Virus record (IMG/VR): IMGVR_UViG_3300042864_001965 | Length of the DNA stretch: 64,000 nucleotides | Strand: one strand, 5' to 3' | DNA from: a virus | Notes under the pieces: generated by a model | The model's input: the letters and a program-made list of their open reading frames with translations, nothing else | Told to the model about the DNA's origin: nothing | Databases searched by the model: none | Made by a program: the position numbers and the translations under genes | In this document: positions 1 to 64,000 of the stretch, in pieces | Numbering within the stretch: the first letter of the stretch is position 1 | Layout of the letters: every line of letters starts with the position of its first letter

Positions 1-24
1 AAACCTAGTCAGGGTAAAGGTTTC

Positions 25-50
25 GATTGTTAATAAGGTTATTAACAATC
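25..50. repeat. 26-bp perfect palindrome GATTGTTAATAA-GG-TTATTAACAATC; member of dispersed palindrome family
   Basis: Read directly. The same half-site GATTGT[AT][AG]ATAA recurs at 9882, 10086, 28681, 28889, 43967, 44111, 44353 and 44592, always in long non-coding gaps. Confidence 0.85.
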
Positions 51-80
51 AAATTACAAAAGAACAGAAGATATATTTGA

Positions 81-134
81 TACAAAAGTACCCATAGTGA
101 CACTTGATGAACTGTCACACTTCGCCAACACCTG
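81..134 (+). promoter_or_regulatory. Conserved ~54-nt element with GTGACA-N10-TGTCAC core; second copy inverted at 30625..30679
   Basis: TACAAAAGTA[C/T]CCA[T/C]AGTGACACTTGAT[G/A]AACTGTCACACTTCGCCAAC is near-identical in both copies. Both are followed about 20 nt later by TATATT-AGAA. Confidence 0.5.
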
Positions 135-188
135 CCGAGAGAATCGATTTATATTAGAAAAGTAATCAAAACAAAGAGGACAAATCAA

Positions 189-449
189 ATGAATACAACA
201 TTGGTAAATGAAAAAATGCTAATGCGTCGTAATGATTTATTAGACGAGTCGAGAAAAACTCAAAAAGTTAGAATAGCGTGGCATTTTCCCAAAATTGAAC
301 TGGCAGAATTTATAGATCGCGAAAAAGAATTATCTGGACACGGAAAATGGTTTGATTATAGCGAAATAGCTACTCTTGAAGCTTGGGTTCGTAAAATGAA
401 TAAAGAATATGACGACATATTCCATTATCTTCAATTTTGTGAGAAATAG
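189..449 (+). CDS. hypothetical protein (86 aa)
   Basis: Intact ORF with AAGAGGA Shine-Dalgarno just upstream of the ATG; no recognisable motif. Confidence 0.45.
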   Translation: MNTTLVNEKMLMRRNDLLDESRKTQKVRIAWHFPKIELAEFIDREKELSGHGKWFDYSEIATLEAWVRKMNKEYDDIFHYLQFCEK

Positions 450-520
450 CTTGTAATTATGCCCCTAAAATTACATCTCGCTAATCCCACTATGTCAGGC
501 GATAATGGTCTTGATTCCAA

Positions 521-2821
521 TCAAATAATCGTTGCCAGTGATTCTTTAAAAGGTACTGGATAGCTTGAATTTTGAAAAACCCGTACTGTATAAGCCGATT
601 GGACTGACCCCCAATCGGCTATTTGTTGTGCCTCTGTATAAACGACGCTTCGGGCTGACGATACTGACCATTCTCGTTTTACTGTGGACTCGTCGTAAAT
701 TCTGACTACATAGCTGTCCAATTCTCCTGCTGCGTAAGCAATGTCGATATAGTCGATCCAACGACCATCTAACCGCGTCCGTCGATACCAAGTAATAATT
801 AAATCGTTATTATCTTTTTCCCCTCTTACAGCACAAGGGAAAGGCTTCAATCCTTCTAAGGTGATTGTGTGAGAAACTTCCTCCTCTATATCAGTTTCAA
901 GTAATCCATTAGGAACTACTTTTAATAAATATTCTCGATTAATATCAGAAAGATTTAAGGGGAATCGAACTAAATAATTAGTTAGTAACACAAATTTTTC
1001 CCCTGTTATATGCCTAGAAATGGCTGGTTCAGTTCCCTTGACTCCACGAATTGTATATGAAATATCAAATGTCAAGGGATTGTTGGACACAATAGCAGCA
1101 TTTTTAAAAGCTACAATTTCTCCAGTAGAAAACCAACCTAATTGTTTGCCTGACAAAAATGTTTCAAGGGTAACTGGCTCTAATTGCCCTGAATTTATGC
1201 TTACTCGTATCCAATTTAAATCGTCAATAAAACTAGGAGAAGCGTTGTTAAAATTCGGGGAGAAGCTTAATACAGTACCAGTTACGCTGTTGGCAACATT
1301 ACCAACAGCAAAATCATAGCTTAATCCGTTGTCATCAGAATAAAATAATGCTCCTTTCCTAAAACTAGAGTTACCTTCAATTGCCACATAAATTCCTATA
1401 TCTGTATCTCGGCTGTTAACTATTGGGCATTCAATAGGAATAGCGTTAGCGCGTCCGTAGGGACGAGGAGTGTTATTGTCTGGCGGAAATTCGTTATAGG
1501 AACGAGGAGTGTTATTGTCTGGCGGAAATTCGTTATCTATAGGAATATCTGGCAAATATCCTACTCCTTGAAATCGAGTAGCTTCAATTTCAATTAAATA
1601 ATTTACGCCTCTTACTTTTTTCGTGATTTGCATCAATTCCTGATGATAATTGTTATTATCATTAGTAAAAATTACATCCCCAACCTTTAAATTTTCCCAT
1701 GCTGGTAATAAAAACATTTTTGAAAAAGTTTTTGATTGCGTTTTCCCTAAAAAAAGAATTTTTGAGGCAATATTCATGAAAAACATATCTATATCTATTA
1801 GCTTAGTTTGAAAACTAAGCTCGTTTGTGTGAGTATCTGATGGGTCTTTAGCTACTGCAGTAATAGGTTCATAATTTTTTAAAACATTTAGCCCAGATAC
1901 CGTAACAGCACTGGGAGTTTCTCTAAAATGAGTCAGTTTTTTTTCATTAATGTCAATAGGATTTTCTCCAAATTTTTTAGACCCAAAAGAGCTTTTAGGG
2001 ATAAAAATAGGATCAGATGATTGTTCTTGTCTTTTAAAAATGATTTTATCTTTTGGCTCCCTTGCTACAATAAAAAAAGCTCTCATAAGTTCTTCTAACT
2101 GATCAGCAAAAGATGTCCCATCAAACAATAAATCAAATCCTTGAATTCGGTAATCATCAGGAATGTCAGTCACATCAATTTGATCGTCTGTTCTACTAGC
2201 TAATTCACAAATAGTTTTCAAAATATCTTTTATTTTTGGATTGTTTCCACTTTCTCCAATCACTTCAACATCAATAGTAGGAAATCCAGTGCCATCATAA
2301 TTAGCAATCGGATAATTATTAAAAATTAAAAAAGACATTCCAGTAAAAGCAGGTACTGGATTAGATTCTTTTGACTGAATTACTGACGATGGTGTAGTTT
2401 GATTGCCAGTATAAATAGTTGTATGCTCAATAAACTTTAGGCTTTTTTCGTCATTAGTTTCGGAATTGTAAACGAGGACGCTGTTCATCCAAACCCGCCT
2501 AACAGAGCCAATTTTTCTAGCAATTGGATAAGCGGCTGTCAAAAAATAAGTGTAAACTTCGGTAGTTTGCCCACCACCACCACCTTTTCCGCCTTGCCTT
2601 TCGGATGTGACGACTTCCTTAAGAGGAATCCCCCACATCATAGTTAGCCCTTCTTTCCTCACCCTTCCAAAAGGATAGGATAGGCTTCTGCCGTATTCAG
2701 CATCGGGAACACCAGTATCCTCAATTTTTCCTTTTTGTTGGGTAGGGGGTTTAGGAGCAAATAGAGATAATAATAGGTTAGCTCCGATTCCTATCGCTAC
2801 GGGAATGAGAAAATTAGCCAC
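521..2821 (-). CDS. tail host-specificity protein (lambda J / GTA gp15-like)
   Basis: 766 aa. The hydrophobic N-terminus, then YPFGRVRKEG and the Gly-run GGKGGGGGQTTEVYTYF, resemble the Phage-tail_3 type N-terminal region. It lies on the same strand as the tape measure and NlpC/P60 genes. Confidence 0.7.
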   Translation of the reverse strand: MANFLIPVAIGIGANLLLSLFAPKPPTQQKGKIEDTGVPDAEYGRSLSYPFGRVRKEGLTMMWGIPLKEVVTSERQGGKGGGGGQTTEVYTYFLTAAYPIARKIGSVRRVWMNSVLVYNSETNDEKSLKFIEHTTIYTGNQTTPSSVIQSKESNPVPAFTGMSFLIFNNYPIANYDGTGFPTIDVEVIGESGNNPKIKDILKTICELASRTDDQIDVTDIPDDYRIQGFDLLFDGTSFADQLEELMRAFFIVAREPKDKIIFKRQEQSSDPIFIPKSSFGSKKFGENPIDINEKKLTHFRETPSAVTVSGLNVLKNYEPITAVAKDPSDTHTNELSFQTKLIDIDMFFMNIASKILFLGKTQSKTFSKMFLLPAWENLKVGDVIFTNDNNNYHQELMQITKKVRGVNYLIEIEATRFQGVGYLPDIPIDNEFPPDNNTPRSYNEFPPDNNTPRPYGRANAIPIECPIVNSRDTDIGIYVAIEGNSSFRKGALFYSDDNGLSYDFAVGNVANSVTGTVLSFSPNFNNASPSFIDDLNWIRVSINSGQLEPVTLETFLSGKQLGWFSTGEIVAFKNAAIVSNNPLTFDISYTIRGVKGTEPAISRHITGEKFVLLTNYLVRFPLNLSDINREYLLKVVPNGLLETDIEEEVSHTITLEGLKPFPCAVRGEKDNNDLIITWYRRTRLDGRWIDYIDIAYAAGELDSYVVRIYDESTVKREWSVSSARSVVYTEAQQIADWGSVQSAYTVRVFQNSSYPVPFKESLATII
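1463..1536. repeat. 39-bp tandem duplication (about 1.9 copies) inside the tail protein gene
   Basis: ACGAGGAGTGTTATTGTCTGGCGGAAATTCGTTAT occurs at 1463 and 1502. It encodes NEFPPDNNTPR twice in frame. Confidence 0.9.
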
Positions 2822-2855
2822 GGCTTTTTAAAAGATAGTATTTTCTCTATTCTAA

Positions 2856-2928
2856 TAGGTTGAGTAGGAATCGAACCTACCTAAGACGAATTATGAGTTC
2901 GTTGCCTTAACCGCTCGGCCATCAACCC
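2856..2928 (-). tRNA. tRNA with CAU anticodon (Met, or Ile2 if lysidine-modified)
   Basis: 73-nt cloverleaf: acceptor GGGTTGA/TCAACCT (G1-U72 wobble), D-stem GCC/GGC, anticodon stem ACGAA/TTCGT with loop CTCATAA, T-arm GTAGG-TTCGAAT-CCTAC. No CCA is encoded. Confidence 0.8.
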
Positions 2929-2933
2929 TTGAC

Positions 2934-3377
2934 CTATTTAGGAAAAAATAAAGTAGGAGAGATATTAAAAAAATCGGCTAATTTTTGAACGTGAATATCT
3001 GTTATCTCTCGCTGTCTATCAAAAATATCATCTAGGATTGATTGATCCTCAAAAATAGATAATAAGTCTTGCTTTTGCAAGTTCTTTAGTTCTAACAAAA
3101 ATTTCAATAGCTCAACTCCATAAATATCAGGTATTGGCTTTTGATTTTCCTCATACTCATAAATCAAAGTTCCTAAAACACTTAAATACTCCCTTTCTTC
3201 TATTGTCAATTGAATTTTATCTAATATGATTTTATCTAAAAAAGAACTGATAACTCTTTCCGTGTTTTCTAGCTCTTCCTTGTCGTAAATAGGACGAGGA
3301 GGGTATTGTTTTAATAATTCTAAGTATTTATTTGTATCAAACATAGTGTGACTGTAATCGCTGTAACTTTTTATCAT
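2934..3377 (-). CDS. HTH DNA-binding protein, HigA/COG5499-like antitoxin-type C-terminal domain
   Basis: The C-terminal LQKQDLLSIF...REITDIHVQKLADFFNISPTLFF matches the antidote-type HTH pattern. No partner toxin ORF is adjacent. Confidence 0.45.
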   Translation of the reverse strand: MIKSYSDYSHTMFDTNKYLELLKQYPPRPIYDKEELENTERVISSFLDKIILDKIQLTIEEREYLSVLGTLIYEYEENQKPIPDIYGVELLKFLLELKNLQKQDLLSIFEDQSILDDIFDRQREITDIHVQKLADFFNISPTLFFPK

Positions 3378-3418
3378 AGGTCAAGTCTTTGATTTTGTCA
3401 ATATGTTTGATTTTAAGT

Positions 3419-3500
3419 GGGTTAGGCTGGATTTGCACCAGCGTGGAATTAAATCTACAGATTTACAGTCTGTCACCTTCGGCTACTCGGTCACTAACCC
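3419..3500 (-). tRNA. tRNA-Tyr (GUA), long variable arm, atypical T-loop
   Basis: 82 nt: acceptor GGGTTAG/CTAACCC, anticodon stem ACAGA/TCTGT with loop CTGTAAA, 14-nt variable region, T-arm GCTGG-TGCAAAT-CCAGC. Position 55 is G instead of the canonical U. Confidence 0.6.
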
Positions 3501-3529
3501 TTGTTTGTTTCAATCCCTTGTCTAAATTT

Positions 3530-3558
3530 ATCTTACTATAATTCTTAATGCTTGTCAA
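3530..3558 (-). promoter_or_regulatory. sigma70-like promoter TTGACA-17-TAAGAT upstream of tRNA-Tyr
   Basis: Minus strand reads TTGACAagcattaagaattatagTAAGAT, about 30 nt upstream of the tRNA 5' end. Confidence 0.5.
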
Positions 3559-4104
3559 TCATATTGGTTTTTGATTTTCTTGATTCTTTTGAGATTCTTG
3601 CAAATTAAGAAGTTGAAGCATTGCCTCTCCTGCGTCTTTACGCGCCATGCTACAAGTCCAGAGTCTTTGTTCATTGCGCTTGATAATGATAATTTCTGTA
3701 TTAGAAACTAAACAAACTAAATCATTTTTCTGTTTTATTAGTTGATTAATGGCTTCTAATTTTTGCTTTTGTTCTAATTCAGAAACGGGTTGAGGGTTTT
3801 CTCCGTACTCTTGTGTGGAGAAAACAACAGCTAACATAAAACTTTTTGTTTCTTTAAACTGAAAACGAATAATCTGCCAACTAAATTCACCATCAGGCTC
3901 TAATTCTCGATTCCAAATATTTAGAAAGGTTTCTAAATAACCTTCTAATCCTTTTTGAGTTTGACGGTTTTTATTAATATCACTGAAAAGTCCTTGATGC
4001 TGTTGAGGATAGTTTTCAACAGGTTTTACTGACTCACTGTCTTGAATAGAGCAAGAATGACAGGGATTAAATGGAAACATAAAGGGCATATTGTTTGCTA
4101 TCAA
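3559..4104 (-). CDS. hypothetical protein (181 aa)
   Basis: Intact ORF in the co-oriented gene string; no motif recognised. Confidence 0.45.
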   Translation of the reverse strand: MIANNMPFMFPFNPCHSCSIQDSESVKPVENYPQQHQGLFSDINKNRQTQKGLEGYLETFLNIWNRELEPDGEFSWQIIRFQFKETKSFMLAVVFSTQEYGENPQPVSELEQKQKLEAINQLIKQKNDLVCLVSNTEIIIIKRNEQRLWTCSMARKDAGEAMLQLLNLQESQKNQENQKPI

Positions 4105-4151
4105 AATATTAGGAAAGTTTAATAATTTGTTACAGATTAACCATATTAGAT

Positions 4152-4376
4152 TTATTCTCTGTAAAAATTAAGATCACACCAAAAGGAATCTTTCCAAAAA
4201 TTTATCAATTGTATATTTTTTTCGGCTATTAATTTTCGCCAAAGACGAAAATTCTCAAAAAAATTATACCATCCAAAAGGAACATCTTCTCTAAGGGTAG
4301 TCCAAATAATAGGTAAATAGCTTTTGATAGTCATGACAGCAATCAAAAGGTAATAGTTTATTTTAGTCTTTTTCAT
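4152..4376 (-). CDS. hypothetical small protein, paralog of 5172..5459
   Basis: The shared C-terminal block VPFGWYNFFENFRLWRKLI matches VPRGWDNFFERFRFWQKLI in the paralog. Confidence 0.45.
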   Translation of the reverse strand: MKKTKINYYLLIAVMTIKSYLPIIWTTLREDVPFGWYNFFENFRLWRKLIAEKNIQLINFWKDSFWCDLNFYRE

Positions 4377-4655
4377 GTCTTAATAGTCTTGACTTTATTT
4401 AAATCCTACCACTTATTTTACATTTAATTTTTCAAAAGTTAATCCTAAACAAAATGCAAACCAAAGCCAAATATACCAAAACCTGAGAAACAACTCCGAT
4501 CATGTTAGCTGTAAGTTGTTAAGTCTTATGACAGTAAATACACAAGTAAAAATAATTAAATTTACAGCCACTAATAAATAAGGTTTTTCTGTTTTTTAGA
4601 CTTCATTTTAGTTTAATCTTTTTAGGTGTTCTATATTACTTTACCACAATTAAAG

Positions 4656-4847
4656 TTATTTGTCTATAACTTTGATAAGAAAATAAATTAAATTTACTTT
4701 TTCCGATGTCAGTGTTTTGATTTTCATTAAGATTTCTACTAATTTATCCTTAAGTTCTTTTTTAGTGGGTTCTGTGTCACTTGGTTCATAAATGAAAGTT
4801 TTAGCACTTCCATCCTGTTCTATTTTAATCAAAGTGTATTTTTCCAT
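4656..4847 (-). CDS. hypothetical protein (63 aa)
   Basis: ORF starts 7 nt after the stop of the upstream interrupted ORF. Confidence 0.4.
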   Translation of the reverse strand: MEKYTLIKIEQDGSAKTFIYEPSDTEPTKKELKDKLVEILMKIKTLTSEKVNLIYFLIKVIDK

Positions 4848-4853
4848 AACCGT

Positions 4854-5168
4854 TTACAATTCTATTTCATCATTACCAGTAAGAAATCCCGATATATCGA
4901 AATGATATTCACTGTCACCATTTTGGGAAACTACTATTCCCCCAAACTCTAAGAGTTTATTGTCAAGAAATTGCTTGGATTGTTTTAAAGAAATACAGTT
5001 TTCTATGGCAAATTCCTTAGCACTAATCGGTTTTTTGTACCGGTATTTAAAGTCTATATCAAGTTTTTTGTTTCGAGTGTCAGCCCACGAGAAATAGGCT
5101 AACTATGTTCCCAAGAGAAATCCTAGTAATAAAGTTGGTATTCCAATAAGATAAATTTTGTGATTCAT
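4854..5168 (-). pseudogene. membrane-anchored small protein ORF interrupted by one in-frame TAG (5103-5105)
   Basis: MNHKIYLIGIPTLLLGFLLGT-TAG-LAYFSWADTRNKKL... stays in one frame for 104 codons. The part after the TAG has no start codon of its own. Confidence 0.5.
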
Positions 5169-5171
5169 TAT

Positions 5172-5459
5172 TTATTCTTTATAATTATTAATAGTTTCCC
5201 AGAAATAAATTACTAGCAGAGATTTATTTCTTTTAAGTATTAGCTTTTGCCAAAAACGAAACCTTTCAAAAAAGTTATCCCATCCACGAGGGACATCAAC
5301 AAAAATACTATCTAAAATGATAAGTAGATACCTCTCGACAAAATTGCGTATTGTTAAGATTAAAGAACGTGGTTTTATTTCCATTTTTTTTAGTTCCGCT
5401 TTGGTCAATTTTTTCCTTAAAAATTGACCAATCTTTTTATCTAGTTGTGTTTGATTCAT
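5172..5459 (-). CDS. hypothetical small protein, paralog of 4152..4376
   Basis: Shares the GW.NFFE.FR.W.KLI block with 4152..4376. Confidence 0.45.
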   Translation of the reverse strand: MNQTQLDKKIGQFLRKKLTKAELKKMEIKPRSLILTIRNFVERYLLIILDSIFVDVPRGWDNFFERFRFWQKLILKRNKSLLVIYFWETINNYKE

Positions 5460-5480
5460 TGTTTTTTTCGGGTTTAATAT

Positions 5481-5942
5481 TTAGTTTAATCTTAATATAT
5501 CTAGCCCTCGATTTCTGATTCTTTGAGCAAGGTCTTTATTAAATACTTTTGATTTTTTAATCACAGTAATCTGATTGCTTGGCCAGTATTCTAGCAGAAA
5601 ATCAACGAGTTCTATTGAAGTTGTGTGTATTCTAGCTTCTTTGCTACATCCTTTTAGTAATTGGTAAAAAAGAAATAGTCCACTAAGCAGGTCTTTTTCA
5701 ATTACCCAAAATACTAATTTAATTAATGTATTGCTAAGTCGCCAGTGTTTTAGAAGTTGGCATAGTTTTGTTTCCTCTAATTGCCAGTAACTGAAAAAAT
5801 CCAAAACATTAGAAATTACTGGGTAGTCGCTTCTACTTACGAAGTCAGATACTAGAGCATCGATTGCTTCTAGAGATTGACACATCCCGATGGATGCAAT
5901 CGATAATCCCTCTAATTTATATCCTGAGATAATTTGTAGCAT
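5481..5942 (-). CDS. hypothetical protein (153 aa) next to the CRISPR trailer end
   Basis: Intact ORF; no motif recognised. Confidence 0.45.
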   Translation of the reverse strand: MLQIISGYKLEGLSIASIGMCQSLEAIDALVSDFVSRSDYPVISNVLDFFSYWQLEETKLCQLLKHWRLSNTLIKLVFWVIEKDLLSGLFLFYQLLKGCSKEARIHTTSIELVDFLLEYWPSNQITVIKKSKVFNKDLAQRIRNRGLDILRLN

Positions 5943-6005
5943 GGTTTTGGAGTTTTGTTTTGTTTCCTTGCCTTAGTTTGCCTTGCCTTGTCTTGTATTT
6001 GTTTC

Positions 6006-6551
6006 CTTGCAATTTACTTAACAAGTCAAGCCGATTGTTACAAAAACCTACCATAGGATGATATACAATGGTACAACTCTTGCAATCTACTTAACAAGTC
6101 AAGCCGATTGTTACCGGCTAAAAACATTCGCTAATCGCGTCGGTAAACTCACTCTTGCAATCTACTTAACAAGTCAAGCCGATTGTTACCTAAGTCGATC
6201 ACTTGGATAAAACCGATATTCTCTGGCTTGCAATCTACTTAACAAGTCAAGCCGATTGTTACAATTGCTATAGATACTCCATATAGTAAATGTGGCCCTT
6301 GCAATCTACTTAACAAGTCAAGCCGATTGTTACCATTAAAGGCTCTAAGGTTTCCTGAGTTTTGGATACTTGCAATCTACTTAACAAGTCAAGCCGATTG
6401 TTACATGACCCTCAAAATGTCACGACCCCAACGTTAAAAGCTTGCAATCTACTTAACAAGTCAAGCCGATTGTTACCTGTGTGGATGAGGCCTATCATGC
6501 TATCTGAATTGGCAACTTGCAATCTACTTAACAAGTCAAGCCGATTGTTAC
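6006..6551 (-). CRISPR. CRISPR array, 8 x 36-nt repeats and 7 spacers
   Basis: The plus-strand repeat CTTGCAATCTACTTAACAAGTCAAGCCGATTGTTAC starts at 6006, 6079, 6154, 6227, 6298, 6369, 6441 and 6516. The 7 spacers are unique and 35-39 nt long. The repeat at 6006 has one substitution (AATTTAC). A degenerate terminal repeat distal to the nuclease gene suggests minus-strand transcription from the nuclease side. Confidence 0.95.
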
Positions 6552-8233
6552 CCAGTCTCCCAGAGTGTAAGCTGCGTATAGCCTGCGTTGACTGTTTGCG
6601 CGGGTTGCGAGTGGATCGACCTTTTCCTTGTTTTTTTCTTGGGTGTCACTGGCTCGGAGGTCAAAACCAGTAAGGTTTCGAGGGTTTCTTCCCCAAGTAA
6701 CAATCGGCTGGACTTGTCAAGTAATTCCTCCTGCGCTGATTCCTTATCGAAATCCTTCAGAGGCTTAACTTCCCCGGTACAAGCCGGGTAGCTTCTTACG
6801 AAGTCTGCTTTCCCTAAGATGTTGATTGCGGCGGCCACATCTCTAGGTAAAGTACATCCACACTCTAAACATTTATGGGTGCGGGTTGATAAACTTTTTT
6901 TAACACGATTGCCACAGCGAGGACAATCCTGGCTGGTGTAAGCTGGTTGAACTTTGATAAACTCTCGGTTGGGAGTTTTCATTTTCGTTTCAAGAAAACC
7001 GGTTAATTGTCCTAAACTAGCATCAGCAAAGGATTTATTTAATCCCCCTTTGGCTTTCGCGTTATTGCGTTCGTAGCCTTTACCGTCTTCTCTTTTTTTC
7101 GGTTTAGGTCGTCGCATTAAATTCTTTAAGTTGAGGTCTTCTACGGCTACAGCGCCATGATTTCTAGCAATATCGGTACTTAAGGCATGATTAAATCCTT
7201 TGCGTTGTCTTGCTATTTTTTCGTGAGTTTTGGCAACTTTAGCACGAGTTTTAGCGAGATTTTTGCCGTCTTTATTTTCCCCTGCTTTATACTGTCTAGC
7301 GGTTTTTCTTTGCAGTCTTGCTAGTCTTTTTTGCCGTTTTCTATAGTATTTGGGCGGGTCAATTTGTTGCCCGTCGCTGGTACTAATTATATATTCTAGT
7401 TTTACGTCAATACCGATTGCTTTATCGGAATCAGGTAGATCATCTACTTCAAATTCACCAAATAGACTTAGATAATATCCCGATGGGTATTTGATAATTG
7501 ATACAGTAGAGGCTTTTCTGTCACCCCACCGAATGTCTAAGGTATTGTTGACAATCTTTAAATCGCCTAATGTTTTGCCACAGCTACCTATAGATATTTT
7601 ATCCCCTTTTCTAACAGCGCAATTGCTGATCTCAGAATAAAGAGATTTAATTTTATCTTCTTTTCTTTTAAATCTAGGAAGTTTTCTGTCTAAATTCTTT
7701 TTATCGAGTTTGGTGTAAGCTTTCCAAGAATCAGCAAGCTTTTTTAAAACCCCTTGGACAAAAGCCATAGGGATGTCCTTGCATAGTTCTGGACATTTTT
7801 CTTTTGTAATACAGCCACATAACCCAAAATAATTATCAGATTTTAACCGCCGTTGAATAGGGACATGAACAGGATAAGAGTGACCTGTTTTTTGTCTTTT
7901 TTCTCTAGCTATCTGTATTTTAACTTTTTGCTTGCCAGTTAAATATTTGGGGGTGTAAAGGGGATTAGGAAGGGATTTACCTTTTTCGTTTTTCAGGGAG
8001 TCAATAAATTGAGGTTTTTTAGCTAAACGACGTTTAACCCGTTTAACTGGTTTTCCTGTTATTTGCTCAAGCTCGTCGTAATACTTATTAAGCTGATATT
8101 CCATCAGTAGCTCTAGTCCAAAATTCCAGACAGCTTTAAGCTCGTCCATCCAGCGATCAATATAGGCTCGCTGAGTGGCATTAAGGTTAAGCTTTGTGTC
8201 CGCAATAGTTTTTTTGACTAGCATGGCTTTCAT
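6548..8233 (-). CDS. TnpB-like / Cas12-family RuvC nuclease (candidate type V CRISPR effector)
   Basis: RuvC-I is AIGIDVK (D codon 7406-7408) and RuvC-II is AVAVEDLN (E codon 7139-7141). A CPRCG...CLECG zinc ribbon precedes RuvC-III RDVAAAINI (D codon 6839-6841). Candidate ATGs are at 8251, 8233 and 8224; 8233 has a GAAGG Shine-Dalgarno. The TAA stop (6548-6550) lies inside the first CRISPR repeat. Confidence 0.85.
   Translation of the reverse strand: MKAMLVKKTIADTKLNLNATQRAYIDRWMDELKAVWNFGLELLMEYQLNKYYDELEQITGKPVKRVKRRLAKKPQFIDSLKNEKGKSLPNPLYTPKYLTGKQKVKIQIAREKRQKTGHSYPVHVPIQRRLKSDNYFGLCGCITKEKCPELCKDIPMAFVQGVLKKLADSWKAYTKLDKKNLDRKLPRFKRKEDKIKSLYSEISNCAVRKGDKISIGSCGKTLGDLKIVNNTLDIRWGDRKASTVSIIKYPSGYYLSLFGEFEVDDLPDSDKAIGIDVKLEYIISTSDGQQIDPPKYYRKRQKRLARLQRKTARQYKAGENKDGKNLAKTRAKVAKTHEKIARQRKGFNHALSTDIARNHGAVAVEDLNLKNLMRRPKPKKREDGKGYERNNAKAKGGLNKSFADASLGQLTGFLETKMKTPNREFIKVQPAYTSQDCPRCGNRVKKSLSTRTHKCLECGCTLPRDVAAAINILGKADFVRSYPACTGEVKPLKDFDKESAQEELLDKSSRLLLGEETLETLLVLTSEPVTPKKKTRKRSIHSQPAQTVNAGYTQLTLWETG
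6697..6723 (-). ncRNA. anti-repeat (candidate tracrRNA core) inside the 3' end of the nuclease ORF
   Basis: Plus strand GTAACAATCGGCTGGACTTGTCAAGTA equals the reverse complement of the repeat at 25 of 27 positions. One of the two differences would give a G-U wobble in an RNA duplex. The true RNA ends are unknown. Confidence 0.6.
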
Positions 8234-8260
8234 GGATCGACCTTCTTTCATTCTTATTTA

Positions 8261-8290
8261 AATCTACCATAACCCTGCTAGAAATGTCAA
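8261..8290 (-). promoter_or_regulatory. sigma70-like promoter TTGACA-18-TAGATT for the nuclease gene
   Basis: Minus strand reads TTGACAtttctagcagggttatggTAGATTTAAAT. A near-identical copy lies at 8703..8732. Confidence 0.6.
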
Positions 8291-8299
8291 GTAAGAAGC

Positions 8300-8671
8300 C
8301 TAAAGATTTTTTGAGATACCAGTCTCTACATCAGAACCTATAGCCCAACTTTTGTAAAAGTCAAAGCCAGTAGTATCAATATGAAAGGGAAACTTTAGCG
8401 ATTCCCAACATTCTAATAATCTTGGCACATCAACAATCTGAGACTTATGATTTAATCCTGTTTCAGTAATAATAAACTTTTCAAATACTGTAGGCACGAT
8501 TTCAATGTGAATATAGTTAGTGTCGTCAAATTTATCCGATTTTTTAGCTAATTCAGAAGTAATTTTAACAAGAATTTCTTTTGTAAGCAGTTTTTTCCAC
8601 GCAAAATACTCTTTATTGTAATTACTTGAATCTACATAAGCCACAAATTTGATAATATAATCTGCATTCAT
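8300..8671 (-). CDS. hypothetical protein (123 aa) immediately upstream of the nuclease gene
   Basis: Intact ORF with its own copy of the nuclease promoter; no motif recognised. Confidence 0.5.
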   Translation of the reverse strand: MNADYIIKFVAYVDSSNYNKEYFAWKKLLTKEILVKITSELAKKSDKFDDTNYIHIEIVPTVFEKFIITETGLNHKSQIVDVPRLLECWESLKFPFHIDTTGFDFYKSWAIGSDVETGISKNL

Positions 8672-8702
8672 AAATATTTAAAGTAGTGCTAAACTATATT
8701 TA

Positions 8703-8732
8703 AATCTACCATAAGCCTACTAGAAATGTCAA
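8703..8732 (-). promoter_or_regulatory. second copy of the TTGACA-18-TAGATT promoter
   Basis: Minus strand reads TTGACAtttctagtaggcttatggTAGATTTAAAT, about 30 nt upstream of the ATG at 8671. Confidence 0.55.
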
Positions 8733-8878
8733 GTAAAAATAAAGATATAAATTATTATCCCCTCAACGCCCGTATCTCGCCACTTGAAGAGAAAAAGCTA
8801 AAAAAATACTGTGAAACTTACCATCGGTCAATAACCGATGTAGTCCGGGAATTGATTAGAAGTTTACCCGATGACTAA
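8726..8878 (+). CDS. possible ribbon-helix-helix (CopG/Arc-like) protein, 50 aa
   Basis: Not in the ORF track because it is shorter than 60 aa. MSSKNKDINYYPLNARISPLEEKKLKKYCETYHRSITDVVRELIRSLPDD has a beta-strand then two-helix pattern. It is divergent from, and overlaps, the promoter at 8703..8732. No clear Shine-Dalgarno. Confidence 0.35.
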   Translation: MSSKNKDINYYPLNARISPLEEKKLKKYCETYHRSITDVVRELIRSLPDD

Positions 8879-8910
8879 TACTCAAGAGTGTTGTCGGGAT
8901 AGCTAGTGTT

Positions 8911-8940
8911 AAAAGTGCCAGTTCACAGACCGGCACTTTT
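8911..8940. terminator. bidirectional stem-loop terminator
   Basis: AAAAGTGCC-12 nt-GGCACTTTT lies between the convergent ORFs 8726..8878 and 8945..9691. A- and T-runs flank the stem. Confidence 0.6.
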
Positions 8941-8944
8941 AACT

Positions 8945-9691
8945 TTATTTTCCGATTAACAGTTGACGGTTTCTAGCCTTAGAAAAAAGATGCTTAACTT
9001 CCTTGAGGTTTTCGGTGGGGACATAGGATGCTTGATTAACTCGCAACCCCTGACACACTAAATGAGAGTGTCCATTCTTCTCTAACCAACGCTCTAACTC
9101 TCTTCCAGACTTGAATCCTAGTTCTTTCCCTAACTCAGCAGTAGAACGACCCTCAAAACTCACGTTTCGTCCGTTTTTACAGATAATTGTCTCGGTGACT
9201 TTTTCAACCTTCTCGATCACAATATCTGGACGGCCATCTAACAAGGCTAAAACCTCAGCACCATGTATTAATCGAATTGCGTCACGCCGATCCATGTAGT
9301 AGGTTTTAGCTTTTGTCAGTTCTAACTCAAGTTCTAATTCTCGAATACGTCCACTTTGAGCGGGGATTACTTCTTTGATAAGTTGCTTTGCTTGACTAAA
9401 TGCCTTGACTAAGTTGCGCTTACAAGCAATGACCTGTGAAGTATTTCGAGACAGTGTCATCAAAAAAGTTGCTTGCTCTTCATTCAGGTAGCAGTAACGC
9501 TCAGGACGACCGCCGCTAGAGCCTTCTAGGGGTTTCGACATTTGAAATGCGACAACTCCAAACTCTTGAATCTCGTTAATGTATTTTTCTATGGTTTGAC
9601 GCAAGGCGCGGTGTTCAATCCCCAACTCACCAGCAATCAAACGAGAATCAACGACAAGACAATCATTCTGTGATACTATTTCAATAGCCAT
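8945..9691 (-). CDS. Rha-family phage regulatory protein
   Basis: The N-terminal VVDSRLIAGELGIEHRALRQTIEKYINEI...RPERYCYLNEEQATFLMT fits the phage pRha domain pattern. Confidence 0.6.
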   Translation of the reverse strand: MAIEIVSQNDCLVVDSRLIAGELGIEHRALRQTIEKYINEIQEFGVVAFQMSKPLEGSSGGRPERYCYLNEEQATFLMTLSRNTSQVIACKRNLVKAFSQAKQLIKEVIPAQSGRIRELELELELTKAKTYYMDRRDAIRLIHGAEVLALLDGRPDIVIEKVEKVTETIICKNGRNVSFEGRSTAELGKELGFKSGRELERWLEKNGHSHLVCQGLRVNQASYVPTENLKEVKHLFSKARNRQLLIGK

Positions 9692-9719
9692 ATTGGCCTC
9701 CTATTCAGGTAATGTGGTT

Positions 9720-9744
9720 AGTCCCCCGTTGGTACCGGGGGCAT
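9720..9744 (-). promoter_or_regulatory. conserved leader hairpin (copy A)
   Basis: Minus strand reads ATGCCCCCGgtaccaaCGGGGGACTAACC directly downstream of the -10 box. Homologous hairpins lie at 29764 and 43212. Confidence 0.6.
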
Positions 9745-9751
9745 TGCTACA

Positions 9752-9781
9752 ATTGTACCATTTCAAATAGTTGCTTGACAA
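9752..9781 (-). promoter_or_regulatory. sigma70-like promoter TTGTCA-18-TACAAT for the Rha gene
   Basis: Read on the minus strand: TTGTCAagcaactatttgaaatggTACAAT. Confidence 0.55.
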
Positions 9782-9809
9782 TTCTAGTCAGTAGGAAGAA
9801 ATAGTCAGG

Positions 9810-9842
9810 GAAAGGGGATTAAGATAATCCCCTTTCTTTTTT
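9810..9842 (+). terminator. stem-loop followed by a T-run (terminator-like)
   Basis: GAAAGGGGATTA-aga-TAATCCCCTTTC followed by TTTTTT. Which plus-strand transcript it would stop is unclear. Confidence 0.4.
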
Positions 9843-9881
9843 AGTGTCCTATGCTGGCAGTCATTGTTAGTTTGTAGTTAA

Positions 9882-9905
9882 ATTGTAGATATTGTTATTA
9901 ACAAT
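9882..9905. repeat. palindrome-family member (ATTGTAGATA-TT-GTTATTAACAAT)
   Basis: Read directly; imperfect copy. Confidence 0.7.
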
Positions 9906-10085
9906 AAAACCCTTACAGGGATTAGCTTTTACGCTTTGTTAATACTGTTAACGCTATTCCCCGATATTATTTTTTTACACTCTTACTGCTGAGGCTGTCT
10001 TGCCCCTTTACCCTATTTTCTTTTTTTCTCTATACGACATCAACGACATCGACAAAGCCTGAAACCTAGACAGGGCAAAGATTTC

Positions 10086-10111
10086 GATTGTTAATAACCC
10101 TATCTACAATC
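10086..10111. repeat. palindrome-family member GATTGTTAATAA-CC-CTATCTACAATC
   Basis: Read directly. It is preceded by GAAACCTAGACAGGGCAAAG, as in the copy at 25..50. Confidence 0.8.
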
Positions 10112-10126
10112 GAATTACTTGCGAAC

Positions 10127-10549
10127 TCAAACCCGACAATTCCGCATCAGAGCAGTGAAGCCCGCTTGGGCAAAATGTTTGTCAAAAGCGAGTGCTTCTG
10201 TGATTCCATTTTCTTCCATTATTTTGAAAGATACGCAATTTGTATGACTCCATGCTTTGTCTTTACGCTGTTGATATAGTCTTAATCCTTGTTCAAATTG
10301 CTCACTGGTTTGGGGAACAATACGAACATTGGGGTTAGAACGCAAATTTTTAGTTAGCTCTATGGCTAAGTCACGGAAATACTCACCACGTTTAGAAAAG
10401 TCGTTTAAAACTTCGATAAGGACGGCTTCACTGGTGACAATATAGACGGGATGCAATGTTTTTGATAGCTAAACAGCTTTTTTATGCAAATTATCACTGG
10501 GGTTAAGTAGGGCAACCCAATAACCTGTATCGGCGAAAACGACTCTCAC
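10127..10549 (-). pseudogene. PIN-domain (VapC-like) toxin gene with in-frame TAG (10469-10471)
   Basis: A GTG overlapping the antitoxin stop (TAGTG) opens MRVVFADTGYWVALLNPSDNLHKKAV-TAG-LSKTLHPVYIVTSEAVLIEVLND...FDKHFAQAGF, all in one frame (140 codons). The usual third acidic residue appears as N (SHTNC). Confidence 0.6.
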
Positions 10550-10731
10550 TAACTATCCTGTTGCTGTTGATAATGGTCAAAGTTTTGGGCTAAGTCTTTT
10601 GGTAGTTTTGCCCATTCTTCATTGGGAATTTTGGCAGAAAGTCGGGCGGCTAATTCCCAGATTGGTTCTGCATTATAGTCAAATTTAATATTTGCTAAGG
10701 AGAAGCTTTCGATAGGTGTTTGATTATTCAT
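10549..10731 (-). CDS. putative antitoxin partner of the PIN gene (60 aa)
   Basis: Small ORF whose stop overlaps the PIN start; call rests on position only. Confidence 0.4.
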   Translation of the reverse strand: MNNQTPIESFSLANIKFDYNAEPIWELAARLSAKIPNEEWAKLPKDLAQNFDHYQQQQDS

Positions 10732-10849
10732 AGGTGTATTTGATTTAGAAGAAATTAGTTTTTCTAATTTAAAAATTGCTTCTTGTTCGTTACGCCAAGC
10801 TCGATCGCGTAGTTGGTTGGCTTTGAGAACTAGATCGCCAATTTCATTT

Positions 10850-10942
10850 CTAAGCTAAACGGCTTTTACTTCGGATCACCGATATAGACTCCAAAAGGGT
10901 TATAGCTATTGGATCATGCAGGTTAAGCGCCGTTTAGCTTAG
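10850..10942. repeat. 14-bp perfect inverted repeat CTAAGCTAAACGGC ... GCCGTTTAGCTTAG flanking 65 bp
   Basis: Read directly. A related string, GCTGTTTAGCTA, surrounds the TAG that interrupts the PIN gene. Confidence 0.7.
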
Positions 10943-11047
10943 TAGCTGGCTCAGGTAATGGGATATGAACAGAAGCAAGCATTTCTCGATCTCTGTGAAC
11001 CAAAAATCCCCGTCTCTTTAGAGCGGGGAGTGTCAAAATCTAACTTC

Positions 11048-11356
11048 TTACGGTATGGACTCTCGGTTACGCAGGAAAAACTCTGGACATCTTTTTTTAG
11101 CATTGACAAGGATTTGCTTTATTGTTTCGTTGTTAAAGTAATCACGCCAAATATTAATTAGTTCGTCCTGTGACCTCGAACTACTGTTCTGTTCAACAGC
11201 ATATCTGATCGCTCCCATAGTTTCTCCCAGTGTCAGTCCAGACTTAAGATACTGGCAAGTTCTTTCCTCAAGTATCTCTTGAGTCTGATTATCGAGGGAC
11301 AGTGCCACGGTAGGCAACACTCCCAAAAACAATAAACTTAAAATAATCTTTTTCAT
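11048..11356 (-). CDS. small secreted protein or lipoprotein candidate (102 aa)
   Basis: N-terminal signal-like MKKIILSLLFLGVLPTVALS. Confidence 0.45.
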   Translation of the reverse strand: MKKIILSLLFLGVLPTVALSLDNQTQEILEERTCQYLKSGLTLGETMGAIRYAVEQNSSSRSQDELINIWRDYFNNETIKQILVNAKKRCPEFFLRNRESIP

Positions 11357-11377
11357 CGGGATTAAGGTAGCTTTCTA

Positions 11378-11809
11378 TTATTTTACCACTCCTAAAGTAA
11401 GTACTCGATAAATTAGTGCAGGCGGGTATTCATGAATATAGGTCTTCATCACGCCATTTATTGAATCAGCATGGATGTACTCACTATCTCCCAGATAAAT
11501 CCCCACATGACCATTTACTCCTGACTTACGAAACATCAAAATATCTCCTTTACACAAATCACCTTCAACTCTATCTAGTAACCGATCAAGGAATTTGACT
11601 AAGAAGTTATTCCGGGGAATCCGTTCGTAGTTTTCAATAATGAAATTATGGGGCAAGAATCCGACTTTAATCCCTACGCCAGCAATAAATCCTACACAAT
11701 CGGTTCCAATCCCTTTAAGCGATTGACCATGAAACCAAGGAGTACCGAGCCATTCAAGAGCTTCGGTAACAATTTGATTACCCAAAGAATCGTTTTTTAG
11801 TTCGTTCAT
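11378..11809 (-). CDS. NlpC/P60-family tail-associated peptidase (lambda K-like)
   Basis: Catalytic Cys context GTDCVGF and GHVGIYLGDSEYIHAD His motifs. It lies immediately downstream of the tape measure gene. Confidence 0.75.
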   Translation of the reverse strand: MNELKNDSLGNQIVTEALEWLGTPWFHGQSLKGIGTDCVGFIAGVGIKVGFLPHNFIIENYERIPRNNFLVKFLDRLLDRVEGDLCKGDILMFRKSGVNGHVGIYLGDSEYIHADSINGVMKTYIHEYPPALIYRVLTLGVVK

Positions 11810-14800
11810 TTTGTGTATTTTCCCGTTCTTTCAATTGATTCAAACTATAACCCATATCATTCCGTGATTCTACAGTCACGTTATTGGTGCTATTAATTAC
11901 CAAAGACTGATTAGAGCTATTGTTATTTGAGGTTGTGGAGTAATTAGGCTTACCCCCGACAAATCCTCCATTAGCATAGTTCTTAATAGGAGCATTATTT
12001 CTGTACTCTAGATATGCTTCTGTTTCTTTAGGGTTAAGAACCAATTCGTCTTCATTGGCTACGATTAATCGAGGTTTTCGGCCTCCCGACATTGCTCGTT
12101 CGCGCTGAAAAGCTGAAATGATATTTTTCTCTATCGGAGCATTGGCATCCCCAACTTTCCCACCATCACTAAATAGGCTGAATCCTGTACCTAGAGAAAA
12201 AGCAGAAGCCGGAGCAGAAGCAAAGCTAGAGGCTCCTATACTACCAAGTAATCCAATCGAACCAAGTCCCCCAAGCCCTCCACTAAAAATCCCTGTTATT
12301 CCGCTAAGCAAGCCATTAAATAAGCCACCGCCGCCACCTCCCCCAAAGATAGAGGAAAAGATGTTACCTACTGGTTTAAAAATGCTACTGAGGGCATTAG
12401 TGAAAAAGTTACCTACTGGCCCGATGATTGCATTAAATACTGACTCAAATGCCTGAGTTATTGGTTTAGTAAAACCATCGATAGCAGAAGTTAAAGCATC
12501 GATAGCAGGCCTAGTGATACCTTCGACAAATTTAGTTGCAATATTTAATCCAAGACTACTAAAAGCCGATCCTATTCCTTTTCCTTCTCTAATATCAGAG
12601 AAAAAGCTTTCAGCTGCGCCGCGATTTGGAGAGGCATCTAATGCTACTCGCTCTAATCTTAATTCTGCAAGTTTTTCCCATTCTGATCGGATATTAGCTA
12701 CAAAATCAGCGTACTGTGGTAAGTCTTTGTAAGGCTCTAAATAATCTTCTAGTTCCTCTTTTTCTTTTTGTAGGCTAATACGTTCGGCAAGGATAGCAGA
12801 ATCATCAAATAAAGTCGGTCGGGATTGATTCTCTAATTTCATTCTTTGAACAGTTAAATCATTTAACCGATCACGAATACTCCTGACTGTATCTCTGGTT
12901 TTTCTAAATGATGCTTCTAAGCTGGCTACTCCCTGATTCTTGCCTAATTGTTCAATCGCTTGATCAAGAATTGCTACCTGTTCTTTAGCTAATTCAGCGC
13001 GTTTAGCTAAAGCATCAATACTATCTGTCATTTCTTTGAGAAATTCAGGGGGGAGAGCTATACCTTTTCTTTGAAATTCTCCTAAGATTTCTTTTATCGC
13101 GTCGCTGTATTTTTGTTGAGCCTCAGCATTTAAAAGTAAAGTCCGTCGCTGGTCTTCTAGTGATTCAATCTGAGAGCGATATTGTCGAGAGACTTCTGTA
13201 GCACTCTTATTAATTTCTTCTTGTACTGTCAGATACCCTTTAGAGTTGATAGTCAAATCAGCGACATTCTCGGAAGCATCTCTTAAAGTACGTTCTAATG
13301 CACGGGCATCTTCCTCTTGCTGCCGTCTAAATTTCATTGATCTGTCAAGAGCATTGTTTAGATTTTGTTGCTCTTCTAGTTGTCTTAAGAACTCCTCAGC
13401 GTTTTGATTGGCTATTTCAGCTTTGCGATTTTGATCAGCCGCTGCGCCAAGATTACCTGTAGGAAGATTAGGAACGGGCGGTAAATTAGGACTCTGGAAG
13501 TTAATCGGATTGTCTTTAAGAACCGGTGGTAAATCGGCATCCCAGAAATTATCTTGATTTTGATTAGGTAGAGTCGGTAATTGGGCTATAGGTGGAGGAC
13601 TACTAAATTCTGGACCACCTTTTCCTTCTTTTGTTTCTTCTTTTGTTAAAACACGGGCAGGAGAAGGATTAGGGGTGGAGTCTTTAATGGATTGGCTAAT
13701 TGCATTAGTAGCATTAGTTATTATTTTTCGATTATTTAGTTGATTGCCGTTAATGTTTGCATAAGCAGTTACAATATATTCTTTCCCATTAATGTTTACC
13801 AGTCCAACATTACCAATAACTTTAGAGTTATTTCCAATTTTTCCGCCGATTTCATTATTATACTTAAAATTTCTTGTTTGTCTCAGAGATTGTTCAGCTA
13901 ATTGACTTGCAGGATTTTGATTTTTAATTAAAGACTGCATAGCTGACGTTACGTCTTGTGCTGTTGAAATGTTTGGAGTTCCACTGCCTGGTATATTTAA
14001 ATACCTAGAAATAGTAGTGTTTTTATAACCTTCTTTTCTGGCTAATTCTGTAGCTTTGGTTAGCCCACCTAGCCGATCAATTAAAACATTAGTTGCCGTA
14101 TTATCTGACTTTTCTAGCATTAACTGTACTAGCTGTTCAACTGTTTTAACTTGATTGGCTTTTAATTGTCCGTGTGGATCAACCAAAGGCAATTTTATGG
14201 CGATAGCATCTTTTAAGGAAAGTTTTCCGCTTGTTATTTCTTTGGCAATCAAATCAGCAATAATAACTTTAATTGTACTAGCTGGTGACGCTGGGGGTGT
14301 TTGAGCGTTTTTAGAATATACAGTTTTTCCGCCAACTTCTTGAACTAAAACAGATTGAATATTTTTTGGTAATCTGTTGGTGATTTGTTGCTGAACTGAT
14401 GGAGAAGGGTTAGGGGTGGAAGTTGATGGAGTGGGTAAACCGCCTTGATTTCTTCTGATTTGTCGAATACGGTTTGATGCTCCGCTGTTAGCAGGATTGC
14501 CGTCATATCGCAGTGCGTCTAGTTCGGATTGAGTACGAGGGGCATTTGGTTGGTATTTTCGTAAAGACTGATCGTAAACCTTTAACAGGTCTTCCATCCG
14601 TTTCATGCCTTGCCCTGGGTAATTAGCCCCTGGGAAAGATGCCCATTCTTTGCGGGTTGCGTTAATTGCCCCACGAATATCTCCCTTAAGAAGCTCGTCT
14701 AATCCACCTCTCATTAGAATACGGCTTAATGCGACTAAATCTTGAGAGACAGGAGAAAAATCTTTTAATCCTAATTTTGCTTTTTCTTCATTCCATGTAA

Positions 14801-17800
14801 AATCCATGATCTGGTATCTTCCAGATGCCGATGAACTGGTTGATCCAAACGGAATTCTTTGGCGTGGATGGTCTGCGAAAGAACTAAATTGTCCATGGCC
14901 AAAAAGGGTGTTATATCCCTGATTTGGCATCTTGGCAGTACCTTCTGCGTAAGCAATAACATCAAGAAAGGCCTTGACGCGAGGATTGTTTAAATGCTGA
15001 GATAATTCTTGACCGCGTGGTGTTAACCCTTTGGAAATTGAAGACGACTGTGGCGGTGGCGGCGGTAAAAACCCTCCCCCATTCCACACAGGAGCAGGGG
15101 TGAAATTACTAGGTGCTGGTAGTATCAAACCTTCCTTAGCTTTTCTAATTCCCTCCGCAGTTTCTTCTATACTTTTTATTAAGTCTTCTCCAGAGGTCTT
15201 AATATTTGGGGGAATAGCCACTAACTCAGAATTGATTAATTTAATTGGTTCTGGAAGTGTATTAAGATTTGTGACAATATCCTTGATTGATTGGGGAATA
15301 AAGCCTAATTCTTTATTGGTTTGTCGGATTAAGTCAGCTAAGGTGCGATTAAGGTTTTCTTGAGTCCGTTTAATATCCTCAATCGTTCTTAGTCGGCTTC
15401 TTTCAGCGTCTTGCTGTTGCTCTTGTAAGTTACGAATATTTCTTAGAGTAGAGATATAGGAAGTTTCTATCTCCTCGGTTCGGGATTGGAAGGTGCGACC
15501 GCGACTGGCAAGGTCAGCTTGTCCCTGGACAAATTCTAGGAAAATGTCACCTAATTCTTTACCAGCGTCGCTTGTACCGGGTATTAATAAACGGTTTTTA
15601 ACTTGCTGTACCCTGATTCTATCGGTCGCATCCAGTAGCTGATTTTGGGCATTTAAGAGGTTCTTATCGAGTTCCCTGACTAAATCAGTGTAACTTTCAG
15701 ATAGAGAACGATTTCCTCTAAAAGCTGACAGTTGAGCATCTTCAATCTGTCTTCTATAATCTTCAATCTGACGATTAAAGTCGATTATCTGACGGCCAAG
15801 GTTGCGGTAATAGTCTTGTAGTGATGTTTGTTGCTGTAATAGGTTAGCGCGGGCTTGTTCTAGGGCTAATCGGGTATTATCAACCTCTTGCTGAATCACA
15901 TTAGGGTCGTCTGACGCACTTTCTAATCGACGATAAGCCTCTCCTAATAATCTCTCTTGGTTGCGAACTTCTGATAAGGCATCCCGATAGGAAGCGGCTG
16001 TCCCCCCAAAGGGTAATTGCCTTAAAGTAGCAATTCTCTCGTTGACATTGTCGCCGACTATGGATGCTTGTCTGGCATTTCTTGCACGCTCTCGTCTAGC
16101 GTTAGCAATTTCTAGTTCTGTATCAACAATTGATTTATCAATAGTTAAAGTTTGTCGTCTAATAGATGCTTGCTGTTTAGCTGTTTCTAATACCTGGTTT
16201 AATTCAAAAGGCGCTTGATCTCCCAACTGCTGTAACCGATCACCTATAGCTTCTGGTGACACACTTCCCTGCTGTAATGCCGTTCTAAAATCTATTCCAT
16301 TTAATTCAGGCATTAACTCAGTTATTCGCTGATTAATCTGATCTGTTAGAGTGTTTTGTAATTCTTTTTCTTTAGTTGCCAGTAATCCATTAAGCGAATT
16401 AAACTGATCCTTGACAATAGATAGGCTCTGTTCTCTAACGGTCAAGTCTATTTCAAACGGCTTCAGGTTCCCAGATAAAACTTGTCGTTTAATATCTGTT
16501 TCAGACAAAATAGTTCGACCACTAGAGACAAATTCAATATTAGATAAAGCTCTTGCTACTTTATTTATTTGTTCTGTTAATCGTTGATAGTTGACTAAAT
16601 TCTCTTTGACTGCTTCGTTATATTTTTCTTGCGATTCTTTTAATTTTCTAAGTTGAACTTCAGTAATTTCTAGCTGGATACTAGCATTATCTTTTTGGGA
16701 ATTAGAAGACTCTGGATCGTCTAAAACTTTTTTAATTGCTGTAATTCTTTCTTCTGTAGATGCTATCTCATTAACAATAAGCCCAATTTGAGGAAAGTAT
16801 TTTTCCGTTAAAGCTTGTATTTCTTGGTTTACTTTCGCAATTTCTTGACGAACAGATGTAGCTTTTTTAACGTCAGCATCTCCACTAGCTATGATTTCAT
16901 CTATCTTGAGGTCTTTCGTTTTTTGCCGCAATGTGTCAAGTTTACCCGTAAATTCGGTAATCTTTGTATCACTAAATGTGTCAGTTGATAATTTTAAGAT
17001 TTGTGTTGTATCACTTAGTCCCCCCGCAGCAAACTCTAAACTTTTATCTCTTTCTCTGTTGTTTTTAAATTGCTGAATTGCGGTTGCACTATCAGTTATA
17101 ACAGTAGAAGCTTTAGGTATAGGTAAAGGTTTTTCTAGTAATCGTCTCAATTCTTGTAACGATTCTTGAGTTGATTTAAGGGATCGTTTAGACTCTTCGG
17201 AGCCTGCGTTGATGTATTGATAAAGCCCTTTAAAAGCTTCCATTACACCAAAGACTAAAGCAGTCCATCCTAGCCCTTTAACAAATCCTATACCTATTTG
17301 TGCAATTGATGCTTTTGTAGATGCTGCGGTAACTCCTAGTGCTTTTAGCCCTAACTTTAAAAGACCAAGCCTGTGTAACATTTGAACAAATACACCCGAT
17401 ACGACAATCCCCATCGAAACAAAAGTAGCTACAATTTTATCTCCATGATCCTCTAAAGTCCTAAGTCCATTGATAACTGTAGGTATCCCTAATTTAGCCA
17501 CTTCTAATAAAGGTTTTCCCATTTCTATGCGAAGCAAGTTTAATTGATTTTCAAGTTTTGCAACTTGAGCAAAAGCCGTGTCATTAATTACATTAATCCC
17601 TCCTGCTGATTCTAAAGTAGTTTGAGTTGCAAATTTCGACAAAAATTCATCTGATGCTACTGATCCAGACTCAATTAATTTAATAAATTCTTGAGACGTT
17701 ACACCATAAGCTCTAGAGGCAATCTGTAACGCGCCTGGCATTGCTTCACCTAACTGAGAGTTAAGTTCTTCCATTGAAACACGACCTTTACTAGCTATTT

Positions 17801-20800
17801 GAGTAATAGCTAGTAAAGCTCTGTCTTGCTGTTGAGAATTAGCACCTCTAGTAGCCAATCCTAATGTTATTCCTTCAAAAATTTTATCTTTTTGAAACTC
17901 TAGTGAAGTGTTTATTACAGCAGCACTAAACTGCTGATAGTTTTTGGCAGAAGACAAAAAAGATGTTCCAAGTTTATCTGCTTGTACTTTTAGCCTAGAT
18001 AAAGCAGACTCAGCGTCGTCTGTGGTTAAAGATAAAGCCATTTCTAACCGCTCTGCTTCAATTGCTGTTTGAAAAGCTTCTTTTCCAAATTTATTTAATA
18101 AACCAATAGTTGATTCAAGGACGTTAAAACCAACTATACCTAATATTGCGTTTCTTATTAGTCCAGCAACTTTCTTAATTGGTTCTGGTAATTTATCAAG
18201 TGATCTTTCAACTTTATCAGCAATGGTGCTAAGTTGCTCTAGCTTACTTTTACTTTTAAAATCATCAATTTTATCAAGAATCCCTCCAATATTAAAAACT
18301 TTTCTCCCTACCTGTTTAATATTTGTTTTTATTGTTTCACGGTTTAGGGGTTGCATTTGTTTAGCAGATTCTTCCATCTCCCATTGTCTAAACTTTACTT
18401 CATTTCTTACATTACTAGGAAGTGCATTAAAAATTCTTTTCCCTGCTTTTTGGACATTAGTTTTTAAGGATTCACGGTCTAAAGATTTTACTTTCCCGAC
18501 AAAATCTTTTATCTCTATCTCCTTAAATTTTAATTCAGTTGTTATTCCATCTAGTCCTAGTATTAAACCTCTTTTGATGTCACGACCAATTCGCATCATA
18601 ACTTTTGATGGAGATTGAATCTCAAGTGTATCTCTAATTGTTTTCGGTAAGGTTAAAGCAATTTCCCGCATTTCTGCATCTAAATCACCAGACTCGCTTT
18701 TAATTCCTATTTTTATCCCTTCTATAATGTCAGAGCCAAGTCCTTTAGTCTTATTTTTATTTGCTAAAACAGGATTTAAGCTTAAGATTAGTTTCTCTAA
18801 ATTAGCCTCTATTAACTCTTTATTCCCACCAGAAGCTATTGATTTTGCCGATTGTTCTATAGCCTTTGCGAATAGAGTTTTAAAGCCTACTGTAGTAGTA
18901 TTGACACCAGTTTTCTGAATTTGTTGAATTAGTCCTGATTTAATAGGAGATAATTCTTTTATACCAATTGTTTCTTGAGCAGTCTGAACTTTTTTTCCTG
19001 TACTACTTAAGTATCCTTTTGCAGACTGAACAGAAGCACCGACTCCCCCAGAAGCTATAGAAGTGGGCTGTCCAGCTTCTTTGAGTAATTTTAGTATGTC
19101 TTCTAAATCAGAAGAGGCTTGTTCTTTGGCAATTAATATTTCATTAGCTACTTTTTTTGCTTGGTCTAATTCACCAGAATCTATTAATGTTTTTAATTTT
19201 TGATAACGATCACTAAACCATTTTCTAATTGCGTCAGTTTGAGCCTGTGCTTTAACAATATCAGCAGATGCAGGATTACTTTGAATTAAAGACTTTAAGT
19301 CTTTTGTCTGTTTAGACAGTGACACAAGTTCTTTTTCTTTAACACCTATATTGCTACTAACTTTATTGTCGGTTGTTATATTTTTAGACGGGTTATTTTT
19401 TGAACTAATACTAGGAATCTCAAACGATTTCTCTTCAGTGCCTAATTTAATGTTAGGAATATTGGTTGCTACTATACTATCAACTTTTAAATGTTCTAAA
19501 GGTTTTGTAGCTTCTTTGACTTCTTTTAGCTGTGTTTCAATAGCTACTAATTCTCTTTGCTTTAATTGCAAAGATGACATATCAAATAGTTCTAATTGAT
19601 CAGGAATATCTTCAATATTTTCCTGTAATTTATCAACTTCTTTATTCAATATCTTGATAATTTCTGCGTTTTCAAGGTAGTCAGAAGAAGAATGTGACGC
19701 AATATCGGAAATAACTTGACTTTGCTTGGATACATCTGATGTCCCCATAGTTTGTTCTGCTAGTCTAATAGGGTCATTCTCTCCTATATAACGAGAAAAA
19801 TTATCCATTTGAGTAGTCCCGACCATTGACGGGGTAGCAATAGCTACCCCTTTTATATTTTCAATACCAGCTTGGTTTGCCAATCTAGTCGCACCTTCAG
19901 AAACAAAACCCCCAGCAGAATAACCAAGTAAATCAATTTGAGCATTAGGATTTAATTCTCTAGCCTTGATAACTGCAGCAAGCATTGAAACTGAATCTTC
20001 GTTAGTCCCTGACAATCCTTGCCCCACTGTTTGAGCGGCTGCTTCACCAGCCCATTTCAAGGGATTATCTTTAATGGATGTACTTAAATCAGTTGCTTTA
20101 TTAGCAATAGGGATAACTAAAACCCCATCTTCTAGTTTTGGTTGAAGATTTTCAGCAATTTCTTTGCTTCCTTCTCCCTGTTTACCAGCAAAACCCCCAG
20201 AAACAAAAACTATTTTTTTTGCTTCACTTACAGCTTTTTCGTCTAGTTGGACTGTTGCTGATTGTTTTCTAGCTTTTGCGATAGACTCACCTGATTTTAG
20301 TTCTTTTCTTGCATTAGCAAAAGTATCGATAGGAGACATTGCAACTTGTCTCATTGAATCAGATACTTTTAACAATTGTTTTGCTAACTCTTGTGCTTTA
20401 CTAGGGTCTTGAGTATTATAAAATTCAATGGCTAACTTTTTTAATTCTGCCATTTCTTCTTTTGTTCTTTTAGTTGCGTCTGCTATAGCCTCAGAACCTT
20501 TTTGTGCCGATTCAGTTTCTAAATGCTCGTTTAATACTGTTTTGCCTTTTCTAACTGTTTTCCCAGCAAGCTTACCGAGATCGGATCCACCAGTTTCGTA
20601 CAAGTTTGTTCCTGCTTCTTTGTCAAAAGCTTTAATATTATTCCTGGTAAATATATCCGCGTAAGTGTAAGCCGCGCCTTCTGAATAGCTCTTTAAAAAG
20701 TTGGCAGGCATTGACATTACTGCACTGACAAAATTCTTTCTAGTTTCAACAACTTTTAGTATTGCTGGTAATACTGCTGACAAAATTTTGGTCAATGATC

Positions 20801-21518
20801 CTGACAAAATTTGCGACAATAACTCCACGGCTACCATTGCACTAAACCCACCACCTCGAATATTGGGTCTTTGAGATATATTTTGCTGCTCTGGTGCAAC
20901 AGGTCTTTGAGATATATTTTGCTGTTCTGTTGTAACAGGTATTGTCTTGATTTGAGTTTGTTTGTGCTGTTGATCAAGTTTTGTTAGATTTTGATTACTT
21001 GTTGTTATTGATACGTTTTGATTGGCTTTTTTTCTTGTTTTTTCTTGTGCAATATTTGTTTTTTCGTGGTCTTTTTGAAGTTTTGTAAGATTTTGACTGT
21101 CTGTTGTTGGCTTAATAGTAGTTTCTTTAGAAGACTCAATAACTTGATTTTGTAAAGCAAGAGTTTCTTCTAATTGTTTTTGAAGTGCCAATAATTCTGT
21201 GTCATCAACTTGAACTTTAATGACTTTCTTATTAAATTCATCGATGCGCTTTTCTGTAACAGTTAAATACTCGTTTAATGCTTCTAATGCAACGTGATTG
21301 ACTTTAGGAGCAATAATCTTTTTATTAAGTTTATCATAATGATTCTCTTTAACCGTTAGATGCTGGTTCAAGGCATCTAACGGACGGTGATCGACCTTGG
21401 GAGTAATAACTTTTTGCTCTAAGGAAGAAAGCTGGTCTTTAGCCGATTTGATACCGGCATCATACTGAGATGTATTTAGCCCTAGACCGATTTCTAAAGT
21501 ACCAAGTGATAAAGACAT
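11778..21518 (-). CDS. tape measure protein (~3246 aa) with embedded hydrolase domains
   Basis: Giant coiled-coil-rich ORF downstream of the frameshifted chaperones. The likely start is MSLSLGTLEIG at 21518 (GGAGAAAAGCTAATG, a TAATG overlap with the chaperone stop). Embedded motifs: GYSAGG (about 19.9 kb), AYAEGT...SGRYQI lambda-R/GH104-like (about 14.8-15.0 kb), and STIK/SDN/KIG serine beta-lactamase/PBP-like (about 13.8-14.3 kb). Confidence 0.85.
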   Translation of the reverse strand: MSLSLGTLEIGLGLNTSQYDAGIKSAKDQLSSLEQKVITPKVDHRPLDALNQHLTVKENHYDKLNKKIIAPKVNHVALEALNEYLTVTEKRIDEFNKKVIKVQVDDTELLALQKQLEETLALQNQVIESSKETTIKPTTDSQNLTKLQKDHEKTNIAQEKTRKKANQNVSITTSNQNLTKLDQQHKQTQIKTIPVTTEQQNISQRPVAPEQQNISQRPNIRGGGFSAMVAVELLSQILSGSLTKILSAVLPAILKVVETRKNFVSAVMSMPANFLKSYSEGAAYTYADIFTRNNIKAFDKEAGTNLYETGGSDLGKLAGKTVRKGKTVLNEHLETESAQKGSEAIADATKRTKEEMAELKKLAIEFYNTQDPSKAQELAKQLLKVSDSMRQVAMSPIDTFANARKELKSGESIAKARKQSATVQLDEKAVSEAKKIVFVSGGFAGKQGEGSKEIAENLQPKLEDGVLVIPIANKATDLSTSIKDNPLKWAGEAAAQTVGQGLSGTNEDSVSMLAAVIKARELNPNAQIDLLGYSAGGFVSEGATRLANQAGIENIKGVAIATPSMVGTTQMDNFSRYIGENDPIRLAEQTMGTSDVSKQSQVISDIASHSSSDYLENAEIIKILNKEVDKLQENIEDIPDQLELFDMSSLQLKQRELVAIETQLKEVKEATKPLEHLKVDSIVATNIPNIKLGTEEKSFEIPSISSKNNPSKNITTDNKVSSNIGVKEKELVSLSKQTKDLKSLIQSNPASADIVKAQAQTDAIRKWFSDRYQKLKTLIDSGELDQAKKVANEILIAKEQASSDLEDILKLLKEAGQPTSIASGGVGASVQSAKGYLSSTGKKVQTAQETIGIKELSPIKSGLIQQIQKTGVNTTTVGFKTLFAKAIEQSAKSIASGGNKELIEANLEKLILSLNPVLANKNKTKGLGSDIIEGIKIGIKSESGDLDAEMREIALTLPKTIRDTLEIQSPSKVMMRIGRDIKRGLILGLDGITTELKFKEIEIKDFVGKVKSLDRESLKTNVQKAGKRIFNALPSNVRNEVKFRQWEMEESAKQMQPLNRETIKTNIKQVGRKVFNIGGILDKIDDFKSKSKLEQLSTIADKVERSLDKLPEPIKKVAGLIRNAILGIVGFNVLESTIGLLNKFGKEAFQTAIEAERLEMALSLTTDDAESALSRLKVQADKLGTSFLSSAKNYQQFSAAVINTSLEFQKDKIFEGITLGLATRGANSQQQDRALLAITQIASKGRVSMEELNSQLGEAMPGALQIASRAYGVTSQEFIKLIESGSVASDEFLSKFATQTTLESAGGINVINDTAFAQVAKLENQLNLLRIEMGKPLLEVAKLGIPTVINGLRTLEDHGDKIVATFVSMGIVVSGVFVQMLHRLGLLKLGLKALGVTAASTKASIAQIGIGFVKGLGWTALVFGVMEAFKGLYQYINAGSEESKRSLKSTQESLQELRRLLEKPLPIPKASTVITDSATAIQQFKNNRERDKSLEFAAGGLSDTTQILKLSTDTFSDTKITEFTGKLDTLRQKTKDLKIDEIIASGDADVKKATSVRQEIAKVNQEIQALTEKYFPQIGLIVNEIASTEERITAIKKVLDDPESSNSQKDNASIQLEITEVQLRKLKESQEKYNEAVKENLVNYQRLTEQINKVARALSNIEFVSSGRTILSETDIKRQVLSGNLKPFEIDLTVREQSLSIVKDQFNSLNGLLATKEKELQNTLTDQINQRITELMPELNGIDFRTALQQGSVSPEAIGDRLQQLGDQAPFELNQVLETAKQQASIRRQTLTIDKSIVDTELEIANARRERARNARQASIVGDNVNERIATLRQLPFGGTAASYRDALSEVRNQERLLGEAYRRLESASDDPNVIQQEVDNTRLALEQARANLLQQQTSLQDYYRNLGRQIIDFNRQIEDYRRQIEDAQLSAFRGNRSLSESYTDLVRELDKNLLNAQNQLLDATDRIRVQQVKNRLLIPGTSDAGKELGDIFLEFVQGQADLASRGRTFQSRTEEIETSYISTLRNIRNLQEQQQDAERSRLRTIEDIKRTQENLNRTLADLIRQTNKELGFIPQSIKDIVTNLNTLPEPIKLINSELVAIPPNIKTSGEDLIKSIEETAEGIRKAKEGLILPAPSNFTPAPVWNGGGFLPPPPPQSSSISKGLTPRGQELSQHLNNPRVKAFLDVIAYAEGTAKMPNQGYNTLFGHGQFSSFADHPRQRIPFGSTSSSASGRYQIMDFTWNEEKAKLGLKDFSPVSQDLVALSRILMRGGLDELLKGDIRGAINATRKEWASFPGANYPGQGMKRMEDLLKVYDQSLRKYQPNAPRTQSELDALRYDGNPANSGASNRIRQIRRNQGGLPTPSTSTPNPSPSVQQQITNRLPKNIQSVLVQEVGGKTVYSKNAQTPPASPASTIKVIIADLIAKEITSGKLSLKDAIAIKLPLVDPHGQLKANQVKTVEQLVQLMLEKSDNTATNVLIDRLGGLTKATELARKEGYKNTTISRYLNIPGSGTPNISTAQDVTSAMQSLIKNQNPASQLAEQSLRQTRNFKYNNEIGGKIGNNSKVIGNVGLVNINGKEYIVTAYANINGNQLNNRKIITNATNAISQSIKDSTPNPSPARVLTKEETKEGKGGPEFSSPPPIAQLPTLPNQNQDNFWDADLPPVLKDNPINFQSPNLPPVPNLPTGNLGAAADQNRKAEIANQNAEEFLRQLEEQQNLNNALDRSMKFRRQQEEDARALERTLRDASENVADLTINSKGYLTVQEEINKSATEVSRQYRSQIESLEDQRRTLLLNAEAQQKYSDAIKEILGEFQRKGIALPPEFLKEMTDSIDALAKRAELAKEQVAILDQAIEQLGKNQGVASLEASFRKTRDTVRSIRDRLNDLTVQRMKLENQSRPTLFDDSAILAERISLQKEKEELEDYLEPYKDLPQYADFVANIRSEWEKLAELRLERVALDASPNRGAAESFFSDIREGKGIGSAFSSLGLNIATKFVEGITRPAIDALTSAIDGFTKPITQAFESVFNAIIGPVGNFFTNALSSIFKPVGNIFSSIFGGGGGGGLFNGLLSGITGIFSGGLGGLGSIGLLGSIGASSFASAPASAFSLGTGFSLFSDGGKVGDANAPIEKNIISAFQRERAMSGGRKPRLIVANEDELVLNPKETEAYLEYRNNAPIKNYANGGFVGGKPNYSTTSNNNSSNQSLVINSTNNVTVESRNDMGYSLNQLKERENTQNERTKKRFFG

Positions 21519-22746
21519 TAGCTTTTCTCCCCTACTAATTGAATTATTTCGTCGTATAGTCCGCAATCGACTATTATCTGAGTGGCGAAGACTGGCACTT
21601 GGCCAGCTTGCATAGCTTCTAACAGAATTTGAGCGGTTTCTTGATCAAGAAAATATTTTTTATTTTCTTTAAACTGGTAAGGCAGAAAATCACCAGGATT
21701 AAGACTTTGTGACTTAGAACCTTCTTTAGATTGTGCTATTAGGTAGGCGTGAACCATGGCGGCAATTTGACTAACCGTAGCCGATAGTGAATTAATTTCT
21801 TCACATTTGACTTTTTGAATCCCTGAATATTTTTTCAGGATTAACCAGTCTGGCCAATCTTCCCACTCCTCGATGGGTAATCCCCAGGCACACCATTTGT
21901 AATAGATTTCTTCCCAATTAATGGGGTTAGCGATTGCCTCTAACCGTGCATTAATTGCGTCATCTATTCGTTTTTTTCGTCGTCCTCCGTTGGCTCTGAT
22001 TCTGGTTTTTCTTCCAGTTTTTCAGGTTCTGAGTTCTGCCACTGAGTTATGTCTTGCCAGAGATAGTCTTGATAGAGTTTTACTACCATAAATTGAGACA
22101 TATCATTAATGTCTTGTATGGTGAAATCAACAGAAGATTTGTCTTTAAGTTTAACTACCCGTCGAGGACTACCTAGAAATTTAGCTAACAAGGCTTTATT
22201 GTAAGTTTCATAGGTTGTTTCCCGATCCTTAAATAAAGCGTTTAATTCATCGAGATAAGGCTCTACAAGTTCTATAGATTCTCTTGTTAGTTCTCTTGTT
22301 TTTTTACGGTTGCTTAAAATTGATTGCTGCACGATAGCGGCGGTTTCTACTTTTTGTTCTACGCTGTCAGATTTTACCCCGTCAAGGGCATCAACCATGA
22401 CCTGTTCAATTCGTTCTCGGATCGAACCGTCGTTAACTACTACTCCTTCAATTTCAGCAGTGGATAGTCCCGTTTTTTGCCCGATAGCTTTAATTTTCTC
22501 AAGATAAGCTTTGTCAGCTTTTTCCCGTGCCTCTAAGTATTTCTTGACTGTTTCATTTTCCTTTGGATTAATCCCGTACCTTTTTAAAAACTTGATACCA
22601 ATCTCTTCATTTTCTTCTGTAACAATTGCGTCTATCTTTTCCAATAAAGCATCATTGTCTTGAATGTAAAAAATCCATTCTTTTTTTAAAGGGAAAAAGA
22701 ATGTTTCATTAAACTTCAATTTACCTAATACGCTTAACTTCGCCAT
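21518..22746 (-). CDS. tail assembly chaperone, long form made by -1 frameshift (GT-like)
   Basis: The zero frame stops at 21964. The -1 frame is open from the slippery site to 21518 (RIDDAINARLEAIANPINWEE...). Confidence 0.65.
21964..22746 (-). CDS. tail assembly chaperone, short form (G-like)
   Basis: 260-aa acidic ORF directly upstream of the tape measure gene. Confidence 0.65.
   Translation of the reverse strand: MAKLSVLGKLKFNETFFFPLKKEWIFYIQDNDALLEKIDAIVTEENEEIGIKFLKRYGINPKENETVKKYLEAREKADKAYLEKIKAIGQKTGLSTAEIEGVVVNDGSIRERIEQVMVDALDGVKSDSVEQKVETAAIVQQSILSNRKKTRELTRESIELVEPYLDELNALFKDRETTYETYNKALLAKFLGSPRRVVKLKDKSSVDFTIQDINDMSQFMVVKLYQDYLWQDITQWQNSEPEKLEEKPESEPTEDDEKNE
21970..21976 (-). 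promoter_or_regulatory. -1 programmed frameshift slippery heptamer A_AAA_AAC
   Basis: Zero-frame codons are GAC GAA AAA AAC GAA TAG. The X_XXY_YYZ pattern sits 2 codons before the stop. Confidence 0.65.
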
Positions 22747-23002
22747 TTATTTTTACCTTTTGATTTCTTTTTGCACTTTGTTCAGTATTGAGGCACAGAG
22801 GATCAAGGGTTACAGATACCTGTATTCTTTCTTGATTTTTTGTTCCGTCTGGTGGCTCGATTAATATCTTTTCTTGTTGACTTATTTCTCGATCAAACGT
22901 ACCGAAAGAAAACCAGAGGTAATTATTGATTATTCTAGAATTGACTAACATTACCTCTTGGTCTTCATCAACAAGGAGTTTAACTATTTTAATTGAGGTC
23001 AT
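22721..23002 (-). CDS. hypothetical tail-module protein (93 aa)
   Basis: ORF overlapping both neighbours in the tail block. Confidence 0.4.
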   Translation of the reverse strand: MTSIKIVKLLVDEDQEVMLVNSRIINNYLWFSFGTFDREISQQEKILIEPPDGTKNQERIQVSVTLDPLCLNTEQSAKRNQKVKINGEVKRIR

Positions 23003-23729
23003 CAGCTACATTAGGAGAGAATGGCGACGTTGCCATCGGTTTAATGTCAAACACATTGCCACTAATAGTTAGAGTTACGTTTCCTTGTAGGAAATTGCCT
23101 TTTTCACCACTAACATTTTGGCTAACATTTGTCTGAAAACCTAAGCCGCCGCGCTGTCCCATATAGACAATTTCGAGGTAAATTCGCTCACCTTTTTGCT
23201 CTGCGGCCTTTACGATTTCATATCCAGGATCACCAAATACAAGCGGACCCGATACCGACCCAGTACTCATGATCTCAGAGATAAATTTCTCCACCGCCAT
23301 TTCACCAAAGACAGAATCAGTAACCTCAGTAGAGGAGGTGTCAACGTTAAAGGTCTTGGCGCTCAAAAAAGGAACCCAAGATTTAATTGTGCATTTTTGA
23401 GCGGGAGTAGCAAGGGTAGCAGCAATTTTGGAAGGTTCGATCTGGATTGCTGTCTGGGTTGCTGTCGTCGTTTTTGTTCGGACGACCACATAATCACCGG
23501 CAGTCCCCACATAAATTAAAGTGCCAGCATATAAAATTCGGCCAAAACCCCCAGTCGCCACGGTAAGAGTGGAATCACCTAAGACGATTGCACCACCTAA
23601 ATCGGCTACTCGTGTGGAAGGTTCTTGTCCAAATCCGTAAGCACCAGAAATAAAAAATTGCGTATCACGGCTAGGGGTGAGGTTGTCACTCCGATTTAAT
23701 TCTAGAATTTGATTCGACATTCTAATCAC
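22989..23729 (-). CDS. putative major tail protein
   Basis: 246-aa ORF upstream of the chaperone pair; call rests on position only. Confidence 0.4.
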   Translation of the reverse strand: MIRMSNQILELNRSDNLTPSRDTQFFISGAYGFGQEPSTRVADLGGAIVLGDSTLTVATGGFGRILYAGTLIYVGTAGDYVVVRTKTTTATQTAIQIEPSKIAATLATPAQKCTIKSWVPFLSAKTFNVDTSSTEVTDSVFGEMAVEKFISEIMSTGSVSGPLVFGDPGYEIVKAAEQKGERIYLEIVYMGQRGGLGFQTNVSQNVSGEKGNFLQGNVTLTISGNVFDIKPMATSPFSPNVADDLN

Positions 23730-23782
23730 TGACTAAACTTTTCTAGTTATATTGTACTATAAAAGATTAGTAAATGTGTACT

Positions 23783-24232
23783 CTAGAAGTCTAAAAGCCT
23801 AGCAGTAGTGATTTTAAAGGTCGCTTTTGGTCTGATAATCCCCTCAGAAGTTTTGGTATAGGGGGTTAGGCGAGGCTGATCTAGAAAATTCCAGTAGCGA
23901 GAAGATTTAAGTGTTTCAATCACTGGTGTTAGGCTTTTCTCTAGATTGTACTGTTTTAGGGTAATGCAATAGTTATTTATACCTACGGTATATCCTAGTA
24001 AATTTTCGTGATAAGGATTAGGCTCTCTTTGAATAATTGCTTCGATGCCGCTATTAGGTTTTACTTTATAGTTAGGGGGTAATTCAGGAGGCTCTACCCA
24101 AATAGCATCAATTTCTTTTAAATTTTGCCCTGTAGGGCTTGTTATTTCGTATTTACCTAAGTCAGTACCGATAAGTATCTTTAAATTGTTTCTAATACCT
24201 AATAAAATATTTCTTAATTCTGATTCACTCAT
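23783..24232 (-). CDS. hypothetical head-tail or tail-completion protein
   Basis: Position between the gp10-like gene and the major tail gene. Confidence 0.35.
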   Translation of the reverse strand: MSESELRNILLGIRNNLKILIGTDLGKYEITSPTGQNLKEIDAIWVEPPELPPNYKVKPNSGIEAIIQREPNPYHENLLGYTVGINNYCITLKQYNLEKSLTPVIETLKSSRYWNFLDQPRLTPYTKTSEGIIRPKATFKITTARLLDF

Positions 24233-24623
24233 TTAATTTTTCCTTTAAGATTTCACTATAAGCCTCAATTGGATTATAGTCTTCTATAGCCGTGTCGATA
24301 AATGGGCGGGCGGGAACATCTGTCACCGTCCCATCGTTACGCTCTATTTGATACCCTTCATGGACAAGAGCGGCATGATCAGCCGTGTAACCGATTACTT
24401 TATAGACATCGGATACATCTTCAATAAATTGGCTATTTTTTAGCTCACCTGTATCCACAATGTCCCGGGGTGAGCCAACTACACTGCCATTTTTTCGTAC
24501 GGTTTCCCGTGGCCAGTTCCATTTACTATCTTCTACCTGAAAATTAATTTCTTGGGCAAACTCGGACACCATTTCCCCAAAAGCTTCAGTAGCTAAGTCT
24601 TTTCCTAGATTCCAGTTAATCAT
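24225..24623 (-). CDS. HK97 gp10-like head-tail joining protein
   Basis: HAALVHEGY...VPARPFID matches the gp10-family signature. Confidence 0.55.
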   Translation of the reverse strand: MINWNLGKDLATEAFGEMVSEFAQEINFQVEDSKWNWPRETVRKNGSVVGSPRDIVDTGELKNSQFIEDVSDVYKVIGYTADHAALVHEGYQIERNDGTVTDVPARPFIDTAIEDYNPIEAYSEILKEKLNE

Positions 24624-24680
24624 TAAAAAATAGCTGTAAGTTATCCTTACAGCTATTATAACAATTTATTTTTATTGGTT

Positions 24681-25175
24681 TTAGGGAGTGATTTTTGATT
24701 TGCGTAACCAATGCGCTAATGCCGAATAATCAATTTCTATGTACTCAAAAACCATGTTAAACGTTACTTTTCTTTCAGATGCTAACACTTTTACCTCTTC
24801 TGGAGTTAATTTATAGCACCTTGCAAAGTTATTTAAGAAGTATGGGTTAATCTCTATTAGTTGATTTATATCGTCTAAAGATAAATACCCTTTTCTTTTT
24901 ATTTCTGAAAGGATACGCTTCATGTCCATAAGTACGCCTCCATTATCAGAATACCGCTTATGGCAAATCCAATCAGTAAACCGTTCAAAAAGAATTTTTG
25001 AATGTTTCCACCAATCGATTTCTGTTGTGTCTACGAATGAACACTGTCTATGAGGCATACGCTTAAAATCAGGCGACGCAGGATGCTGATGTAAATACTT
25101 AAATCCTTGTTCAAAAGCTTCCTCTTGTGTCTCGTGATAAGACACTAATTTATCATTCCAGTAAAATCTAATCAT
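24681..25175 (-). CDS. hypothetical protein (164 aa)
   Basis: Intact ORF. Confidence 0.4.
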   Translation of the reverse strand: MIRFYWNDKLVSYHETQEEAFEQGFKYLHQHPASPDFKRMPHRQCSFVDTTEIDWWKHSKILFERFTDWICHKRYSDNGGVLMDMKRILSEIKRKGYLSLDDINQLIEINPYFLNNFARCYKLTPEEVKVLASERKVTFNMVFEYIEIDYSALAHWLRKSKITP

Positions 25176-25179
25176 TACA

Positions 25180-25452
25180 CTAAAACTCTAATTGAATATA
25201 GCTCACGACGGCATCGTGAACAAACCTTAAGTCTGTAGCTATAGTTGTTTGATCGCCATAGTCTTTATCATTATTTTGCAAAATAACGATAAACTTATTT
25301 AATCGACAAAGATAACGTACTCCTATCTGGGAATTTTTTATTTTTGCTCGATATTCGCCATTATTGTCAGAAGATTGATTTTGCTCAAATTCCCAAAGAT
25401 AATAGGGAATATTTTCTTTGATTGTAGATTGAAACTCTTGAAATGATAGCAT
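25180..25452 (-). CDS. hypothetical protein (90 aa; start trimmed to MLSFQEF)
   Basis: The internal ATG at 25452 has a GGGAG Shine-Dalgarno. Confidence 0.4.
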   Translation of the reverse strand: MLSFQEFQSTIKENIPYYLWEFEQNQSSDNNGEYRAKIKNSQIGVRYLCRLNKFIVILQNNDKDYGDQTTIATDLRFVHDAVVSYIQLEF

Positions 25453-25647
25453 AATTACTCCCGTTGATTCACTCTTTGTCGTATATAATAGCCCCAGCAG
25501 TAAAAGTCTGGTTTTTAGGATTGCCATTTTTATCTTCTTCTGCAAAGTTTAAGTGAAACATAATTACCTTTGTTGATTTGTGGTTAATAACCGATAACTG
25601 ATAAACTAATTTAATAACTCATTTCTATAGGGCATAACTGAATTTTA

Positions 25648-25833
25648 TCAGCTAAAATAGTCAATAACTATGTTAGGCTTTGGTAGTGTCGTCCAGTCAA
25701 CAATTTTACTGAGTTTAACGATTAAAATTGAGCGGTTCCATCGTTGCTTTGGAAGTCCATACTTAGATGCCAATTTTCTTAATTCGGACATTTTTAGAAA
25801 ATTTAGTCGATAACTTGCTATATTTTGTAGCAT
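25648..25833 (-). CDS. hypothetical protein with SAP-like motif (61 aa)
   Basis: MSELRKLASKYGLPK; TAGGAG Shine-Dalgarno. Confidence 0.4.
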   Translation of the reverse strand: MLQNIASYRLNFLKMSELRKLASKYGLPKQRWNRSILIVKLSKIVDWTTLPKPNIVIDYFS

Positions 25834-25854
25834 ATTTTTACTCCTATTAATTTG

Positions 25855-25880
25855 CTGATAACTGATAACTGATAACTGAT
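25855..25880. repeat. heptamer tandem repeat (CTGATAA)n, = (CAGTTAT)n on the gene strand
   Basis: CTGATAACTGATAACTGATAACTGAT read directly. It sits between a stop codon and the next Shine-Dalgarno. Confidence 0.9.
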
Positions 25881-26023
25881 TACAGCATCGGATATTTGTC
25901 TAGCACTGTTTGTGCTTTCTGATTTAAAGATTGAGTTATTTGCTCAATCTCTTCGTAGAAAATTTGAGCCTTTTTAATTTCAGGAATTTGTGTTGTTTCG
26001 ATTGGTTGTTTATCGTTAGACAT
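25880..26023 (-). CDS. hypothetical small protein (47 aa)
   Basis: Not in the ORF track. MSNDKQPIETTQIPEIKKAQIFYEEIEQITQSLNQKAQTVLDKYPML is the first ORF after the promoter at 26058..26100. Confidence 0.4.
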   Translation of the reverse strand: MSNDKQPIETTQIPEIKKAQIFYEEIEQITQSLNQKAQTVLDKYPML

Positions 26024-26057
26024 GACTTAGTACCTCGTGTGTTTTGTTTACATTTCT

Positions 26058-26100
26058 ATAGTAGATCATTCTCCCAATAAAGTCAAGTATGTGGGAGAAT
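26058..26100 (-). promoter_or_regulatory. promoter-operator copy 1: TTGACT-17-TACTAT with ATTCTCCCA-N15-TGGGAGAAT palindrome centred on the -35
   Basis: Read on the minus strand: AATTCTCCCAcatacTTGACTttatTGGGAGAATgatcTACTAT. Confidence 0.6.
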
Positions 26101-26142
26101 TATTTTTGAGCAGATGTACTACTGATAACTGATAACTAGAAA

Positions 26143-27063
26143 CTAACTAATCTCTATGTCGTTAGCGTCAGCAAAGTCATTGACATCCATGAACCAATCT
26201 TCCCATTCATCAGGGTCGGATAGATTGACTTTATCGACTGTCCACTGTCCATGTAAATATAGCCCTGCTTTCCACTTGTCAGGATATGGATGCTTTGCTT
26301 TTTCGGTATCGTTGGGAGTAAGAATAAACTGGAGAATGTCTTTCCCCCACTTACCTTTTTTGATGCTGTAAAAACAGGATAAGGCATCAATTAAGTCGTC
26401 ACACTCTTGTTGGTAGCTAACAAAGTTCTCTGGTAGTTTAAACTTAGATTTTTTAGCCGTCGGTTTTTTATCTGATTTAGGTTCTGCTTTGGTTTCTGGT
26501 TGATTGGTTTTTAGTTGCTCATTTTCCTGTTCCAGTTGATAAATACGAGTATGTAATTGAGTAACAGATTCGTTTAGAACTGTTATTTGATTTGTTTTTC
26601 TTTGCAGTAGAGAAACTGTACATTCAAGATCATATATTTGTTGCTTTAAGTTTTCTTTTTCAATCCATGCTTTATTGAACTCTTGGTATTCTTCGTCAGG
26701 TTCACTTAACAACATAATATCAACAAGCGCAACTTGTCGTTTTTCAGAAAAAGATAACTCATCATTGGTTTTTAACCCGTTGTCAGTTTCTTGATCCTCT
26801 CGTGGGATGTATTTGCAATTATCAAGATAATCCCACAAATTATCAAATTTAACACAGTCATCTTGATCATAGTTTTCTAGTGCGTCCCAAAGCTTTTGGA
26901 TGTTATAATTTGCAACAAATAACCCTTGCGTTTTGACCGTAACATAATCACCGTTATCAGTGACTGACAATTTTTCTCCGAAACACTCTTGGTTAATTTG
27001 ATTGAGGGTGTTTTGGAAAAACCTGATAATTGTATCTCTTTCGTAAAAATTAATAGAAGTCAT
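26143..27063 (-). CDS. hypothetical protein (306 aa; start trimmed to MTSINFYERD)
   Basis: The longer track ORF runs through promoter copy 2. The N-terminus MTSINF.ERD is shared with 37138..37383. Central coiled coil. Confidence 0.5.
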   Translation of the reverse strand: MTSINFYERDTIIRFFQNTLNQINQECFGEKLSVTDNGDYVTVKTQGLFVANYNIQKLWDALENYDQDDCVKFDNLWDYLDNCKYIPREDQETDNGLKTNDELSFSEKRQVALVDIMLLSEPDEEYQEFNKAWIEKENLKQQIYDLECTVSLLQRKTNQITVLNESVTQLHTRIYQLEQENEQLKTNQPETKAEPKSDKKPTAKKSKFKLPENFVSYQQECDDLIDALSCFYSIKKGKWGKDILQFILTPNDTEKAKHPYPDKWKAGLYLHGQWTVDKVNLSDPDEWEDWFMDVNDFADANDIEIS

Positions 27064-27097
27064 TTTTTTGTCCTCTTGTGTTTGTTTGCTTAGTCTT

Positions 27098-27140
27098 ATC
27101 TTACAAAATTCTCCCAATAAAGTCAAGTATATGGGAGAAT
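27098..27140 (-). promoter_or_regulatory. promoter-operator copy 2 (TTGACT-17-TAAGAT)
   Basis: Same ATTCTCCCA-N15-TGGGAGAAT palindrome. Confidence 0.55.
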
Positions 27141-27520
27141 TATTTCTGAGCATTTGTACTACGTCTTTGTTTGTAACGTTGGTGTTGATCCTGTTTTCGT
27201 TTAGGATCGAGTTCTCGGTGTTCCAAGCAGTATCCAGAATTGTTACGGGTATTGAGTGCTGTAAATTCACCCAAAACTAAGCAGGCAGCACAGTATTTAG
27301 TTTCAGGGATAATTGCTTCTGTAGAAAAGTTGATTTCTTTTTTTGCGATTATCTGAGGAGGCTTATCACAGACCAAGGTTACTCTTGCCAAGGCTATGCC
27401 TGATAAAGAGTAATTTTGTAGCTTAACAAGACTTAAGTTAGTGTCAGTATTGTCGATTTTTTGAATAGAAGATTTTAAAACCTCAAAATCTTCTAATTTA
27501 AGAGACAAGATTAAAATCAT
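27140..27520 (-). CDS. hypothetical protein (126 aa)
   Basis: Intact ORF; contains CAAC...C..H Cys/His residues. Confidence 0.4.
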   Translation of the reverse strand: MILILSLKLEDFEVLKSSIQKIDNTDTNLSLVKLQNYSLSGIALARVTLVCDKPPQIIAKKEINFSTEAIIPETKYCAACLVLGEFTALNTRNNSGYCLEHRELDPKRKQDQHQRYKQRRSTNAQK

Positions 27521-27597
27521 AGTGGTTTTTGTTAGTGTTAATATGAAACTGAGATAATTCCCCGTTTTGATTTGGCCGATTGTTTTTATCCCATATT

Positions 27598-27630
27598 ATT
27601 CTCCCATAAAATACAAGTATATAGGAGAAT
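27598..27630 (-). promoter_or_regulatory. promoter-operator copy 3 (degenerate: TTGTAT -35, one arm mismatch)
   Basis: ATTCTCCCA-N15-TAGGAGAAT plus the conserved flank TTATTTTTGAGCAGATGTACTA. Confidence 0.4.
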
Positions 27631-27709
27631 TATTTTTGAGCAGATGTACTAATAAAAAACACTTAGCTTAGTTAAGCGTTTTTTATTGCTGACTAAGCGA
27701 TAAATGTAC

Positions 27710-28378
27710 TCATGAAGCTTTAGCCTTAATCTTGTCATCAAAAGCATCTATGATGTTTTGCCCTATTTTTGCTTTTTCAATTGCGCTAGACTTATTCCAT
27801 TCTAAGTAAGAACCTGGAATGTCAATGTTAGCGGCGACCAACTTTTTGACAGCTAACCTAGCCGCTTCTTTTTCGCTTAGATTTTCATACTTAACTGGGT
27901 TTCTAGTTTTAAATCCTACACTAGACATTATTTTTAATCCTGTTGGGATGTGATAAATGCAGTAAGCGTCATTTCCTCCCGCAGAAATCAGATAATCGCC
28001 CAAAGCTTCTCCTTTTACTTTTCTAGTTTTACCTTCTTTGTTTAGAATAGATATGGTCTGTTTGGTAAATTTTGTGTTATCGACTTCTTGAAACTTATTT
28101 ACGCATGGCATCTCACAAAAAAGATTTAATTCTAACTGTTTGGTTCTGAGTTCAATTGCTTGAGTTTCGGTTATATTGATTTGAGTATCCTTGAATTTAT
28201 TAATTGTCTTTTCTGGTTTTCGATAAAACTCGTCTTTAAATGCTTGTTTTTTCTCGATCCATTCAATAGCTGATTCTACTTTTAGAATTTCTATAACAAT
28301 CTTAGCTTTGGCACGATTGCCTTTTGTAATTTTAAGTTGAGATTCCAATCGAGCTAATTTAGTTTGTAAAGTGTTCAT
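27710..28378 (-). CDS. hypothetical protein (222 aa; start trimmed to MNTLQTKLARLES)
   Basis: The track start at 28420 overlaps the -10 of promoter copy 4. Confidence 0.45.
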   Translation of the reverse strand: MNTLQTKLARLESQLKITKGNRAKAKIVIEILKVESAIEWIEKKQAFKDEFYRKPEKTINKFKDTQINITETQAIELRTKQLELNLFCEMPCVNKFQEVDNTKFTKQTISILNKEGKTRKVKGEALGDYLISAGGNDAYCIYHIPTGLKIMSSVGFKTRNPVKYENLSEKEAARLAVKKLVAANIDIPGSYLEWNKSSAIEKAKIGQNIIDAFDDKIKAKAS

Positions 28379-28408
28379 GTCGTTGTTGTGTGTTTTGTTT
28401 ACTTTTCT

Positions 28409-28451
28409 ATTATGGATCATTCTCCCAATAAAGTCAAGTAGATGGGAGAAT
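28409..28451 (-). promoter_or_regulatory. promoter-operator copy 4 (TTGACT-17-CATAAT)
   Basis: Same palindrome and flanks as copy 1. Confidence 0.6.
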
Positions 28452-28680
28452 TATTTTTGAGCAGATGTACTAAGTATATTTACTTGTTATCATTGTAGAT
28501 AGATTGTAGATAGGGTGATCGACAACCGAAACCGTTACCATGTAAAGGTTCTAGACTTTGTTGATAATGTCGATGTCTTATAAAGGAAAAAGATAAAAGA
28601 ATAAACTAGACTGGACAATAAAAAACTGTAGAGTAAAAAAAGCAAACAAAGTCAACAGCAAGGCTGTTGGATTGTGATTC

Positions 28681-28706
28681 GATTGTAGATAACCTTATCT
28701 ACAATC
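28681..28706. repeat. palindrome-family member GATTGTAGATAA-CC-TTATCTACAATC (perfect)
   Basis: Read directly. Confidence 0.85.
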
Positions 28707-28888
28707 GAAAGCCTTGCAGGGTATAGGTTTCAAAGTTTGTTTATCTTGTTGACACTCTATACAGGGGAGAGAAAAAATAGGGAGAGATAAACGAACTGGA
28801 CAATAAGAAAAGGATAAAAAATCCTGACACAGAGAAATAGAGTAACAATACTAACAAAGTCTGAAACCTATATATATCAATGCTTTTT

Positions 28889-28913
28889 ATTGTTAATAAC
28901 CTTATCTACAATC
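28889..28913. repeat. palindrome-family member ATTGTTAATAA-CC-TTATCTACAATC
   Basis: Read directly. Confidence 0.8.
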
Positions 28914-28933
28914 TATTTACAAACTAACAAACT

Positions 28934-28961
28934 ATAAACCCCCTATGAGTCCATAGGGGGT
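28934..28961 (-). terminator. intrinsic terminator
   Basis: AAACCCCCTATG-agtc-CATAGGGGGTTT is a 12-bp perfect stem, T-rich on the minus strand after the stem. It lies downstream of 29030..29734. Confidence 0.7.
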
Positions 28962-29029
28962 TTATCTTGAATGTCGGGGTGAAGACCCTCGCTTTTAGCG
29001 ATGGGAGTGTCAAATGGGTTTAGGTATTT

Positions 29030-29734
29030 TTACCGTTTTTTATCGTTTCTCATAAGCATTCGACCGCCTCGCCATCCCCGTGCTTTTTCTCGTTCGGTTT
29101 CAAGTAGGTTAAATTTAGCTATGTCGCGCTCTTTTTCAGCGTGTAATTCTTCGATCACTAGCCGCTTATAGTCAAGCATCGAGTTTTTACTGCTAAAGTC
29201 AGCGATCATAGTCTTTTGAGTTTTGATCAACTCCTCTAGTATTTGCTTCTCTTCGCTTAGTTTGACGATTTGGCTCTCAAGTTGCCTTACCTCTTTAATT
29301 GCCTCGCTCTTGACGCGAAAACCAGCTAATGTGTGAAGGAATAATCGGACTCCTAGCTTAAGCACTTGAGAGGCTAACTCAGGATTATCCTTTGGCAACC
29401 ACTTACAGATTAGGTCTTCTGGGATTAGATAAACCCCTTGCAACCCGCCCTCTGTTTGAATTTGAGCCTGTTTTAGCAATCCTAATCCTAACCCCATTGT
29501 GTTACCCCCTTGTAACCCGCTCCCTGTTTGAATTTGAGGGTGATTTGGAGATTCAGAAGTTACCCCCTTGCTATCTTCTTTAGATAGCCGGTTTAATCGC
29601 ATAGTGATAGCGTTGTGGCTTTTCCCGGACATACGAGCATATCCTTTGATTGAGGCAAAGCTTTCACCGGTCTGAGTGTCGATAATTAGCTCAATGCCGT
29701 CGTGATCAAAACGTTGTAAAATTAGATCAGCCAT
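29030..29734 (-). CDS. putative DNA-binding regulator (Bro-N/antirepressor-like N-terminus plus coiled coil), paralog of 43265..43789
   Basis: LQRFDHDGIELIIDTQTGESFASIKGYARMSGK and LKLGVRLFLHTLAGFRVKSEAI are shared with the paralog. Confidence 0.45.
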   Translation of the reverse strand: MADLILQRFDHDGIELIIDTQTGESFASIKGYARMSGKSHNAITMRLNRLSKEDSKGVTSESPNHPQIQTGSGLQGGNTMGLGLGLLKQAQIQTEGGLQGVYLIPEDLICKWLPKDNPELASQVLKLGVRLFLHTLAGFRVKSEAIKEVRQLESQIVKLSEEKQILEELIKTQKTMIADFSSKNSMLDYKRLVIEELHAEKERDIAKFNLLETEREKARGWRGGRMLMRNDKKR

Positions 29735-29763
29735 GTTAGCCTCTACAGTAGGTTGACTTGGTT

Positions 29764-29787
29764 AGTCCCTCGCGTCAACGAGGGCAT
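29764..29787 (-). promoter_or_regulatory. conserved leader hairpin (copy B) downstream of TACAAT (29794-29799)
   Basis: Minus strand reads ATGCCCTCGttgacgCGAGGGACTAACC. The stem carries a compensatory C-G to U-A change relative to copies A and C. Confidence 0.6.
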
Positions 29788-29819
29788 ATTAATATTGTAC
29801 TACATTAAATAATCAATTA

Positions 29820-29851
29820 TTCCCTAATATAGAATTTTCTATATTAGGGAA
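29820..29851. promoter_or_regulatory. 32-bp perfect palindrome TTCCCTAATATAGAA-TT-TTCTATATTAGGGAA (operator candidate)
   Basis: Read directly. It lies where a -35 would be for the TACAAT at 29794. Confidence 0.6.
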
Positions 29852-30009
29852 TCTGAACACAAAAAAAAACGAGAATCGGGAAACCTATTAACAGTAGCAA
29901 CAAACTAATAAAACGTATATATATCAATACTTTTCACTGTTAATACACTTCTAACAGATTGTTAGCAGTGTATTAACTAAAAACCCGTCAATTGATTGAC
30001 GGGTTTTGA

Positions 30010-30255
30010 TTAATTAAATTTTTTGTACTCTTGTAGTATTAGGTCGGTTGCCTCCTCAATTTGGTTTCCTTTTGATAGCAGTTCAAGGACTTTAGCCAAA
30101 ACTTGCCTAACTCGTTCTTTACCTATTCCTAATTCTGCTGTAGTTGATGCCACTCTAAAGCGATAGTTCCGATGCCGGGAAGTAACAGGCACTGGGTCAA
30201 GATTGTTGTTTTTTGCCCACACTAGATAGATGTAGGCTTGTCTAGGTGTTATCAC
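30010..30255 (-). CDS. small HTH protein with sigma-70 region-4-like motif
   Basis: AELGIGKERVRQVLAKVLELL; the track start is GTG, so the true start is uncertain. Confidence 0.45.
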   Translation of the reverse strand: MITPRQAYIYLVWAKNNNLDPVPVTSRHRNYRFRVASTTAELGIGKERVRQVLAKVLELLSKGNQIEEATDLILQEYKKFN

Positions 30256-30268
30256 TTTTGCCCAAAGC

Positions 30269-30303
30269 AGTTATTCCAGTGGCAGTAAATCACTGGAATA
30301 ACT
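30269..30303. promoter_or_regulatory. 13-bp perfect stem-loop AGTTATTCCAGTG-9 nt-CACTGGAATAACT
   Basis: Read directly. It sits between the repeat element and the start of 30010..30255, and has no clear U-run. Confidence 0.5.
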
Positions 30304-30321
30304 AAGAATCTATTTAAAATA

Positions 30322-30599
30322 ATAAGCACTAAACCAAGTGCGTGCGTCAGCCGACTACTATTTCAAATCGGTTACTGGGCTTACACCAGCAAGCTTAGGA
30401 TGATTCATTAACCAGTCTCACCAGCCGACTACTATTTCAAGTCGGTTACTGATCTGCCCAGTAGCTTATGGAGGCTCTAATTAATGGATGCACTTCATTA
30501 ACCAGTCTCACCAGCCGACTACTATTTCAAGTCGGTTACTGATCCGCCCAGTAGCTTATGGAGGCTCTAATTAATGGATGCACTTGGTTTAGTGCTTAT
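30322..30599 (-). ncRNA. candidate structured non-coding element: 20-bp perfect inverted repeat enclosing three 30-nt hairpin motifs
   Basis: The arms are ATAAGCACTAAACCAAGTGC (30322-30341) and GCACTTGGTTTAGTGCTTAT (30580-30599). The motif CAGCCGACTACTATTTCAA[A/G]TCGGTTACTG occurs at 30348, 30422 and 30512. There is a 90-nt tandem duplication (30405-30494 and 30495-30584) with one mismatch. No ORF is present. The strand is inferred from the upstream element at 30625..30679. Confidence 0.4.
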
Positions 30600-30624
30600 A
30601 TTCTAAATATATCATGATAATTTT

Positions 30625-30679
30625 CAGGTAGTTGGCGAAGTGTGACAGTTTATCAAGTGTCACTGTGGATACTTTTGTA
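30625..30679 (-). promoter_or_regulatory. second copy of the GTGACA-N10-TGTCAC element (see 81..134)
   Basis: Its reverse complement aligns almost base for base with 81..134. It sits 5 nt after the methyltransferase stop. Confidence 0.5.
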
Positions 30680-30683
30680 CTGA

Positions 30684-31730
30684 TTATTCTGTAAACCACT
30701 GTAAATAAATCTGATGCGCTATCTGTGCAGTCATTACAGGCGGTACACTCATTCCTATTAAATAATTTGGTTTAATATTTTTAAAGTTGTAATCAAGCGG
30801 ATAGCTACCAATCATTTTAACTTCATCCATTGTTATTCTATTTGGATGATCAAATCTTATTGGGACAGAATCTTCACTTGCTACTGTAGTAGGAGAAATC
30901 TGGTTATCGTGAATAAATTTAGCTTGAAATCTTTTTCTTTTATTTCCAATTCTTTCGTGAATACTCGCTAAATCTTGATCTGTTTTTATTCTTTTATCCC
31001 ATACAGCTTTTGTTTCATTGGTTAATTCTTTTCCTAATTTTTTTGACTTAAATTCACTATAAATAATTGATTTTTCATCAAAACTTAACTCTAGATTTTT
31101 AAAGTTTAAATCATTCCTTTGGCAAATAAAAAATACTCGCTCACGTTTTTGAGGCACTCCCATGCTCGCAGCGTTCAAAAGAAATAACTGTACTTTATAT
31201 CCTGCTTTTTCAAATTCATCTTTTATTCGCTTTACATACGCTTTGGCATTACCTTGAATAATTCCTTTAACATTTTCAGCGATAACGACCTTTGGCTGTA
31301 GTTTTTTTGCTAATCGTATGTAATCAAAGAAAAGGTCATCAAGTCGCTGTTTAGCCTGACCTTCCCTAAATACCTTTTCTTTCCCCCAGTCTTTTTCTCT
31401 ATTTCCTGCCATGCTAAATGAAGAGCAGGGAGGTGAGCCGTCTAAAATATCTAGGTTATAAAGTTCATTAGGAAAGATTGTACGATCAGCAAAATCTCTT
31501 ATATCTTCAATAAATAAATATTTAGGATTGTGGTTAACTTTATATACATCAGCTACCTGCGAGTCTATTTCAACACCTCCTAAATGGTCAAAACCTGCTA
31601 ACTTGTAACCCATAGTCGAACCACCGCCACAGATAAAAGTACCAAATACTTTTAACCCATGTTTTTCAATTCCGGGTGCTGGGTATCCATCTGACAAATT
31701 CCACTTATATGCAAATTTATGTTTAGTCAT
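30684..31730 (-). CDS. dcm: DNA (cytosine-5)-methyltransferase
   Basis: Motif I FICGGGSTMGY, motif IV GSPPCSSFS, motif VI AENVKG, motif VIII QKRERVFFI. Confidence 0.9.
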   Translation of the reverse strand: MTKHKFAYKWNLSDGYPAPGIEKHGLKVFGTFICGGGSTMGYKLAGFDHLGGVEIDSQVADVYKVNHNPKYLFIEDIRDFADRTIFPNELYNLDILDGSPPCSSFSMAGNREKDWGKEKVFREGQAKQRLDDLFFDYIRLAKKLQPKVVIAENVKGIIQGNAKAYVKRIKDEFEKAGYKVQLFLLNAASMGVPQKRERVFFICQRNDLNFKNLELSFDEKSIIYSEFKSKKLGKELTNETKAVWDKRIKTDQDLASIHERIGNKRKRFQAKFIHDNQISPTTVASEDSVPIRFDHPNRITMDEVKMIGSYPLDYNFKNIKPNYLIGMSVPPVMTAQIAHQIYLQWFTE

Positions 31731-32427
31731 TACCTAAAAGCTTCCATACTGCTTGTTCGGGTGTCGATGCTATTTTACTTAATTGTTCTTTTACTTGCCA
31801 GTATTCATTTTCGGTATAACTTAATTTAATTATCATTTGCCCATCCATACCCTCGATGTCAATTTCTTTGTTTTTTCCCGAAAAATTATTTGTTATATTC
31901 GATTCAAAATTATCAGAATTATCTAAATTATCTGAAGTATTTAAAGCTTCTAGGATTGAATTTAAATCGCCGATTACTCCTAAATTCTCCCCCTCTTCAT
32001 CAAGGTATTCAGCTTGGCTAATTAGTAAGTCAGTATCAAAAAGCTTTAATTCCGTAGCAAGGTCAAGCCCCGCCCCGTGAATCGTAGAATGGTTGTGAAT
32101 AATCGAGTATTTTATAGCTTGAGCCTCATTTTTAGCGTGAACTCCTACTAAAATAGGAACCATCCACTCCCCATCATTGTCAATATCTATACCTCTAGGT
32201 CGATCTATTTTGCGCTTGTTAATTGCTAATAGTGCGGCACACCGATCATGACCCTCAGTAATCCCCCCTTTTCCGCCGTTTAAGCTCGGATCGTAGCCAA
32301 TTGGGTCTTTAAATCCCAACTCCAATATTGAAGCTATGGTGTTTTCAGTGGCGTGTTTTTTGGAATTACCCTTTAGTTGTTTTAGGTCGCAAAGCCGTCG
32401 ATACTCGATTTCTAATTTATCTCTCAT
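31723..32427 (-). CDS. ParB-like nuclease-domain protein
   Basis: KKHATENTIASILELGFKDPIGY...ITEGHDRCAAL resembles a ParB N-terminal domain. The start is trimmed to MRDKLEIEY because the track start is TTG. Confidence 0.45.
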   Translation of the reverse strand: MRDKLEIEYRRLCDLKQLKGNSKKHATENTIASILELGFKDPIGYDPSLNGGKGGITEGHDRCAALLAINKRKIDRPRGIDIDNDGEWMVPILVGVHAKNEAQAIKYSIIHNHSTIHGAGLDLATELKLFDTDLLISQAEYLDEEGENLGVIGDLNSILEALNTSDNLDNSDNFESNITNNFSGKNKEIDIEGMDGQMIIKLSYTENEYWQVKEQLSKIASTPEQAVWKLLGND

Positions 32428-32468
32428 GATTGATGTAAGATTAAGTAACTCTACTACTATAATAACCA

Positions 32469-33233
32469 ATGGTTGTCACTAATCGAGGCAGAAAGCGTAC
32501 ATACTCTATTCATGAAGAGGTAATCGAGTTTACCAAATATCCTATCTGGGAACAGCAAGAACTAGAAACCCCTGATTGGTTTGAAAGATTTCAGATTTTT
32601 TACCTTCCTATTCCATCAGGCTATCGCACTTTAAACCGAGCTTACAGTAACTGTGGGGAAGCTTCTGGGGAACAAATAGAAAAAACTAAATTTAAACGAG
32701 CTAAAACTGTCCCCGATGACTGGCAGTTAGCACACAAAAATTATCGGTGGGAAGAAAGAGCAAAAGCCTATTGGCTTTTAAAAATTCAAGAGCAACAAGC
32801 TTACACCGATAGCATTTTACGAGAAATCCGAGAGAAGACTCTAAAGATTACTCTAAAAAACCTCGAAAAGATTGAACAGATGACTAATTATCCGATTTCT
32901 CGCCGTCGGATAGATTCTGTAGATGAATCGGGCCGACCGATTGCCATAACAATTGAACCTAACGGAAATTGGAATCATAGAGACGCAGTGACTATGGCTA
33001 AAACGTTGACTGATACCTTTGAAAAAGTTTTAGGTTTTGACACCATCGAGTACGCAATTAATATTGTTCAAAAGCACGGATTAGCTGTTATTGACCCTGA
33101 CGGAAAACTTATAGGACATCCTGGCATAGAGAAACTCGATGACGGACTGACCTCGATTATTCGTGATAGTGCAGAATTTGATGATGATGTAATGGTTCCC
33201 ACTAGGATAAGCGATGACGATGAAAGCGAGTAA
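32469..33233 (+). CDS. putative terminase small subunit
   Basis: Call rests on position: it lies directly upstream of, and overlaps, the terminase large subunit gene. Confidence 0.35.
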   Translation: MVVTNRGRKRTYSIHEEVIEFTKYPIWEQQELETPDWFERFQIFYLPIPSGYRTLNRAYSNCGEASGEQIEKTKFKRAKTVPDDWQLAHKNYRWEERAKAYWLLKIQEQQAYTDSILREIREKTLKITLKNLEKIEQMTNYPISRRRIDSVDESGRPIAITIEPNGNWNHRDAVTMAKTLTDTFEKVLGFDTIEYAINIVQKHGLAVIDPDGKLIGHPGIEKLDDGLTSIIRDSAEFDDDVMVPTRISDDDESE

Positions 33234-34869
33234 ATTATCATTAAAAAATCTCTCAAAGATAAAAACAGCGACCGAAAAATATCGACTTGTTAACACCAAA
33301 GAAGAAATTGTTTTTCCTCAATTACAAGAGGGAAAACAAGCTTTATTTGGGAAAATTGACGCTGATGTAATTATATTCGGTGGAGCCGCAGGAGCAGGAA
33401 AGACCAGAGCCTTATTAACTGATTTTGTTCGTCAAGAATATATTGACAATCCTGATTACCGGGCTGTCATGTTTCGCCGGACTTATCCTGAATTTACTCA
33501 AGCTGGGGGATTAGTAGATGAAAGTCGTAAAATCTATTATCCTATCAAGGGTACTTTTATAGAAAAGCCTAGTCTTGAATGGCGGTTTCCTAGTGGTGCT
33601 AGGGTATCTTTTAGGCATTTACAGCATGAAAAAACCGTGCATATTTATCAAGGCTCTCAGATTACTAGGATCGGTTTTGACGAACTAACCCATTTTACGC
33701 AGGAACAGTTTTTCTATCTTCTCTCTAGAAACCGGTCTGTATCAGGAATTAAACCCGCTGTTAGAGCAACCTGTAACCCCGACGCTGATTCATGGGTAGC
33801 TAGGTTTATCTCTTGGTGGATCAACCCAAAAGACGGCTATGCTATTGAAGAAAGGTCGGGAATAGTTCGATACTTTATTAGGCAGGGAGATACGGTTTAT
33901 TGGGCTGATAATAAACAAGAATTAATTGATAAATTTAGCCTTAAAGATAAGCTTTTTGAAATGATTCCTAATAATATTCAAAAAAAGTTTTTATTAAATG
34001 AAGAAATAAGCATTAAACCAGAAGACTTAATCAAGAGTTTTACTTTTATTCCTGCCACGATTTTTGATAATAGAGAACTGATAAAAGTTAACCCTACCTA
34101 CTTAGCTAACCTTTATTCACTTCATCAAGTTGAACGAGAAAGACTTCTTAGGGGTAACTGGAAGATTAAATACGAAGCTGGTACAGTATTTGATCGGACT
34201 TGGTTTGAGATTCTCGACAAAATACCCGATGATTGGAAGTTAATAGGTAAAGTAAGATTCTGGGATTTAGCGGCAACTGCTAAAGAGAATGCTGAGAACT
34301 ATCATTGCTATACCAGTGGCACTCTTGTCTATAAATACCAAAGAATTAAAAGCACATTGCCAGATTCAACTGAAATCAAGGAATTTGCTTATGTGATTGC
34401 CGATAATATCTGTGAGCAGAAAAAGGTAGGGGAAGTTGAGTTAATGCTTAAAAATACTGCTGAATTGGATGGGAAAACTGTAGCTGTAAGATGGGAACAG
34501 GAAGGGGGGTCGAGCGGTAAATTTGTTGAAAATACCATTACTAATGTAATTAGAGAAAATCATCCGAACCATGACATTAAAGCGATCGTACCTCAAGGGG
34601 ATAAACTAACGCGGGCTTTGCCAGTAGCCACGGCAGCTAGTCGGGGACAAATCTTTATCTTAAGAGATGGGACGTGGAACACTCGGTTTTTAAATGCCTG
34701 TCAAGGTTTTGATGGCAGCAAAAAAACACCCCCGACTAATGACATCGTAGATAGTCTATCAGGGGCATTTTATTCTCTTGAAAATGAGTTTCAGGGACAT
34801 GAAAAGGTTATTAGCACGATTGTTACTTCTGCTCCTGTTAATCGGTTTAGGAGCGGTTTTAGGGGTTAG
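33214..34869 (+). CDS. terL: terminase large subunit
   Basis: Walker A GGAAGAGKT, a Walker B-like RIGFDELTHF, and a C-terminal nuclease-like region; 551 aa. Confidence 0.85.
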   Translation: MTMKASKLSLKNLSKIKTATEKYRLVNTKEEIVFPQLQEGKQALFGKIDADVIIFGGAAGAGKTRALLTDFVRQEYIDNPDYRAVMFRRTYPEFTQAGGLVDESRKIYYPIKGTFIEKPSLEWRFPSGARVSFRHLQHEKTVHIYQGSQITRIGFDELTHFTQEQFFYLLSRNRSVSGIKPAVRATCNPDADSWVARFISWWINPKDGYAIEERSGIVRYFIRQGDTVYWADNKQELIDKFSLKDKLFEMIPNNIQKKFLLNEEISIKPEDLIKSFTFIPATIFDNRELIKVNPTYLANLYSLHQVERERLLRGNWKIKYEAGTVFDRTWFEILDKIPDDWKLIGKVRFWDLAATAKENAENYHCYTSGTLVYKYQRIKSTLPDSTEIKEFAYVIADNICEQKKVGEVELMLKNTAELDGKTVAVRWEQEGGSSGKFVENTITNVIRENHPNHDIKAIVPQGDKLTRALPVATAASRGQIFILRDGTWNTRFLNACQGFDGSKKTPPTNDIVDSLSGAFYSLENEFQGHEKVISTIVTSAPVNRFRSGFRG

Positions 34870-34879
34870 TATTAGTAGT

Positions 34880-35056
34880 TCATCCACATTCCCAAACGAT
34901 ACCAGAAGTATTAATGTTAATACGCTCTATTTCGATTGGATTGTCGTTATTGCTATCAAAATAGCTGCACCAATGCCAGATAGCCTCTGGTTCTGATTTT
35001 GCTGCAATAAGAAGACTAAATGATGTAACTGAATCTTTAATTAAATACAGATTCAT
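34880..35056 (-). CDS. hypothetical small protein (58 aa)
   Basis: Not in the ORF track. GAGGA Shine-Dalgarno; lies downstream of the HTH gene. Confidence 0.4.
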   Translation of the reverse strand: MNLYLIKDSVTSFSLLIAAKSEPEAIWHWCSYFDSNNDNPIEIERININTSGIVWECG

Positions 35057-35085
35057 AAATCCTCGTTAATAGTTGTAAAAATATT

Positions 35086-35364
35086 CTAATCAATTTGATT
35101 TACTAGAGACTCCCGATAAAGTCTTTCACGCTCTATCCAGAAACGAGCAGAAGGTACGCCTAAAGCTAATTCCATTTTATAAGCAATGCAAACAGTAATT
35201 TCTGCCTTACCTTTTATGAGTTGATTAATAGTCTTTTTCGGCAACTCCATGCGACTAGCAAATTCAGTTCTAGTTATTTTTCTTTCTTTTAGGATTTTAG
35301 CAAGGGTTTCTCCCGGCGGAGACACAAAATTTGGGGTGTATGTGTTCTCGGTAGTATTAGTCAT
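35086..35364 (-). CDS. XRE/HigA-family HTH protein
   Basis: GETLAKILKERKITRTEFASRMELPKKTINQLIKGKAEIT. Confidence 0.6.
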   Translation of the reverse strand: MTNTTENTYTPNFVSPPGETLAKILKERKITRTEFASRMELPKKTINQLIKGKAEITVCIAYKMELALGVPSARFWIERERLYRESLVNQID

Positions 35365-35378
35365 AGATTTTCGTTAAA

Positions 35379-35744
35379 CTACATATTTTTCCATATTCCA
35401 GGCGGAATTAGACATTTTTGAACACCCCATAAAGCGCATTGTTTTTTTTCGTCATCGTCAATCATGTCTTTGGCTATATCCCATCCTGTATGCTGATAGA
35501 AAAAGAACATAAACTTAGGTTGAGTCGAAATATTAAATTTTTTTAAAATTGCCGTCGTATAATCATTTACTATTTCAGTTTTTAGTAAAAGTTTTTTAGC
35601 AATTTCTTTATTATCAAACCTACAAAGAAAATAAAAACAGATTTTTTTCTCTAAAAGAGATAATTGATACCAGCAAAGCCAAAAATGACGCTGGCTTGGA
35701 GACATACATTCTTCAATTTCTTCTTCCATTGTTTTACTCCTCAT
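35379..35744 (-). CDS. hypothetical protein, weak LuxR/GerE-like HTH
   Basis: LSLLEKKICFYFLCRFDNKEIAKKLLLKTEIVNDYTTAILKKF. Confidence 0.3.
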   Translation of the reverse strand: MRSKTMEEEIEECMSPSQRHFWLCWYQLSLLEKKICFYFLCRFDNKEIAKKLLLKTEIVNDYTTAILKKFNISTQPKFMFFFYQHTGWDIAKDMIDDDEKKQCALWGVQKCLIPPGIWKNM

Positions 35745-35747
35745 TGA

Positions 35748-36284
35748 TTACAAAAAATCGTGAACAAAATAATTGACAACCTTGACTGCTTCCTTGCCTC
35801 TTGGAATAAAATCAATATCTAAGGTAATAAACATAAAAGGGTCTTCTGTTTTTTTTGTGTTTTCCAGCTTATGGCAGCAGGATATGTCCAGCAGTAAAAT
35901 ATCTCCTGCTTTTAAGACTAATTTTTGAGTATCTTTTCTTTGGACTAATAAAGAGTTTATTTGATCATCCATACTTTTAAAGGGATTATAATCTTTCAGG
36001 AGTTTTTCTAAAGTATTATTGTTTACTGTAGAAGCGTATAATTTATAGTTGTCACTCTGAACAACTAAAATAATTGAATATTTTTTATCTTCATCAATGT
36101 CGTCAACGTGCCATTCTACTCCCAATGTCCACCATAGAGAATAAGGATCAAACAACTCTAAAGGATTGTTAACCCAATTGTGTTTTGCTCTTGTAGAAAA
36201 GGTAGTAGAACTGCAAACCAATTCTACTATCTTGTTTAGCTTGTCTAAATTGCGATATTTGCCTAATTTATGCAGAGGTTTCAT
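35748..36284 (-). CDS. hypothetical protein, possible 2OG-Fe(II) oxygenase-like fold
   Basis: An HxD (EWHVDD) and a later His (DISCCHKL) have cupin-like spacing. This is weak, motif-only evidence. Confidence 0.3.
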   Translation of the reverse strand: MKPLHKLGKYRNLDKLNKIVELVCSSTTFSTRAKHNWVNNPLELFDPYSLWWTLGVEWHVDDIDEDKKYSIILVVQSDNYKLYASTVNNNTLEKLLKDYNPFKSMDDQINSLLVQRKDTQKLVLKAGDILLLDISCCHKLENTKKTEDPFMFITLDIDFIPRGKEAVKVVNYFVHDFL

Positions 36285-36309
36285 TTTTTATTTGGTTGAT
36301 GGTTATTGA

Positions 36310-36336
36310 CTGATAACTAATAACTGATCGATAAAC
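36310..36336. repeat. heptamer tract (CTGATAA variants)
   Basis: CTGATAACTAATAACTGATCGATAAAC. Confidence 0.8.
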
Positions 36337-36791
36337 TAAGTAAACAGTCTTGATGCAATACTAAGTAAATATATCCATTCTTCTTCAAGCATTAATTCCG
36401 TTTTAGAAGAATCGGCTATATTAAACAAACAAAAGTTAACTTTGTTTATAGGATTACCATCGTAGAATAACTCAATATCAGTATATGGGAATCTTGTCAT
36501 AAAGCCAAACTTAAAGTCGGCATTTTGGCGATTTTCGCAGGTTAGTGTAGCAGAATGATCTAAATTTATTTTTAGTTTCCAGTCAATAATCAAAGGAAAA
36601 TCTTCTTTAAAATAATTTTCCTTTATCCATTTATCAATTTCATCTATTATTTGTCTTTGACCCTTTTGAATAAAATAGTGAATGCCTTCCGAATATCGAA
36701 ACGGGAATAACTTTGTTTCGTACCACTTTAACTTAAAGTCTTGTGGCTCTGAGTCAATTTTAGGGAATTGCCCTATGTTTATCGTTGCCAT
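36336..36791 (-). CDS. hypothetical protein (151 aa)
   Basis: TAGGAG Shine-Dalgarno; intact ORF. Confidence 0.45.
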   Translation of the reverse strand: MATINIGQFPKIDSEPQDFKLKWYETKLFPFRYSEGIHYFIQKGQRQIIDEIDKWIKENYFKEDFPLIIDWKLKINLDHSATLTCENRQNADFKFGFMTRFPYTDIELFYDGNPINKVNFCLFNIADSSKTELMLEEEWIYLLSIASRLFT

Positions 36792-37137
36792 TTTTTTACT
36801 CCTAAATAATTTGTTTACTGATAACTGATACCTAGCTAAAATTAATCAAAAATTGAACAGAGTAGTCGATTGGTCTGTATAAGTTTAACCATTTTTTGCA
36901 ATGTTCGTAAAATTCAGCTTTACTGCTTGTTTTATACCATATTGCATGAATTATCTCGGAATTGAGTCATTGATTCCATGCCTACATTTGGGCTTCGCCT
37001 GTCTAGTCAGAATTGTTTTGATTGCCTTGTTTTTGCCTTATGACACTTATCTCCTAATCAATTTTTCTATTTTTTTTAAACAGCAATTTTTTCTTTGATG
37101 TTTTTTTCTGTTTTTGTGCAACTGATTACTGATAACC

Positions 37138-37383
37138 TTAATCTTCTATGCGCCAATCTGCATTTGCTACAACATCATCAAAATTGTCGTAAATAATTTT
37201 GATGCCTTCCTGCTCTATATCCCACCAGCAATCTTGATCAATGTGGGAATTTAGCCAAATTTTCTTAAATTTTTCTTCTGCTTTTTCTCGGCTTTTAGCC
37301 TCTATCCTCAATTTGAATGTTATGGTTTGAGTCCCTGTATAGGAAAAAACTGCATCTCTTTCGTGAAAATTAATAGAAGTCAT
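37138..37383 (-). CDS. hypothetical protein (81 aa) sharing N-terminus MTSINF.ERD with 26143..27063
   Basis: The first ~30 nt of coding sequence are near-identical to 27034-27063. It is driven by promoter-operator copy 5. Confidence 0.5.
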   Translation of the reverse strand: MTSINFHERDAVFSYTGTQTITFKLRIEAKSREKAEEKFKKIWLNSHIDQDCWWDIEQEGIKIIYDNFDDVVANADWRIED

Positions 37384-37418
37384 AGCTTGTTACTTTGTGC
37401 TTTTGTTTACTTGATTTT

Positions 37419-37461
37419 ATCTTGCATTATTCTCCCAGTAAAATTAACTATCTGGGAGAAT
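37419..37461 (-). promoter_or_regulatory. promoter-operator copy 5 (weaker -35 TTAATT)
   Basis: ATTCTCCCA-N15-TGGGAGAAT is conserved. Confidence 0.45.
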
Positions 37462-37495
37462 AATTTCTGAACGTTTGTACTACTTGATAGCTAAT

Positions 37496-37873
37496 CTAAG
37501 GCTTTTGTAAGAACAAGCACCCTAGAATTAGTCCGGGGTTATTCTTGTCTCGGACTAATCCTCCGGGTGCAAGACAGTCCGTGCGTCCTATCTTAGCGGC
37601 CGCAGAGGCCACTAAGCCTGACACGATGTAGTAAACCCCTTCTTGATAGTCAGGAAGCCCTTCGATCTGCCCATAAGTGACGGATTCAACAGGAATACCG
37701 TCAATTTCCCCCGCAGAAGAATTGGCAATTGACACACGGGGAAGTATCCCACTCGGAGGAATACTTCTGATAATTTCAACAGTTTCAGCAAGAAACTGTT
37801 TTTTGCTATCCTGTTCTACCCTTTGTTTGGAAACAAGGGTTATTTCGTGAGGCGTGGCGTTGAGAATAGTCAT
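37496..37873 (-). CDS. hypothetical protein (125 aa)
   Basis: TAGGAG Shine-Dalgarno; intact ORF. Confidence 0.45.
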   Translation of the reverse strand: MTILNATPHEITLVSKQRVEQDSKKQFLAETVEIIRSIPPSGILPRVSIANSSAGEIDGIPVESVTYGQIEGLPDYQEGVYYIVSGLVASAAAKIGRTDCLAPGGLVRDKNNPGLILGCLFLQKP

Positions 37874-37892
37874 TGTTTACTCCTAATAGGTT

Positions 37893-37917
37893 GCTGATAA
37901 CTGATAACTAATAACTG
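37893..37917. repeat. heptamer tract
   Basis: CTGATAACTGATAACTAATAACTGG. Confidence 0.85.
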
Positions 37918-37933
37918 GAAACTAATTAATGAT

Positions 37934-38245
37934 TCACCAAATTACTAAAAAAATAGATGGGATTAATAATCTTAGTGGAGAAACCATGTCGGTAATAATT
38001 CCAGTACATTCTTTTCTGTTAATAACTTCATACTGCCTAACCCACTCAAGCCTATAATAAATATAGTCACAATATACATATTTAATAATTACTGGATAGT
38101 ATCCAGATATTATTTTTCTTAGCGAAGAAAATAAAAGAGGTTTTTTTTCTGAGAATAACTCTTGGTATTTGTTTTTATGCCCTATTTCTTCTGGGTGAAA
38201 TCTTTTCCACAGGTCTAGTTCTTCAAATAATTTATCAAAATCCAT
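37934..38245 (-). CDS. hypothetical protein (103 aa)
   Basis: TAGGAG Shine-Dalgarno. Confidence 0.4.
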   Translation of the reverse strand: MDFDKLFEELDLWKRFHPEEIGHKNKYQELFSEKKPLLFSSLRKIISGYYPVIIKYVYCDYIYYRLEWVRQYEVINRKECTGIITDMVSPLRLLIPSIFLVIW

Positions 38246-38260
38246 TTGTTTGCTCCTAAA

Positions 38261-38299
38261 TGATTACTAATGAATGATAACTGATAACTGATGACTAAT
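38261..38299. repeat. heptamer tract
   Basis: TGATTACTAATGAATGATAACTGATAACTGATGACTAAT. Confidence 0.8.
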
Positions 38300-38302
38300 T
38301 CA

Positions 38303-38833
38303 TTAATCACAAACTACCCGAAAACCAATATTGCTGGGGCAATATTCTTCAAAATAGCGGTAACTAAGTCGTGCCGCACGACATCCATGATCACAGGTGT
38401 CGAATCCGCCCCCACGGGGAACGTTTTGACACCATTCCCAGACGTTGCCGTGCATATCGTACAATCCCCAACCATTGGGCTTTTTCTGCCCCACAGGATG
38501 AGTTATAAATCCAGAATTTTCGCTATACCAAGCATAATCTCCTAACTGATTGACATCATTACCAAAATAATATGTAGTAGTTGTACCTGCTCGACAAGCA
38601 TATTCCCATTCTGAATTTGTAGGTAGGCGATAGTTTTTCCCTGTTATTTCACTTAATTTTTGGCAAAAAGCTACGGCATTATTATAACTAACCTGCTCTA
38701 CTGGATGTTGGGGGTTGTTCATAAAATAAGAAGGATTAGTTTCCATTACCTCTTGATATTGTTCTTGAGTTATTGGATATTTTCCAATTTTAAAGGTTAC
38801 ATTCGGAATCTCTATCATTTCAATCTCAATCAT
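38303..38833 (-). CDS. formylglycine-generating-enzyme (FGE-sulfatase/SUMF1) domain protein
   Basis: HPVEQVSYNNAVAFC, YRLPTNSEWEYACRAG, THPVGQKKPNGWGLYDMHGNVWEWC and IGFRVV. The start is trimmed to MIEIEMIEIP (TAGGAG Shine-Dalgarno). Confidence 0.75.
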   Translation of the reverse strand: MIEIEMIEIPNVTFKIGKYPITQEQYQEVMETNPSYFMNNPQHPVEQVSYNNAVAFCQKLSEITGKNYRLPTNSEWEYACRAGTTTTYYFGNDVNQLGDYAWYSENSGFITHPVGQKKPNGWGLYDMHGNVWEWCQNVPRGGGFDTCDHGCRAARLSYRYFEEYCPSNIGFRVVCD

Positions 38834-38861
38834 TGTTTTACTCCTAAATAATTTGTTTTTG

Positions 38862-38887
38862 CTGATAACTGACAACTGATAACTAAT
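38862..38887. repeat. heptamer tract
   Basis: CTGATAACTGACAACTGATAACTAAT. Confidence 0.85.
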
Positions 38888-38889
38888 AT

Positions 38890-39177
38890 TTAGTCAGGAA
38901 TATCATACTCATTACCGTACCCAGTCCAAACTCGACCAACGATTTGCTCATCAATCCATTCTTTTAGACCCGGCGATAATTCAAGTGTTGTAATGACTGA
39001 ATATGATGCAATTGGATCGTCGAACACTACATAATATTGTTCAGTGTTTTCAATTTGCGAACAAGGTAATAAATTCTCGTAAGTATCTAAAACACATAGT
39101 ATGTATTTCGTACTGACAATAACAGCAATTCTGCCGCCTGACCTCAAAGAAACACCTTCGATGCGAATACTTTTCAT
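38890..39177 (-). CDS. hypothetical protein (95 aa; start trimmed to MKSIRIEG)
   Basis: The track start lies inside a heptamer tract. The internal ATG has an AGGGG Shine-Dalgarno. Confidence 0.4.
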   Translation of the reverse strand: MKSIRIEGVSLRSGGRIAVIVSTKYILCVLDTYENLLPCSQIENTEQYYVVFDDPIASYSVITTLELSPGLKEWIDEQIVGRVWTGYGNEYDIPD

Positions 39178-39203
39178 TTTTTTGACCCCTAAATAATTGT
39201 TAG

Positions 39204-39235
39204 CTGACAACTGATGACTGACAACTGATAACTAG
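39204..39235. repeat. heptamer tract
   Basis: CTGACAACTGATGACTGACAACTGATAACTAG. Confidence 0.85.
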
Positions 39236-39239
39236 TATA

Positions 39240-39677
39240 TTAAAACTCTTGCCATGTCATTGGGTCGGTCATTGGTTCGCTGTATCGACTTAAATCCGAC
39301 GGCTCAGTATCATCATAAATAAAATCGTCTGTACGTTCATTAGAAGGAATCTCGTAGCAACGCCCTCCGCAATCCACGAATCCCATCGTAGAGGAAATAA
39401 CAAAAGATTTTTTGACGGGTTGAAATTTAATCTCAGGTAATTCGCGGTTGGGAAGTTTCCCATCGGGACTAAACCCACGACTTAACTTGCCATTAAAGGT
39501 ATCGAAAAACCATTCTTTACCAGTTTGCTGACAAGTGACTCGGAGGGTCGTTATTTGTCCCTCTCCCCATACTTCAAGAGCGACACGGTGCTTTTGACCT
39601 TTGGCGATCATAGTGAAATTGCCAGATACGACGGGGACGGAGTTAGATTTGACAGATACGCGATTGGATGCTAACAT
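39240..39677 (-). CDS. hypothetical protein (145 aa)
   Basis: Intact ORF; first gene of the minus-strand string that diverges from the Cro-like gene. Confidence 0.45.
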   Translation of the reverse strand: MLASNRVSVKSNSVPVVSGNFTMIAKGQKHRVALEVWGEGQITTLRVTCQQTGKEWFFDTFNGKLSRGFSPDGKLPNRELPEIKFQPVKKSFVISSTMGFVDCGGRCYEIPSNERTDDFIYDDTEPSDLSRYSEPMTDPMTWQEF

Positions 39678-39838
39678 GACTTAGACCTAATAAGGGTTAA
39701 CGGAAAGGCGATCACACTAAGTGGAATTGGGAGTGGTCGTCTTTCTCTATATCTGTATATTACCGTAAAGTCAGTAATATTGTCAAGCATTATTCCAAAA
39801 AAAGTTATAATAAATTATAGAGACACAAAACTAATACA

Positions 39839-40042
39839 ATGGTACTAAAAAACAGAGTCAAGGAATTTACAGAATCTAGAGGCATCACAATCTATAAATT
39901 CATTCAGCAAACAGGGATTGCGATGTCCACGGGATACAAGCTATCTCAGAATCCTAATCACTTGCCGTCTATCACAGTTTTGCAGGTAATCTGTGATAGG
40001 TACGAGATACAGCCTAACGAAATTGTCTATTGGATTGATTGA
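39839..40042 (+). CDS. Cro/CI-type HTH regulator (67 aa)
   Basis: RVKEFTESRGITIYKFIQQTGIAMSTGYKLSQN; divergent from the early-gene string. Confidence 0.6.
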   Translation: MVLKNRVKEFTESRGITIYKFIQQTGIAMSTGYKLSQNPNHLPSITVLQVICDRYEIQPNEIVYWID

Positions 40043-40077
40043 AAAGCTAGAATTAAGGAAAATGTAGGCTAGGACAA

Positions 40078-40746
40078 ATGAAGCAAATTACAGCAATATT
40101 TAACACTTATCTGAAAAAAACTCCAGACTCAGCGTCTGATTTGAAAGAAGATCAGTTAATTTTTGTAGAAAAAAATCGAAATTATCCTGTAGATAAAGTT
40201 TTATCTGAATATGGATTGCACATTCAGGTAAAACTTAGCTACAGCGCAGGTGATTGGTGGATATTCAAGCCGCATTGGGATTTATCTGATTTACCTAATA
40301 CCTTACCTGTGACAGCCGTTTTTAAGTTTCCTGTAAGTCGATCTCCTAAGTTGATTGAAGGAATTTTGCAATTTTATCGAGGAAATGATAAAGCAATTGA
40401 AGTAGTGGCTACCAGTGGCTCAATTGGGTATCAATACCGAAGTGCCGAAAAAATTGTAGGCAAGGGACAAATACCAGAAGGAAATCATTGGCAAATCAAT
40501 ACTAGGGGGTATTGGTTGGATACAAAAGGTGTTGAGGGGATGTTTTTTCATATTACGCCTGATCCTTACAAAGGATCAGGGTTTTCTCGATCAGAACTTG
40601 GATTACATCGAGACGCTAATGTGCCTGGAAGCGCGGGCTGTATTGTAGTTAGAAATAGTCAAATTTTTAACAACCAAATAGTTAACTATTTGACTGGTTT
40701 AAGTCGGGAACAAAAAACAGTAAACTTATTAGTACAATACACTTGA
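40078..40746 (+). CDS. protein with L,D-transpeptidase-like (YkuD/DUF2778-type) catalytic motif
   Basis: C-terminal LGLHRDANVPGSAGCIVVRN (H...S.GC[IV]). Motif-only evidence. Confidence 0.4.
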   Translation: MKQITAIFNTYLKKTPDSASDLKEDQLIFVEKNRNYPVDKVLSEYGLHIQVKLSYSAGDWWIFKPHWDLSDLPNTLPVTAVFKFPVSRSPKLIEGILQFYRGNDKAIEVVATSGSIGYQYRSAEKIVGKGQIPEGNHWQINTRGYWLDTKGVEGMFFHITPDPYKGSGFSRSELGLHRDANVPGSAGCIVVRNSQIFNNQIVNYLTGLSREQKTVNLLVQYT

Positions 40747-40772
40747 CATTCTGTTTTTTGATGCGCTAATAT
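40743..40772 (+). promoter_or_regulatory. sigma70-like promoter TTGACA-18-TAATAT directly upstream of a tRNA
   Basis: The -10 ends 4 nt before the tRNA 5' end. Confidence 0.55.
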
Positions 40773-40776
40773 AAAA

Positions 40777-40849
40777 GCGGGGTGAGTGAAATGGTTTACA
40801 CATAGGCCTCATAAGCCTAAAACACTAGGTTCGACTCCTAGACCCCACA
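40777..40849 (+). tRNA. tRNA with CAU anticodon (Met or Ile2)
   Basis: Acceptor GCGGGGT/ACCCCAC with a C2:A71 mismatch, D-arm GTG-AAATGGTTTA-CAC, anticodon stem TAGGC/GCCTA with loop CTCATAA, T-arm CTAGG-TTCGACT-CCTAG. Confidence 0.7.
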
Positions 40850-40863
40850 CTAAGGAACAAAAT

Positions 40864-40925
40864 CTTAATTAAGAGAATTATCGAATTTTTGAATGTCAGT
40901 AAGGGGTTTTTGACTGACAGGGGGA
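40864..40925 (-). pseudogene. remnant of a PadR-gene 3' end
   Basis: About 45 nt are roughly 85 percent identical by eye to 42662-42710, the C-terminal coding end of the PadR gene. It has no ORF context. Confidence 0.5.
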
Positions 40926-41151
40926 CAAGAAGGCTGAATCCATATATCATAAGCTTTTCATGGTTTTAGCTCGAAAAAATTCGCCGCACCATATCTCGCT
41001 TATTAATAATAATTTTTAGTAAGCTTGCTCCTGTCCCTAATTCTTTCGTTAGCTTTTTGCTTAGAATCGCTAGTTCTTTAAATCAGGTGCAGAACCCCGC
41101 AAGGGAAAGAAACAGAAACCTAAATCGTGAGGTTTGGGAATCACCGTCCGT

Positions 41152-41733
41152 TTACGGCGGTGAGGGTGAAACTTCCGGTGTCACGGTTTCGATCGCCAGT
41201 CGGGACGGAGGGGGAAGGGGGGAAGGTTCCCCGGTGGAAATTGGGGAAGCGATCAAAGCCGATTGCTGTAACCTTAGCAGTCTTTCCATATTGTCTAGCC
41301 GTGATTTAATTGACGCTATTTGATGATCGACTTGAAGCGACCTATCTCTGATTTTTTGATTAACATCCTTGATGTCGCCGTCAACAGCCAGAACCCAGTT
41401 GCCAAGCCGATCCTTTACAACCTCTACAACCTCTATACTCGGTACATTATCGGGTAAGTGATTAGATAGCTTTTTTTCGAGAATCTCATCAATCTTTTTC
41501 TTGATCGCATCCTCACTAAATTTACTAGGTACGGTATCGAGTAACGGACTACCTACTAACTCAGGATTATAGGCTAAAAGCTTTAATAATTCGACGATTC
41601 CAGTGCCAAGAGAAGGGTAAATATTCCCTTCCTTATCCTTCCGGGTGATACCGTATTTATTGCAGTATCCAGTAATGAAATCTTCTATATCCTTTGGTAA
41701 ATAGCAAGTTACAGCCTTGTTGTTTGTGGTCAT
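41152..41733 (-). CDS. hypothetical protein (193 aa) with Pro/Ser-rich tail
   Basis: Intact ORF. Confidence 0.45.
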   Translation of the reverse strand: MTTNNKAVTCYLPKDIEDFITGYCNKYGITRKDKEGNIYPSLGTGIVELLKLLAYNPELVGSPLLDTVPSKFSEDAIKKKIDEILEKKLSNHLPDNVPSIEVVEVVKDRLGNWVLAVDGDIKDVNQKIRDRSLQVDHQIASIKSRLDNMERLLRLQQSALIASPISTGEPSPLPPPSRLAIETVTPEVSPSPP

Positions 41734-41740
41734 GGGTAAG

Positions 41741-41879
41741 TTACCTAGTCGGTTACTTCTTTAGTCTAATACCTTACCGTACCCTAGTAAGTGACCTATA
41801 AGATATAGTAATGTTTTGTGGTCAATTACCTAGTAAAGTCTGATTAATGGGTAGTTGACTTAGGTAAGTGACTAGGGTA
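41741..41879. promoter_or_regulatory. divergent control region with four copies of T[TA]CC[CT]TAGT
   Basis: TTACCTAGT at 41741 and 41826, TACCCTAGT at 41780, and inverted ACTAGGGTA at 41871. GTAAGTGAC is also repeated. Confidence 0.45.
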
Positions 41880-41955
41880 TTATAGAGATATAAGGGGTTG
41901 AGAGAACACCACAGAAAACCCCGCAGAACCTAGAAAACTAAAGAGGATTAAAGAT

Positions 41956-42537
41956 ATGTTATTCGCTTCCAAGATCAATGAAGTTAATGCAACTATTTCT
42001 CAGATTTCCCATGAAATCGAGGATTTACAGGCACGGATTGAAGCTTTAAGGATCGAAAAGCTTGAACTGGAACAGTATCAACAGCAACTCGGATCGGCTG
42101 AAAATGCTTCCGAGAGTGCGATCGAACAGGTCAAAACTGCATTGGCTATGATTAAAGCCATTAGCCCGGATGAAAAAGCTACCTTCAAGGATGCCCTAAT
42201 TAGCCTTTTTGATGACGCTGACATTCCCTTACTGGCAAGCGCCGAACCCGATCCCGATCCCGAACCGTCGGATGATGCGATTGAGGATGCGATCAAGACT
42301 TCCCCCAATGAGAACGGTCACAATGGTCACAATGGCAATGGGAACGGTCACGCCATTGACATAGAAGCGTTAGAGATAGGGGTCAGTGACCTCACAGCTT
42401 TCCTAAACAAGTTAGGAATCAATGAACTGCGAAAACTAGCCAAAAAACACCGATTAGATAGTAAGGGTGCGAAATTCATCCTGATTCACCGATTAATCGA
42501 GTCTGGCATCTCAGAAGCTGATCTAGTGGCAAGTTAA
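41956..42537 (+). CDS. hypothetical coiled-coil protein with C-terminal SAP-like motif
   Basis: INELRKLAKKHRLDSKGAKFILIHRLIESG; AAGAGGA Shine-Dalgarno. Confidence 0.45.
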   Translation: MLFASKINEVNATISQISHEIEDLQARIEALRIEKLELEQYQQQLGSAENASESAIEQVKTALAMIKAISPDEKATFKDALISLFDDADIPLLASAEPDPDPEPSDDAIEDAIKTSPNENGHNGHNGNGNGHAIDIEALEIGVSDLTAFLNKLGINELRKLAKKHRLDSKGAKFILIHRLIESGISEADLVAS

Positions 42538-42649
42538 AGCGATAATCACCCCGACCGATCGCGACGGTCGGGTGCAATCCTCTAAACTAAATTATCTAAA
42601 ATTCGGTTTGAAGACTCTCAGTTTTACCGATGAGATGAAAACCGACATT

Positions 42650-42943
42650 TCAAGTAAAATTCCAATTAAGAGAATTATCAAATCCTTGAATATCAGCAAG
42701 GGATTTTTCTCCTGATTGGGTAAGTCGATAGTATCTTTTTCTAGCACCGGCTCTATCGTTAGATCGCTCGGTTCCCCATCGAGATTTAATGAGTCCTTTT
42801 TCCTCTAATTTCTGAAATACAGGGTAAAACGAGCCAATATCAAGGCTTTGACCTTTAGTATTGGCTATAGATTCAATTATCTGTAATCCCGACAATTCTT
42901 TATTGTAAAGAGTCTGCAAGACAAGAATTTCTTTAGGTGTCAT
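42650..42943 (-). CDS. PadR-family transcriptional regulator
   Basis: LSGLQIIESI...GSFYPVFQKLEEKGLIKSRW...RKRYYRLTQSGEKSL. Confidence 0.75.
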   Translation of the reverse strand: MTPKEILVLQTLYNKELSGLQIIESIANTKGQSLDIGSFYPVFQKLEEKGLIKSRWGTERSNDRAGARKRYYRLTQSGEKSLADIQGFDNSLNWNFT

Positions 42944-42947
42944 CGTT

Positions 42948-43187
42948 TTAAAGTTTTCTAATCGGTCTTTTTCTGGGTGATTGTCGATCTTGAATTAAAT
43001 CTTGGTTTTCCTCAAGGAAAGACTCTAGCTGATCATCGGGGATTTCTCTGATCTCTCTGGTTTTCAGTAAAACAATAACCCTAGATTGTGGTGGTTTGAC
43101 GACATTCGACTTGAAATCAGGAGGAATCCCCGGTAATCGGTCAATTTTTGCTGAATACCCACCACATCGGTCAAATTTGTCAGACAT
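42948..43187 (-). CDS. hypothetical protein (79 aa)
   Basis: Lies upstream of the PadR gene in the same operon. Confidence 0.4.
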   Translation of the reverse strand: MSDKFDRCGGYSAKIDRLPGIPPDFKSNVVKPPQSRVIVLLKTREIREIPDDQLESFLEENQDLIQDRQSPRKRPIRKL

Positions 43188-43205
43188 ATTTTAAATACGG
43201 TATAA
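43176..43205 (+). promoter_or_regulatory. sigma70-like promoter TTGTCA-18-TATAAT
   Basis: Same architecture as the Rha promoter. It overlaps the start of the divergent ORF. Confidence 0.55.
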
Positions 43206-43211
43206 TATTGG

Positions 43212-43235
43212 TATGCCCCCGCGTTAACGGGGGAC
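43212..43235 (+). promoter_or_regulatory. conserved leader hairpin (copy C)
   Basis: ATGCCCCCGcgttaaCGGGGGACTCATC lies directly after the -10. Confidence 0.6.
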
Positions 43236-43264
43236 TCATCACAATTACTACTACAGAGTAAATC

Positions 43265-43789
43265 ATGACTAATTCTAGTTTACAGCGTTTTGATCACGAT
43301 GGTATTGAATTAATTATTAATATCGAGACCGGTGAGAGCTTTGCCTCAATTAGTGGATATGCCCGGATGTCAGGGAAAATACCTTCGACTATTTCTCGCC
43401 GTTTGACCATGAGTGGTTTGCGTGAAAAGGGTCTTGAACAGGCTCAAATTGAGACGGCAAGTGGGTTACGAACCGTTGCATTAATCCCAGAAAATTTAAT
43501 CTGCCAGTGGCTAATTAAAGACAATCACGAACTAGCCCTAAAAGTAATGCAGTTGGGCGTTCGCTTATTCCTTCACACCTTAGCCGGTTTTCAGGTCAAA
43601 AGTGAGGCAATTGAGACTAACAAGCAACTTGAGAGCCAAGTCGCTGAATTGACTGCCAAAATCGACGAATTGGATTATCGAGAAGTTGACTATATCGATG
43701 AAGTCCTCGGCTTAAAAGACCAAATTAAAAAGCTTGAGAGCGAGAACTCTACTCTAGAGGAACAAATCGAGTTAATGGGGGGATATTAG
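43265..43789 (+). CDS. putative DNA-binding regulator, paralog of 29030..29734
   Basis: Shares N-terminal and central blocks with the paralog; C-terminal coiled coil. Confidence 0.45.
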   Translation: MTNSSLQRFDHDGIELIINIETGESFASISGYARMSGKIPSTISRRLTMSGLREKGLEQAQIETASGLRTVALIPENLICQWLIKDNHELALKVMQLGVRLFLHTLAGFQVKSEAIETNKQLESQVAELTAKIDELDYREVDYIDEVLGLKDQIKKLESENSTLEEQIELMGGY

Positions 43790-43872
43790 GGGAAAATCAG
43801 TAAACAACCTTGTTTACTGCTAAAATAAAAAACAGAAATTGACACCATAACTGGTACATAACTGATAAAGCT

Positions 43873-43901
43873 AACCCCTGTAGTCTCTACAGGGGTTTTT
43901 T
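43873..43901 (+). terminator. intrinsic terminator
   Basis: AACCCCTGTAG-tct-CTACAGGGGTT followed by TTTTT. Confidence 0.75.
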
Positions 43902-43966
43902 GTTGTCTAATGCTCGGAGATTAGTGGGTAATGTTCGGAGATTGGCTGGTTGTTAGATTGTTGATA

Positions 43967-43991
43967 GATTGTAGATACTCTTATTAACAAT
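43967..43991. repeat. palindrome-family member GATTGTAGATA-CTC-TTATTAACAAT
   Basis: Read directly. Confidence 0.75.
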
Positions 43992-44110
43992 GGAACCCTT
44001 GATATATATAGATTTCAGACTTTGTTTATATTGTTAGCCTTATTCCCGTGTCAGGATTTTTTATGTTTTTATTGCTGACCCCGATTAATTAGATTGTTAG
44101 TTTGTAAATA

Positions 44111-44135
44111 GATTGTAAATAAGGGTATTTACAAA
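44111..44135. repeat. palindrome-family member GATTGTAAATAA-GGG-TATTTACAAA
   Basis: Read directly; imperfect. Confidence 0.65.
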
Positions 44136-44352
44136 GATAGAAAAGATGAAAGTGTTGATATATATAGCTTTCATCTTTTTTTTACTTCTTTGTAGATATT
44201 GTTAATAATTACCCCGTGTGTATTTTTTTTGTTTTACTGTTGAGCCTGGTGTTTTCTTATTGCTGACCTTGTTTGGTTTCTTTATCTTTTTTCTCTCTAT
44301 AGAGCATCAACAATATCTACAAAGTCTGAAACCTAGGCAGCGCAAAAGTTTT

Positions 44353-44378
44353 GATTGTAAATAAGGTTATTTACAATC
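44353..44378. repeat. palindrome-family member GATTGTAAATAA-GG-TTATTTACAATC (perfect)
   Basis: Read directly. Confidence 0.85.
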
Positions 44379-44591
44379 AAACACAAAAAGAACAAATTAG
44401 AGATAAAGCACTTCTCGCTTTTAAAATTCTCTGATTAACCGAAAATACGGCATTTTGTCAATAGAGTCGGTTTTGCATTTAATGACTTTTTATTGCTGAC
44501 TTTGCTGTGCATCTTTTTTTCTCTTTCTTTTTTCTCTATAAAGCATCGACAATATCTACAAAGTCTAAAGCCTATACCCTGTATAGGTTCT

Positions 44592-44617
44592 GATTGTTAA
44601 TAACCTTATCTACAATC
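44592..44617. repeat. palindrome-family member GATTGTTAATAA-CC-TTATCTACAATC
   Basis: Read directly. Confidence 0.85.
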
Positions 44618-44895
44618 AATTACAAAAGAACAATCGCTCTGTAGTATCTGTAGTATATATAGTATATATAGTACAAATAAATAAAAAAATACCGCCCTAC
44701 GAGAGAGCGGCTACCCATGTCAATCTTTTAAAAAAAATCTATCACAGTCTTAACAAAATTGTCAAGACAAAAAAATAACCGCACTCCCGGGTGGTATAAA
44801 AGAGCGCGGCGGTGTAAATATGTTTTCCTTTTAATTATATCTCAAAAAAGAAAATTCAAGATATAATAGTACAAGAAACAGTATGCACCTCATCG

Positions 44896-45375
44896 ATGGC
44901 TCAAAAAGTCCTTACTGGTAACTATTTTCTTAAAGGGCAGTCGTATCCTACGATTGCCAGTGAAATTGTTATTGAGATTAAAAAAGGATCGACTTGGGAT
45001 GAAGAGTTTTTTGTTCAAGGGGATTTTACTACATGGGATATTAACTTTTATGTAGCAAAGCAATTCGGTGAAGATCGCATGGCAGTCGGGCGAGTTGATG
45101 AATTGCAGTTTGGGGATTTTATTTTACCTTCTAATGAAGATGGAGAAGATCTAATTGAATATCAAGATTATACTTATTTTCGTCTAATCGTTGACAGCAA
45201 TGTTACGGATGAAATGGAAGTTACTCCTATTGCTTTTAAAGAAATCGCACAACCAAAAGCAGGAAGAGATTACTGGCAAGCTGACTTGGAAGCCTCCAAA
45301 ACTATTGCTAATCGGCTCGTCATTGAACCTTTAGGACTAGATTTAATTCCCGTAGTTGTTAGGGGGCAAGTCTGA
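44896..45375 (+). CDS. hypothetical virion-module protein (159 aa)
   Basis: First ORF of a tightly overlapping plus-strand operon. Confidence 0.45.
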   Translation: MAQKVLTGNYFLKGQSYPTIASEIVIEIKKGSTWDEEFFVQGDFTTWDINFYVAKQFGEDRMAVGRVDELQFGDFILPSNEDGEDLIEYQDYTYFRLIVDSNVTDEMEVTPIAFKEIAQPKAGRDYWQADLEASKTIANRLVIEPLGLDLIPVVVRGQV

Positions 45376-45818
45376 TGCCAATTGAGATAACTGGAAGTTC
45401 TAGGCAAGTAATTGTTTCGGCTACTCTTGGAGGTGCTGGATGGTCGCCTGTTTTATCCTTAGTTGCTGATGGTAATCGACGGGTTTTTCAAATAGTTAAT
45501 TGGGTAGGAGGTTCGGGTACTCCTCCAGCAACGGGTGGTTATATTGGACCGTCTGGACCAGTTTCTTCAATTAGCTCTGCTGTTGATGTTCGGGGTTCTC
45601 CTGGACTACCGGGAGAGGGGGGTGCTTTTTACAAGCATACTCAATCGCCTGCGTCTGCAATCTGGACAATTATTCATAATTTAGGCTTTGAGCCACAAAC
45701 TCAAGTTTTTAGTTCAGGAGGAGTAAAAATAGAAGCTTTTGTACAAAACCTTTCTTTAAATACTACTCAAATTATTTTTAGTAGTCCCTTTAGTGGTTAT
45801 GCAATTTTATCGAGGTAA
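45375..45818 (+). CDS. hypothetical protein with short collagen-like Gly-X-Y stretch
   Basis: GSPGLPGEGG; ATGA overlap with the upstream ORF. Confidence 0.45.
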   Translation: MPIEITGSSRQVIVSATLGGAGWSPVLSLVADGNRRVFQIVNWVGGSGTPPATGGYIGPSGPVSSISSAVDVRGSPGLPGEGGAFYKHTQSPASAIWTIIHNLGFEPQTQVFSSGGVKIEAFVQNLSLNTTQIIFSSPFSGYAILSR

Positions 45819-45823
45819 AAACC

Positions 45824-46633
45824 ATGACATTCATCGAATTTTGGTCTGACGCTGAATTTAAAGGAAAAATTCGAGCTTCTGTTGCTCCAGAAAATCCTAG
45901 CGATTTGGTTAATTTTGGTACTGTAAATGCCCTTCTAGAAGGATTTGACTACAAAGATGCCGTATTCGCTTCTGCCCCATCAAATATCAATTTAAATGCC
46001 CCTGGGTCGGTAATTGGTGGGGTCACAATGACTCTAGCCAACTCTCGCTTTATTGCCGCAAATCAAACTAATAATACAGAGAATGGACTATACAACTGGA
46101 ACGGAGCTTCTGTTCCAGCTACCCGCACTGCTGACGCTAGTACAGGAGCCGAACTCAGAAACGCGATTGTAACTGTTGCCTCTGGTAGCGGGAATAATGA
46201 TGAGGGCGTGACTTACAGGCAGATTACTCAATCTGTAACACTCGGAACGTCCCCTGTAATCTGGCAAGTTCACGGGTCGGGTGTTCCCGACGCAAGTGAA
46301 ACTACAGCAGGTAAAGTACAGAGGGCTACTTTAGCCGAACTAGAAGCGGGGGCAGATACAGCCAAATATGTCACCCCTTCTTTGCTTGCTAGTTGGTCTG
46401 GCAGACGGCGATCAGTAACTACTAATCCTTTTGGAGATGGAACTAATACAGTCTTTGTGATCACACATATCCTGACTGATACTAATCCCAGCGTAGAAAT
46501 AATTCGCAATAGCGGTAATAGAGATACTGTAGGAGTTTTTACGGAGCGATTGAGTAATACTTCGATTCGCTTAACCTTTGCTTCTACAGCAGTACCCCCC
46601 GTAAATGGTTTTGTAGCCAAATTATTAGCTTAG
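45824..46633 (+). CDS. putative tail fibre protein
   Basis: SETTAGKVQRATLAELEAGADTAKYVTPSLL resembles the conserved tail-fibre N-terminal motif. Confidence 0.5.
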   Translation: MTFIEFWSDAEFKGKIRASVAPENPSDLVNFGTVNALLEGFDYKDAVFASAPSNINLNAPGSVIGGVTMTLANSRFIAANQTNNTENGLYNWNGASVPATRTADASTGAELRNAIVTVASGSGNNDEGVTYRQITQSVTLGTSPVIWQVHGSGVPDASETTAGKVQRATLAELEAGADTAKYVTPSLLASWSGRRRSVTTNPFGDGTNTVFVITHILTDTNPSVEIIRNSGNRDTVGVFTERLSNTSIRLTFASTAVPPVNGFVAKLLA

Positions 46634-46636
46634 TGC

Positions 46637-46825
46637 ATGAAAGAGTATCTCGGACCAATTGACACCTTAGATAGCATTGCCACATCCCGATGGGTATCAA
46701 ATTACATGACTTGGGCTAATATTTCCGGGAAACCAACCATTCCAATTATTACCTACGGAACTGCGGCTCCTAATAATAGCGATGGATATCCGGACGGATC
46801 CCTGTATTTTCAAATTTCCACCTAA
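46637..46825 (+). CDS. hypothetical protein (62 aa)
   Basis: In-operon ORF. Confidence 0.35.
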   Translation: MKEYLGPIDTLDSIATSRWVSNYMTWANISGKPTIPIITYGTAAPNNSDGYPDGSLYFQIST

Positions 46826-46846
46826 CTTAATCCCTTCGATAAAATT

Positions 46847-47062
46847 ATGAAAATCATAGAAACAATAGAATCTTACACTTTTCAGTCCGATGCGGGCGAC
46901 TGGCATTGCAAATGGTATAAAGATGAAGGTGTTGAGATTTTGCCTCAATTTTTACTAGATTCAAGGCTAATCGTAGCCAGTCCAGTTAATTTCTTGAATT
47001 TATCAACTTTTATAGTCGAAGTTCACGAGTTTGTATCTGCGAGAGAATTATGGCCGCTTTAA
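46847..47062 (+). CDS. hypothetical protein (71 aa)
   Basis: In-operon ORF. Confidence 0.35.
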   Translation: MKIIETIESYTFQSDAGDWHCKWYKDEGVEILPQFLLDSRLIVASPVNFLNLSTFIVEVHEFVSARELWPL

Positions 47063-47889
47063 GTGGGTTATCAGATTTAATTAATAGGCAATCGGGGGGC
47101 AACAATGGCAATCCCGATAATCTTTTTTTCCATAAAGTTCCACGAATCGGGGGAGCTAGTGCTGCGGCACTGGTCGTCGGGAGGGATCATTCTTTGTGGC
47201 AATACGACGGACTTCCGAGTGGTGGGGCTATTCCTACAATTGCCGAAATTCCAGTCCGATCGATGATTGGGTCGATGCCTTTTCTTGCTCCTAGCAACTC
47301 GCAGGAAAAATTTTTAATTCAGGATGGAATTACCTCTACTGTTCCTGGAATTTATCTTCTGTATGATCGCTTGTTTCATATAGGAGGATTGAGCGCTGCA
47401 ATAACCACGGATCAGCCGATTCAAGGTTCTACCGCTCTGACGCGAAATACGAATGGACTTGGAAATATTGCTTTTTACGAAATCTATAGTCAAGTTGGCG
47501 CAACCAGCGCCAACTTGACTATGACCTACACCAATCAAGCAGGTGTACCAGGAAAAGTATCATCCATTAATATCGGAGGAACTGGATTTCGAGAAGCGAC
47601 TCGCGCACAAAGAATTCCTTTAGCTTCAGGGGATACCGGAATCAGAGCAATTGAAAAAATTGCTTTATCAGCCAGCACTGGCACGGCTGGTAATTTTGGC
47701 ATCACCCTTGCGATGCCGATATCTTGGCAGTCTATACCTTTAGCAGGGGTGATGGGTTGGCGCGATTACACGACGGGGTTGCCAGGTATCCCGGCGATCC
47801 ACCCGAATGCCTGTCTTTCTTATATGCTTCGATCGGGAGGGGCAACTGCCCCAGAAATTTTTGGATGCTTGGCTTTTGTGGAGAAATAA
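47050..47889 (+). CDS. hypothetical protein (279 aa), paralog of 47892..48695
   Basis: Shared blocks PLASGDTGIRAIEKIALSASTGTAGNFGITLAMP and PLAPGDTGVREVKSVTLSASTGTAGNFGVALFKP. Confidence 0.5.
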   Translation: MAALSGLSDLINRQSGGNNGNPDNLFFHKVPRIGGASAAALVVGRDHSLWQYDGLPSGGAIPTIAEIPVRSMIGSMPFLAPSNSQEKFLIQDGITSTVPGIYLLYDRLFHIGGLSAAITTDQPIQGSTALTRNTNGLGNIAFYEIYSQVGATSANLTMTYTNQAGVPGKVSSINIGGTGFREATRAQRIPLASGDTGIRAIEKIALSASTGTAGNFGITLAMPISWQSIPLAGVMGWRDYTTGLPGIPAIHPNACLSYMLRSGGATAPEIFGCLAFVEK

Positions 47890-47891
47890 AA

Positions 47892-48695
47892 ATGCCTATT
47901 AATAATTATCAAGATTATCTTAGCCAAATCTCTCTGCAAAATGCAGAAAATTTTCAAGCTAATATAACAACGCAGTTCACACCTGCTAGATTAATATTAA
48001 TTTCCAGATTTTTTCCTACTGCGGCTTCTATCCCTTCTTCAAGTATTGCGCTAGATAATACCAGCCTGCATGGGATAAATAATAATTTATTAGGCACAAG
48101 TGAGTTGTTGTTGCTGGGAGGCCAATTTAATTCTCCAGGAACACACACTTTGATCCTGGTAGATTTGCTTAATATTTCTGGCGGGCTAAATGCGGTTTTG
48201 ACCACAGAGCAAACTACAAATTTGCCATCAGCACCCCTAACAAGATATGCAAATGGGGAAGGGGTATTTGCTGGTTTAATTATTTGGGCAATTACAGGAG
48301 GCATAGTTTCTACATCTTCGATTAATTATATCAATCAAAATAATATATCAGAGCGAATTAGCCCTCCGATATCTTTCCCTTCCTCTACTGGGGGATCTGA
48401 TCGAAGCCCGGGTAGAATACATTTGATACCTCTTGCTCCTGGAGATACTGGTGTGCGGGAAGTGAAGTCGGTAACTTTATCAGCCAGCACTGGCACGGCT
48501 GGTAATTTTGGGGTGGCATTATTTAAGCCTTTGGCTATGATGTCGGTGTCATTCAGTCAGCCGATTGACGCTGTAAGTACTGGGGGATTTACTGGAAGCC
48601 TTTGCAAAATCTTTCCAGACGCTTGTTTGTCTGTTTTTTTATGTCCAGGGACAGGCACTCAGTCTGTTTCAGGTTCTCTTTTTTTTGGGGAGTAA
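47892..48695 (+). CDS. hypothetical protein (267 aa), paralog of 47050..47889
   Basis: The start is trimmed to MPINNYQDY, immediately after the upstream stop. Confidence 0.5.
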   Translation: MPINNYQDYLSQISLQNAENFQANITTQFTPARLILISRFFPTAASIPSSSIALDNTSLHGINNNLLGTSELLLLGGQFNSPGTHTLILVDLLNISGGLNAVLTTEQTTNLPSAPLTRYANGEGVFAGLIIWAITGGIVSTSSINYINQNNISERISPPISFPSSTGGSDRSPGRIHLIPLAPGDTGVREVKSVTLSASTGTAGNFGVALFKPLAMMSVSFSQPIDAVSTGGFTGSLCKIFPDACLSVFLCPGTGTQSVSGSLFFGE

Positions 48696-48699
48696 TCGT

Positions 48700-48897
48700 A
48701 TGGCTTCACGGCGTTTATTTGATTCCGCAACAATAGAAATTGGACAAATTCCCATTATTGATTTAATTCAATTTACTCAAAGTTACGTTAAGGTCAATGG
48801 AGCTTATCAACTTGCAGTACCTTTCATTAAAATCAATGGAATTTATCAGCAGTCGAATCCGGCAATAAAAAATAATGGAATTTATCAATACAGCTAA
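48700..48897 (+). CDS. hypothetical protein (65 aa)
   Basis: GGGGAG Shine-Dalgarno. Contains the repeated peptide NG[AI]YQ. Confidence 0.35.
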   Translation: MASRRLFDSATIEIGQIPIIDLIQFTQSYVKVNGAYQLAVPFIKINGIYQQSNPAIKNNGIYQYS

Positions 48898-49152
48898 ATT
48901 ATTTAAGCTTTTGCAAGATTGATTGACAGGGTTGCGTGCCGCATTTTGCCACTGATTTCCCGACTCTATCCCTCACCATCAAGGAAATCAAGTCAGGTAA
49001 TCGGATGCCAAAAATTTCAAAGATTGATGGATTGCCTACAACGCACTTGATGCCATTAAAGGCTATCTTGCTTGGAAGCATCTACGTGATTTGCAGTCTC
49101 TTTTGCCAACAAACCACCCTTTTAAAAATCGATCGCCGCTTGTCTCTGATGC

Positions 49153-50220
49153 TTAAATATCATCCCATCCACTTAATCCAGAAGACATGACATAGCTGGT
49201 AACAGTAGCTTCAAAAAAGTTTGATTTGGTATGACCTTCCCCTTGAGTATCAGAGAATTTTTCTAAATGAGAATAGGGAGACTTTTTGTATTTATCCTCA
49301 GTAAAAATTGGATTTAAGCCAATCGCTCTTAGTCGAATATTGGCCAAATATTTTGTATATTGATCAGTGCTATCTTCTGTAATTCCTAATATTTGATTGC
49401 CGATAATATGGTTAGACCAATTAATTTCTTGATTGACAGCCTCTAAAAATGAACTTGCTATATCTTTTTTAATTGACTCTTTTGGGAATAATTGCAATGC
49501 TTCCACAATTAATTTTTGATACAAACGAACATGACTCAATTCATCTCGATTAATCATCCTAAAAATATCAGCACTACCGGCCATTAGATGTCTAGAAGCT
49601 AAATTATAAAAATACTGGAACCCATTATAGAAATACAGCCCTTCTAGAATATAATTAGCGACAAGAGAACCAAAATAATTACTCTGTGTTGGGCTGTCAA
49701 TATATTTTTGATAAGAACTAGCAATAAATTCACAGCGATCCTTGAGAACTTTATCGGTGCGCCATAAATCATAAATTTCAGCCCTTTTGTTTGAGGGAAT
49801 AATAGTCTCAATCAAGTATTGATAACTTTGATTGTGCATAGCTTCTTGAGAAATTTGTTCTGCCATACAAAGGCTGATCTCTGGGGCTGTGACGCAAGAT
49901 TTTAAGTGAGGAATATTACAGGTTTGTACAGAATCAAGAAAAGTTAGATAAGACAAAATACCATTATAGGCACGTCTTTCGTCAAGGGTTAAATTATTAT
50001 AGTCAGTTATATCTTGAGTAATATCTATTTTTTGCGGAATCCAAAAATTCTCACGCATCTGTTGATACAAACTTACAGCCCAAGTATAGCGAACATCATT
50101 TAATTGCATCAAGTTGGTGGTGTTACCAAACCAGATCGAACGGGTTTCGATTGCATCATCTCCCGACAGATTGAAGATCGGGGAAATGGGCATTTTATTG
50201 CTAAGACTGATCAATGACAT
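49153..50220 (-). CDS. nrdB: ribonucleotide reductase class I beta subunit
   Basis: Di-iron ligand motifs EAMHNQSYQY, EGLYFYNGF and RDELSHV. Confidence 0.9.
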   Translation of the reverse strand: MSLISLSNKMPISPIFNLSGDDAIETRSIWFGNTTNLMQLNDVRYTWAVSLYQQMRENFWIPQKIDITQDITDYNNLTLDERRAYNGILSYLTFLDSVQTCNIPHLKSCVTAPEISLCMAEQISQEAMHNQSYQYLIETIIPSNKRAEIYDLWRTDKVLKDRCEFIASSYQKYIDSPTQSNYFGSLVANYILEGLYFYNGFQYFYNLASRHLMAGSADIFRMINRDELSHVRLYQKLIVEALQLFPKESIKKDIASSFLEAVNQEINWSNHIIGNQILGITEDSTDQYTKYLANIRLRAIGLNPIFTEDKYKKSPYSHLEKFSDTQGEGHTKSNFFEATVTSYVMSSGLSGWDDI

Positions 50221-50229
50221 AGTTTTACT

Positions 50230-50517
50230 TTACTTTGGTTTCCACTCTTTACATTGTACACAAGAAATAGAAGGATTTACGCTACATTTTAGATTAAAGT
50301 CTTTATGGGTTTCAGGATTATAATATTTACAAGAACTAATCCGATTATATTCATCTGTTAAATAGTATTTGAATTGTTTAACTGTGCAGATTAAATTAGT
50401 CTTAAATCTAAAAAACACTCTATACAAGACAACAGCGACAATTAAAGCAGTATAAAGTAAAAATATACTTAATATAATAGTTGCTAAAAAGTTAATAATT
50501 ACTAATACAATATTCAT
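50230..50517 (-). CDS. small membrane protein with C-terminal Cys motif
   Basis: Hydrophobic N-terminus, then CSVNPSISCVQC. Confidence 0.4.
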   Translation of the reverse strand: MNIVLVIINFLATIILSIFLLYTALIVAVVLYRVFFRFKTNLICTVKQFKYYLTDEYNRISSCKYYNPETHKDFNLKCSVNPSISCVQCKEWKPK

Positions 50518-50522
50518 AATGA

Positions 50523-50630
50523 TTATTTATTTTTTCGAGTATTGATAAAATCTTTAAGAGCTTCAACAATAATAGCTACAATAAATCATACAAAAATTAG
50601 TACAAGTATTGTAAATACTACAATATTCAT
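50523..50630 (-). pseudogene. remnant duplicate of the 5' end of 50230..50517 with in-frame TGA (50586-50588)
   Basis: MNIVVFTILVLIFV-TGA-FIVAIIVEALKDFINTRKNK. Its ATGAATATTGTA start is identical to that of the neighbouring gene. Confidence 0.4.
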
Positions 50631-50674
50631 AATACATAAAATGACATTAATGACATTAGAAGTAATATTTATAG

Positions 50675-52939
50675 TTAATTAGCACAACTAGAACAGCTAT
50701 CTTTAAAGTTATCCTTTTGAACAGTTCGTACATAATAGACTGCTTTACATCCTGATTCCCACGCTAAGATTAAAGTTTCATAAATTTCTTTAACTGTTAG
50801 TGTGCGGTTAGGTTCGTCAGGAAAATAAACTCCTTGATTAAGGTTAAACAGCAATTCCATAGAAATCCCTGTATCAATCCATTTTTGCATTTCAGCAATT
50901 GCCTGAACGACAATCTTTTGGTCAAGATTTTGATTCTCTTGATAATACCAAAAAGAATCTTTGATAAAAGGAGGACAATTAGGAATAGCACCTTTTGAAT
51001 TTTTTTCTGTGAATACCCGCTTAAAGACGGGCAAAACACTAGCAGTACAACCCTGAATTAAAGATGATGTGGTATTGGGGGCTATAGCGGTAATATGGGA
51101 GTTTCTAATCCCGTAGCGTTGTACATCGGAAGCTAGTCGTTGCCATCTATAAAAATGGTGAGATTTATGGGGAGAATTTGACTTAAACCAATCTAATGGT
51201 TTAGTCCCTAATAATTTACCTTGATCCCATTCACTGCTAGAAAAGGCTTGATAATGTCCGCGTTCTTTAGCTAATTCTATTGAAGCGTGAGTACAAAAAT
51301 AGCTAATATTTTCAAACAAAATGTTGATAAATGCAAAAGATTTATACGATAATTTACGTTTAGCCAACCAATCAGCTAATCCCATAACCCCAACTCCAAT
51401 CGTTCGATATTTATCATTATGTTCTTTAGCCTCGCCAATTGGGGGACAAGTGAGGTCGATGGTATTGTCAAGCATCCTGACAGCAAGATGACACATTTCT
51501 GATAAATTAGTAGGAGTGTCAATGTTAGCAAGATTAAGACTAACTAAATTACAGCAATGGGCTGTTTTACTTGGCGTAACGTTACTAAAAGATTCGCAGC
51601 ACAAATTTACACCTGGGATATAGCCATCATGTTTATTAGGATTAGCGCGATTGATAGTATCTTTAAAGGCAAGATAGGGCATACCCGTCTCAATCTGAGA
51701 TCGCATAACATCTTTAAATAACTCCCTAGCGTTAACTTTTTTGTAGAGAGTAATTTCTGTCCCTAGATTATCTTCAATTAATTTGTAAGCATCTTCAAAT
51801 TTTTTGCCCCATAATTCTGCTAATTCTATCCCTAGTTTTGCCCGAACCTCATAAGGATCAACTAATGTCCACTCGGCTTTATTTATTACCCGACGCATAA
51901 ATTCATCGGAGATAACTAATTGAGGAAAAACATCATAGGCTTTGCGTCTTTGATCGCCGTTTTCTGTCTGCATTTCCAGAAATTCTGGCACGTCTAGATG
52001 CCAAATATCAACCCCAACAGTTACTGCCCCGGCGCGTCTTCCCCCCTGATTTACTGCAATAGCTGTATCGTTGAGTAATTTAATCCAAGGAATAATCCCA
52101 CCGGAAGCATTAGCTTTCCCCATTACCCAGCTACCAGTGGCACGGATTCTACTTACATTTACCCCAACACCGCCGCCATTTTTTGAGATGCGAGCAGTAT
52201 TGGTAATCTCGCTAAAAATACTCTCTAGATTGTCTTCCATTGCTACGATGAAGCAACTACTCAAGGAACCATTAGGGGTTCTTAGATTGCCTAAAATTGG
52301 AGTAGCTAAAGAGATTTTTCTTTGAGCTATAGCTAAGTAAATTTGAAACGCAATTTTTAATCTATTCTCTGGGTTTTCCTCTACACTCGCAAGCAATAAA
52401 GCGCAAGCCAGGAAAGCCTCTTGAGGTAATTCACAATCAAGCAAATACCTTTCTGACAGCATGATTGCACCAGCGTAGTCAAAATCTTTATCGTATTCTG
52501 GGTATATCCAATCCCCCGCAATCTTTAAATCGTTTTCGTCATAGATTTCTGTGATTTTCGGATCATAAATACCTCTACCCACTTGCCACTGGACATATTT
52601 AGCGTAGTCGGTTCCTTCCAATCTTCTGAAAACCGTGCGAGATAAATAGCCGCCAAATTCTCTTTTAATCCTTGTATCTTTCCATAATCCCCAGATGTGA
52701 AGTCTTCCGGCTACATACTTCCAATCGGTTTCTTCTACACAAAACAATTGTGTGGCAACATTGATTAAATTTTCTTGAATTTCTCGCGTAGTAATGCCAT
52801 CTCGTAATCGAGAAGTTAATCCTGATTCTAAAGCGAGGGGATTTACTTCTAACCTTTCACACGCCCATTCAACTACTCGTCGAATTTTAGTGATGTCTAA
52901 AGAACGAGTTTCTCCACTTCTTTGAATTACGTTAATCAT
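50675..52939 (-). CDS. nrdA: ribonucleotide reductase class I alpha subunit
   Basis: N-terminal ATP-cone, active-site NLCCESF and CNLVSLNL, C-terminal CSSC. Confidence 0.9.
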   Translation of the reverse strand: MINVIQRSGETRSLDITKIRRVVEWACERLEVNPLALESGLTSRLRDGITTREIQENLINVATQLFCVEETDWKYVAGRLHIWGLWKDTRIKREFGGYLSRTVFRRLEGTDYAKYVQWQVGRGIYDPKITEIYDENDLKIAGDWIYPEYDKDFDYAGAIMLSERYLLDCELPQEAFLACALLLASVEENPENRLKIAFQIYLAIAQRKISLATPILGNLRTPNGSLSSCFIVAMEDNLESIFSEITNTARISKNGGGVGVNVSRIRATGSWVMGKANASGGIIPWIKLLNDTAIAVNQGGRRAGAVTVGVDIWHLDVPEFLEMQTENGDQRRKAYDVFPQLVISDEFMRRVINKAEWTLVDPYEVRAKLGIELAELWGKKFEDAYKLIEDNLGTEITLYKKVNARELFKDVMRSQIETGMPYLAFKDTINRANPNKHDGYIPGVNLCCESFSNVTPSKTAHCCNLVSLNLANIDTPTNLSEMCHLAVRMLDNTIDLTCPPIGEAKEHNDKYRTIGVGVMGLADWLAKRKLSYKSFAFINILFENISYFCTHASIELAKERGHYQAFSSSEWDQGKLLGTKPLDWFKSNSPHKSHHFYRWQRLASDVQRYGIRNSHITAIAPNTTSSLIQGCTASVLPVFKRVFTEKNSKGAIPNCPPFIKDSFWYYQENQNLDQKIVVQAIAEMQKWIDTGISMELLFNLNQGVYFPDEPNRTLTVKEIYETLILAWESGCKAVYYVRTVQKDNFKDSCSSCAN

Positions 52940-53049
52940 TTATTTACTCCTACAGATTTTTAAAATTGTGATAGCCTTGTGGAATTTTCTGTAACGTGAT
53001 CGCCTCACCAAATTTTGCAAGCATTGCGGCTTGGCAATCTTTTACGTCC

Positions 53050-53223
53050 TCAACTTTGCATTTTTCTATCAATTTGTTTTCTATTTGCTGTCTTTAAAGA
53101 GTTAATTATAGCAGTCTCATTGCCGTTAAAACACAGGTTGCAAGGATTAACATAGCAAGGGCATTTATACAGATAAGTGCCGTCGGGAAAGGATTGTCCT
53201 TTTGGGATGATTTGTGTTGACAT
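53050..53223 (-). CDS. small Cys-rich protein (57 aa)
   Basis: Not in the ORF track. CPCYVNPCNLC; the ATG abuts the ThyA-like stop. Confidence 0.35.
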   Translation of the reverse strand: MSTQIIPKGQSFPDGTYLYKCPCYVNPCNLCFNGNETAIINSLKTANRKQIDRKMQS

Positions 53224-54789
53224 TTATTTATCCTGAGTGTAATTTGTTTTTAGTTGAGATGCCCGTTCAATTTCTCTAGCTAGGTAGCCGATATGAAAAG
53301 ATTGAATACTGGGACAATCGGCAATTATTTGACGGATTAGCTTCAAAGGATTCTTACCTTCCCATTTTCCTACAAATTCACCACTGAGAGTTAGCTGGCT
53401 GACTGTGATATTATTACCATCTGTTTCCACTAAAAAGTTACCAGCAGGATCACTGTACTCTCGAAGTTCTTGACTAATAATTAATTGGTACTGATTGTTA
53501 ATTAACTGTTCTACGGTTTCCCAGCAGTCATCGTAAATATGGGCTGATTGACTAATAGTAATCAGTGGACCTATTGTTAAATTGTACTCAGATTGACTAG
53601 CAATTTCATCTCTGATATGACGCTGTAAAGCCCGTAATCCCATTGCATTAGCCGGCCAAGCGGAAAACATATCATTACTTCTAAAGGTAGCTGTTAAAGA
53701 CAGTTCATTATCTACTACTCTTACCCAAATATGATTGAGGCAGGGAGATCCGCCGTGATTATGATCTGAATCTCCACTTTTTCTTTCTCCTCGCACGATT
53801 GTATGATAATCGTGTCCACGCCAACTATTATGTTCGGCAAGTATTTGAGCGTTGCCACTCCCACTATCCCAGAGGGACATAACTGCACTGGCAGAGTCGA
53901 TTTCTTTGATTAATTTTGTGGTAACTGCTTTAATCTGATCCTGACCAAACCAAGAGCGTAATCTTTGACCGTAGGTATATTTAACTCCTTCCCGATAATC
54001 GGCATCATCAAGTATTTGTGGGATATAGTTCTTTAGATATTCTCTATCTAAAGGTAAGTAATTAGGTTCTGGAAAATAAAAGTCTTCTGGTTCATCGGTA
54101 ACTATCGCCATTAAATCGATTAATTCTTGCCATTTACCGTCATAGCCAGTAGGTCTGATAGTGCCAGTAGTTTTGATTCTTTGTAGTATTTTTATCCAAG
54201 TTTCAGCAATGGTTTTACTTTCAATCCGATAACCATATCGTGGACCGGGTTTTACCTCTGATGTAGGTTCATTGTAAGGAAAAACCATCGGTTTTGCCCA
54301 CGGACTAGCTAAATTAGAGTAAAGAGCTAAGTTTTTTATCTCTGATATCAAGTCTATAAAATTTGCTTGGCTAGAAATTGAAAATAAGTCAACTCCCTGA
54401 AACCGTAATTGATTTAAAACTTCTAAAGGAATATCTATATCGATATACCCTTTCACCAAAGAATCAATTACCCAGCACATTTTTCCTACATCATTTTTTT
54501 CTCTATAAACTCCATTTTTAAAGAAGTCTTTTAGACATTGAACGCTACCAGAATTTTTGTCTTCACGGGTTGAATCCATTACGACAAGATAACGAACGTG
54601 GGGATTAGCTAAAAGATTACGGACTAAAAAGTTAATTCCCCTTGACGCGCTATAAAGATTGCCAATCACGGCATAATCAGAAGAATCGAGTTTTGACGCT
54701 ACTGACTTAGCAGGAGTCCATCCTGTACAGACAGCAGTACAACCTGTCCCGACAATTAATTGATTGGGCTTGTAGATTGAATTAAACAT
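53224..54789 (-). CDS. thymidylate-synthase-fold enzyme with ~200-aa N-terminal extension
   Basis: GGSPCLNHIWVRVVDNELSLTATFRSNDMFSAWPANAMGL aligns with the ThyA core PCH...YQRS.D..LG.PFN. Both the catalytic Cys and the Asn typical of dUMP-binding members are present. Confidence 0.65.
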   Translation of the reverse strand: MFNSIYKPNQLIVGTGCTAVCTGWTPAKSVASKLDSSDYAVIGNLYSASRGINFLVRNLLANPHVRYLVVMDSTREDKNSGSVQCLKDFFKNGVYREKNDVGKMCWVIDSLVKGYIDIDIPLEVLNQLRFQGVDLFSISSQANFIDLISEIKNLALYSNLASPWAKPMVFPYNEPTSEVKPGPRYGYRIESKTIAETWIKILQRIKTTGTIRPTGYDGKWQELIDLMAIVTDEPEDFYFPEPNYLPLDREYLKNYIPQILDDADYREGVKYTYGQRLRSWFGQDQIKAVTTKLIKEIDSASAVMSLWDSGSGNAQILAEHNSWRGHDYHTIVRGERKSGDSDHNHGGSPCLNHIWVRVVDNELSLTATFRSNDMFSAWPANAMGLRALQRHIRDEIASQSEYNLTIGPLITISQSAHIYDDCWETVEQLINNQYQLIISQELREYSDPAGNFLVETDGNNITVSQLTLSGEFVGKWEGKNPLKLIRQIIADCPSIQSFHIGYLAREIERASQLKTNYTQDK

Positions 54790-54925
54790 TAGGTTTTCCT
54801 TTTTCTTTAAGATTTGGTTGCTTCCAGTCTTTTATTTCTTTAAGATATAAATTAGATCTAGGTTTCCAGTTTTCTATTTCTTCAAGAAGTGAGTCTAATT
54901 TTGCGTTGATTTCTTCAAGAGTCAT
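54782..54925 (-). CDS. hypothetical small coiled-coil protein (47 aa)
   Basis: Not in the ORF track. Its stop overlaps the ThyA-like start. Confidence 0.3.
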   Translation of the reverse strand: MTLEEINAKLDSLLEEIENWKPRSNLYLKEIKDWKQPNLKEKGKPNV

Positions 54926-55133
54926 AATTGATTTTACCTCTACTTTGTTCAAGAGATTTTATTTCTGCTAATGTTTTTTTGATTGATTCTTTTTTATTGG
55001 CAAGCAATTTTCTTACTTTTTGAAAAAGAATCAATATTCTTTTGTCAATTTCTGTGATAGTTATAAGTCCCTCTTTATTTGAGAATTTTTTACAAAAGGC
55101 AAATATTAGGGATGCGATCAGAAACTTTAACAA
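54915..55133 (-). CDS. hypothetical small membrane protein (72 aa)
   Basis: Hydrophobic N-terminus. Confidence 0.35.
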   Translation of the reverse strand: MLKFLIASLIFAFCKKFSNKEGLITITEIDKRILILFQKVRKLLANKKESIKKTLAEIKSLEQSRGKINYDS

Positions 55134-55192
55134 ATATACGAAAGGTCTATCGGGAGCATCTCATTTATGCAAGTAAGTAATTATACTTGTCC

Positions 55193-55561
55193 CTAAAACT
55201 GGTTTCTAGCAAGGCTTTCAAAATAGCTTGACATAAAACCTGATTTAGGGGTTGCAAAGGTGAGATGCTCCTGGTCTATCTGAGGAGATGCAGGATGAGG
55301 TCTAACAAATACATGATGTACCAATCCAGCTAGTTGATAAGTTCCAATGTATCGTCCTTTTTTATCTATCAAATCGTCACCAGTATCGTCACCAGTATAG
55401 TAAGTCAAAATATCAAAAATCCTCTTAGGTTCTTCTGTTTCTACTAATGCCCAAAGTGTAGGAATATGATTCTGCAACTGAACGCATAATATCTCTGCGT
55501 TTAAAGGCATTTCAATCTCATGACAAGAAGTTCTAATAGGGTACTTCCAGATGGTTTTCAT
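55193..55561 (-). CDS. hypothetical protein (122 aa)
   Basis: Intact ORF. Confidence 0.4.
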   Translation of the reverse strand: MKTIWKYPIRTSCHEIEMPLNAEILCVQLQNHIPTLWALVETEEPKRIFDILTYYTGDDTGDDLIDKKGRYIGTYQLAGLVHHVFVRPHPASPQIDQEHLTFATPKSGFMSSYFESLARNQF

Positions 55562-55616
55562 TGGTTTTTTGGGTTAGTGTACATTGATCCGATAACCGAT
55601 AACTGGCACTGTAGTA

Positions 55617-55820
55617 TTACTCTGGCTTTAGAAAGGGATTATCATCTAATCCCCATCGATGCTTAAGAAAAGCTTTGTACATATTTTCTCTGACCATCAT
55701 TTGTTCGTAGAGCTTGATCAAGAAATCCTGCGCTTGCTCCTGACTCATTTTTTCTACCTGAGCCTGAAAAGAACGAATATTGAACTGCTGTTCTAAGGAA
55801 AGTTCGTTAGGTTGAAGCAT
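55617..55820 (-). CDS. nblA: phycobilisome degradation protein NblA
   Basis: LSLEQQFNIRSFQAQVEKMSQEQAQDFLIKLYEQMMVRENMYKAFLKHRWGLD closely follows the NblA family pattern. 67 aa; TAGGAG Shine-Dalgarno. Confidence 0.85.
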   Translation of the reverse strand: MLQPNELSLEQQFNIRSFQAQVEKMSQEQAQDFLIKLYEQMMVRENMYKAFLKHRWGLDDNPFLKPE

Positions 55821-55835
55821 AGCATTACTCCTAAA

Positions 55836-56030
55836 TTAAAATTCAGACTCTTCTTTTTGAGGTTCAAATCTATTATCAAAGTCTTGTAATGTTTGTTTTA
55901 AGCAATGATAAAAGCCATTAAATTCGTCAGAAGGTTCTCAGTCTTTTCCGTGATGTTTGAGTAGCTTTCTTACCATTTCTGGTTCAATGGGAACATAGAT
56001 ATAATCTTCTAGCGTGAATTTATCTTCCAC
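55836..56030 (-). pseudogene. small ORF interrupted by in-frame TGA (55938-55940)
   Basis: A GTG start gives EDKFTLEDYIYVPIEPEMVRKLLKHHGKD-TGA-EPSDEFNGFYHCLKQTLQDFDNRFEPQKEESEF in one frame. The second half has no start codon of its own. Confidence 0.35.
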
Positions 56031-56298
56031 TGCCTAATTCCTCCCAAAAATTGTCAAAACAAGTGATTTTCATCTCTAATCTTCTGTCAAATAAATCTTG
56101 AAAATTAGGATTATCAATTTCTTTTTTTATTCTATCAGAGTATTCATGTACAAAAGAAATAATGTTTTCAAGGCTGATAGCATTGTTAGCTTCATCTTGA
56201 TAATATTGTTCTTTTTGAGCATCCGACATTTTATCCCAAATTTGACTTCTTAATTCTATTAAGTCTTTTTTAAGGTTTTTTATTAGATTCGCATCCAT
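56020..56298 (-). CDS. hypothetical protein (92 aa)
   Basis: AAGAGG Shine-Dalgarno. Confidence 0.4.
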   Translation of the reverse strand: MDANLIKNLKKDLIELRSQIWDKMSDAQKEQYYQDEANNAISLENIISFVHEYSDRIKKEIDNPNFQDLFDRRLEMKITCFDNFWEELGSGR

Positions 56299-56313
56299 AC
56301 CATAACACCTCTT

Positions 56314-56517
56314 TTAGATAATTATCTCTTTTTGATCGCCATTTTTTTCGAGTATTAACCGAGTATCTTTTTCTGCCTGAGATTTAGCATATAAAGCCAT
56401 AAACTTTAATCCTTTGCGAATAATTTCAGTCTTCGATAAATTCAACTGCTGAGATATTTCTTCGAGATGTTCTGAGCTTTTCCCACTAAACTCTATTTGA
56501 AATTGTTTGATACTCAT
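56314..56517 (-). CDS. possible ribbon-helix-helix protein (67 aa)
   Basis: LEEISQQLNLSKTEIIRKGLKFMALYAK. Confidence 0.35.
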   Translation of the reverse strand: MSIKQFQIEFSGKSSEHLEEISQQLNLSKTEIIRKGLKFMALYAKSQAEKDTRLILEKNGDQKEIII

Positions 56518-56527
56518 GTTTTAGCTC

Positions 56528-57166
56528 TTACCGATACTTCTCCACTAAATAATCAATATACGATTCTTTGGGGTCTTCTGAGCCTAAATCAACAACCCCC
56601 ACTAAGTTTCTTGTCCAAGAATCAAGATCGCTTAAATCATCTGTTAGGGAATGAGAGTAGGTGATTTTTTGCTTTGTCTTTACTAAAACTTCCCACAGGT
56701 CGTTAGTGTAGGCTAGTTCTCTAGCCAGTTTTCTTTGTCTTTTTCTGCAATCTTCTTCCCATGATTTCTGAAATTCATCCCACGCTTTCTCGTCCCATCG
56801 TTTTTCGTATATATCATATTCGTATTGACTGTAGTCAAAGTCGTTCATTTTTTGCCACATTTTTTGTATTGTTTTTCTGAAATAATTTTGCCTAATTTTC
56901 TTTAATTTCTTCCATGCGTCATTAAAATTTGGAATAATTAATTGACTGGTTTTTATCCAATTTTTCCAGTTTACTTGCGTGTACTTTTTTATCAGATTAA
57001 CCTCGACAATTTCCTGTATAACATTTTTTAGCAGTTCAATGCTTTTAATGTCTGGACATTCTTGAATTTCAAAACCACAGTAGTTACAAAAAACTACATA
57101 ACTTAATGTGGTTCCTATTTTTACTCCAAGAGATAACGAGGTTTTATGAAGCTTGGATTTGTCCAT
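56528..57166 (-). CDS. hypothetical protein (212 aa)
   Basis: Strong AAGGAGG Shine-Dalgarno. Confidence 0.45.
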   Translation of the reverse strand: MDKSKLHKTSLSLGVKIGTTLSYVVFCNYCGFEIQECPDIKSIELLKNVIQEIVEVNLIKKYTQVNWKNWIKTSQLIIPNFNDAWKKLKKIRQNYFRKTIQKMWQKMNDFDYSQYEYDIYEKRWDEKAWDEFQKSWEEDCRKRQRKLARELAYTNDLWEVLVKTKQKITYSHSLTDDLSDLDSWTRNLVGVVDLGSEDPKESYIDYLVEKYR

Positions 57167-57357
57167 GATGTACCTCCTTTAGATAACTATTTGGCTTTAT
57201 AAGTTAACTTCTTTCTAAGAAAAGCCAAGAAACCCATAGAACTACTATCGCAATATTTAACATGAAAAATGTTAAATCTATCAGTAATTGTTTTGACATA
57301 ATTTTATCTTGTTTTTACAAATTTACCATAATTAAACTATACGCCTTCTTACTTGAA

Positions 57358-57386
57358 TTGTCAAGATAATTTTGATACACTAAGAT
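57358..57386 (+). promoter_or_regulatory. sigma70-like promoter TTGTCA-17-TAAGAT
   Basis: Read directly, about 24 nt upstream of the ATG at 57410. Confidence 0.5.
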
Positions 57387-57409
57387 TAGAAAAATTTATA
57401 TTAATACAA

Positions 57410-57844
57410 ATGTTCGACAGTGCTATTGGAGTTGCGGGGAAATTTTTAGAAAATCCCACAATTAAGGCTAATGCTTCTCTATCCTTTTCTGTGGCTACAG
57501 GCTCTACCATGATTACCGATGCCGTTGGTAATCCTGTTATGCGAGCATCTTCTATAGAGTCTGTAGTAATTACCTGTTGGTTGCAACAGTCAAAACCGCC
57601 TGTGGCAGAAGTACAAGAAGGTAGTTATCTCGATTGTGAATATTTTGAGGGAAGATTGGTAAAGCCTAAAGATTACCCGCTCCCGATCATGAGTACAGGA
57701 GAATTACAGGTAACAATTAATGGCAGAATCGGTCTTGTCAGGCAGTTAAATGTATTTGAGTCCCCGACAAGTCAACAGCTAGGAATTGCCGCAAAACTAG
57801 GGCGGAGAATTAAACTTTATGCAAGATTTGATCAGGGTAGTTAA
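57410..57844 (+). CDS. hypothetical protein (144 aa; start trimmed to MFDSAIGV)
   Basis: The track start is TTG inside the promoter. Confidence 0.4.
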   Translation: MFDSAIGVAGKFLENPTIKANASLSFSVATGSTMITDAVGNPVMRASSIESVVITCWLQQSKPPVAEVQEGSYLDCEYFEGRLVKPKDYPLPIMSTGELQVTINGRIGLVRQLNVFESPTSQQLGIAAKLGRRIKLYARFDQGS

Positions 57845-57988
57845 GTATCGGAACCTTTTAAGTAGCCGAGGTATCCTGAAACAACTGCTACGATAACATT
57901 GCCGTAGGTGTCAGTAGTTTCAGGAGTAAAGAAAGAATGAATCAAGCAGGCGAAAACAATTGAAACACAGACAATAGACGGGTCTAAT

Positions 57989-58399
57989 TTAAGATGTGGC
58001 ATTGCTATCACCATCCTCTATAAAAATTTTTTTTAGAATTGGTTTATCACTAATTGTTAACTTTAATTCGTCTTTCGTCCATTTTGTGAATATTGAATCG
58101 TATCCATAGATATATTTTAAATTATCATTGGCAATAACTCCCGCTTTTTTCAGTCCGTCATTAACGTATTTTGCGCTACCACAAACATTATCAGGGTCAC
58201 GTCCAAAGTTTTTAATTCGCCATTCGTAAAACATCCATACTTTGTCAGGAAAACATGGAATTTTTTGTTCTATAATAAGTTTTTGTATATTAAAGTCCCA
58301 TTCTTTTTTAGTAGTTGCGCTTTTAAATTTATTTGCACGAGCTAATCTTATTTGATCATTAAGAGTCGGCGGAAGTGGACAGATAAAAATTGCTCTCAT
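57989..58399 (-). CDS. rusA: RusA-family Holliday junction resolvase
   Basis: LPPTLNDQIR near the N-terminus, RDPDNVCGSAKYVNDGLKKAGVIANDN, and C-terminal LKLTISD parallel E. coli RusA blocks. Confidence 0.65.
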   Translation of the reverse strand: MRAIFICPLPPTLNDQIRLARANKFKSATTKKEWDFNIQKLIIEQKIPCFPDKVWMFYEWRIKNFGRDPDNVCGSAKYVNDGLKKAGVIANDNLKYIYGYDSIFTKWTKDELKLTISDKPILKKIFIEDGDSNATS

Positions 58400-59094
58400 A
58401 ATCTTATTGGGCGATACTTTTTAAATATCATTAGCAAATCATCAGGAATTGTACCAAGTTGACCAGTCCCATAATTGATTTTTGCCTCTTCAAAAGGTAA
58501 TTCAACTGACGAAACACCTCTAAAAGAACCTGTATTGCATACCCAATCTAAAACACGACCAAAAGCCGCTTTTATCTCTCTTGTTTGTCGGGTATCTTGA
58601 GAGAAATCAATGCCACTGGAATATTCCACATCAGCCTCGGAAAACTCAGGATATGGTTCACGACCATAGCCGTGATAGCCGCCATATCCCCACGATCTAC
58701 CAATTGCTGTAGATAAGTGAATTTGCCCGTCTATATCGATTATGTAGTCGTTAGAACCTAAAATTTGCCAATTATCAGGAGCGATAGCCCGATTAAATCC
58801 ATCGGTAATATTGCCTAGTCTAGCTTTAATTATCAGAGCAGGTTCACTAATAATTGGAGTATTTATACTGACATAAGTTAATCTAAAATTTTGGAATTTT
58901 AGATTAACTCTTAGTCTTTCCCGGTGACGGGTAATTTCTAGGGGTCGATCTGCTCCTCTATCGCCTTCAATGATTGATTGAACAAAGTAAATCGCACCAG
59001 TGACGGCATCTTCTGGTAAAGATACTGATGGTGCGAAAATAGAGAGGTCATCAATGCTAAAAATCATTAGGAAATTTTGCTCAATAGAGGACAA
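58396..59094 (-). CDS. hypothetical head-module protein (232 aa)
   Basis: Position downstream of the capsid gene. Confidence 0.4.
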   Translation of the reverse strand: MSSIEQNFLMIFSIDDLSIFAPSVSLPEDAVTGAIYFVQSIIEGDRGADRPLEITRHRERLRVNLKFQNFRLTYVSINTPIISEPALIIKARLGNITDGFNRAIAPDNWQILGSNDYIIDIDGQIHLSTAIGRSWGYGGYHGYGREPYPEFSEADVEYSSGIDFSQDTRQTREIKAAFGRVLDWVCNTGSFRGVSSVELPFEEAKINYGTGQLGTIPDDLLMIFKKYRPIRL

Positions 59095-59291
59095 CTGGTG
59101 TCGTTAACTGGACAAAATGGGCGACGATCAAGATCGGTACTGAGTTTACCTTTACACCGGTTACAGACTGGATAACCCAGTGCTTTCAGATTGTCATAAG
59201 TAACTTTATTGGTTCCATTTGTCGGGGGAAGGTTTTTAGTTCCACCTGTCGCAGTGGGTAAAGTTTCTTCGAGGGTTTCTTTGTTTGCCAT
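59067..59291 (-). CDS. hypothetical small Cys-containing protein (74 aa)
   Basis: CNRCKG...C.....C. Confidence 0.35.
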   Translation of the reverse strand: MANKETLEETLPTATGGTKNLPPTNGTNKVTYDNLKALGYPVCNRCKGKLSTDLDRRPFCPVNDTSCPLLSKIS

Positions 59292-59310
59292 AATTTTTAA
59301 AAAGATAAGG

Positions 59311-61197
59311 TTATGCCGCTACATCTAGGGTGCGTAATTCAGCTACTCGTAACTGTTGAGAAGGCTCACCAGTACCTACGGGATCAACGTCTAAGGTTTT
59401 GTAACCCCGCCACGCCAACCAAGTCATGCGCGTTCTACGATCAAACTGGGTTACCTCATCTTGACGAATTTCAAAAGGCATCGCTTCACCAATACCTAGA
59501 GCGCCGGCTCCGATTAAATACCCAGTACGGGTAATTCTAGAACCCAAAGAACCACCTAAAGTCTCGTTTTGAACACCAGGTTGACCAGCTGCACCGGTTC
59601 CGACGCTTTGCCCAGTTTCAAAGATATGGAATTTCTCTACCAATCCTAGATATCCAGTTACCCGACCTGTATCTCCGGGGGGAATATAGGAAGGATTAAG
59701 AATATTTAACAAGTCATCTAGGTCACGTTTTGTATTTGCTTGCCAGTCGCGTTCGTTTTCATATGACTCTTTAAGTTGTAGAATTTGAGTCGAGTTAAGA
59801 AACAAGAAAAATGTCTCATCGTCATTCATTTGAAACTGGTTATCGTGGGCGTATTGATACAGTTTTCGCATGAACTTCTTGGTAAAAGTTCCATTGTCTC
59901 CTGCTGCTGATAATCCAGTGGGGGAAGTGACAAGAGTGCCGTTTTTATTGTAAAGATGCAATGACGTACTATCGAGCATCGTCTTGATCATGTTATTATC
60001 CCATGCGGCATAATCTCGGAAAAGACTTTTTTGCATCCAATCAATCATAGGCATTGCACTGAAAAATTCTGTGAATGATGGGATGGCCACGGGTCGAATT
60101 GGAGTAGAAGCTCCTACTTTACCGCGTCCATATTCAAAGATTTCTGCCGATACACTGGACGCACTACTGTTGTCAGATTCAGAAGTCAGGTCAGCATACT
60201 CACCTTTTCCTGATAGTAAGTAATCGTTTACCGCCGGAGAACTGGTCAAATAATTTAGTCTAGGAATCCGAATAACAGTTCCACTGCGAGCCGTAAAATC
60301 TAAGGCATAAGTAGGAATCTGCCAAAAGGTCAGTCCTGAAATGTGTGTTGTGCGGACGATTGCTGACAAAGTGTCGAGAAAAAATGGGGGAAGATTATCC
60401 GCAGTCGTTGGGCTATTTTTCGAGCTTTCACCTAGTACTGGAGCCGCACTATTGCCGCGGAACCATCCGCGTTTACGTCCAAAATCTTCTAAGGAATTAA
60501 TAACTGCTTCTCGGTTATTACGAATATGGCGATCTAGGGGAGCTTTGTTGTACAAGTCCATCGTTTGATTGCCACCCATAACCGCCTGACGGATCATGCC
60601 AGAATTTTTCTGGATGTCTTCAATCAAGTCAAAGGTTTCTTGAAGCGCACCAGTGATTTTATCGGCATCATGGGCGACGGTTTTATTGAAGTTAGGCAAC
60701 TGCATTTTTGCTGGTGTTTGGCTACCGTAAAGCTTTCCTAAGTCAGCAAAATTATTAATCGTTTTTTCTGACTCAGTGACTTTAGCTTCTAATTGAGCAA
60801 TTTTTTCATTAGATTTTTGGATAGTTTCTGTAGCAAGACTGAGAGAAGCTTCTAGAGTAGCTTTTGCAGTCTCAAACTGTTGCTTTTGGGCTTCTAATGC
60901 AGATTGTTTTTCCAATTCCATCGCTTGCTTTACTGAGGCTACGGATGCCACCACGGTATTTTGTACAAGCTCTTCAAGCATTTTGGGGTCAAAAGCTGGC
61001 GCAGGAGCAGTAGCAGTAGCGGGTTTGGGGTCAGAATTTTTAACTGGTACACCACCCTCAGAAGACTTTAAATCACCTCGAAAAGTGGCTTTTTGAGTCA
61101 GGGCGTAGATTTCTTCTTGAGAAGGAGCATCACTTCCTTCTGCTGAATCTTTAATAACTACGGGAGTAACCCGTTTAATTTCTTTTAGGGTATTCAT
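59311..61197 (-). CDS. putative major capsid protein with N-terminal coiled-coil (scaffold-like) region
   Basis: Large ORF in the head block after the MuF-like and 239-aa ORFs. Ala/Glu-rich coiled coil, then a globular domain. The start is trimmed to MNTLKEIK. Confidence 0.55.
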   Translation of the reverse strand: MNTLKEIKRVTPVVIKDSAEGSDAPSQEEIYALTQKATFRGDLKSSEGGVPVKNSDPKPATATAPAPAFDPKMLEELVQNTVVASVASVKQAMELEKQSALEAQKQQFETAKATLEASLSLATETIQKSNEKIAQLEAKVTESEKTINNFADLGKLYGSQTPAKMQLPNFNKTVAHDADKITGALQETFDLIEDIQKNSGMIRQAVMGGNQTMDLYNKAPLDRHIRNNREAVINSLEDFGRKRGWFRGNSAAPVLGESSKNSPTTADNLPPFFLDTLSAIVRTTHISGLTFWQIPTYALDFTARSGTVIRIPRLNYLTSSPAVNDYLLSGKGEYADLTSESDNSSASSVSAEIFEYGRGKVGASTPIRPVAIPSFTEFFSAMPMIDWMQKSLFRDYAAWDNNMIKTMLDSTSLHLYNKNGTLVTSPTGLSAAGDNGTFTKKFMRKLYQYAHDNQFQMNDDETFFLFLNSTQILQLKESYENERDWQANTKRDLDDLLNILNPSYIPPGDTGRVTGYLGLVEKFHIFETGQSVGTGAAGQPGVQNETLGGSLGSRITRTGYLIGAGALGIGEAMPFEIRQDEVTQFDRRTRMTWLAWRGYKTLDVDPVGTGEPSQQLRVAELRTLDVAA

Positions 61198-61252
61198 TAC
61201 TGATTGCTGATCACTAACTATTAGATATAATTGTACTACAGAACTTTCTGTT

Positions 61253-61972
61253 TTAGGTAAAAACAAAAGTATTGGGACGGGAATCTATTAATCTTGCTTG
61301 GCGACAATTGCCACTGGCAACAAAACTGCATTCGATAGAATCCATTTTTCCGGAACGGCGATAGTAAGGGGTTAGCGTTTCTTCATCTACTAGCCCTGCC
61401 ATATACGGGGGGTAGTGGGGACATTTAGGATCACTGTAAGGAATATCGCAGATAGGACAAATCGACTCGCCATAAAAAATTCCCCCCATTGAAACATCGG
61501 CTTTTCTGCCATAGGAAATCTCCGAAACAATCGGGTGAGTCGTTTCTATAAATCCAAAGACTAAGACCTGATGATAGCCGTCTTTTTGGATTATTCGATA
61601 ATCTTCGCCTGGATTAGGAGATTTTTCGAGGATTCGTGCTATCCCTTCCTTGCTTACACGAGGCAAGGAATAAATAAAAGAATCATAGATCATCCCAAAA
61701 GTTTTGGTCTGATCTTCCCATTCATGATCGATCATCAAAGCGCATCCAGGGTAACTAGCTACCATGGTTTCTAAAACATTTTTATCCCATACCTGGCCAG
61801 AACTGTGAATTAAGTTATTTGAAGCAATTAAAGCAAATCGCATCAGTTCCGATGGTTCCCACGGATCAAGTCCGTAGGGTTTGAATTGATTGATTAGCGA
61901 CATCTCCTCGTCGGTAGGATGACGGGTCTGTAGCAATATCTCTAATTTAGCGCGGGTTAGTTCTAGTTCCAT
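61253..61972 (-). CDS. hypothetical head-maturation protein (protease or scaffold candidate)
   Basis: Call rests on position only. Confidence 0.3.
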   Translation of the reverse strand: MELELTRAKLEILLQTRHPTDEEMSLINQFKPYGLDPWEPSELMRFALIASNNLIHSSGQVWDKNVLETMVASYPGCALMIDHEWEDQTKTFGMIYDSFIYSLPRVSKEGIARILEKSPNPGEDYRIIQKDGYHQVLVFGFIETTHPIVSEISYGRKADVSMGGIFYGESICPICDIPYSDPKCPHYPPYMAGLVDEETLTPYYRRSGKMDSIECSFVASGNCRQARLIDSRPNTFVFT

Positions 61973-62154
61973 GTCAATAAAAAATACTTATATAAATAAT
62001 TCTATCTAAAGACTTGACGTTTATGGTTGGTTGATGTATATTAATAGTGTCGTCTCCAGCCCAACCTATAAATATAAAATTTCAATACAAAATATTTGTC
62101 TCCATAGAAAGTGTATATCTGAGGAAACAACGCAGGATTAATACCCTGCGTTTT

Positions 62155-62799
62155 TTATTTCGTCCAGCCAAAGTTTAACGAAAGCATATTCTGGGTAGGT
62201 CGTGTCCTAGAGTTAGAAAAAATAAAGTAACAACCGCAATTAGCCCGACAAGTACATCTTTCAGTCGGTCGGGGGAGTGTTCCAATAGGCTGCCAACCAG
62301 CACTTTCATAAAAAAGACACTCTTGGCAAGATTCTTTTTTGGTAATTATTCTCTTTTCCCACTTGTTGACTAGAGCGTGTCCTCTCCTGTTTCCCTCTTC
62401 AAAAGCTTCCCTAGACTTGGCAATGTACTGTTTAGAGCGATTGATTATTTGAGCCTCTGATTGAGTACCAAAAATAATATCACGGGAAAACTTTCTTAAT
62501 CGTGCGTATTGTGTTCTAAGCATCTGACCAATTCTGCCATAGTCAGAAGCGTTCATATCGGGCTTACCAACTTGATAAAGCTGAATAGTTAGGTTTTTAA
62601 TCTCAAAAGACATTTTTTCTTCCCACTCGCTGACAGTTATTTTTTTCTGTAAAAGGTCACGGGTAAGTTTATCTGTTTTTTGAGTACGGGCATTAATAGT
62701 TTGTTGGGAGATTTGTCTAACTTTTTCAGTAGAGACAAATCTCCCCGTTCGATTGTCTCGATAGCGTCGAGTTGCAGGGTTAAAAGAAAAATCACTCAT
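62155..62799 (-). CDS. Mu F / SPP1 gp7-like head morphogenesis protein
   Basis: The C-terminal CQEC...GWQPIGTLPRPTERCTCRANCGC resembles the MuF C-terminal Cys motif. Confidence 0.55.
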   Translation of the reverse strand: MSDFSFNPATRRYRDNRTGRFVSTEKVRQISQQTINARTQKTDKLTRDLLQKKITVSEWEEKMSFEIKNLTIQLYQVGKPDMNASDYGRIGQMLRTQYARLRKFSRDIIFGTQSEAQIINRSKQYIAKSREAFEEGNRRGHALVNKWEKRIITKKESCQECLFYESAGWQPIGTLPRPTERCTCRANCGCYFIFSNSRTRPTQNMLSLNFGWTK

Positions 62800-62962
62800 A
62801 ACTTATTTCAGGTTCTAATAGGTTTTTAAATTCATCATCTGGGGGTTTTTTTTTCCAGTCATCGATAGCTTTTTGGATGTCATTGGCTGTTACTTTGGCT
62901 CTCTCTAGCAACTGACTAATTGGCTGTAGGTTTTTATCTTCTGGGTTGAATTTATCTGTCAT
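62792..62962 (-). CDS. hypothetical small protein (56 aa)
   Basis: Not in the ORF track. GGAGA Shine-Dalgarno; its stop overlaps the MuF-like start (ATGAGTGA). Confidence 0.45.
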   Translation of the reverse strand: MTDKFNPEDKNLQPISQLLERAKVTANDIQKAIDDWKKKPPDDEFKNLLEPEISYE

Positions 62963-63033
62963 ATTATTTGTCTCCTAATCCGTCATAATAATTCTTGGAT
63001 TTTTTCTGATTTATCAAGTTTAGCTTTTTGATA

Positions 63034-64000
63034 CTAGATAGGCCGAAAGAAGTTTTGTGCGACAAACTCGCCCACAGCTAACCCCATGTCAAAAGAATCA
63101 ATACAAGCCTCCCGGACGTGAACCCCGCCATAAATACGGCTGAGGGCATTTTCCATTCCCGCTTCATAGAAGCTATCGAAATTACGAACGACACCTGGAA
63201 GCTCTTGGGAGACAGCACTAAATACATAGTCCTCACCAAAATATTCGGTCATCACTCCCGCAAATGCTCCCCCCATGGCAGAATGCCCTGACATATAATC
63301 CGGGAAAGGTGGGGAATTAACCTCCATTAATGGTGACAGCAAGGGCTTCCAATTGGGATCGCCCACCGTAGCAGCTATCCCGTCATTAGCCGCAAATCCT
63401 CCAGCAATTACGTCATCGGGGCGAGGTTGGAGTTCAGTGTATTTCTCTTTCCAAGCAACGATTACCGAATCTGCCAGCGCGGTATTTAACGCGGCAAATA
63501 GGCTGGCATCTTCTTGCAAGGTATTGCCCTCACTCACCGCAATTTTTTGAGCAATTTGGTTTAAATGCCCGTAGGGACGGAAGGTATCAGCGCGGTCATA
63601 AGCAAAGAAAACAGCCATTTCTGCCTGGTCTGCATTGCGTAAAGTGGTAGTGAGAGCAGTGTTTTGCAAGCCACCGTAGAGCCGGACTTCTTCAATTTCT
63701 TCGGCATACAATGTAGGATTTGTGTCAGGACGGCCATCAAGAGTCACATCAAGTTCATTGTCCGCAACAAACTGGTCAATGTCGCCAATTGTCCAAGTAT
63801 CTACTCCCCCCCAGTTCGCACCAAGTGCTACCCCAGCAGTGGGGACCGAGGTTTCTGGTCGCCAAACGTAGTCTCCCGGTGGCGCAGTGAAAGGTGTATT
63901 GTCGTTGGAACCATCATTAGCGCGTAAATTAAGGCTCTGATTGGCCACTAAAACGCCCAAATTAAACCCCCGGCTTTCCGCGGTGGCACTGTCCTGAATC
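63034..64000 (-). CDS. PAP2 / vanadium-haloperoxidase-superfamily protein (5' end beyond the window)
   Basis: K-x6-RP (KYTELQPRP), SGH (YMSGHS) and SR-x5-H (SRIYGGVHVRE) are present. The frame stays open to the window edge. The gene is visibly more GC-rich than its surroundings. Confidence 0.7.
   Translation of the reverse strand, partial: IQDSATAESRGFNLGVLVANQSLNLRANDGSNDNTPFTAPPGDYVWRPETSVPTAGVALGANWGGVDTWTIGDIDQFVADNELDVTLDGRPDTNPTLYAEEIEEVRLYGGLQNTALTTTLRNADQAEMAVFFAYDRADTFRPYGHLNQIAQKIAVSEGNTLQEDASLFAALNTALADSVIVAWKEKYTELQPRPDDVIAGGFAANDGIAATVGDPNWKPLLSPLMEVNSPPFPDYMSGHSAMGGAFAGVMTEYFGEDYVFSAVSQELPGVVRNFDSFYEAGMENALSRIYGGVHVREACIDSFDMGLAVGEFVAQNFFRPI

Follow-up and report, generated by a model that had tools for sequence, protein, structure and literature searches.

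The window, i.e. the whole stretch of 64,000 nucleotides of viral DNA that we analysed, comes from an Ma-LMM01-like Microcystis myophage and carries, on its minus strand, a gene for a TnpB-like nuclease that runs directly into an array of repeats. Ma-LMM01/MaMV and the window share 89% nucleotide identity across 669 nt, and the window also contains genes for a tail protein, a tape-measure protein, a terminase, a ribonucleotide reductase and a thymidylate synthase, together with three tRNAs, which bears out the phage setting proposed in an earlier note on this DNA. The nuclease gene itself is adjoined by an antirepressor-like gene. The locus and its surroundings comprise the following features:

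521-2821, tail protein
6006..6551, minus strand (crRNA sense), CRISPR array of eight repeats and seven spacers
6548..8251, minus strand, nuclease gene (567 aa), assigned below to the type V-U2 effectors (C2c8 / Cas12u2)
8261..8290, minus strand, sigma-70-like promoter upstream of the nuclease gene, TTGACA-18-TAGATT, the −10 box being preceded by a TG motif
8703-8732, second promoter module, identical to that at 8261-8290
11781-21566, tape-measure/lysozyme protein (3262 aa)

The 36-nt repeat, CTTGCAATCTACTTAACAAGTCAAGCCGATTGTTAC, starts at positions 6006, 6079, 6154, 6227, 6298, 6369, 6441 and 6516, and the seven spacers measure 37, 39, 37, 35, 35, 36 and 39 nt, no two of them being alike. Only the copy at the nuclease-distal end (6006-6041) departs from the repeat sequence, so that the eight repeats, unique spacers and degenerate terminal copy described previously were all found again. 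We detected no further copies of the repeat elsewhere in the window, where none is expected by chance, and it is thus not a genome-wide interspersed repeat. The array begins at the stop codon of the nuclease gene, which falls within the first repeat, an arrangement that is common to 13 relatives. Likewise, the junction of gene and array is identical in every phage contig that reaches it, and the window contains the locus only once. The promoter ahead of the nuclease gene, also as proposed, matches the consensus at 10 of 12 positions, and it lies within a 43-nt direct repeat (8255-8297 and 8697-8739; 93% identical) that contains the second promoter module.

None of the 71 open reading frames of the 64-kb window corresponds to Cas1, Cas2, Cas4, a Y1 TnpA or Tn7 proteins in a Pfam scan at E<=1e-5, in which only 17 families were matched at all; this agrees with the absence of these genes reported before. 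Similarly, cas1, cas2 and cas4 were not found within 6 kb of the loci of three relatives.

The nuclease and its assignment

Although the open reading frame spans 567 codons, the true start is likely M7 or M10, because the in-frame ATGs at codons 7 and 10 are nearer to the N-terminus of the family. Pfam domains OrfB_IS605 (4e-18) and Cas12f1-like_TNB (2e-18; residues 414-478) are present, and the RuvC and zinc-ribbon residues of the TnpB/Cas12 layout, already pointed out from the sequence, are conserved in a family of 43 members:

7406..7408, minus strand, RuvC-I aspartate D282 (GIDVKL), invariant
7139..7141, minus strand, RuvC-II glutamate E371 (AVEDLN), invariant
6839..6841, minus strand, RuvC-III aspartate D471 (PRDVAAAINI), invariant
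6860..6925, minus strand, zinc ribbon C443-x2-C446 ... C461-x2-C464, with C443, C446 and C461 invariant and C464 at least 90% conserved

Judged by these residues (D282/E371/D471), the RuvC active site is intact. Among 13 nuclease haplotypes, 43 of the 77 variable sites in the core are at codon position 3. An AlphaFold2 (AF2) model has a pTM of 0.71, with a disordered C-terminal tail (pLDDT <50), and Foldseek comparisons retrieve TnpB, Cas12p, Cas12f and LaTranC, so that structure prediction also yields a TnpB/Cas12-like fold.

We assign the nuclease to type V-U2 (C2c8 / Cas12u2) on profile evidence, because its score for the NCBIfam C2c8 profile exceeds the curated threshold (NF038192, V_cas_c2c8; 361.2 versus 350 bits, covering profile positions 5-456 of 457) and because the Cas12u2 profile is its best PADLOC match (6.9e-123). 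Its top named homologues also carry a C2c8 annotation. The cyanobacterial V-U-like subtype that the earlier note mentioned is thus V-U2, reportedly defined by Shmakov et al. in 2017. Identity as a Cas12f was rejected, since the NCBIfam Cas12f2 profile gives only 36.6 bits, where 450 would be required. A PADLOC profile labelled Cas12f (PDLC01698) does score 4.7e-118, which indicates that the libraries differ in their labelling, and Cas12u2 is still the best match. The nuclease was also rejected as an IS200/IS605 or IS607 TnpB (IS200_TnpB, 167.5 versus 425 bits; IS607_TnpB, 83.4 versus 350 bits), and the guided_TnpB profile of NCBIfam gives 217 bits.

Scaffold RNA and direction of the array

The earlier note described the locus as a nuclease plus an array. 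Both are present, but the locus is not simply these, because a scaffold RNA is also predicted from two adjoining segments:

6694..6726, minus strand, putative anti-repeat of 28-33 nt, within the 3' end of the open reading frame (codons 509-520, approximately)
6552..6693, minus strand, predicted scaffold of ca. 142-145 nt, from the anti-repeat to the first repeat, overlapping the disordered C-terminal tail of the protein

The anti-repeat sits 145 nt upstream of the array, is complementary to all eight repeats (27-30 nt at 90-93%) and pairs, in its minus-strand sense, with repeat positions 1 to ca. 31-34. The duplex has a predicted dG of −43 kcal/mol, versus −16±3 for shuffled repeats (z = −8.7), and the two population polymorphisms in the anti-repeat, at 6717 and 6718, are only exchanges between A-U and G-U pairs that keep the pairing. 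The anti-repeat, scaffold and repeat together fold at −75.9 kcal/mol (z = −5.5). The scaffold ends in a conserved AGCTTACACTCTGG (QLTLW) motif, and its region contains nucleotide blocks that are conserved across loci whose proteins are only 33-38% identical.

Anti-repeats at a like distance were found in the Aphanizomenon phage CL131 and in four other viral loci (L154, L181, L187 and L191). In all six loci, whose repeats differ, a distance of 128-145 nt separates the cognate anti-repeat from the array downstream of it; the cognate repeat ranked first in three of them, with an empirical p <=0.035 in 6/6. At the expected position, the anti-repeat was not significant in five V-U2 loci (L152, from Chroococcus, L177, L180, L186 and L194), nor was the helix recovered by RNAalifold from a MAFFT alignment. 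In all, these predictions indicate that a scaffold resembling a tracrRNA or omegaRNA overlaps the nuclease gene at its 3' end. This overlap is a trait of the TnpB type, but here seven differing guides follow.

We read the crRNA from the minus strand, as GTAACAATCGGCTTGACTTGTTAAGTAGATTGCAAG followed by the spacer. This orientation rests on three sequence features, namely that the array lies downstream of the gene and on the same strand in 13 of 13 array-bearing relatives, that the repeats of these relatives end in TTG(G)CAAG beside the spacer, and that the protospacers show a one-sided 5' T-rich flank (see below). Reading the array from the plus strand, which would give a crRNA CTTGCAAT…GTTAC-spacer and a PAM 3' of the protospacer, is very improbable. 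There are weak plus-strand promoter-like matches within the array at 6258 and 6470 that might serve such a reading, and the anti-repeat complements the repeat regardless of the strand used for both; however, the conserved TTGCAAG abuts the spacer only in the minus sense, which is also the one that yields a 5' T-rich flank as in type V systems and TnpB, and the degenerate repeat is the one farthest from the nuclease.

Spacer turnover and spacer targets

Exact copies of the repeat were found in 37 viral contigs, four of which are short and end before the nuclease; on the repeat-bearing contigs that have it, the nuclease is 93-100% identical. These contigs contain 24 distinct arrays with 89 distinct spacers, and spacer turnover in the phage population is therefore rapid. 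Unshared spacers between arrays are distributed without polarity (42 nuclease-proximal versus 44 distal), a pattern that does not bear out classical acquisition at the leader end and to which array recombination may contribute. In four contigs, a deletion has removed the promoter and nuclease residues 1-456, indicating that the system is dispensable for some phages.

Spacer searches retrieved protospacers and a candidate PAM. A family of small circular Microcystis plasmids is matched by 37 of 88 spacers of the phage lineage, the other 51 being unmatched, with best matches of 35/35, 38/39, 37/38 and 37/39 nt. Two of the seven spacers of the window are included:

6477..6515, minus strand, spacer 6 (nuclease-proximal), matching contig L207, a Microcystis-type plasmid, at 34/39; the 5' flank is ...CTTTT
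6334..6368, minus strand, spacer 4, matching plasmid contig L211 at 31/35

The target of spacer 6 is shared with spacer 14 of other phage contigs, and there are several spacers that overlap within one target, either shifted against each other or facing in opposite directions. Among the plasmids matched is p1 of M. aeruginosa NIES-2549 (7 kb), to which three spacers correspond, and two of the target contigs are circular, as deduced from their terminal overlaps. These plasmids, of about 7-9.5 kb, have genes for replication (a DUF3987 protein), for a tyrosine recombinase and for small HTH proteins; in some members of the family there are also toxin-antitoxin modules (HigB/HigA-like and MazE-Fic). 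Eight of the 37 protospacers are within the replication gene, versus 22% of the library, i.e. in proportion to length. Spacers did not match their own phage, INPHARED phages or IMG/VR viruses. By these matches, the identified targets are small host plasmids, and neither other phages nor the host chromosome, so the phage-versus-phage or phage-versus-host targeting suggested earlier was not borne out for the matched spacers.

In the 5' flank of the protospacers, position −2 is T in 30/37 (p = 5e-11) and position −1 is a pyrimidine, likewise in 30/37; the opposite flank of the same 37 shows no signal. Most matches are to diverged relatives (87-97% identity), and the PAM is therefore a statistical inference, which suggests a short T-rich 5' motif of about 5'-WTY, with 5'-TT as the candidate. 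For comparison, the motifs given for TranC and TnpB are 5'-TTC and 5'-TTGAT, respectively (bioRxiv 10.1101/2025.09.28.678669).

Proposed function and known relatives

[quoted passage not shown] A single minus-strand transcript from the promoter at 8290-8261 would most likely comprise the nuclease mRNA, the scaffold and the repeat-spacer array. The scaffold in this transcript, tracrRNA/omegaRNA-like, would consist of the anti-repeat (6726-6694) plus ca. 145 nt and would overlap the last ca. 60 codons. The anti-repeat may pair with the first ca. 31 nt of the repeat, acting in cis on the first unit and in trans on later ones, so that the guide would be made up of what remains of the repeat, its conserved end (…TTGCAAG), plus the next spacer of 35-39 nt. 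The TnpB-like nuclease would then bind the guide RNA, recognise about 5'-WTY, with T at −2, and cut DNA, so that during infection the phage would most likely destroy resident plasmids that compete or interfere with it.

Binding without cutting, whereby plasmid or host genes would be silenced or blocked as with Cas12m and Cas12c, appears unlikely to us. Such a role was speculated for V-U effectors and the CL131 locus, one article relays a suggestion that the V-U effectors might be too small to cleave and might act in regulation (PMC6293099), and plasmid-targeting V-M systems do act through binding (review PMC11656645). Nevertheless, the Cas12m triad is altered (PMC11656645, PMC10691335), whereas the one in this family is invariant; TnpB proteins of only ca. 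400 aa are active nucleases (structures 8exa, 8h1j); and the protospacers are spread by length over the plasmid, without a focus on promoters or on one gene. We give hardly any credence to an ordinary IS200/IS605-type TnpB transposon lying by chance beside an array, with the repeats being omegaRNA or transposon-end duplications devoid of an immune-like function. The profile scores far below the TnpB cut-offs, the lack of a TnpA in the window, the single copy with its constant junction, and the diverse spacers with foreign plasmid matches and a one-sided PAM all speak against it, as opposed to the generic TnpB Pfam domains, the guided_TnpB score, a scaffold overlapping the 3' end of the gene in the manner of an omegaRNA, and the occurrence of TnpB genes in phages of this and other groups.

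A further alternative keeps the mechanism and changes its object: the targets might be phage parasites or defence carriers, such as satellite-like elements or abortive-infection toxin-antitoxin plasmids, and the system would then act in counter-defence, like that of ICP1 against PLE. We consider this possible, if doubtful. The toxin-antitoxin modules and tyrosine recombinases of the plasmid family are in line with it, the heavy and repeated targeting implies strong selection, and a DUF3987 protein of the phage lineage is 32-34% identical to the plasmid replication protein, making cross-talk in replication possible; against it, PADLOC recognised no defence system on plasmid p1, and the genes noted on the target plasmids included none for phage structure or packaging.

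A V-U2 locus was published in 2018 for the Aphanizomenon phage vB_AphaS-CL131 (Sulcius et al., PMC6293099), and phage-borne V-U2 is thus a known kind. Both cyanophages have a C2c8-type effector adjoined by an antirepressor-like gene and followed by a same-strand array of 36-nt repeats, without other cas genes; the sole matched CL131 spacer corresponds to a cyanobacterial DNA primase pseudogene (PMC6293099), echoing the replicase-bearing plasmids, and we found here a matching anti-repeat 134-147 nt upstream of the CL131 array. CL131, however, is a siphovirus of a filamentous host, its repeat sequence is not the same and the proteins are ca. 38% identical; its description mentions no tracrRNA, does not decide on the direction of the array and offers neither population data nor a target family or PAM (PMC6293099). 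The V-U2 (C2c8) proteins of cyanobacteria belong to one profile family (NF038192) with the phage nuclease, the closest named cellular members being 39-50% identical (Xenococcus, Chroococcus, Myxosarcina, Nostoc and Dolichospermum). They share the downstream, same-strand array and a C-terminal QLxLW motif abutting it, and differ in being chromosomal or plasmid-borne.

The IS200/IS605 TnpB of ISDra2 (PDB 8exa, 8h1j) shares with the phage nuclease the core fold (TM 0.76-0.77 on target), the RuvC and zinc-ribbon layout, a scaffold overlapping the 3' end of the gene and a T-rich 5' motif. Unlike it, the phage protein is ca. 150 aa longer, with an insertion (74-127) and a C-terminal tail, and its locus, which has no TnpA or transposon behaviour, offers several exchangeable guides in an array, where the TnpB element has a single guide determined by its transposon end. 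The TranC systems, termed 'transposon-CRISPR intermediates' (Jin et al. 2025 Cell, as cited in PMC13565253), embody the same concept, in which the omegaRNA of a TnpB-like protein is divided by function between a tracr-like scaffold and crRNAs of repeat and spacer. LaTranC (PDB 9jfo/9jfq) is of similar size (574 aa) and has a simple 5'-TTC PAM, but its sequence match is weak (E 8e-6) and its fold agrees only at TM 0.40-0.53. Cas12f (type V-F) is likewise miniature and tracrRNA-dependent, with T-rich PAMs, and AsCas12f is a structural neighbour (E 8e-14), in contrast to the low Cas12f2 profile score given above. Many V-F loci include cas1, cas2 and cas4, which the phage locus lacks in the window.

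The lytic Vibrio phage ICP1 carries a complete type I-F (class 1) CRISPR-Cas system with adaptation genes, directed against PLE, a proven anti-phage satellite. The Microcystis phage has, similarly, an effector and an array with spacers against a host-resident mobile element and not against a virus, as indicated by the plasmid matches of 37/88 lineage and 2/7 window spacers; it differs in that the system is class 2 V-U2, has no adaptation genes in the window and targets small plasmids. Plasmid-borne type IV-A3 and V-M systems also combine a lack of adaptation genes with plasmid-targeting spacers, and act by binding or silencing, while the phage-carried locus has an intact nuclease site; type IV-A3 gains its spacers through the Cas1-Cas2 of a host system in trans (PMC11656645), which might be a model for the phage locus.

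New here are the anti-repeat within the gene, the spacer turnover, the plasmid targets and the one-sided 5' T-rich PAM. In our search of the literature and the PDB, we came across no V-U2 effector that had been characterised experimentally, and the subtype is now made testable by 37 natural variants, a core of ca. 490 residues, a predicted guide architecture, the spacer orientation and the candidate 5'-TT PAM. With about even confidence, we further suggest that lytic Microcystis phages keep a fast-diversifying CRISPR memory against small plasmids of their host, with spacers gained through host Cas1-Cas2 in trans, through array recombination in co-infection or through a Cas1-independent route, and that a V-U2 effector served by an omegaRNA that is split naturally, and of which the scaffold part still lies within the nuclease coding sequence, would represent a living TnpB-Cas12 intermediate with the predicted guide architecture and 5'-TT PAM. 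Fast spacer turnover without visible adaptation genes poses a sharp question as to where minimal systems obtain their spacers. If true, a phage CRISPR memory directed at resident plasmids would extend the known conflicts among mobile elements by a phage-plasmid axis, of a type not described before, and it would bear on the ecology of Microcystis blooms, in which Ma-LMM01-like phages and small plasmids are both common.

Nuclease, array and phage context

The layout of the locus agrees with what the earlier note had read from the sequence, namely a phage-borne array of eight 36-nt repeats and seven unique spacers that abuts a TnpB/Cas12-like ORF with its own promoter. The relevant features of the window are:

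6006–6551: CRISPR array, with eight copies of the 36-nt repeat CTTGCAATCTACTTAACAAGTCAAGCCGATTGTTAC starting at 6006, 6079, 6154, 6227, 6298, 6369, 6441 and 6516
6548–8251 (−): nuclease ORF of 567 aa, whose stop codon falls within the first repeat
6726–6694 (−): anti-repeat, inside the nuclease ORF and 145 nt upstream of the array, complementary to the first ~31–34 nt of the repeat
8290–8261 (−): promoter TTGACA-18-TAGATT, with TG ahead of the −10
521–2821: tail protein
11781–21566: tape-measure/lysozyme protein, 3262 aa
2856–2928: phage tRNA-Met gene
3417–3500: phage tRNA-Tyr gene
40777–40850: phage tRNA-Met gene

Mismatch is confined to the repeat copy at 6006, already described as degenerate, the other seven copies being exact, and the spacers (35–39 nt) are mutually unrelated. 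The rest of the 64-kb window contains no further copies, with a chance expectation of zero, so the repeat is not a genome-wide interspersed one. The promoter belongs to a 43-nt module present twice in the window (8255–8297 and 8697–8739; 93% identical), ahead of the nuclease gene and of an adjacent 123-aa ORF (8300–8671), as if a phage promoter cassette had been reused.

The window is a phage, as had been proposed: besides the genes listed, it encodes a large terminase, both ribonucleotide reductase subunits, a thymidylate synthase and a cytosine methyltransferase, and one segment shares 89% identity with Microcystis phages Ma-LMM01 and MaMV. Within its first 25 kb, high nucleotide identity to these two phages is limited to the tRNA-Tyr region. 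The reported absence of adaptation genes, IS200/IS605 tnpA and Tn7-like genes was reproduced with the complete Pfam list for the 71 non-nested ORFs of the window (E ≤ 1e-5), which gave 17 families and among them no Cas1, Cas2, Cas4, Y1 transposase or Tn7 proteins; this absence rests on Pfam, the PADLOC scan of the same ORFs being dominated by methyltransferase models. Directly upstream of the nuclease gene, both the window (8945–9691, −) and the Aphanizomenon phage vB_AphaS-CL131 (gp062; L151 2071–2784) encode a Rha/antirepressor-like regulator; in two unrelated phages, this may reflect a conserved module or chance.

Profile searches confirmed the V-U-like membership raised in the earlier note and placed the nuclease in V-U2, a defined subtype. 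The nuclease scores 361 bits with the NCBIfam model for C2c8, the type V-U2 effector (curated cut-off 350), and its best PADLOC match is Cas12u2 (7e-123). It does not score as an ordinary transposon TnpB, falling far below the NCBIfam cut-offs for the IS200/IS605 (167 bits vs 425) and IS607 (83 bits vs 350) proteins. Its Pfam domains are OrfB_IS605 and a Cas12f1-like TNB zinc ribbon, and its closest named relatives are C2c8 proteins of Xenococcus, Chroococcus, Myxosarcina, Nostoc and Dolichospermum, with 39–50% identity. At the level of profiles and alignments, the nuclease is therefore a member of the V-U2 (C2c8) family.

The RuvC and zinc-ribbon residues pointed out in the earlier note are also conserved: across 43 aligned family members, D282, E371 and D471 (RuvC I–III) never vary, nor do C443, C446 and C461, and C464 is almost invariant. 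The C-terminal tail (489–567) varies in sequence and length in this alignment while keeping its frame, and terminates in a conserved QLxLW motif directly ahead of the first repeat. In the phage population, variable sites in the core of the gene are mostly third codon positions (43/77). These patterns show predicted catalytic residues that are intact and under purifying selection. The AlphaFold2 model (pTM 0.71) is confident in its core, with disorder predicted at residues 74–127 and 489–567; its best structural neighbours are Cas12p and the TnpB proteins of ISDra2 and ISFba1 (TM 0.74–0.77 on target), Cas12f and LaTranC. A sequence search of the PDB retrieved no V-U2 structure.

A predicted scaffold RNA in the 3' part of the nuclease gene

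The description of the locus as nuclease plus array was correct for these two components and missed a third, a putative scaffold RNA signalled by the anti-repeat. This element matches the repeat over 27–30 nt at 90–93%, and the predicted duplex reaches −43 kcal/mol, versus −16 ± 3 with shuffled repeats. Anti-repeat, scaffold and first repeat together fold at −75.9 kcal/mol (z = −5.5 against shuffled sequence), and the scaffold folded without the repeat does not stand out from shuffled sequence (z = −0.35).

In every array-bearing relative the array lies on the same strand, 3' of the gene. The repeats of these relatives differ, yet each ends in TTG(G)CAAG or TTGGAAG beside the spacer, and the motif AGCTTACNCTCTGG stands ahead of the first repeat. 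Six loci whose repeats differ in sequence (the window, CL131 and the V-U2 loci L154, L181, L187 and L191) contain an anti-repeat for their own repeat 128–145 nt upstream of the array, with an empirical p ≤ 0.035 in all of them; in a cross-matrix, the cognate repeat ranked first for the three loci with the most distinct repeats. In the phage population, the paired part of the anti-repeat is polymorphic only at 6717 and 6718, as A-U to G-U swaps or the reverse. Comparison of loci thus shows that the predicted repeat/anti-repeat complementarity is kept by covariation in part of the V-U2 family. We dropped the idea of a universal V-U2 anti-repeat, which was significant in these six loci and not found at the expected position in five others. 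RNAalifold on the six scaffolds recovered only short conserved hairpins and not the helix, because the MAFFT alignment set the anti-repeat out of register.

The arrangement resembles that of TnpB omegaRNAs in that the scaffold overlaps the 3' end of the ORF, and differs in that a repeat-spacer array replaces the single guide. The same idea, a "split omegaRNA", has been put forward for TranC intermediates (Jin et al. 2025, as cited in PMC13565253).

Spacer turnover in the phage population

The exact repeat was found in 37 viral contigs of IMG/VR. Their nuclease is 93–100% identical wherever the gene is reached (97–98% over full-length copies), and the gene-array junction is alike in all contigs reaching the gene, four short ones stopping before it. 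These near-identical phages contain 24 different arrays with 89 distinct spacers, and the seven spacers of the window are absent from all the other arrays. The arrays are mosaics, and spacer turnover in the population is rapid. Several spacers overlap the same target at shifted offsets or on opposite strands (e.g. 21/23/56, 45/65/86, 06/14 and 54/88), which indicates repeated, independent acquisition. A few array pairs suggested polarised gain at the leader end, an idea that we abandoned because, overall, unshared spacers flank the shared blocks on both sides (42 nuclease-proximal vs 44 distal).

Other variants affect the array and its surroundings. Two 'spacers' of 18 nt, about half the normal length, occur in contigs L001 and L014 (spacer 9) and in L008, L018 and L035 (spacer 36); one is common to arrays that differ on both its sides, and they may be truncated units or recombination scars. 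The nuclease-distal side of the array is a hot spot of rearrangement: at least five distinct junctions occur there (L001, L008, L013, L015, L034 and L036, compared with window 5946–6005). Four contigs from different samples (L006, L011, L012 and L032) have a clean deletion equivalent to window 6884–8372, which removes the promoter and nuclease residues 1–456 and keeps anti-repeat, scaffold and array; therefore, 'array plus scaffold' variants without nuclease circulate. In contig L010, the same five spacers accompany an intact nuclease. In L037, a second TnpB-like ORF (10340–11470), absent from the window, lies ~1.3 kb upstream of the nuclease gene; it is 35% identical to nuclease residues 113–487 and may be an IS-type TnpB insertion.

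We rejected host arrays with the same repeat as the source of spacers or adaptation, because, among 185,579 species-representative bacterial and archaeal genomes, only one contig contains the repeat. This exception, L150 (JBIPMW010000255.1), is a 2.8-kb contig from a MAG labelled Crocinitomicaceae, 93–96% identical to window 2620–4847 and joined to the array; it comes from the same phage as the window and was mis-binned into a Bacteroidota MAG. It lacks the array-distal neighbourhood (about window 4848–6005). Spacers could possibly be inserted by host Cas1-Cas2 in trans, as occurs with plasmid-borne type IV-A3 systems (PMC11656645), by phage adaptation genes beyond the window, or through array recombination.

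Plasmid targets and the proposed role of the locus

Targeting of other phages or of the host, as first suggested, did not hold up, the matched targets being plasmids. The 85 usable spacers gave zero matches in 50,697 phage genomes, and there were no self-matches in the window or related phage loci. Targeting of viruses is unsupported, because three multi-spacer target motifs and two window-spacer halves retrieved from IMG/VR only the arrays themselves or chance 16-mers. In PLSDB, one spacer matched p1, a 6,987-bp plasmid of Microcystis aeruginosa NIES-2549, on which a local search placed three spacers. Against a library of relatives of the p1 DUF3987 replication protein, gathered from metagenomes and a large protein collection, 37 of 88 spacers matched (best 35/35, 38/39, 37/38 and 37/39). 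The proposed search for protospacers gave nothing in viral databases, and two of the seven window spacers match plasmids (spacer 4 at 31/35, spacer 6 at 34/39).

The target contigs, several labelled Microcystis, are of 7–9.5 kb, two of them circular as judged from overlapping ends, and code for a ~990-aa replication protein, a tyrosine recombinase and small HTH proteins, some also for HigBA-like or MazE-Fic modules. Protospacers within the replication gene track its length (8/37 vs 22%). The p1 replication gene (L046 658–2613) is annotated as 651 aa against ~990 aa in its relatives, so that a mis-called or truncated start is probable. Several of these relatives (P0141, P0145, P0155 and others) bear the JGI names 'CRISPR-associated protein Cmr3' or 'ribonuclease M5', apparently through misannotation. 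A tblastn search of the window with the plasmid replication protein found no homologue, and ORF 59314–61266, considered as a phage DUF3987 homologue, was rejected on this ground and for want of a Pfam match. Outside the window, the phage lineage has its own DUF3987 protein, 32–34% identical to that of the targeted plasmids, and such loci (L127–L147 and L149) share contigs with several arrays, e.g. IMGVR_UViG_3300044620_001600; replication cross-talk between phage and plasmid through these proteins is a possibility.

Of the 37 protospacers read in the − (crRNA) sense, 30 carry T at −2 (p = 5e-11), 30 a pyrimidine at −1 and 28 A or T at −3 in the 5' flank; no signal appears in the 3' flank. The matches show, from sequence comparison, candidate protospacers on plasmids, with a motif in one flank only. 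Short T-rich motifs on the 5' side are typical of type V effectors and TnpB, and the flank lends independent support to transcription of the array from the − strand.

We propose that a single transcript from the promoter at 8290 would be processed into scaffold RNA and crRNAs, that the nuclease would cleave DNA in a PAM-dependent manner and that the phage would gain from plasmid elimination. Binding without cleavage, the main rival and a role suggested for V-U systems in the CL131 study (PMC6293099), is less likely here, given an invariant RuvC triad and targets that show no concentration on regulatory regions. That study, published in 2018, described a V-U2 locus in a cyanophage, with ten spacers, one of them matching a cyanobacterial primase pseudogene; no tracrRNA was found and the direction of the array was left open (PMC6293099). 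CL131 belongs to another phage family and host, and its effector is about 38% identical to that of the window; it is alike in being a cyanophage with a V-U2 locus and in the anti-repeat for its own repeat that we found there. Phage carriage of the subtype is widespread, because about 20 further large viral contigs (L176–L199, up to 107 kb) encode V-U2-like nucleases, 26–47% identical, most with arrays of 5–28 repeats of 36–37 nt directly downstream; the 128 spacers of these other viral arrays had no match among the loci collected here.

In the literature library searched, we found no report of a V-U2 locus in Microcystis phages, of a V-U2 tracr-like scaffold, of a V-U2 PAM or of a phage CRISPR system aimed at plasmids. 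In all, the interpretation of the earlier note is supported with three corrections: the kind of system was already known, the matched targets are plasmids and a scaffold RNA is predicted to be present. The system type being known, the value of the locus lies in its target biology, in the natural population data and in a guide design, now testable, for an uncharacterised miniature nuclease.

Follow-up and report, generated by a model that had tools for sequence, protein, structure and literature searches.

Which RNA would equip the nuclease of a type V-U2 CRISPR-Cas locus with a guide is the question raised by the 64,000-nucleotide stretch analysed here (IMG/VR record IMGVR_UViG_3300042864_001965, hereafter the window), which is a piece of a tailed-phage genome with a locus of this type (C2c8). 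To our knowledge, type V-U2 has been known since 2017 without a described guide RNA. One studied phage example of V-U2 was reported without a tracrRNA (PMC6293099), and the table of a 2024 review, in the part of that article available, appears to give V-U2 without tracrRNA as well (PMC11641405). In the locus of the window, the last ~350 bases of the effector gene appear to encode also a tracrRNA-like scaffold for its CRISPR RNAs, and we consider it probable that this 3' part is dual-coding, specifying a disordered protein tail as well as a guide-RNA scaffold that builds the guide RNA together with the repeats.

The assignment of the effector relies on the NCBIfam model NF038192 (V_cas_c2c8), which scored 361.2 bits against a cutoff of 350, and on the name carried by its homologs at NCBI, 'type V CRISPR-associated protein C2c8'; Pfam recognised OrfB_IS605 and a Cas12f1-like TNB domain, and the three RuvC residues (Table 1) occupy invariant columns of the homolog alignment (A1). 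As in type V-U2, the array adjoins a TnpB-sized effector gene. Cas1, Cas2 and Cas4 gave no Pfam match in the 7 neighbouring ORFs within ~3.4 kb of the locus (2934-10456) and no NCBIfam match in the four nearest ORFs; no transposase was found among the scanned neighbouring ORFs, and no transposon ends were seen nearby. A promoter-like site directly upstream of the gene was the top match of a promoter scan (10/12 positions), and a transcript running through the gene into the array likely starts there. The scan, limited to sigma-70 consensus sites, revealed neither promoter nor terminator on the minus strand between gene and array, so that nothing in it delimits a separate tracrRNA. The family comparison comprised about 40 related loci: relatives were obtained by an alignment-based search, a single-protein search of genome contigs having returned none, and a metagenome scan contributed only about 8 useful loci, ordinary TnpBs making up most of its output. 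Among isolated phages, a DNA search with the locus gave no match, and a protein search gave Aphanizomenon phage CL131 (38% identity) as the sole C2c8-type match.

Table 1. Features of the type V-U2 locus in the window, from the promoter side to the array
Feature	Position	Strand	Remarks
Promoter-like site	8261-8290	(-)	TTGACA, 18 nt, TAGATT, with TG; directly upstream of the start codon, ATG at 8251
C2c8 effector gene	6548-8251	(-)	567-aa ORF; RuvC residues D282, E371, D471 intact
Candidate tracrRNA / omega-like scaffold	6697-6813	(-)	codons about 480-519; hairpins H0, H1, H2, then anti-repeat
Hairpin H0	6792-6803	(-)	CUUC-GUAA-GAAG; 81-82% of cells paired, CG/UA/AU exchanges
Hairpin H1	6773-6788	(-)	CCCGG-CUUGUA-CCGGG; stem covariation; present in the minimum-free-energy fold
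Predicted pseudoknot R:AR-1 (H1 loop CUUG)	6780-6783	(-)	complementary to CAAG, the final 4 nt of every repeat
Two-tier hairpin H2	6728-6763	(-)	outer stem CCUCU/AGGAG, inner stem GAUUUC/GGAAUC
Anti-repeat R:AR-2	6697-6723	(-)	27 nt pairing with repeat nt 1-27; encodes LLDKSSRLLL (aa 510-519)
Basic patch KKKTRKR (aa 538-544)	6620-6640	(-)	K/R-rich stretch conserved across homologs
C-terminal motif QLTLW (aa 560-564)	6560-6574	(-)	family consensus Q[LM]x[LIF](x[LF])[WF]
Stop codon TAA	6548-6550	(-)	nt 2-4 of the first repeat
CRISPR array	6006-6551	(-)	8 repeats of 36 nt, 7 spacers of 35-39 nt

Read in the minus sense, the repeat is GTAACAATCGGCTTGACTTGTTAAGTAGATTGCAAG; its gene-proximal copy lies at 6516-6551, and the distal copy (6006-6041) carries one substitution. 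All repeats, not the first alone, keep the 5' part complementary to the anti-repeat and the CAAG end. The seven spacers are all unique to this genome among the 94 distinct spacers of near-identical phages, and in the family, arrays of up to 28 repeats are kept and show fast turnover. No protospacers were found in the related loci or the window, none for 38 spacers in the phage collection, and none in IMG/VR by exact search with two conserved spacer cores. The ORF ends in ...TGG GAG ACT GGG TAA, the last G of GGG together with TAA being nt 1-4 of the repeat; the stop codon is thus formed by the first repeat, as the initial annotation had read it, and a stop within repeat 1 or next to it characterises the family, with the ORF staying open for 87-155 codons in 18 array loci. 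Some relatives have one repeat-like unit only, as in an omega-RNA.

From the letters alone, the initial annotation had placed an anti-repeat at 6697-6723, with 25 of 27 positions matching repeat nt 1-27 and one mismatch allowing a G-U pair, inside the still-open ORF, about 115 nt past the RuvC-III Asp codon and 145 nt before repeat 1; it had also suggested co-folding this segment with the repeat, and both its placement and its pairing were confirmed. The inverted-repeat arms (6525-6551 and 6697-6723) comprise 27 nt, are 93% complementary and lie 145 nt apart, a reading by hand counted 25 Watson-Crick pairs plus one G.U and a single C.U mismatch, and the RuvC-III Asp (D471, codon 6839-6841) is 116 nt upstream. 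Paired by RNAduplex with the 600 upstream nt, the repeat reached -43.0 kcal/mol, compared with -20.8 ± 2.4 in shuffles (minimum -28.8; z ~ -9), the ungapped complementarity score was 24.3 versus 8.9 ± 1.0 in shuffles, and the minimum-free-energy fold of 6515-6900 paired the anti-repeat with repeat 1 (z = -4.3).

In eight lineages, whose repeats differ, an anti-repeat fitting the lineage's own repeat occupies the same place, 128-145 nt before repeat 1 (Table 2). When seven lineages were aligned, 77.4% of the anti-repeat/repeat cells were paired versus 61.3% in shuffles (0/500 reaching the observed value), a percentage inflated by the choice, for each locus, of the register with maximal pairing, a choice shared by the shuffle and slide controls; compensatory change occurred in 21 of the 34 pairs, and slid controls stayed at or below 0.153 versus 0.50 observed. 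Among close relatives, the only anti-repeat variants are G.U to A-U and A-U to G.U, which keep the pairing and change the amino acid, and about 27 close relatives, as well as one relative with a 93% identical protein, have the anti-repeat either unchanged or altered in ways that preserve the pairing.

Table 2. Anti-repeats of eight lineages; ranks compare a locus's own tail with the tails of 19 loci
Locus	RNAduplex with own repeat (kcal/mol)	Anti-repeat end, distance before repeat 1 (nt)	Rank of own tail
Window	-43.0	144	1
L248	-49.7	132	
L249	-39.8	132	
L112	-33.3	132	1
L119	-28.8	145	1
L244	-25.2	128	2
L164	-24.9	141	1
L122	-23.1	144	3

The family's largest clade, characterised by a GGTGAAA repeat (L001, L003, L006, L108-L111), has no significant long anti-repeat by RNAduplex and ungapped scores, its matches of 5-10 nt being no different from those of shuffles or of other loci's tails; the long R:AR-2 duplex is therefore not universal. 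Judged from these comparisons, a long uninterrupted anti-repeat belongs to one clade, and the long duplex may be dispensable. The initial annotation had named homologous loci lacking any anti-repeat as evidence that would count against it: eight lineages do carry their own, and the GGTGAAA clade is without a significant long one. Suggestive short matches were seen in L006 (CTCAAAGCTA plus ATTTCACC) and in L003 (TTCGATCTC), and by eye the tails of L001 and L247 also contain AGAAGAAA(T).

The anti-repeat is the last element of a larger candidate structure within the coding sequence. The GC hairpin noticed at the outset near 6770-6790, 5' of the anti-repeat, corresponds to H1 and proved to be one of several co-varying hairpins of the family. 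In the outer stem of H2, 98-99% of the cells are paired and 5/5 pairs show compensatory change. Across the whole scaffold, 83.7% of the cells were paired in a plain alignment versus 61% in shuffles, with a covariation score of 0.574 versus 0.198, and in the model alignment 86.8% were paired versus 60% in shuffles, with compensatory change in 24 of 25 pairs. The many G.U pairs identify the gene-sense strand as the RNA strand. Covariance model R1 scored 91.6 bits at 6697-6813 and matched every C2c8-type locus and 0 of about 60 ordinary TnpB loci; no Rfam family was detected in 6500-6900 at E values up to 1.

A further predicted pairing connects the H1 loop with the repeat end. In the 19 array-bearing loci tested, all 76 cells of loop and repeat end can pair, and 0/500 shuffles reach the observed values; five pair types occur among them (CUUG/CAAG, CUUU/AAAG, CUUC/GAAG, GUUC/GAAC and GUUG/CAAC), and a sixth, AUUG/CAAU, in one single-repeat locus. 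The loop pairing rightly predicted the repeat ends of the single-repeat loci L121 (GAAC), L002 (CAAT) and L008/L166 (CAAG). L005, a degenerate locus with a truncated gene, fits at 3/4 positions only, and in L250 the boundary of the single repeat is ambiguous. The predicted arrangement resembles the pseudoknot seen in guide RNAs of TnpB and of Cas12f/k/p. Two hallmarks by which tracrRNA-dependent type V systems (V-B/E/F/G/K/N/P) are recognised occur at the locus, an anti-repeat near the array and, judged by covariation, a putative pseudoknot of the scaffold with the repeat 3' end.

The same bases also encode protein. AlphaFold predicts aa 494-567 to be disordered (pLDDT below 50), and the ORF tail, described in the initial annotation as roughly 90 low-complexity codons, does run open to the TAA in the repeat; its 96 codons past D471, however, hold conserved motifs and are not merely low-complexity sequence. 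The leucine codons of the C-terminal motif differ between loci (CTT, TTG, CTC, CTA, TTA), which indicates a constraint at the protein level. Whether the tail is conserved as protein or only as RNA had been raised as a check, and both layers were found, conserved motifs and co-varying stems; by these codon and stem patterns, the tail is translated and is conserved as protein as well as RNA. The beta-clamp-binding consensus is QLxLF / QLxLxL (PMC4564189), which the tail-end QLxL(xL)W/F motif, situated in the predicted disordered terminus, resembles in sequence; most members have W instead of F, and QLQLF and QLTLF also occur. The terminal peptide bearing Q560, L561, L563 and W564 reads AGYTQLTLWETG.

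Complementarity, conserved position, covariation, strand and a kept ORF are what we observe at this locus; co-transcription, processing and DNA targeting are what we infer. In the proposed mechanism, a transcript would probably begin at the promoter preceding the gene, cross the ORF and continue into the array. Its protein layer would supply the disordered tail as a linker with the basic patch and the terminal QLxLW motif, and in its RNA layer the sense strand of 6813-6697 would fold into H0, H1 and H2 and end in the 27-nt anti-repeat. The anti-repeat would pair with repeat nt 1-27 (R:AR-2), the H1 loop CUUG with the CAAG end of the repeat beside the spacer (R:AR-1), and both pairings together would form the guide RNA to be loaded into the RuvC-active nuclease. 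For repeat 1 the pairing could take place within the same molecule, giving an omega-RNA-like contiguous guide; repeats 2-8 would need the scaffold of another molecule, i.e., a tracrRNA. Processing might fall to RNase III, acting on the 27-bp duplex, or else to the effector, in the way that TnpB processes the mRNA encoding it. The idea advanced initially, that an omega-RNA has been split into a tracrRNA plus crRNAs, gains support from the anti-repeat position, the hairpin covariation, the loop pairing, the stop position and the single-unit relatives, all of them read from sequence. Besides the GGTGAAA clade and the negative outcome of the scan for an internal promoter or terminator, it counts against the proposal that a ribosome on the tail would unfold the scaffold of that molecule, and that the stoichiometry of one scaffold per transcript to eight repeats is not accounted for.

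A more restricted role is conceivable, with scaffold and anti-repeat acting within one molecule only, either as an omega-RNA-like mRNA 3' region for the first repeat-spacer unit or in the binding or cleavage of the effector's own mRNA for autoregulation, and with spacers 2-7 processed and used without tracrRNA. The minimum-free-energy fold does join the anti-repeat to repeat 1 of the same molecule, the repeat-like unit occurs just once in several relatives, the sigma-70 consensus scan of the minus strand gave no separate promoter, and the processing of its own mRNA into omega-RNA is known for TnpB, as Nety et al. reportedly described in 2023. Arrays of up to 28 repeats, kept and rapidly turned over, are nevertheless hard to explain if the first unit alone were usable, and every repeat retains both its CAAG end and the 5' part complementary to the anti-repeat; moreover, intra- and intermolecular pairing can coexist. 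We regard this restriction to one molecule as unlikely.

Selection on the tail for other purposes would leave the RNA structures incidental to the codons: the region directly upstream of repeat 1 is a leader by position and might serve spacer integration by host Cas1-Cas2, or the tail might matter only as a protein, as a disordered linker with a docking motif. Protein-level selection is indeed apparent in the frame kept open for 87-155 codons and in a motif preserved with synonymous variation. Yet the two strands of the stems vary in concert even as the encoded amino acids differ (YPACTG, YRAWAW, YPTLMG, YRTCVR and others), which a protein constraint cannot bring about, and a loop that co-varies with a repeat end hundreds of bases away is left without an account; both layers of constraint are present, and we give little credence to an explanation by leader or protein alone. 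The inverted copy could lastly be a neutral by-product without RNA function, whether recombination had inverted a piece of a repeat or low-complexity sequence had matched by chance. The support for an RNA role comes from sequence, and part of the family is without a clear long anti-repeat, which a neutral origin would accommodate; the match, however, lies about 9 sd beyond shuffles, occupies the same position in eight lineages with unrelated repeats, shows compensatory change in the 21 pairs counted above, and is unchanged or pair-preserving in the close relatives and the one with a 93% identical protein. Given the conserved position and the covariation, chance or a recombination remnant was rejected as extremely improbable.

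The dual-coding scaffold shares several features with the omega-RNA (reRNA) of TnpB in OMEGA systems (IS200/IS605, e.g., ISDra2): it shares its strand with the nuclease ORF, whose 3' end it overlaps, and lies directly upstream of the guide, and the putative pseudoknot involves its guide-adjacent end. The compact RuvC and zinc-finger core is also alike, with profile search E 1.4e-48 to 8bf8/8exa and Foldseek E 5.8e-16 to 8h1j. In contrast to the omega-RNA, the window has several copies of the guide-adjacent segment, in the form of a 36-nt CRISPR repeat, and 7 different spacers between them; the ORF extends across the whole scaffold and stops in repeat 1, whereas TnpB ends ~20-30 aa past RuvC-III; and model R1 has no match in related TnpB loci. 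Of the features defining OMEGA, structured RNA over the ORF 3' end on the sense strand is thus present, and instead of one guide located at the end of a transposon and associated with TnpA or IS ends there are 8 repeats and 7 spacers.

Cas12k (type V-K, formerly V-U5) is similarly cyanobacterial, with a tracrRNA between effector gene and array on the same strand and with 37-nt repeats whose 3' end is similar to that of the window, AUUGCAAG. Repeats of V-K end in GUUGAAAG. V-U2 and V-K arrays of one genome can have near-identical spacers and conserved repeat ends in common. Unlike the effector of the window, Cas12k is a nuclease-dead protein acting together with Tn7-like transposition genes, its tracrRNA has an intergenic position, and structurally the two match weakly (Foldseek E 6.7e-3). 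The closest solved structure is that of Cas12p, or 'Cas12 hacker' (type V-P, PDB 9jfs; Foldseek E 1.6e-19, profile E 1.1e-66). The accessible part of the preprint on Cas12p describes a phage-encoded protein of 500-700 aa with repeats of ~37 nt that needs a 185-nt tracrRNA, in which a 4-bp pseudoknot forms with the last 4 nt of the repeat, and a disordered domain after RuvC-III (bioRxiv 10.1101/2025.01.20.633832). The identity to the window protein is about 20%, NCBIfam places the latter in C2c8, and its predicted pseudoknot is CUUG:CAAG as opposed to UUUG:AAAC in Cas12p, so that neither close sequence membership in type V-P nor the AAAC:UUUG signature was found. Locus L124, considered as a Cas12p locus, turned out to be only distantly related.

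The splitting of a guide RNA is already published for other TnpB/Cas12 lineages: according to the account of Jin et al. (Cell 2025) in the available text of PMC13565253, TranC are TnpB-Cas12 intermediate lineages in which the omega-RNA was functionally split into tracrRNA and crRNAs. The C2c8 family is comparable in having both single-guide and array-bearing members, whereas LaTranC (PDB 9jfo) shows weak similarity, confined to the zinc-finger/RuvC region (E 2e-21). A bolder and tentative reading, which we are inclined to doubt, is that C2c8 genes perform triple duty as scaffold, array leader and disordered tail, form a living TnpB-Cas12 series, and dock the nuclease through the terminal motif on the host beta sliding clamp, directing it to replicating DNA. 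If such docking were true, this would be a phage-borne nuclease aimed at replicating DNA, e.g., that of competing phages or plasmids.

A gene-centred annotation would miss an RNA of this kind, since it lies wholly inside a coding sequence. If the scaffold is true, a single guide could be designed immediately from bases 6813-6697, a linker, the repeat and a spacer, together with a nuclease shortened to about 490 aa by omission of the disordered tail, and V-U2, reportedly devoid of tracrRNA, would be given a testable guide-RNA design. The locus would also be a case of dual coding in which RNA pairing visibly dictates the amino acids allowed in a disordered segment. For the family, one homolog set with single-guide, short-array and long-array members would constitute a natural series for the emergence of CRISPR arrays out of transposon guide RNAs.

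On sequence evidence, the locus is a type V-U2 (C2c8) effector gene plus CRISPR array carried on a tailed-phage genome. The effector scored above the curated NCBIfam C2c8 cutoff (361 vs. 350 bits), contained TnpB-type domains according to domain searches, and shared D282, E371 and D471, invariant across 28 aligned homologs; its nearest solved structure was Cas12p/'Cas12 hacker' (9jfs), with TnpB, Cas12f and LaTranC ranking next. Genes for the large terminase subunit, a tail protein, ribonucleotide reductase and a Rha-family regulator, along with three tRNAs, indicated a tailed phage, and the scan of neighbouring ORFs revealed no Cas1, Cas2 or Cas4. The Rha-family gene and a PIN-domain ORF lie directly upstream of the CRISPR-Cas locus. 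An Rfam 'Plastid-ycf2' match at 2855-2928 (+) is antisense to a tRNA and falls below the gathering threshold. The repeat reads GTAACAATCGGCTTGACTTGTTAAGTAGATTGCAAG in minus sense, and it was identical in about 27 IMG/VR and metagenome contigs whose copy of the gene is 97-98% identical, and in one further contig where identity is 93%. Across these close relatives, 94 distinct spacers were recovered and none of the window's seven was shared, which argues for quick array turnover. Several spacers (window 6042-6515; arrays of comparison loci L081-L161) form families of variants toward one target region, e.g., ...AATCTGGGGAACCCTCCCCACA; no protospacers were found for the window array or the relatives' spacers searched.

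Coordinates of features in the window and in comparison loci (L numbers)
Feature	Locus	Position	Strand	Remarks
CRISPR array	window	6006-6551	read in minus sense	8 repeats x 36 nt
Effector ORF	window	6548-8251	-	567 aa; terminal codons ...TGG GAG ACT GGG TAA
RuvC-III aspartate codon	window	6839-6841	-	D471
Terminal protein motif	window	6560-6574	-	
Candidate scaffold (R1 match)	window	6697-6813	-	upstream hairpins + anti-repeat, inside CDS
Hairpin H1	window	6773-6788	-	CCCGG-CUUGUA-CCGGG; part of scaffold
Inverted arms	window	6525-6551 / 6697-6723		repeat 1 / anti-repeat
Rha-family regulator	window	8945-9691	-	
PIN-domain ORF	window	10127-10456	-	
Single long ORF	window	11778-21566	-	3262 aa
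tRNA genes	window	2856-2928 (-), 3417-3500 (-), 40777-40850 (+)		two tRNA-Met (CAT), one tRNA-Tyr
Additional R1 matches	L118	3545-3666		
Additional R1 matches	L009	2457-2595, 3082-3198		
Additional R1 matches	L121	2727-2843 (-), 6686-6809		
Single repeat-like unit	L240	~4340-4390		no array
Single repeat-like unit	L242	~4400-4440		no array
Single repeat-like unit	L245	~2135-2170		no array
Single repeat-like unit	L008	4663-4685		no array
Single repeat-like unit	L002	4519-4535		no array
Single repeat-like unit	L121	4603-4620		no array
Second CRISPR array	L250	~2050-2400		repeat CTTTCAATCTCTCTAAACCCCTATTAGGGATTGAAAC

As the initial annotation had proposed, the effector ORF ends at a TAA formed by the repeat itself; from the terminal codons, this stop is nt 2-4 of the gene-proximal repeat (repeat 1). 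The reading-frame comparison drew on cyanobacterial genomes, phage contigs and metagenomes, and covered 18 loci that carry arrays and whose repeats differ. Every one of the 18 kept the frame open for 87-155 codons beyond the RuvC-III aspartate, with 2-18 stops in the other two frames of the same stretch. The stop codon started at -23 to +28, counted from the first base of repeat 1, a placement that is a family trait. The repeat itself supplies the final 6-9 codons of the ORF in one clade (in L001, GGT GAA ATT TCT TCT AAT ACT TCT TAG is repeat nt 1-27). The repeat also encodes the C-terminal LLLWDVG of L007, from a metagenome-assembled genome labelled Acetobacteraceae; every other genome hit was cyanobacterial, and this assignment could stem from misbinning or represent a genuine host-range exception.

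The initial annotation asked whether the C-terminal ~90 aa are conserved as protein or only as RNA; sequence comparison shows that the tail is translated. Residues 494-567 are disordered in the AlphaFold prediction, the final helix ending at residue 481, and homologous tails have in common a K/R-rich patch followed by a terminal motif (e.g., QLTLW, QLELDLW, QLSLW, QLTLF, and QLQLF, as in L117 and L121). Surveyed in the window and the C-termini of most comparison proteins (P0001-P0082), its consensus Q[LM]x[LIF](x[LF])[WF] occurred in nearly all full-length C2c8 proteins; ordinary TnpBs (~400 aa) from the same search had neither tail nor motif. The leucine codons of the motif differ freely from locus to locus, indicating constraint at the protein level, and the scaffold and anti-repeat point to constraint on the RNA as well. 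The motif resembles the beta-clamp-binding consensus QLxLF/QLxLxL (PMC4564189), and clamp docking is a putative lead; the literature searched yielded no Cas12-sliding clamp connection.

When the 150 nt past the RuvC-III motif were folded in 24 loci, the same hairpin series emerged from differing sequences. In a plain MAFFT alignment of this scaffold, 83.7% of cells pair (vs. 61% in shuffles), the covariation score was 0.574 (shuffles, 0.198; slides, ≤0.186), and 21/25 pairs displayed compensatory changes. The covariance model R1, built from this alignment, matched every C2c8-type locus with 47-113 bits, including eight outside the seed, and none of ~60 ordinary TnpB loci; in the R1-based alignment 86.8% of cells pair and 24/25 pairs are compensatory. 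Frequent G.U pairs place the structure on the gene-sense strand, which also fixes the reading direction of the array. The GC hairpin noted earlier just 5' of the anti-repeat (H1) was located, and its encoded peptide shifts along with the stem (YPACTG, YRAWAW, YPTLMG, YRTCVR, among others). Additional R1 matches away from the gene 3' end look like duplicated or mobile scaffold copies, one being an in-frame insertion mid-effector gene (P0016 vs. P0014, protein alignment A1).

In 19/19 array-bearing loci, the four bases that end the repeat are complementary to positions 6-9 of H1 (NUUN), through five pair types (CUUG/CAAG, CUUU/AAAG, CUUC/GAAG, GUUC/GAAC and GUUG/CAAC) and with G.U in 3 of the 19; formally, 76/76 cells pair, and 0/500 shuffles reach the observed values. 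In array-less loci, the H1 loop predicted the end of a single repeat-like segment downstream of the stop codon: GAAC in L121, CAAU in L002 (a sixth pair type), and CAAG or UAAG in L008, L166, L009, L116 and L004; L005, with a truncated gene, fitted at 3/4 positions, and the boundary in L250 was ambiguous. This pairing would constitute a guide-adjacent pseudoknot of the Cas12p kind, with CUUG/CAAG in the window and AAAC:UUUG in Cas12p; the Cas12p preprint describes such pseudoknots as typical of Cas12 tracrRNAs, and compares the Cas12p RNA architecture with TnpB and Cas12k (bioRxiv 10.1101/2025.01.20.633832).

All points of the initial annotation's description proved right. The claimed anti-repeat to repeat nt 1-27, within the open ORF some 115 nt past the RuvC-III Asp, was borne out: a repeat search returned 27-nt arms, 93% complementary and 145 nt apart, hand reading gave 25 Watson-Crick pairs, one G.U and one C.U, and the distance from the D471 codon measured 116 nt. 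The computed duplex energy of repeat and anti-repeat was -43.0 kcal/mol, vs. -20.8 ± 2.4 for shuffles. Anti-repeats to their own repeat were present in eight lineages with quite different repeats (window, L112, L119, L244, L122, L164, L248 and L249); in 8/8, the best duplex of the repeat with its own 330-nt tail (-23 to -50 kcal/mol) ends 128-145 nt upstream of repeat 1. When the repeats of six lineages were each tested on the tails of 19 loci, their own tail ranked 1, 1, 1, 2, 3 and 1. In a seven-lineage alignment, whose register was picked per locus for maximal pairing, 77.4% of cells pair vs. 61.3% in shuffles (0/500 reach), both sides change in 21/34 pairs, and the score was 0.50 vs. 0.08-0.15 in slid controls. 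The position of the anti-repeat is conserved, and its sequence follows that of its repeat. Among close relatives, it varies only at codon 512, where GAC has become AAC or AGC, turning G.U into A-U and A-U into G.U with Asp replaced by Asn or Ser; the sequence of this stretch is set by RNA, not by protein. The GGTGAAA-repeat clade showed no significant long anti-repeat, though scaffold and pseudoknot were present, so the 27-bp duplex may serve as a reinforcement in particular lineages.

A good promoter-like match lies directly upstream of the effector start codon, the promoter/terminator scan found no terminator between gene and array, and the anti-repeat is predicted to pair with repeat 1 in a contiguous transcript; on these grounds, the 3' part of the effector mRNA is proposed as guide-RNA scaffold. 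Most likely, it would act omega-RNA-like for repeat 1 and as tracrRNA for the remaining repeats, with cutting, by analogy, by RNase III or the effector itself. That the omega-RNA overlaps the tnpB ORF is established, and so is the idea that tracrRNA plus crRNA originated by omega-RNA splitting (Jin et al. 2025, via PMC13565253). No description of a V-U2 guide RNA was found in the literature searched, and the CL131 phage paper reports a tracrRNA as not found (PMC6293099). In L250, a single-repeat C2c8 gene is followed after ~150 nt by a second array with a different repeat, whose end resembles V-U2 and V-K repeat ends. In six relatives (L240, L242, L245, L008, L002 and L121), a single repeat-like unit follows the C2c8 gene, a layout that would represent an omega-RNA-like single-guide state within the C2c8 family.
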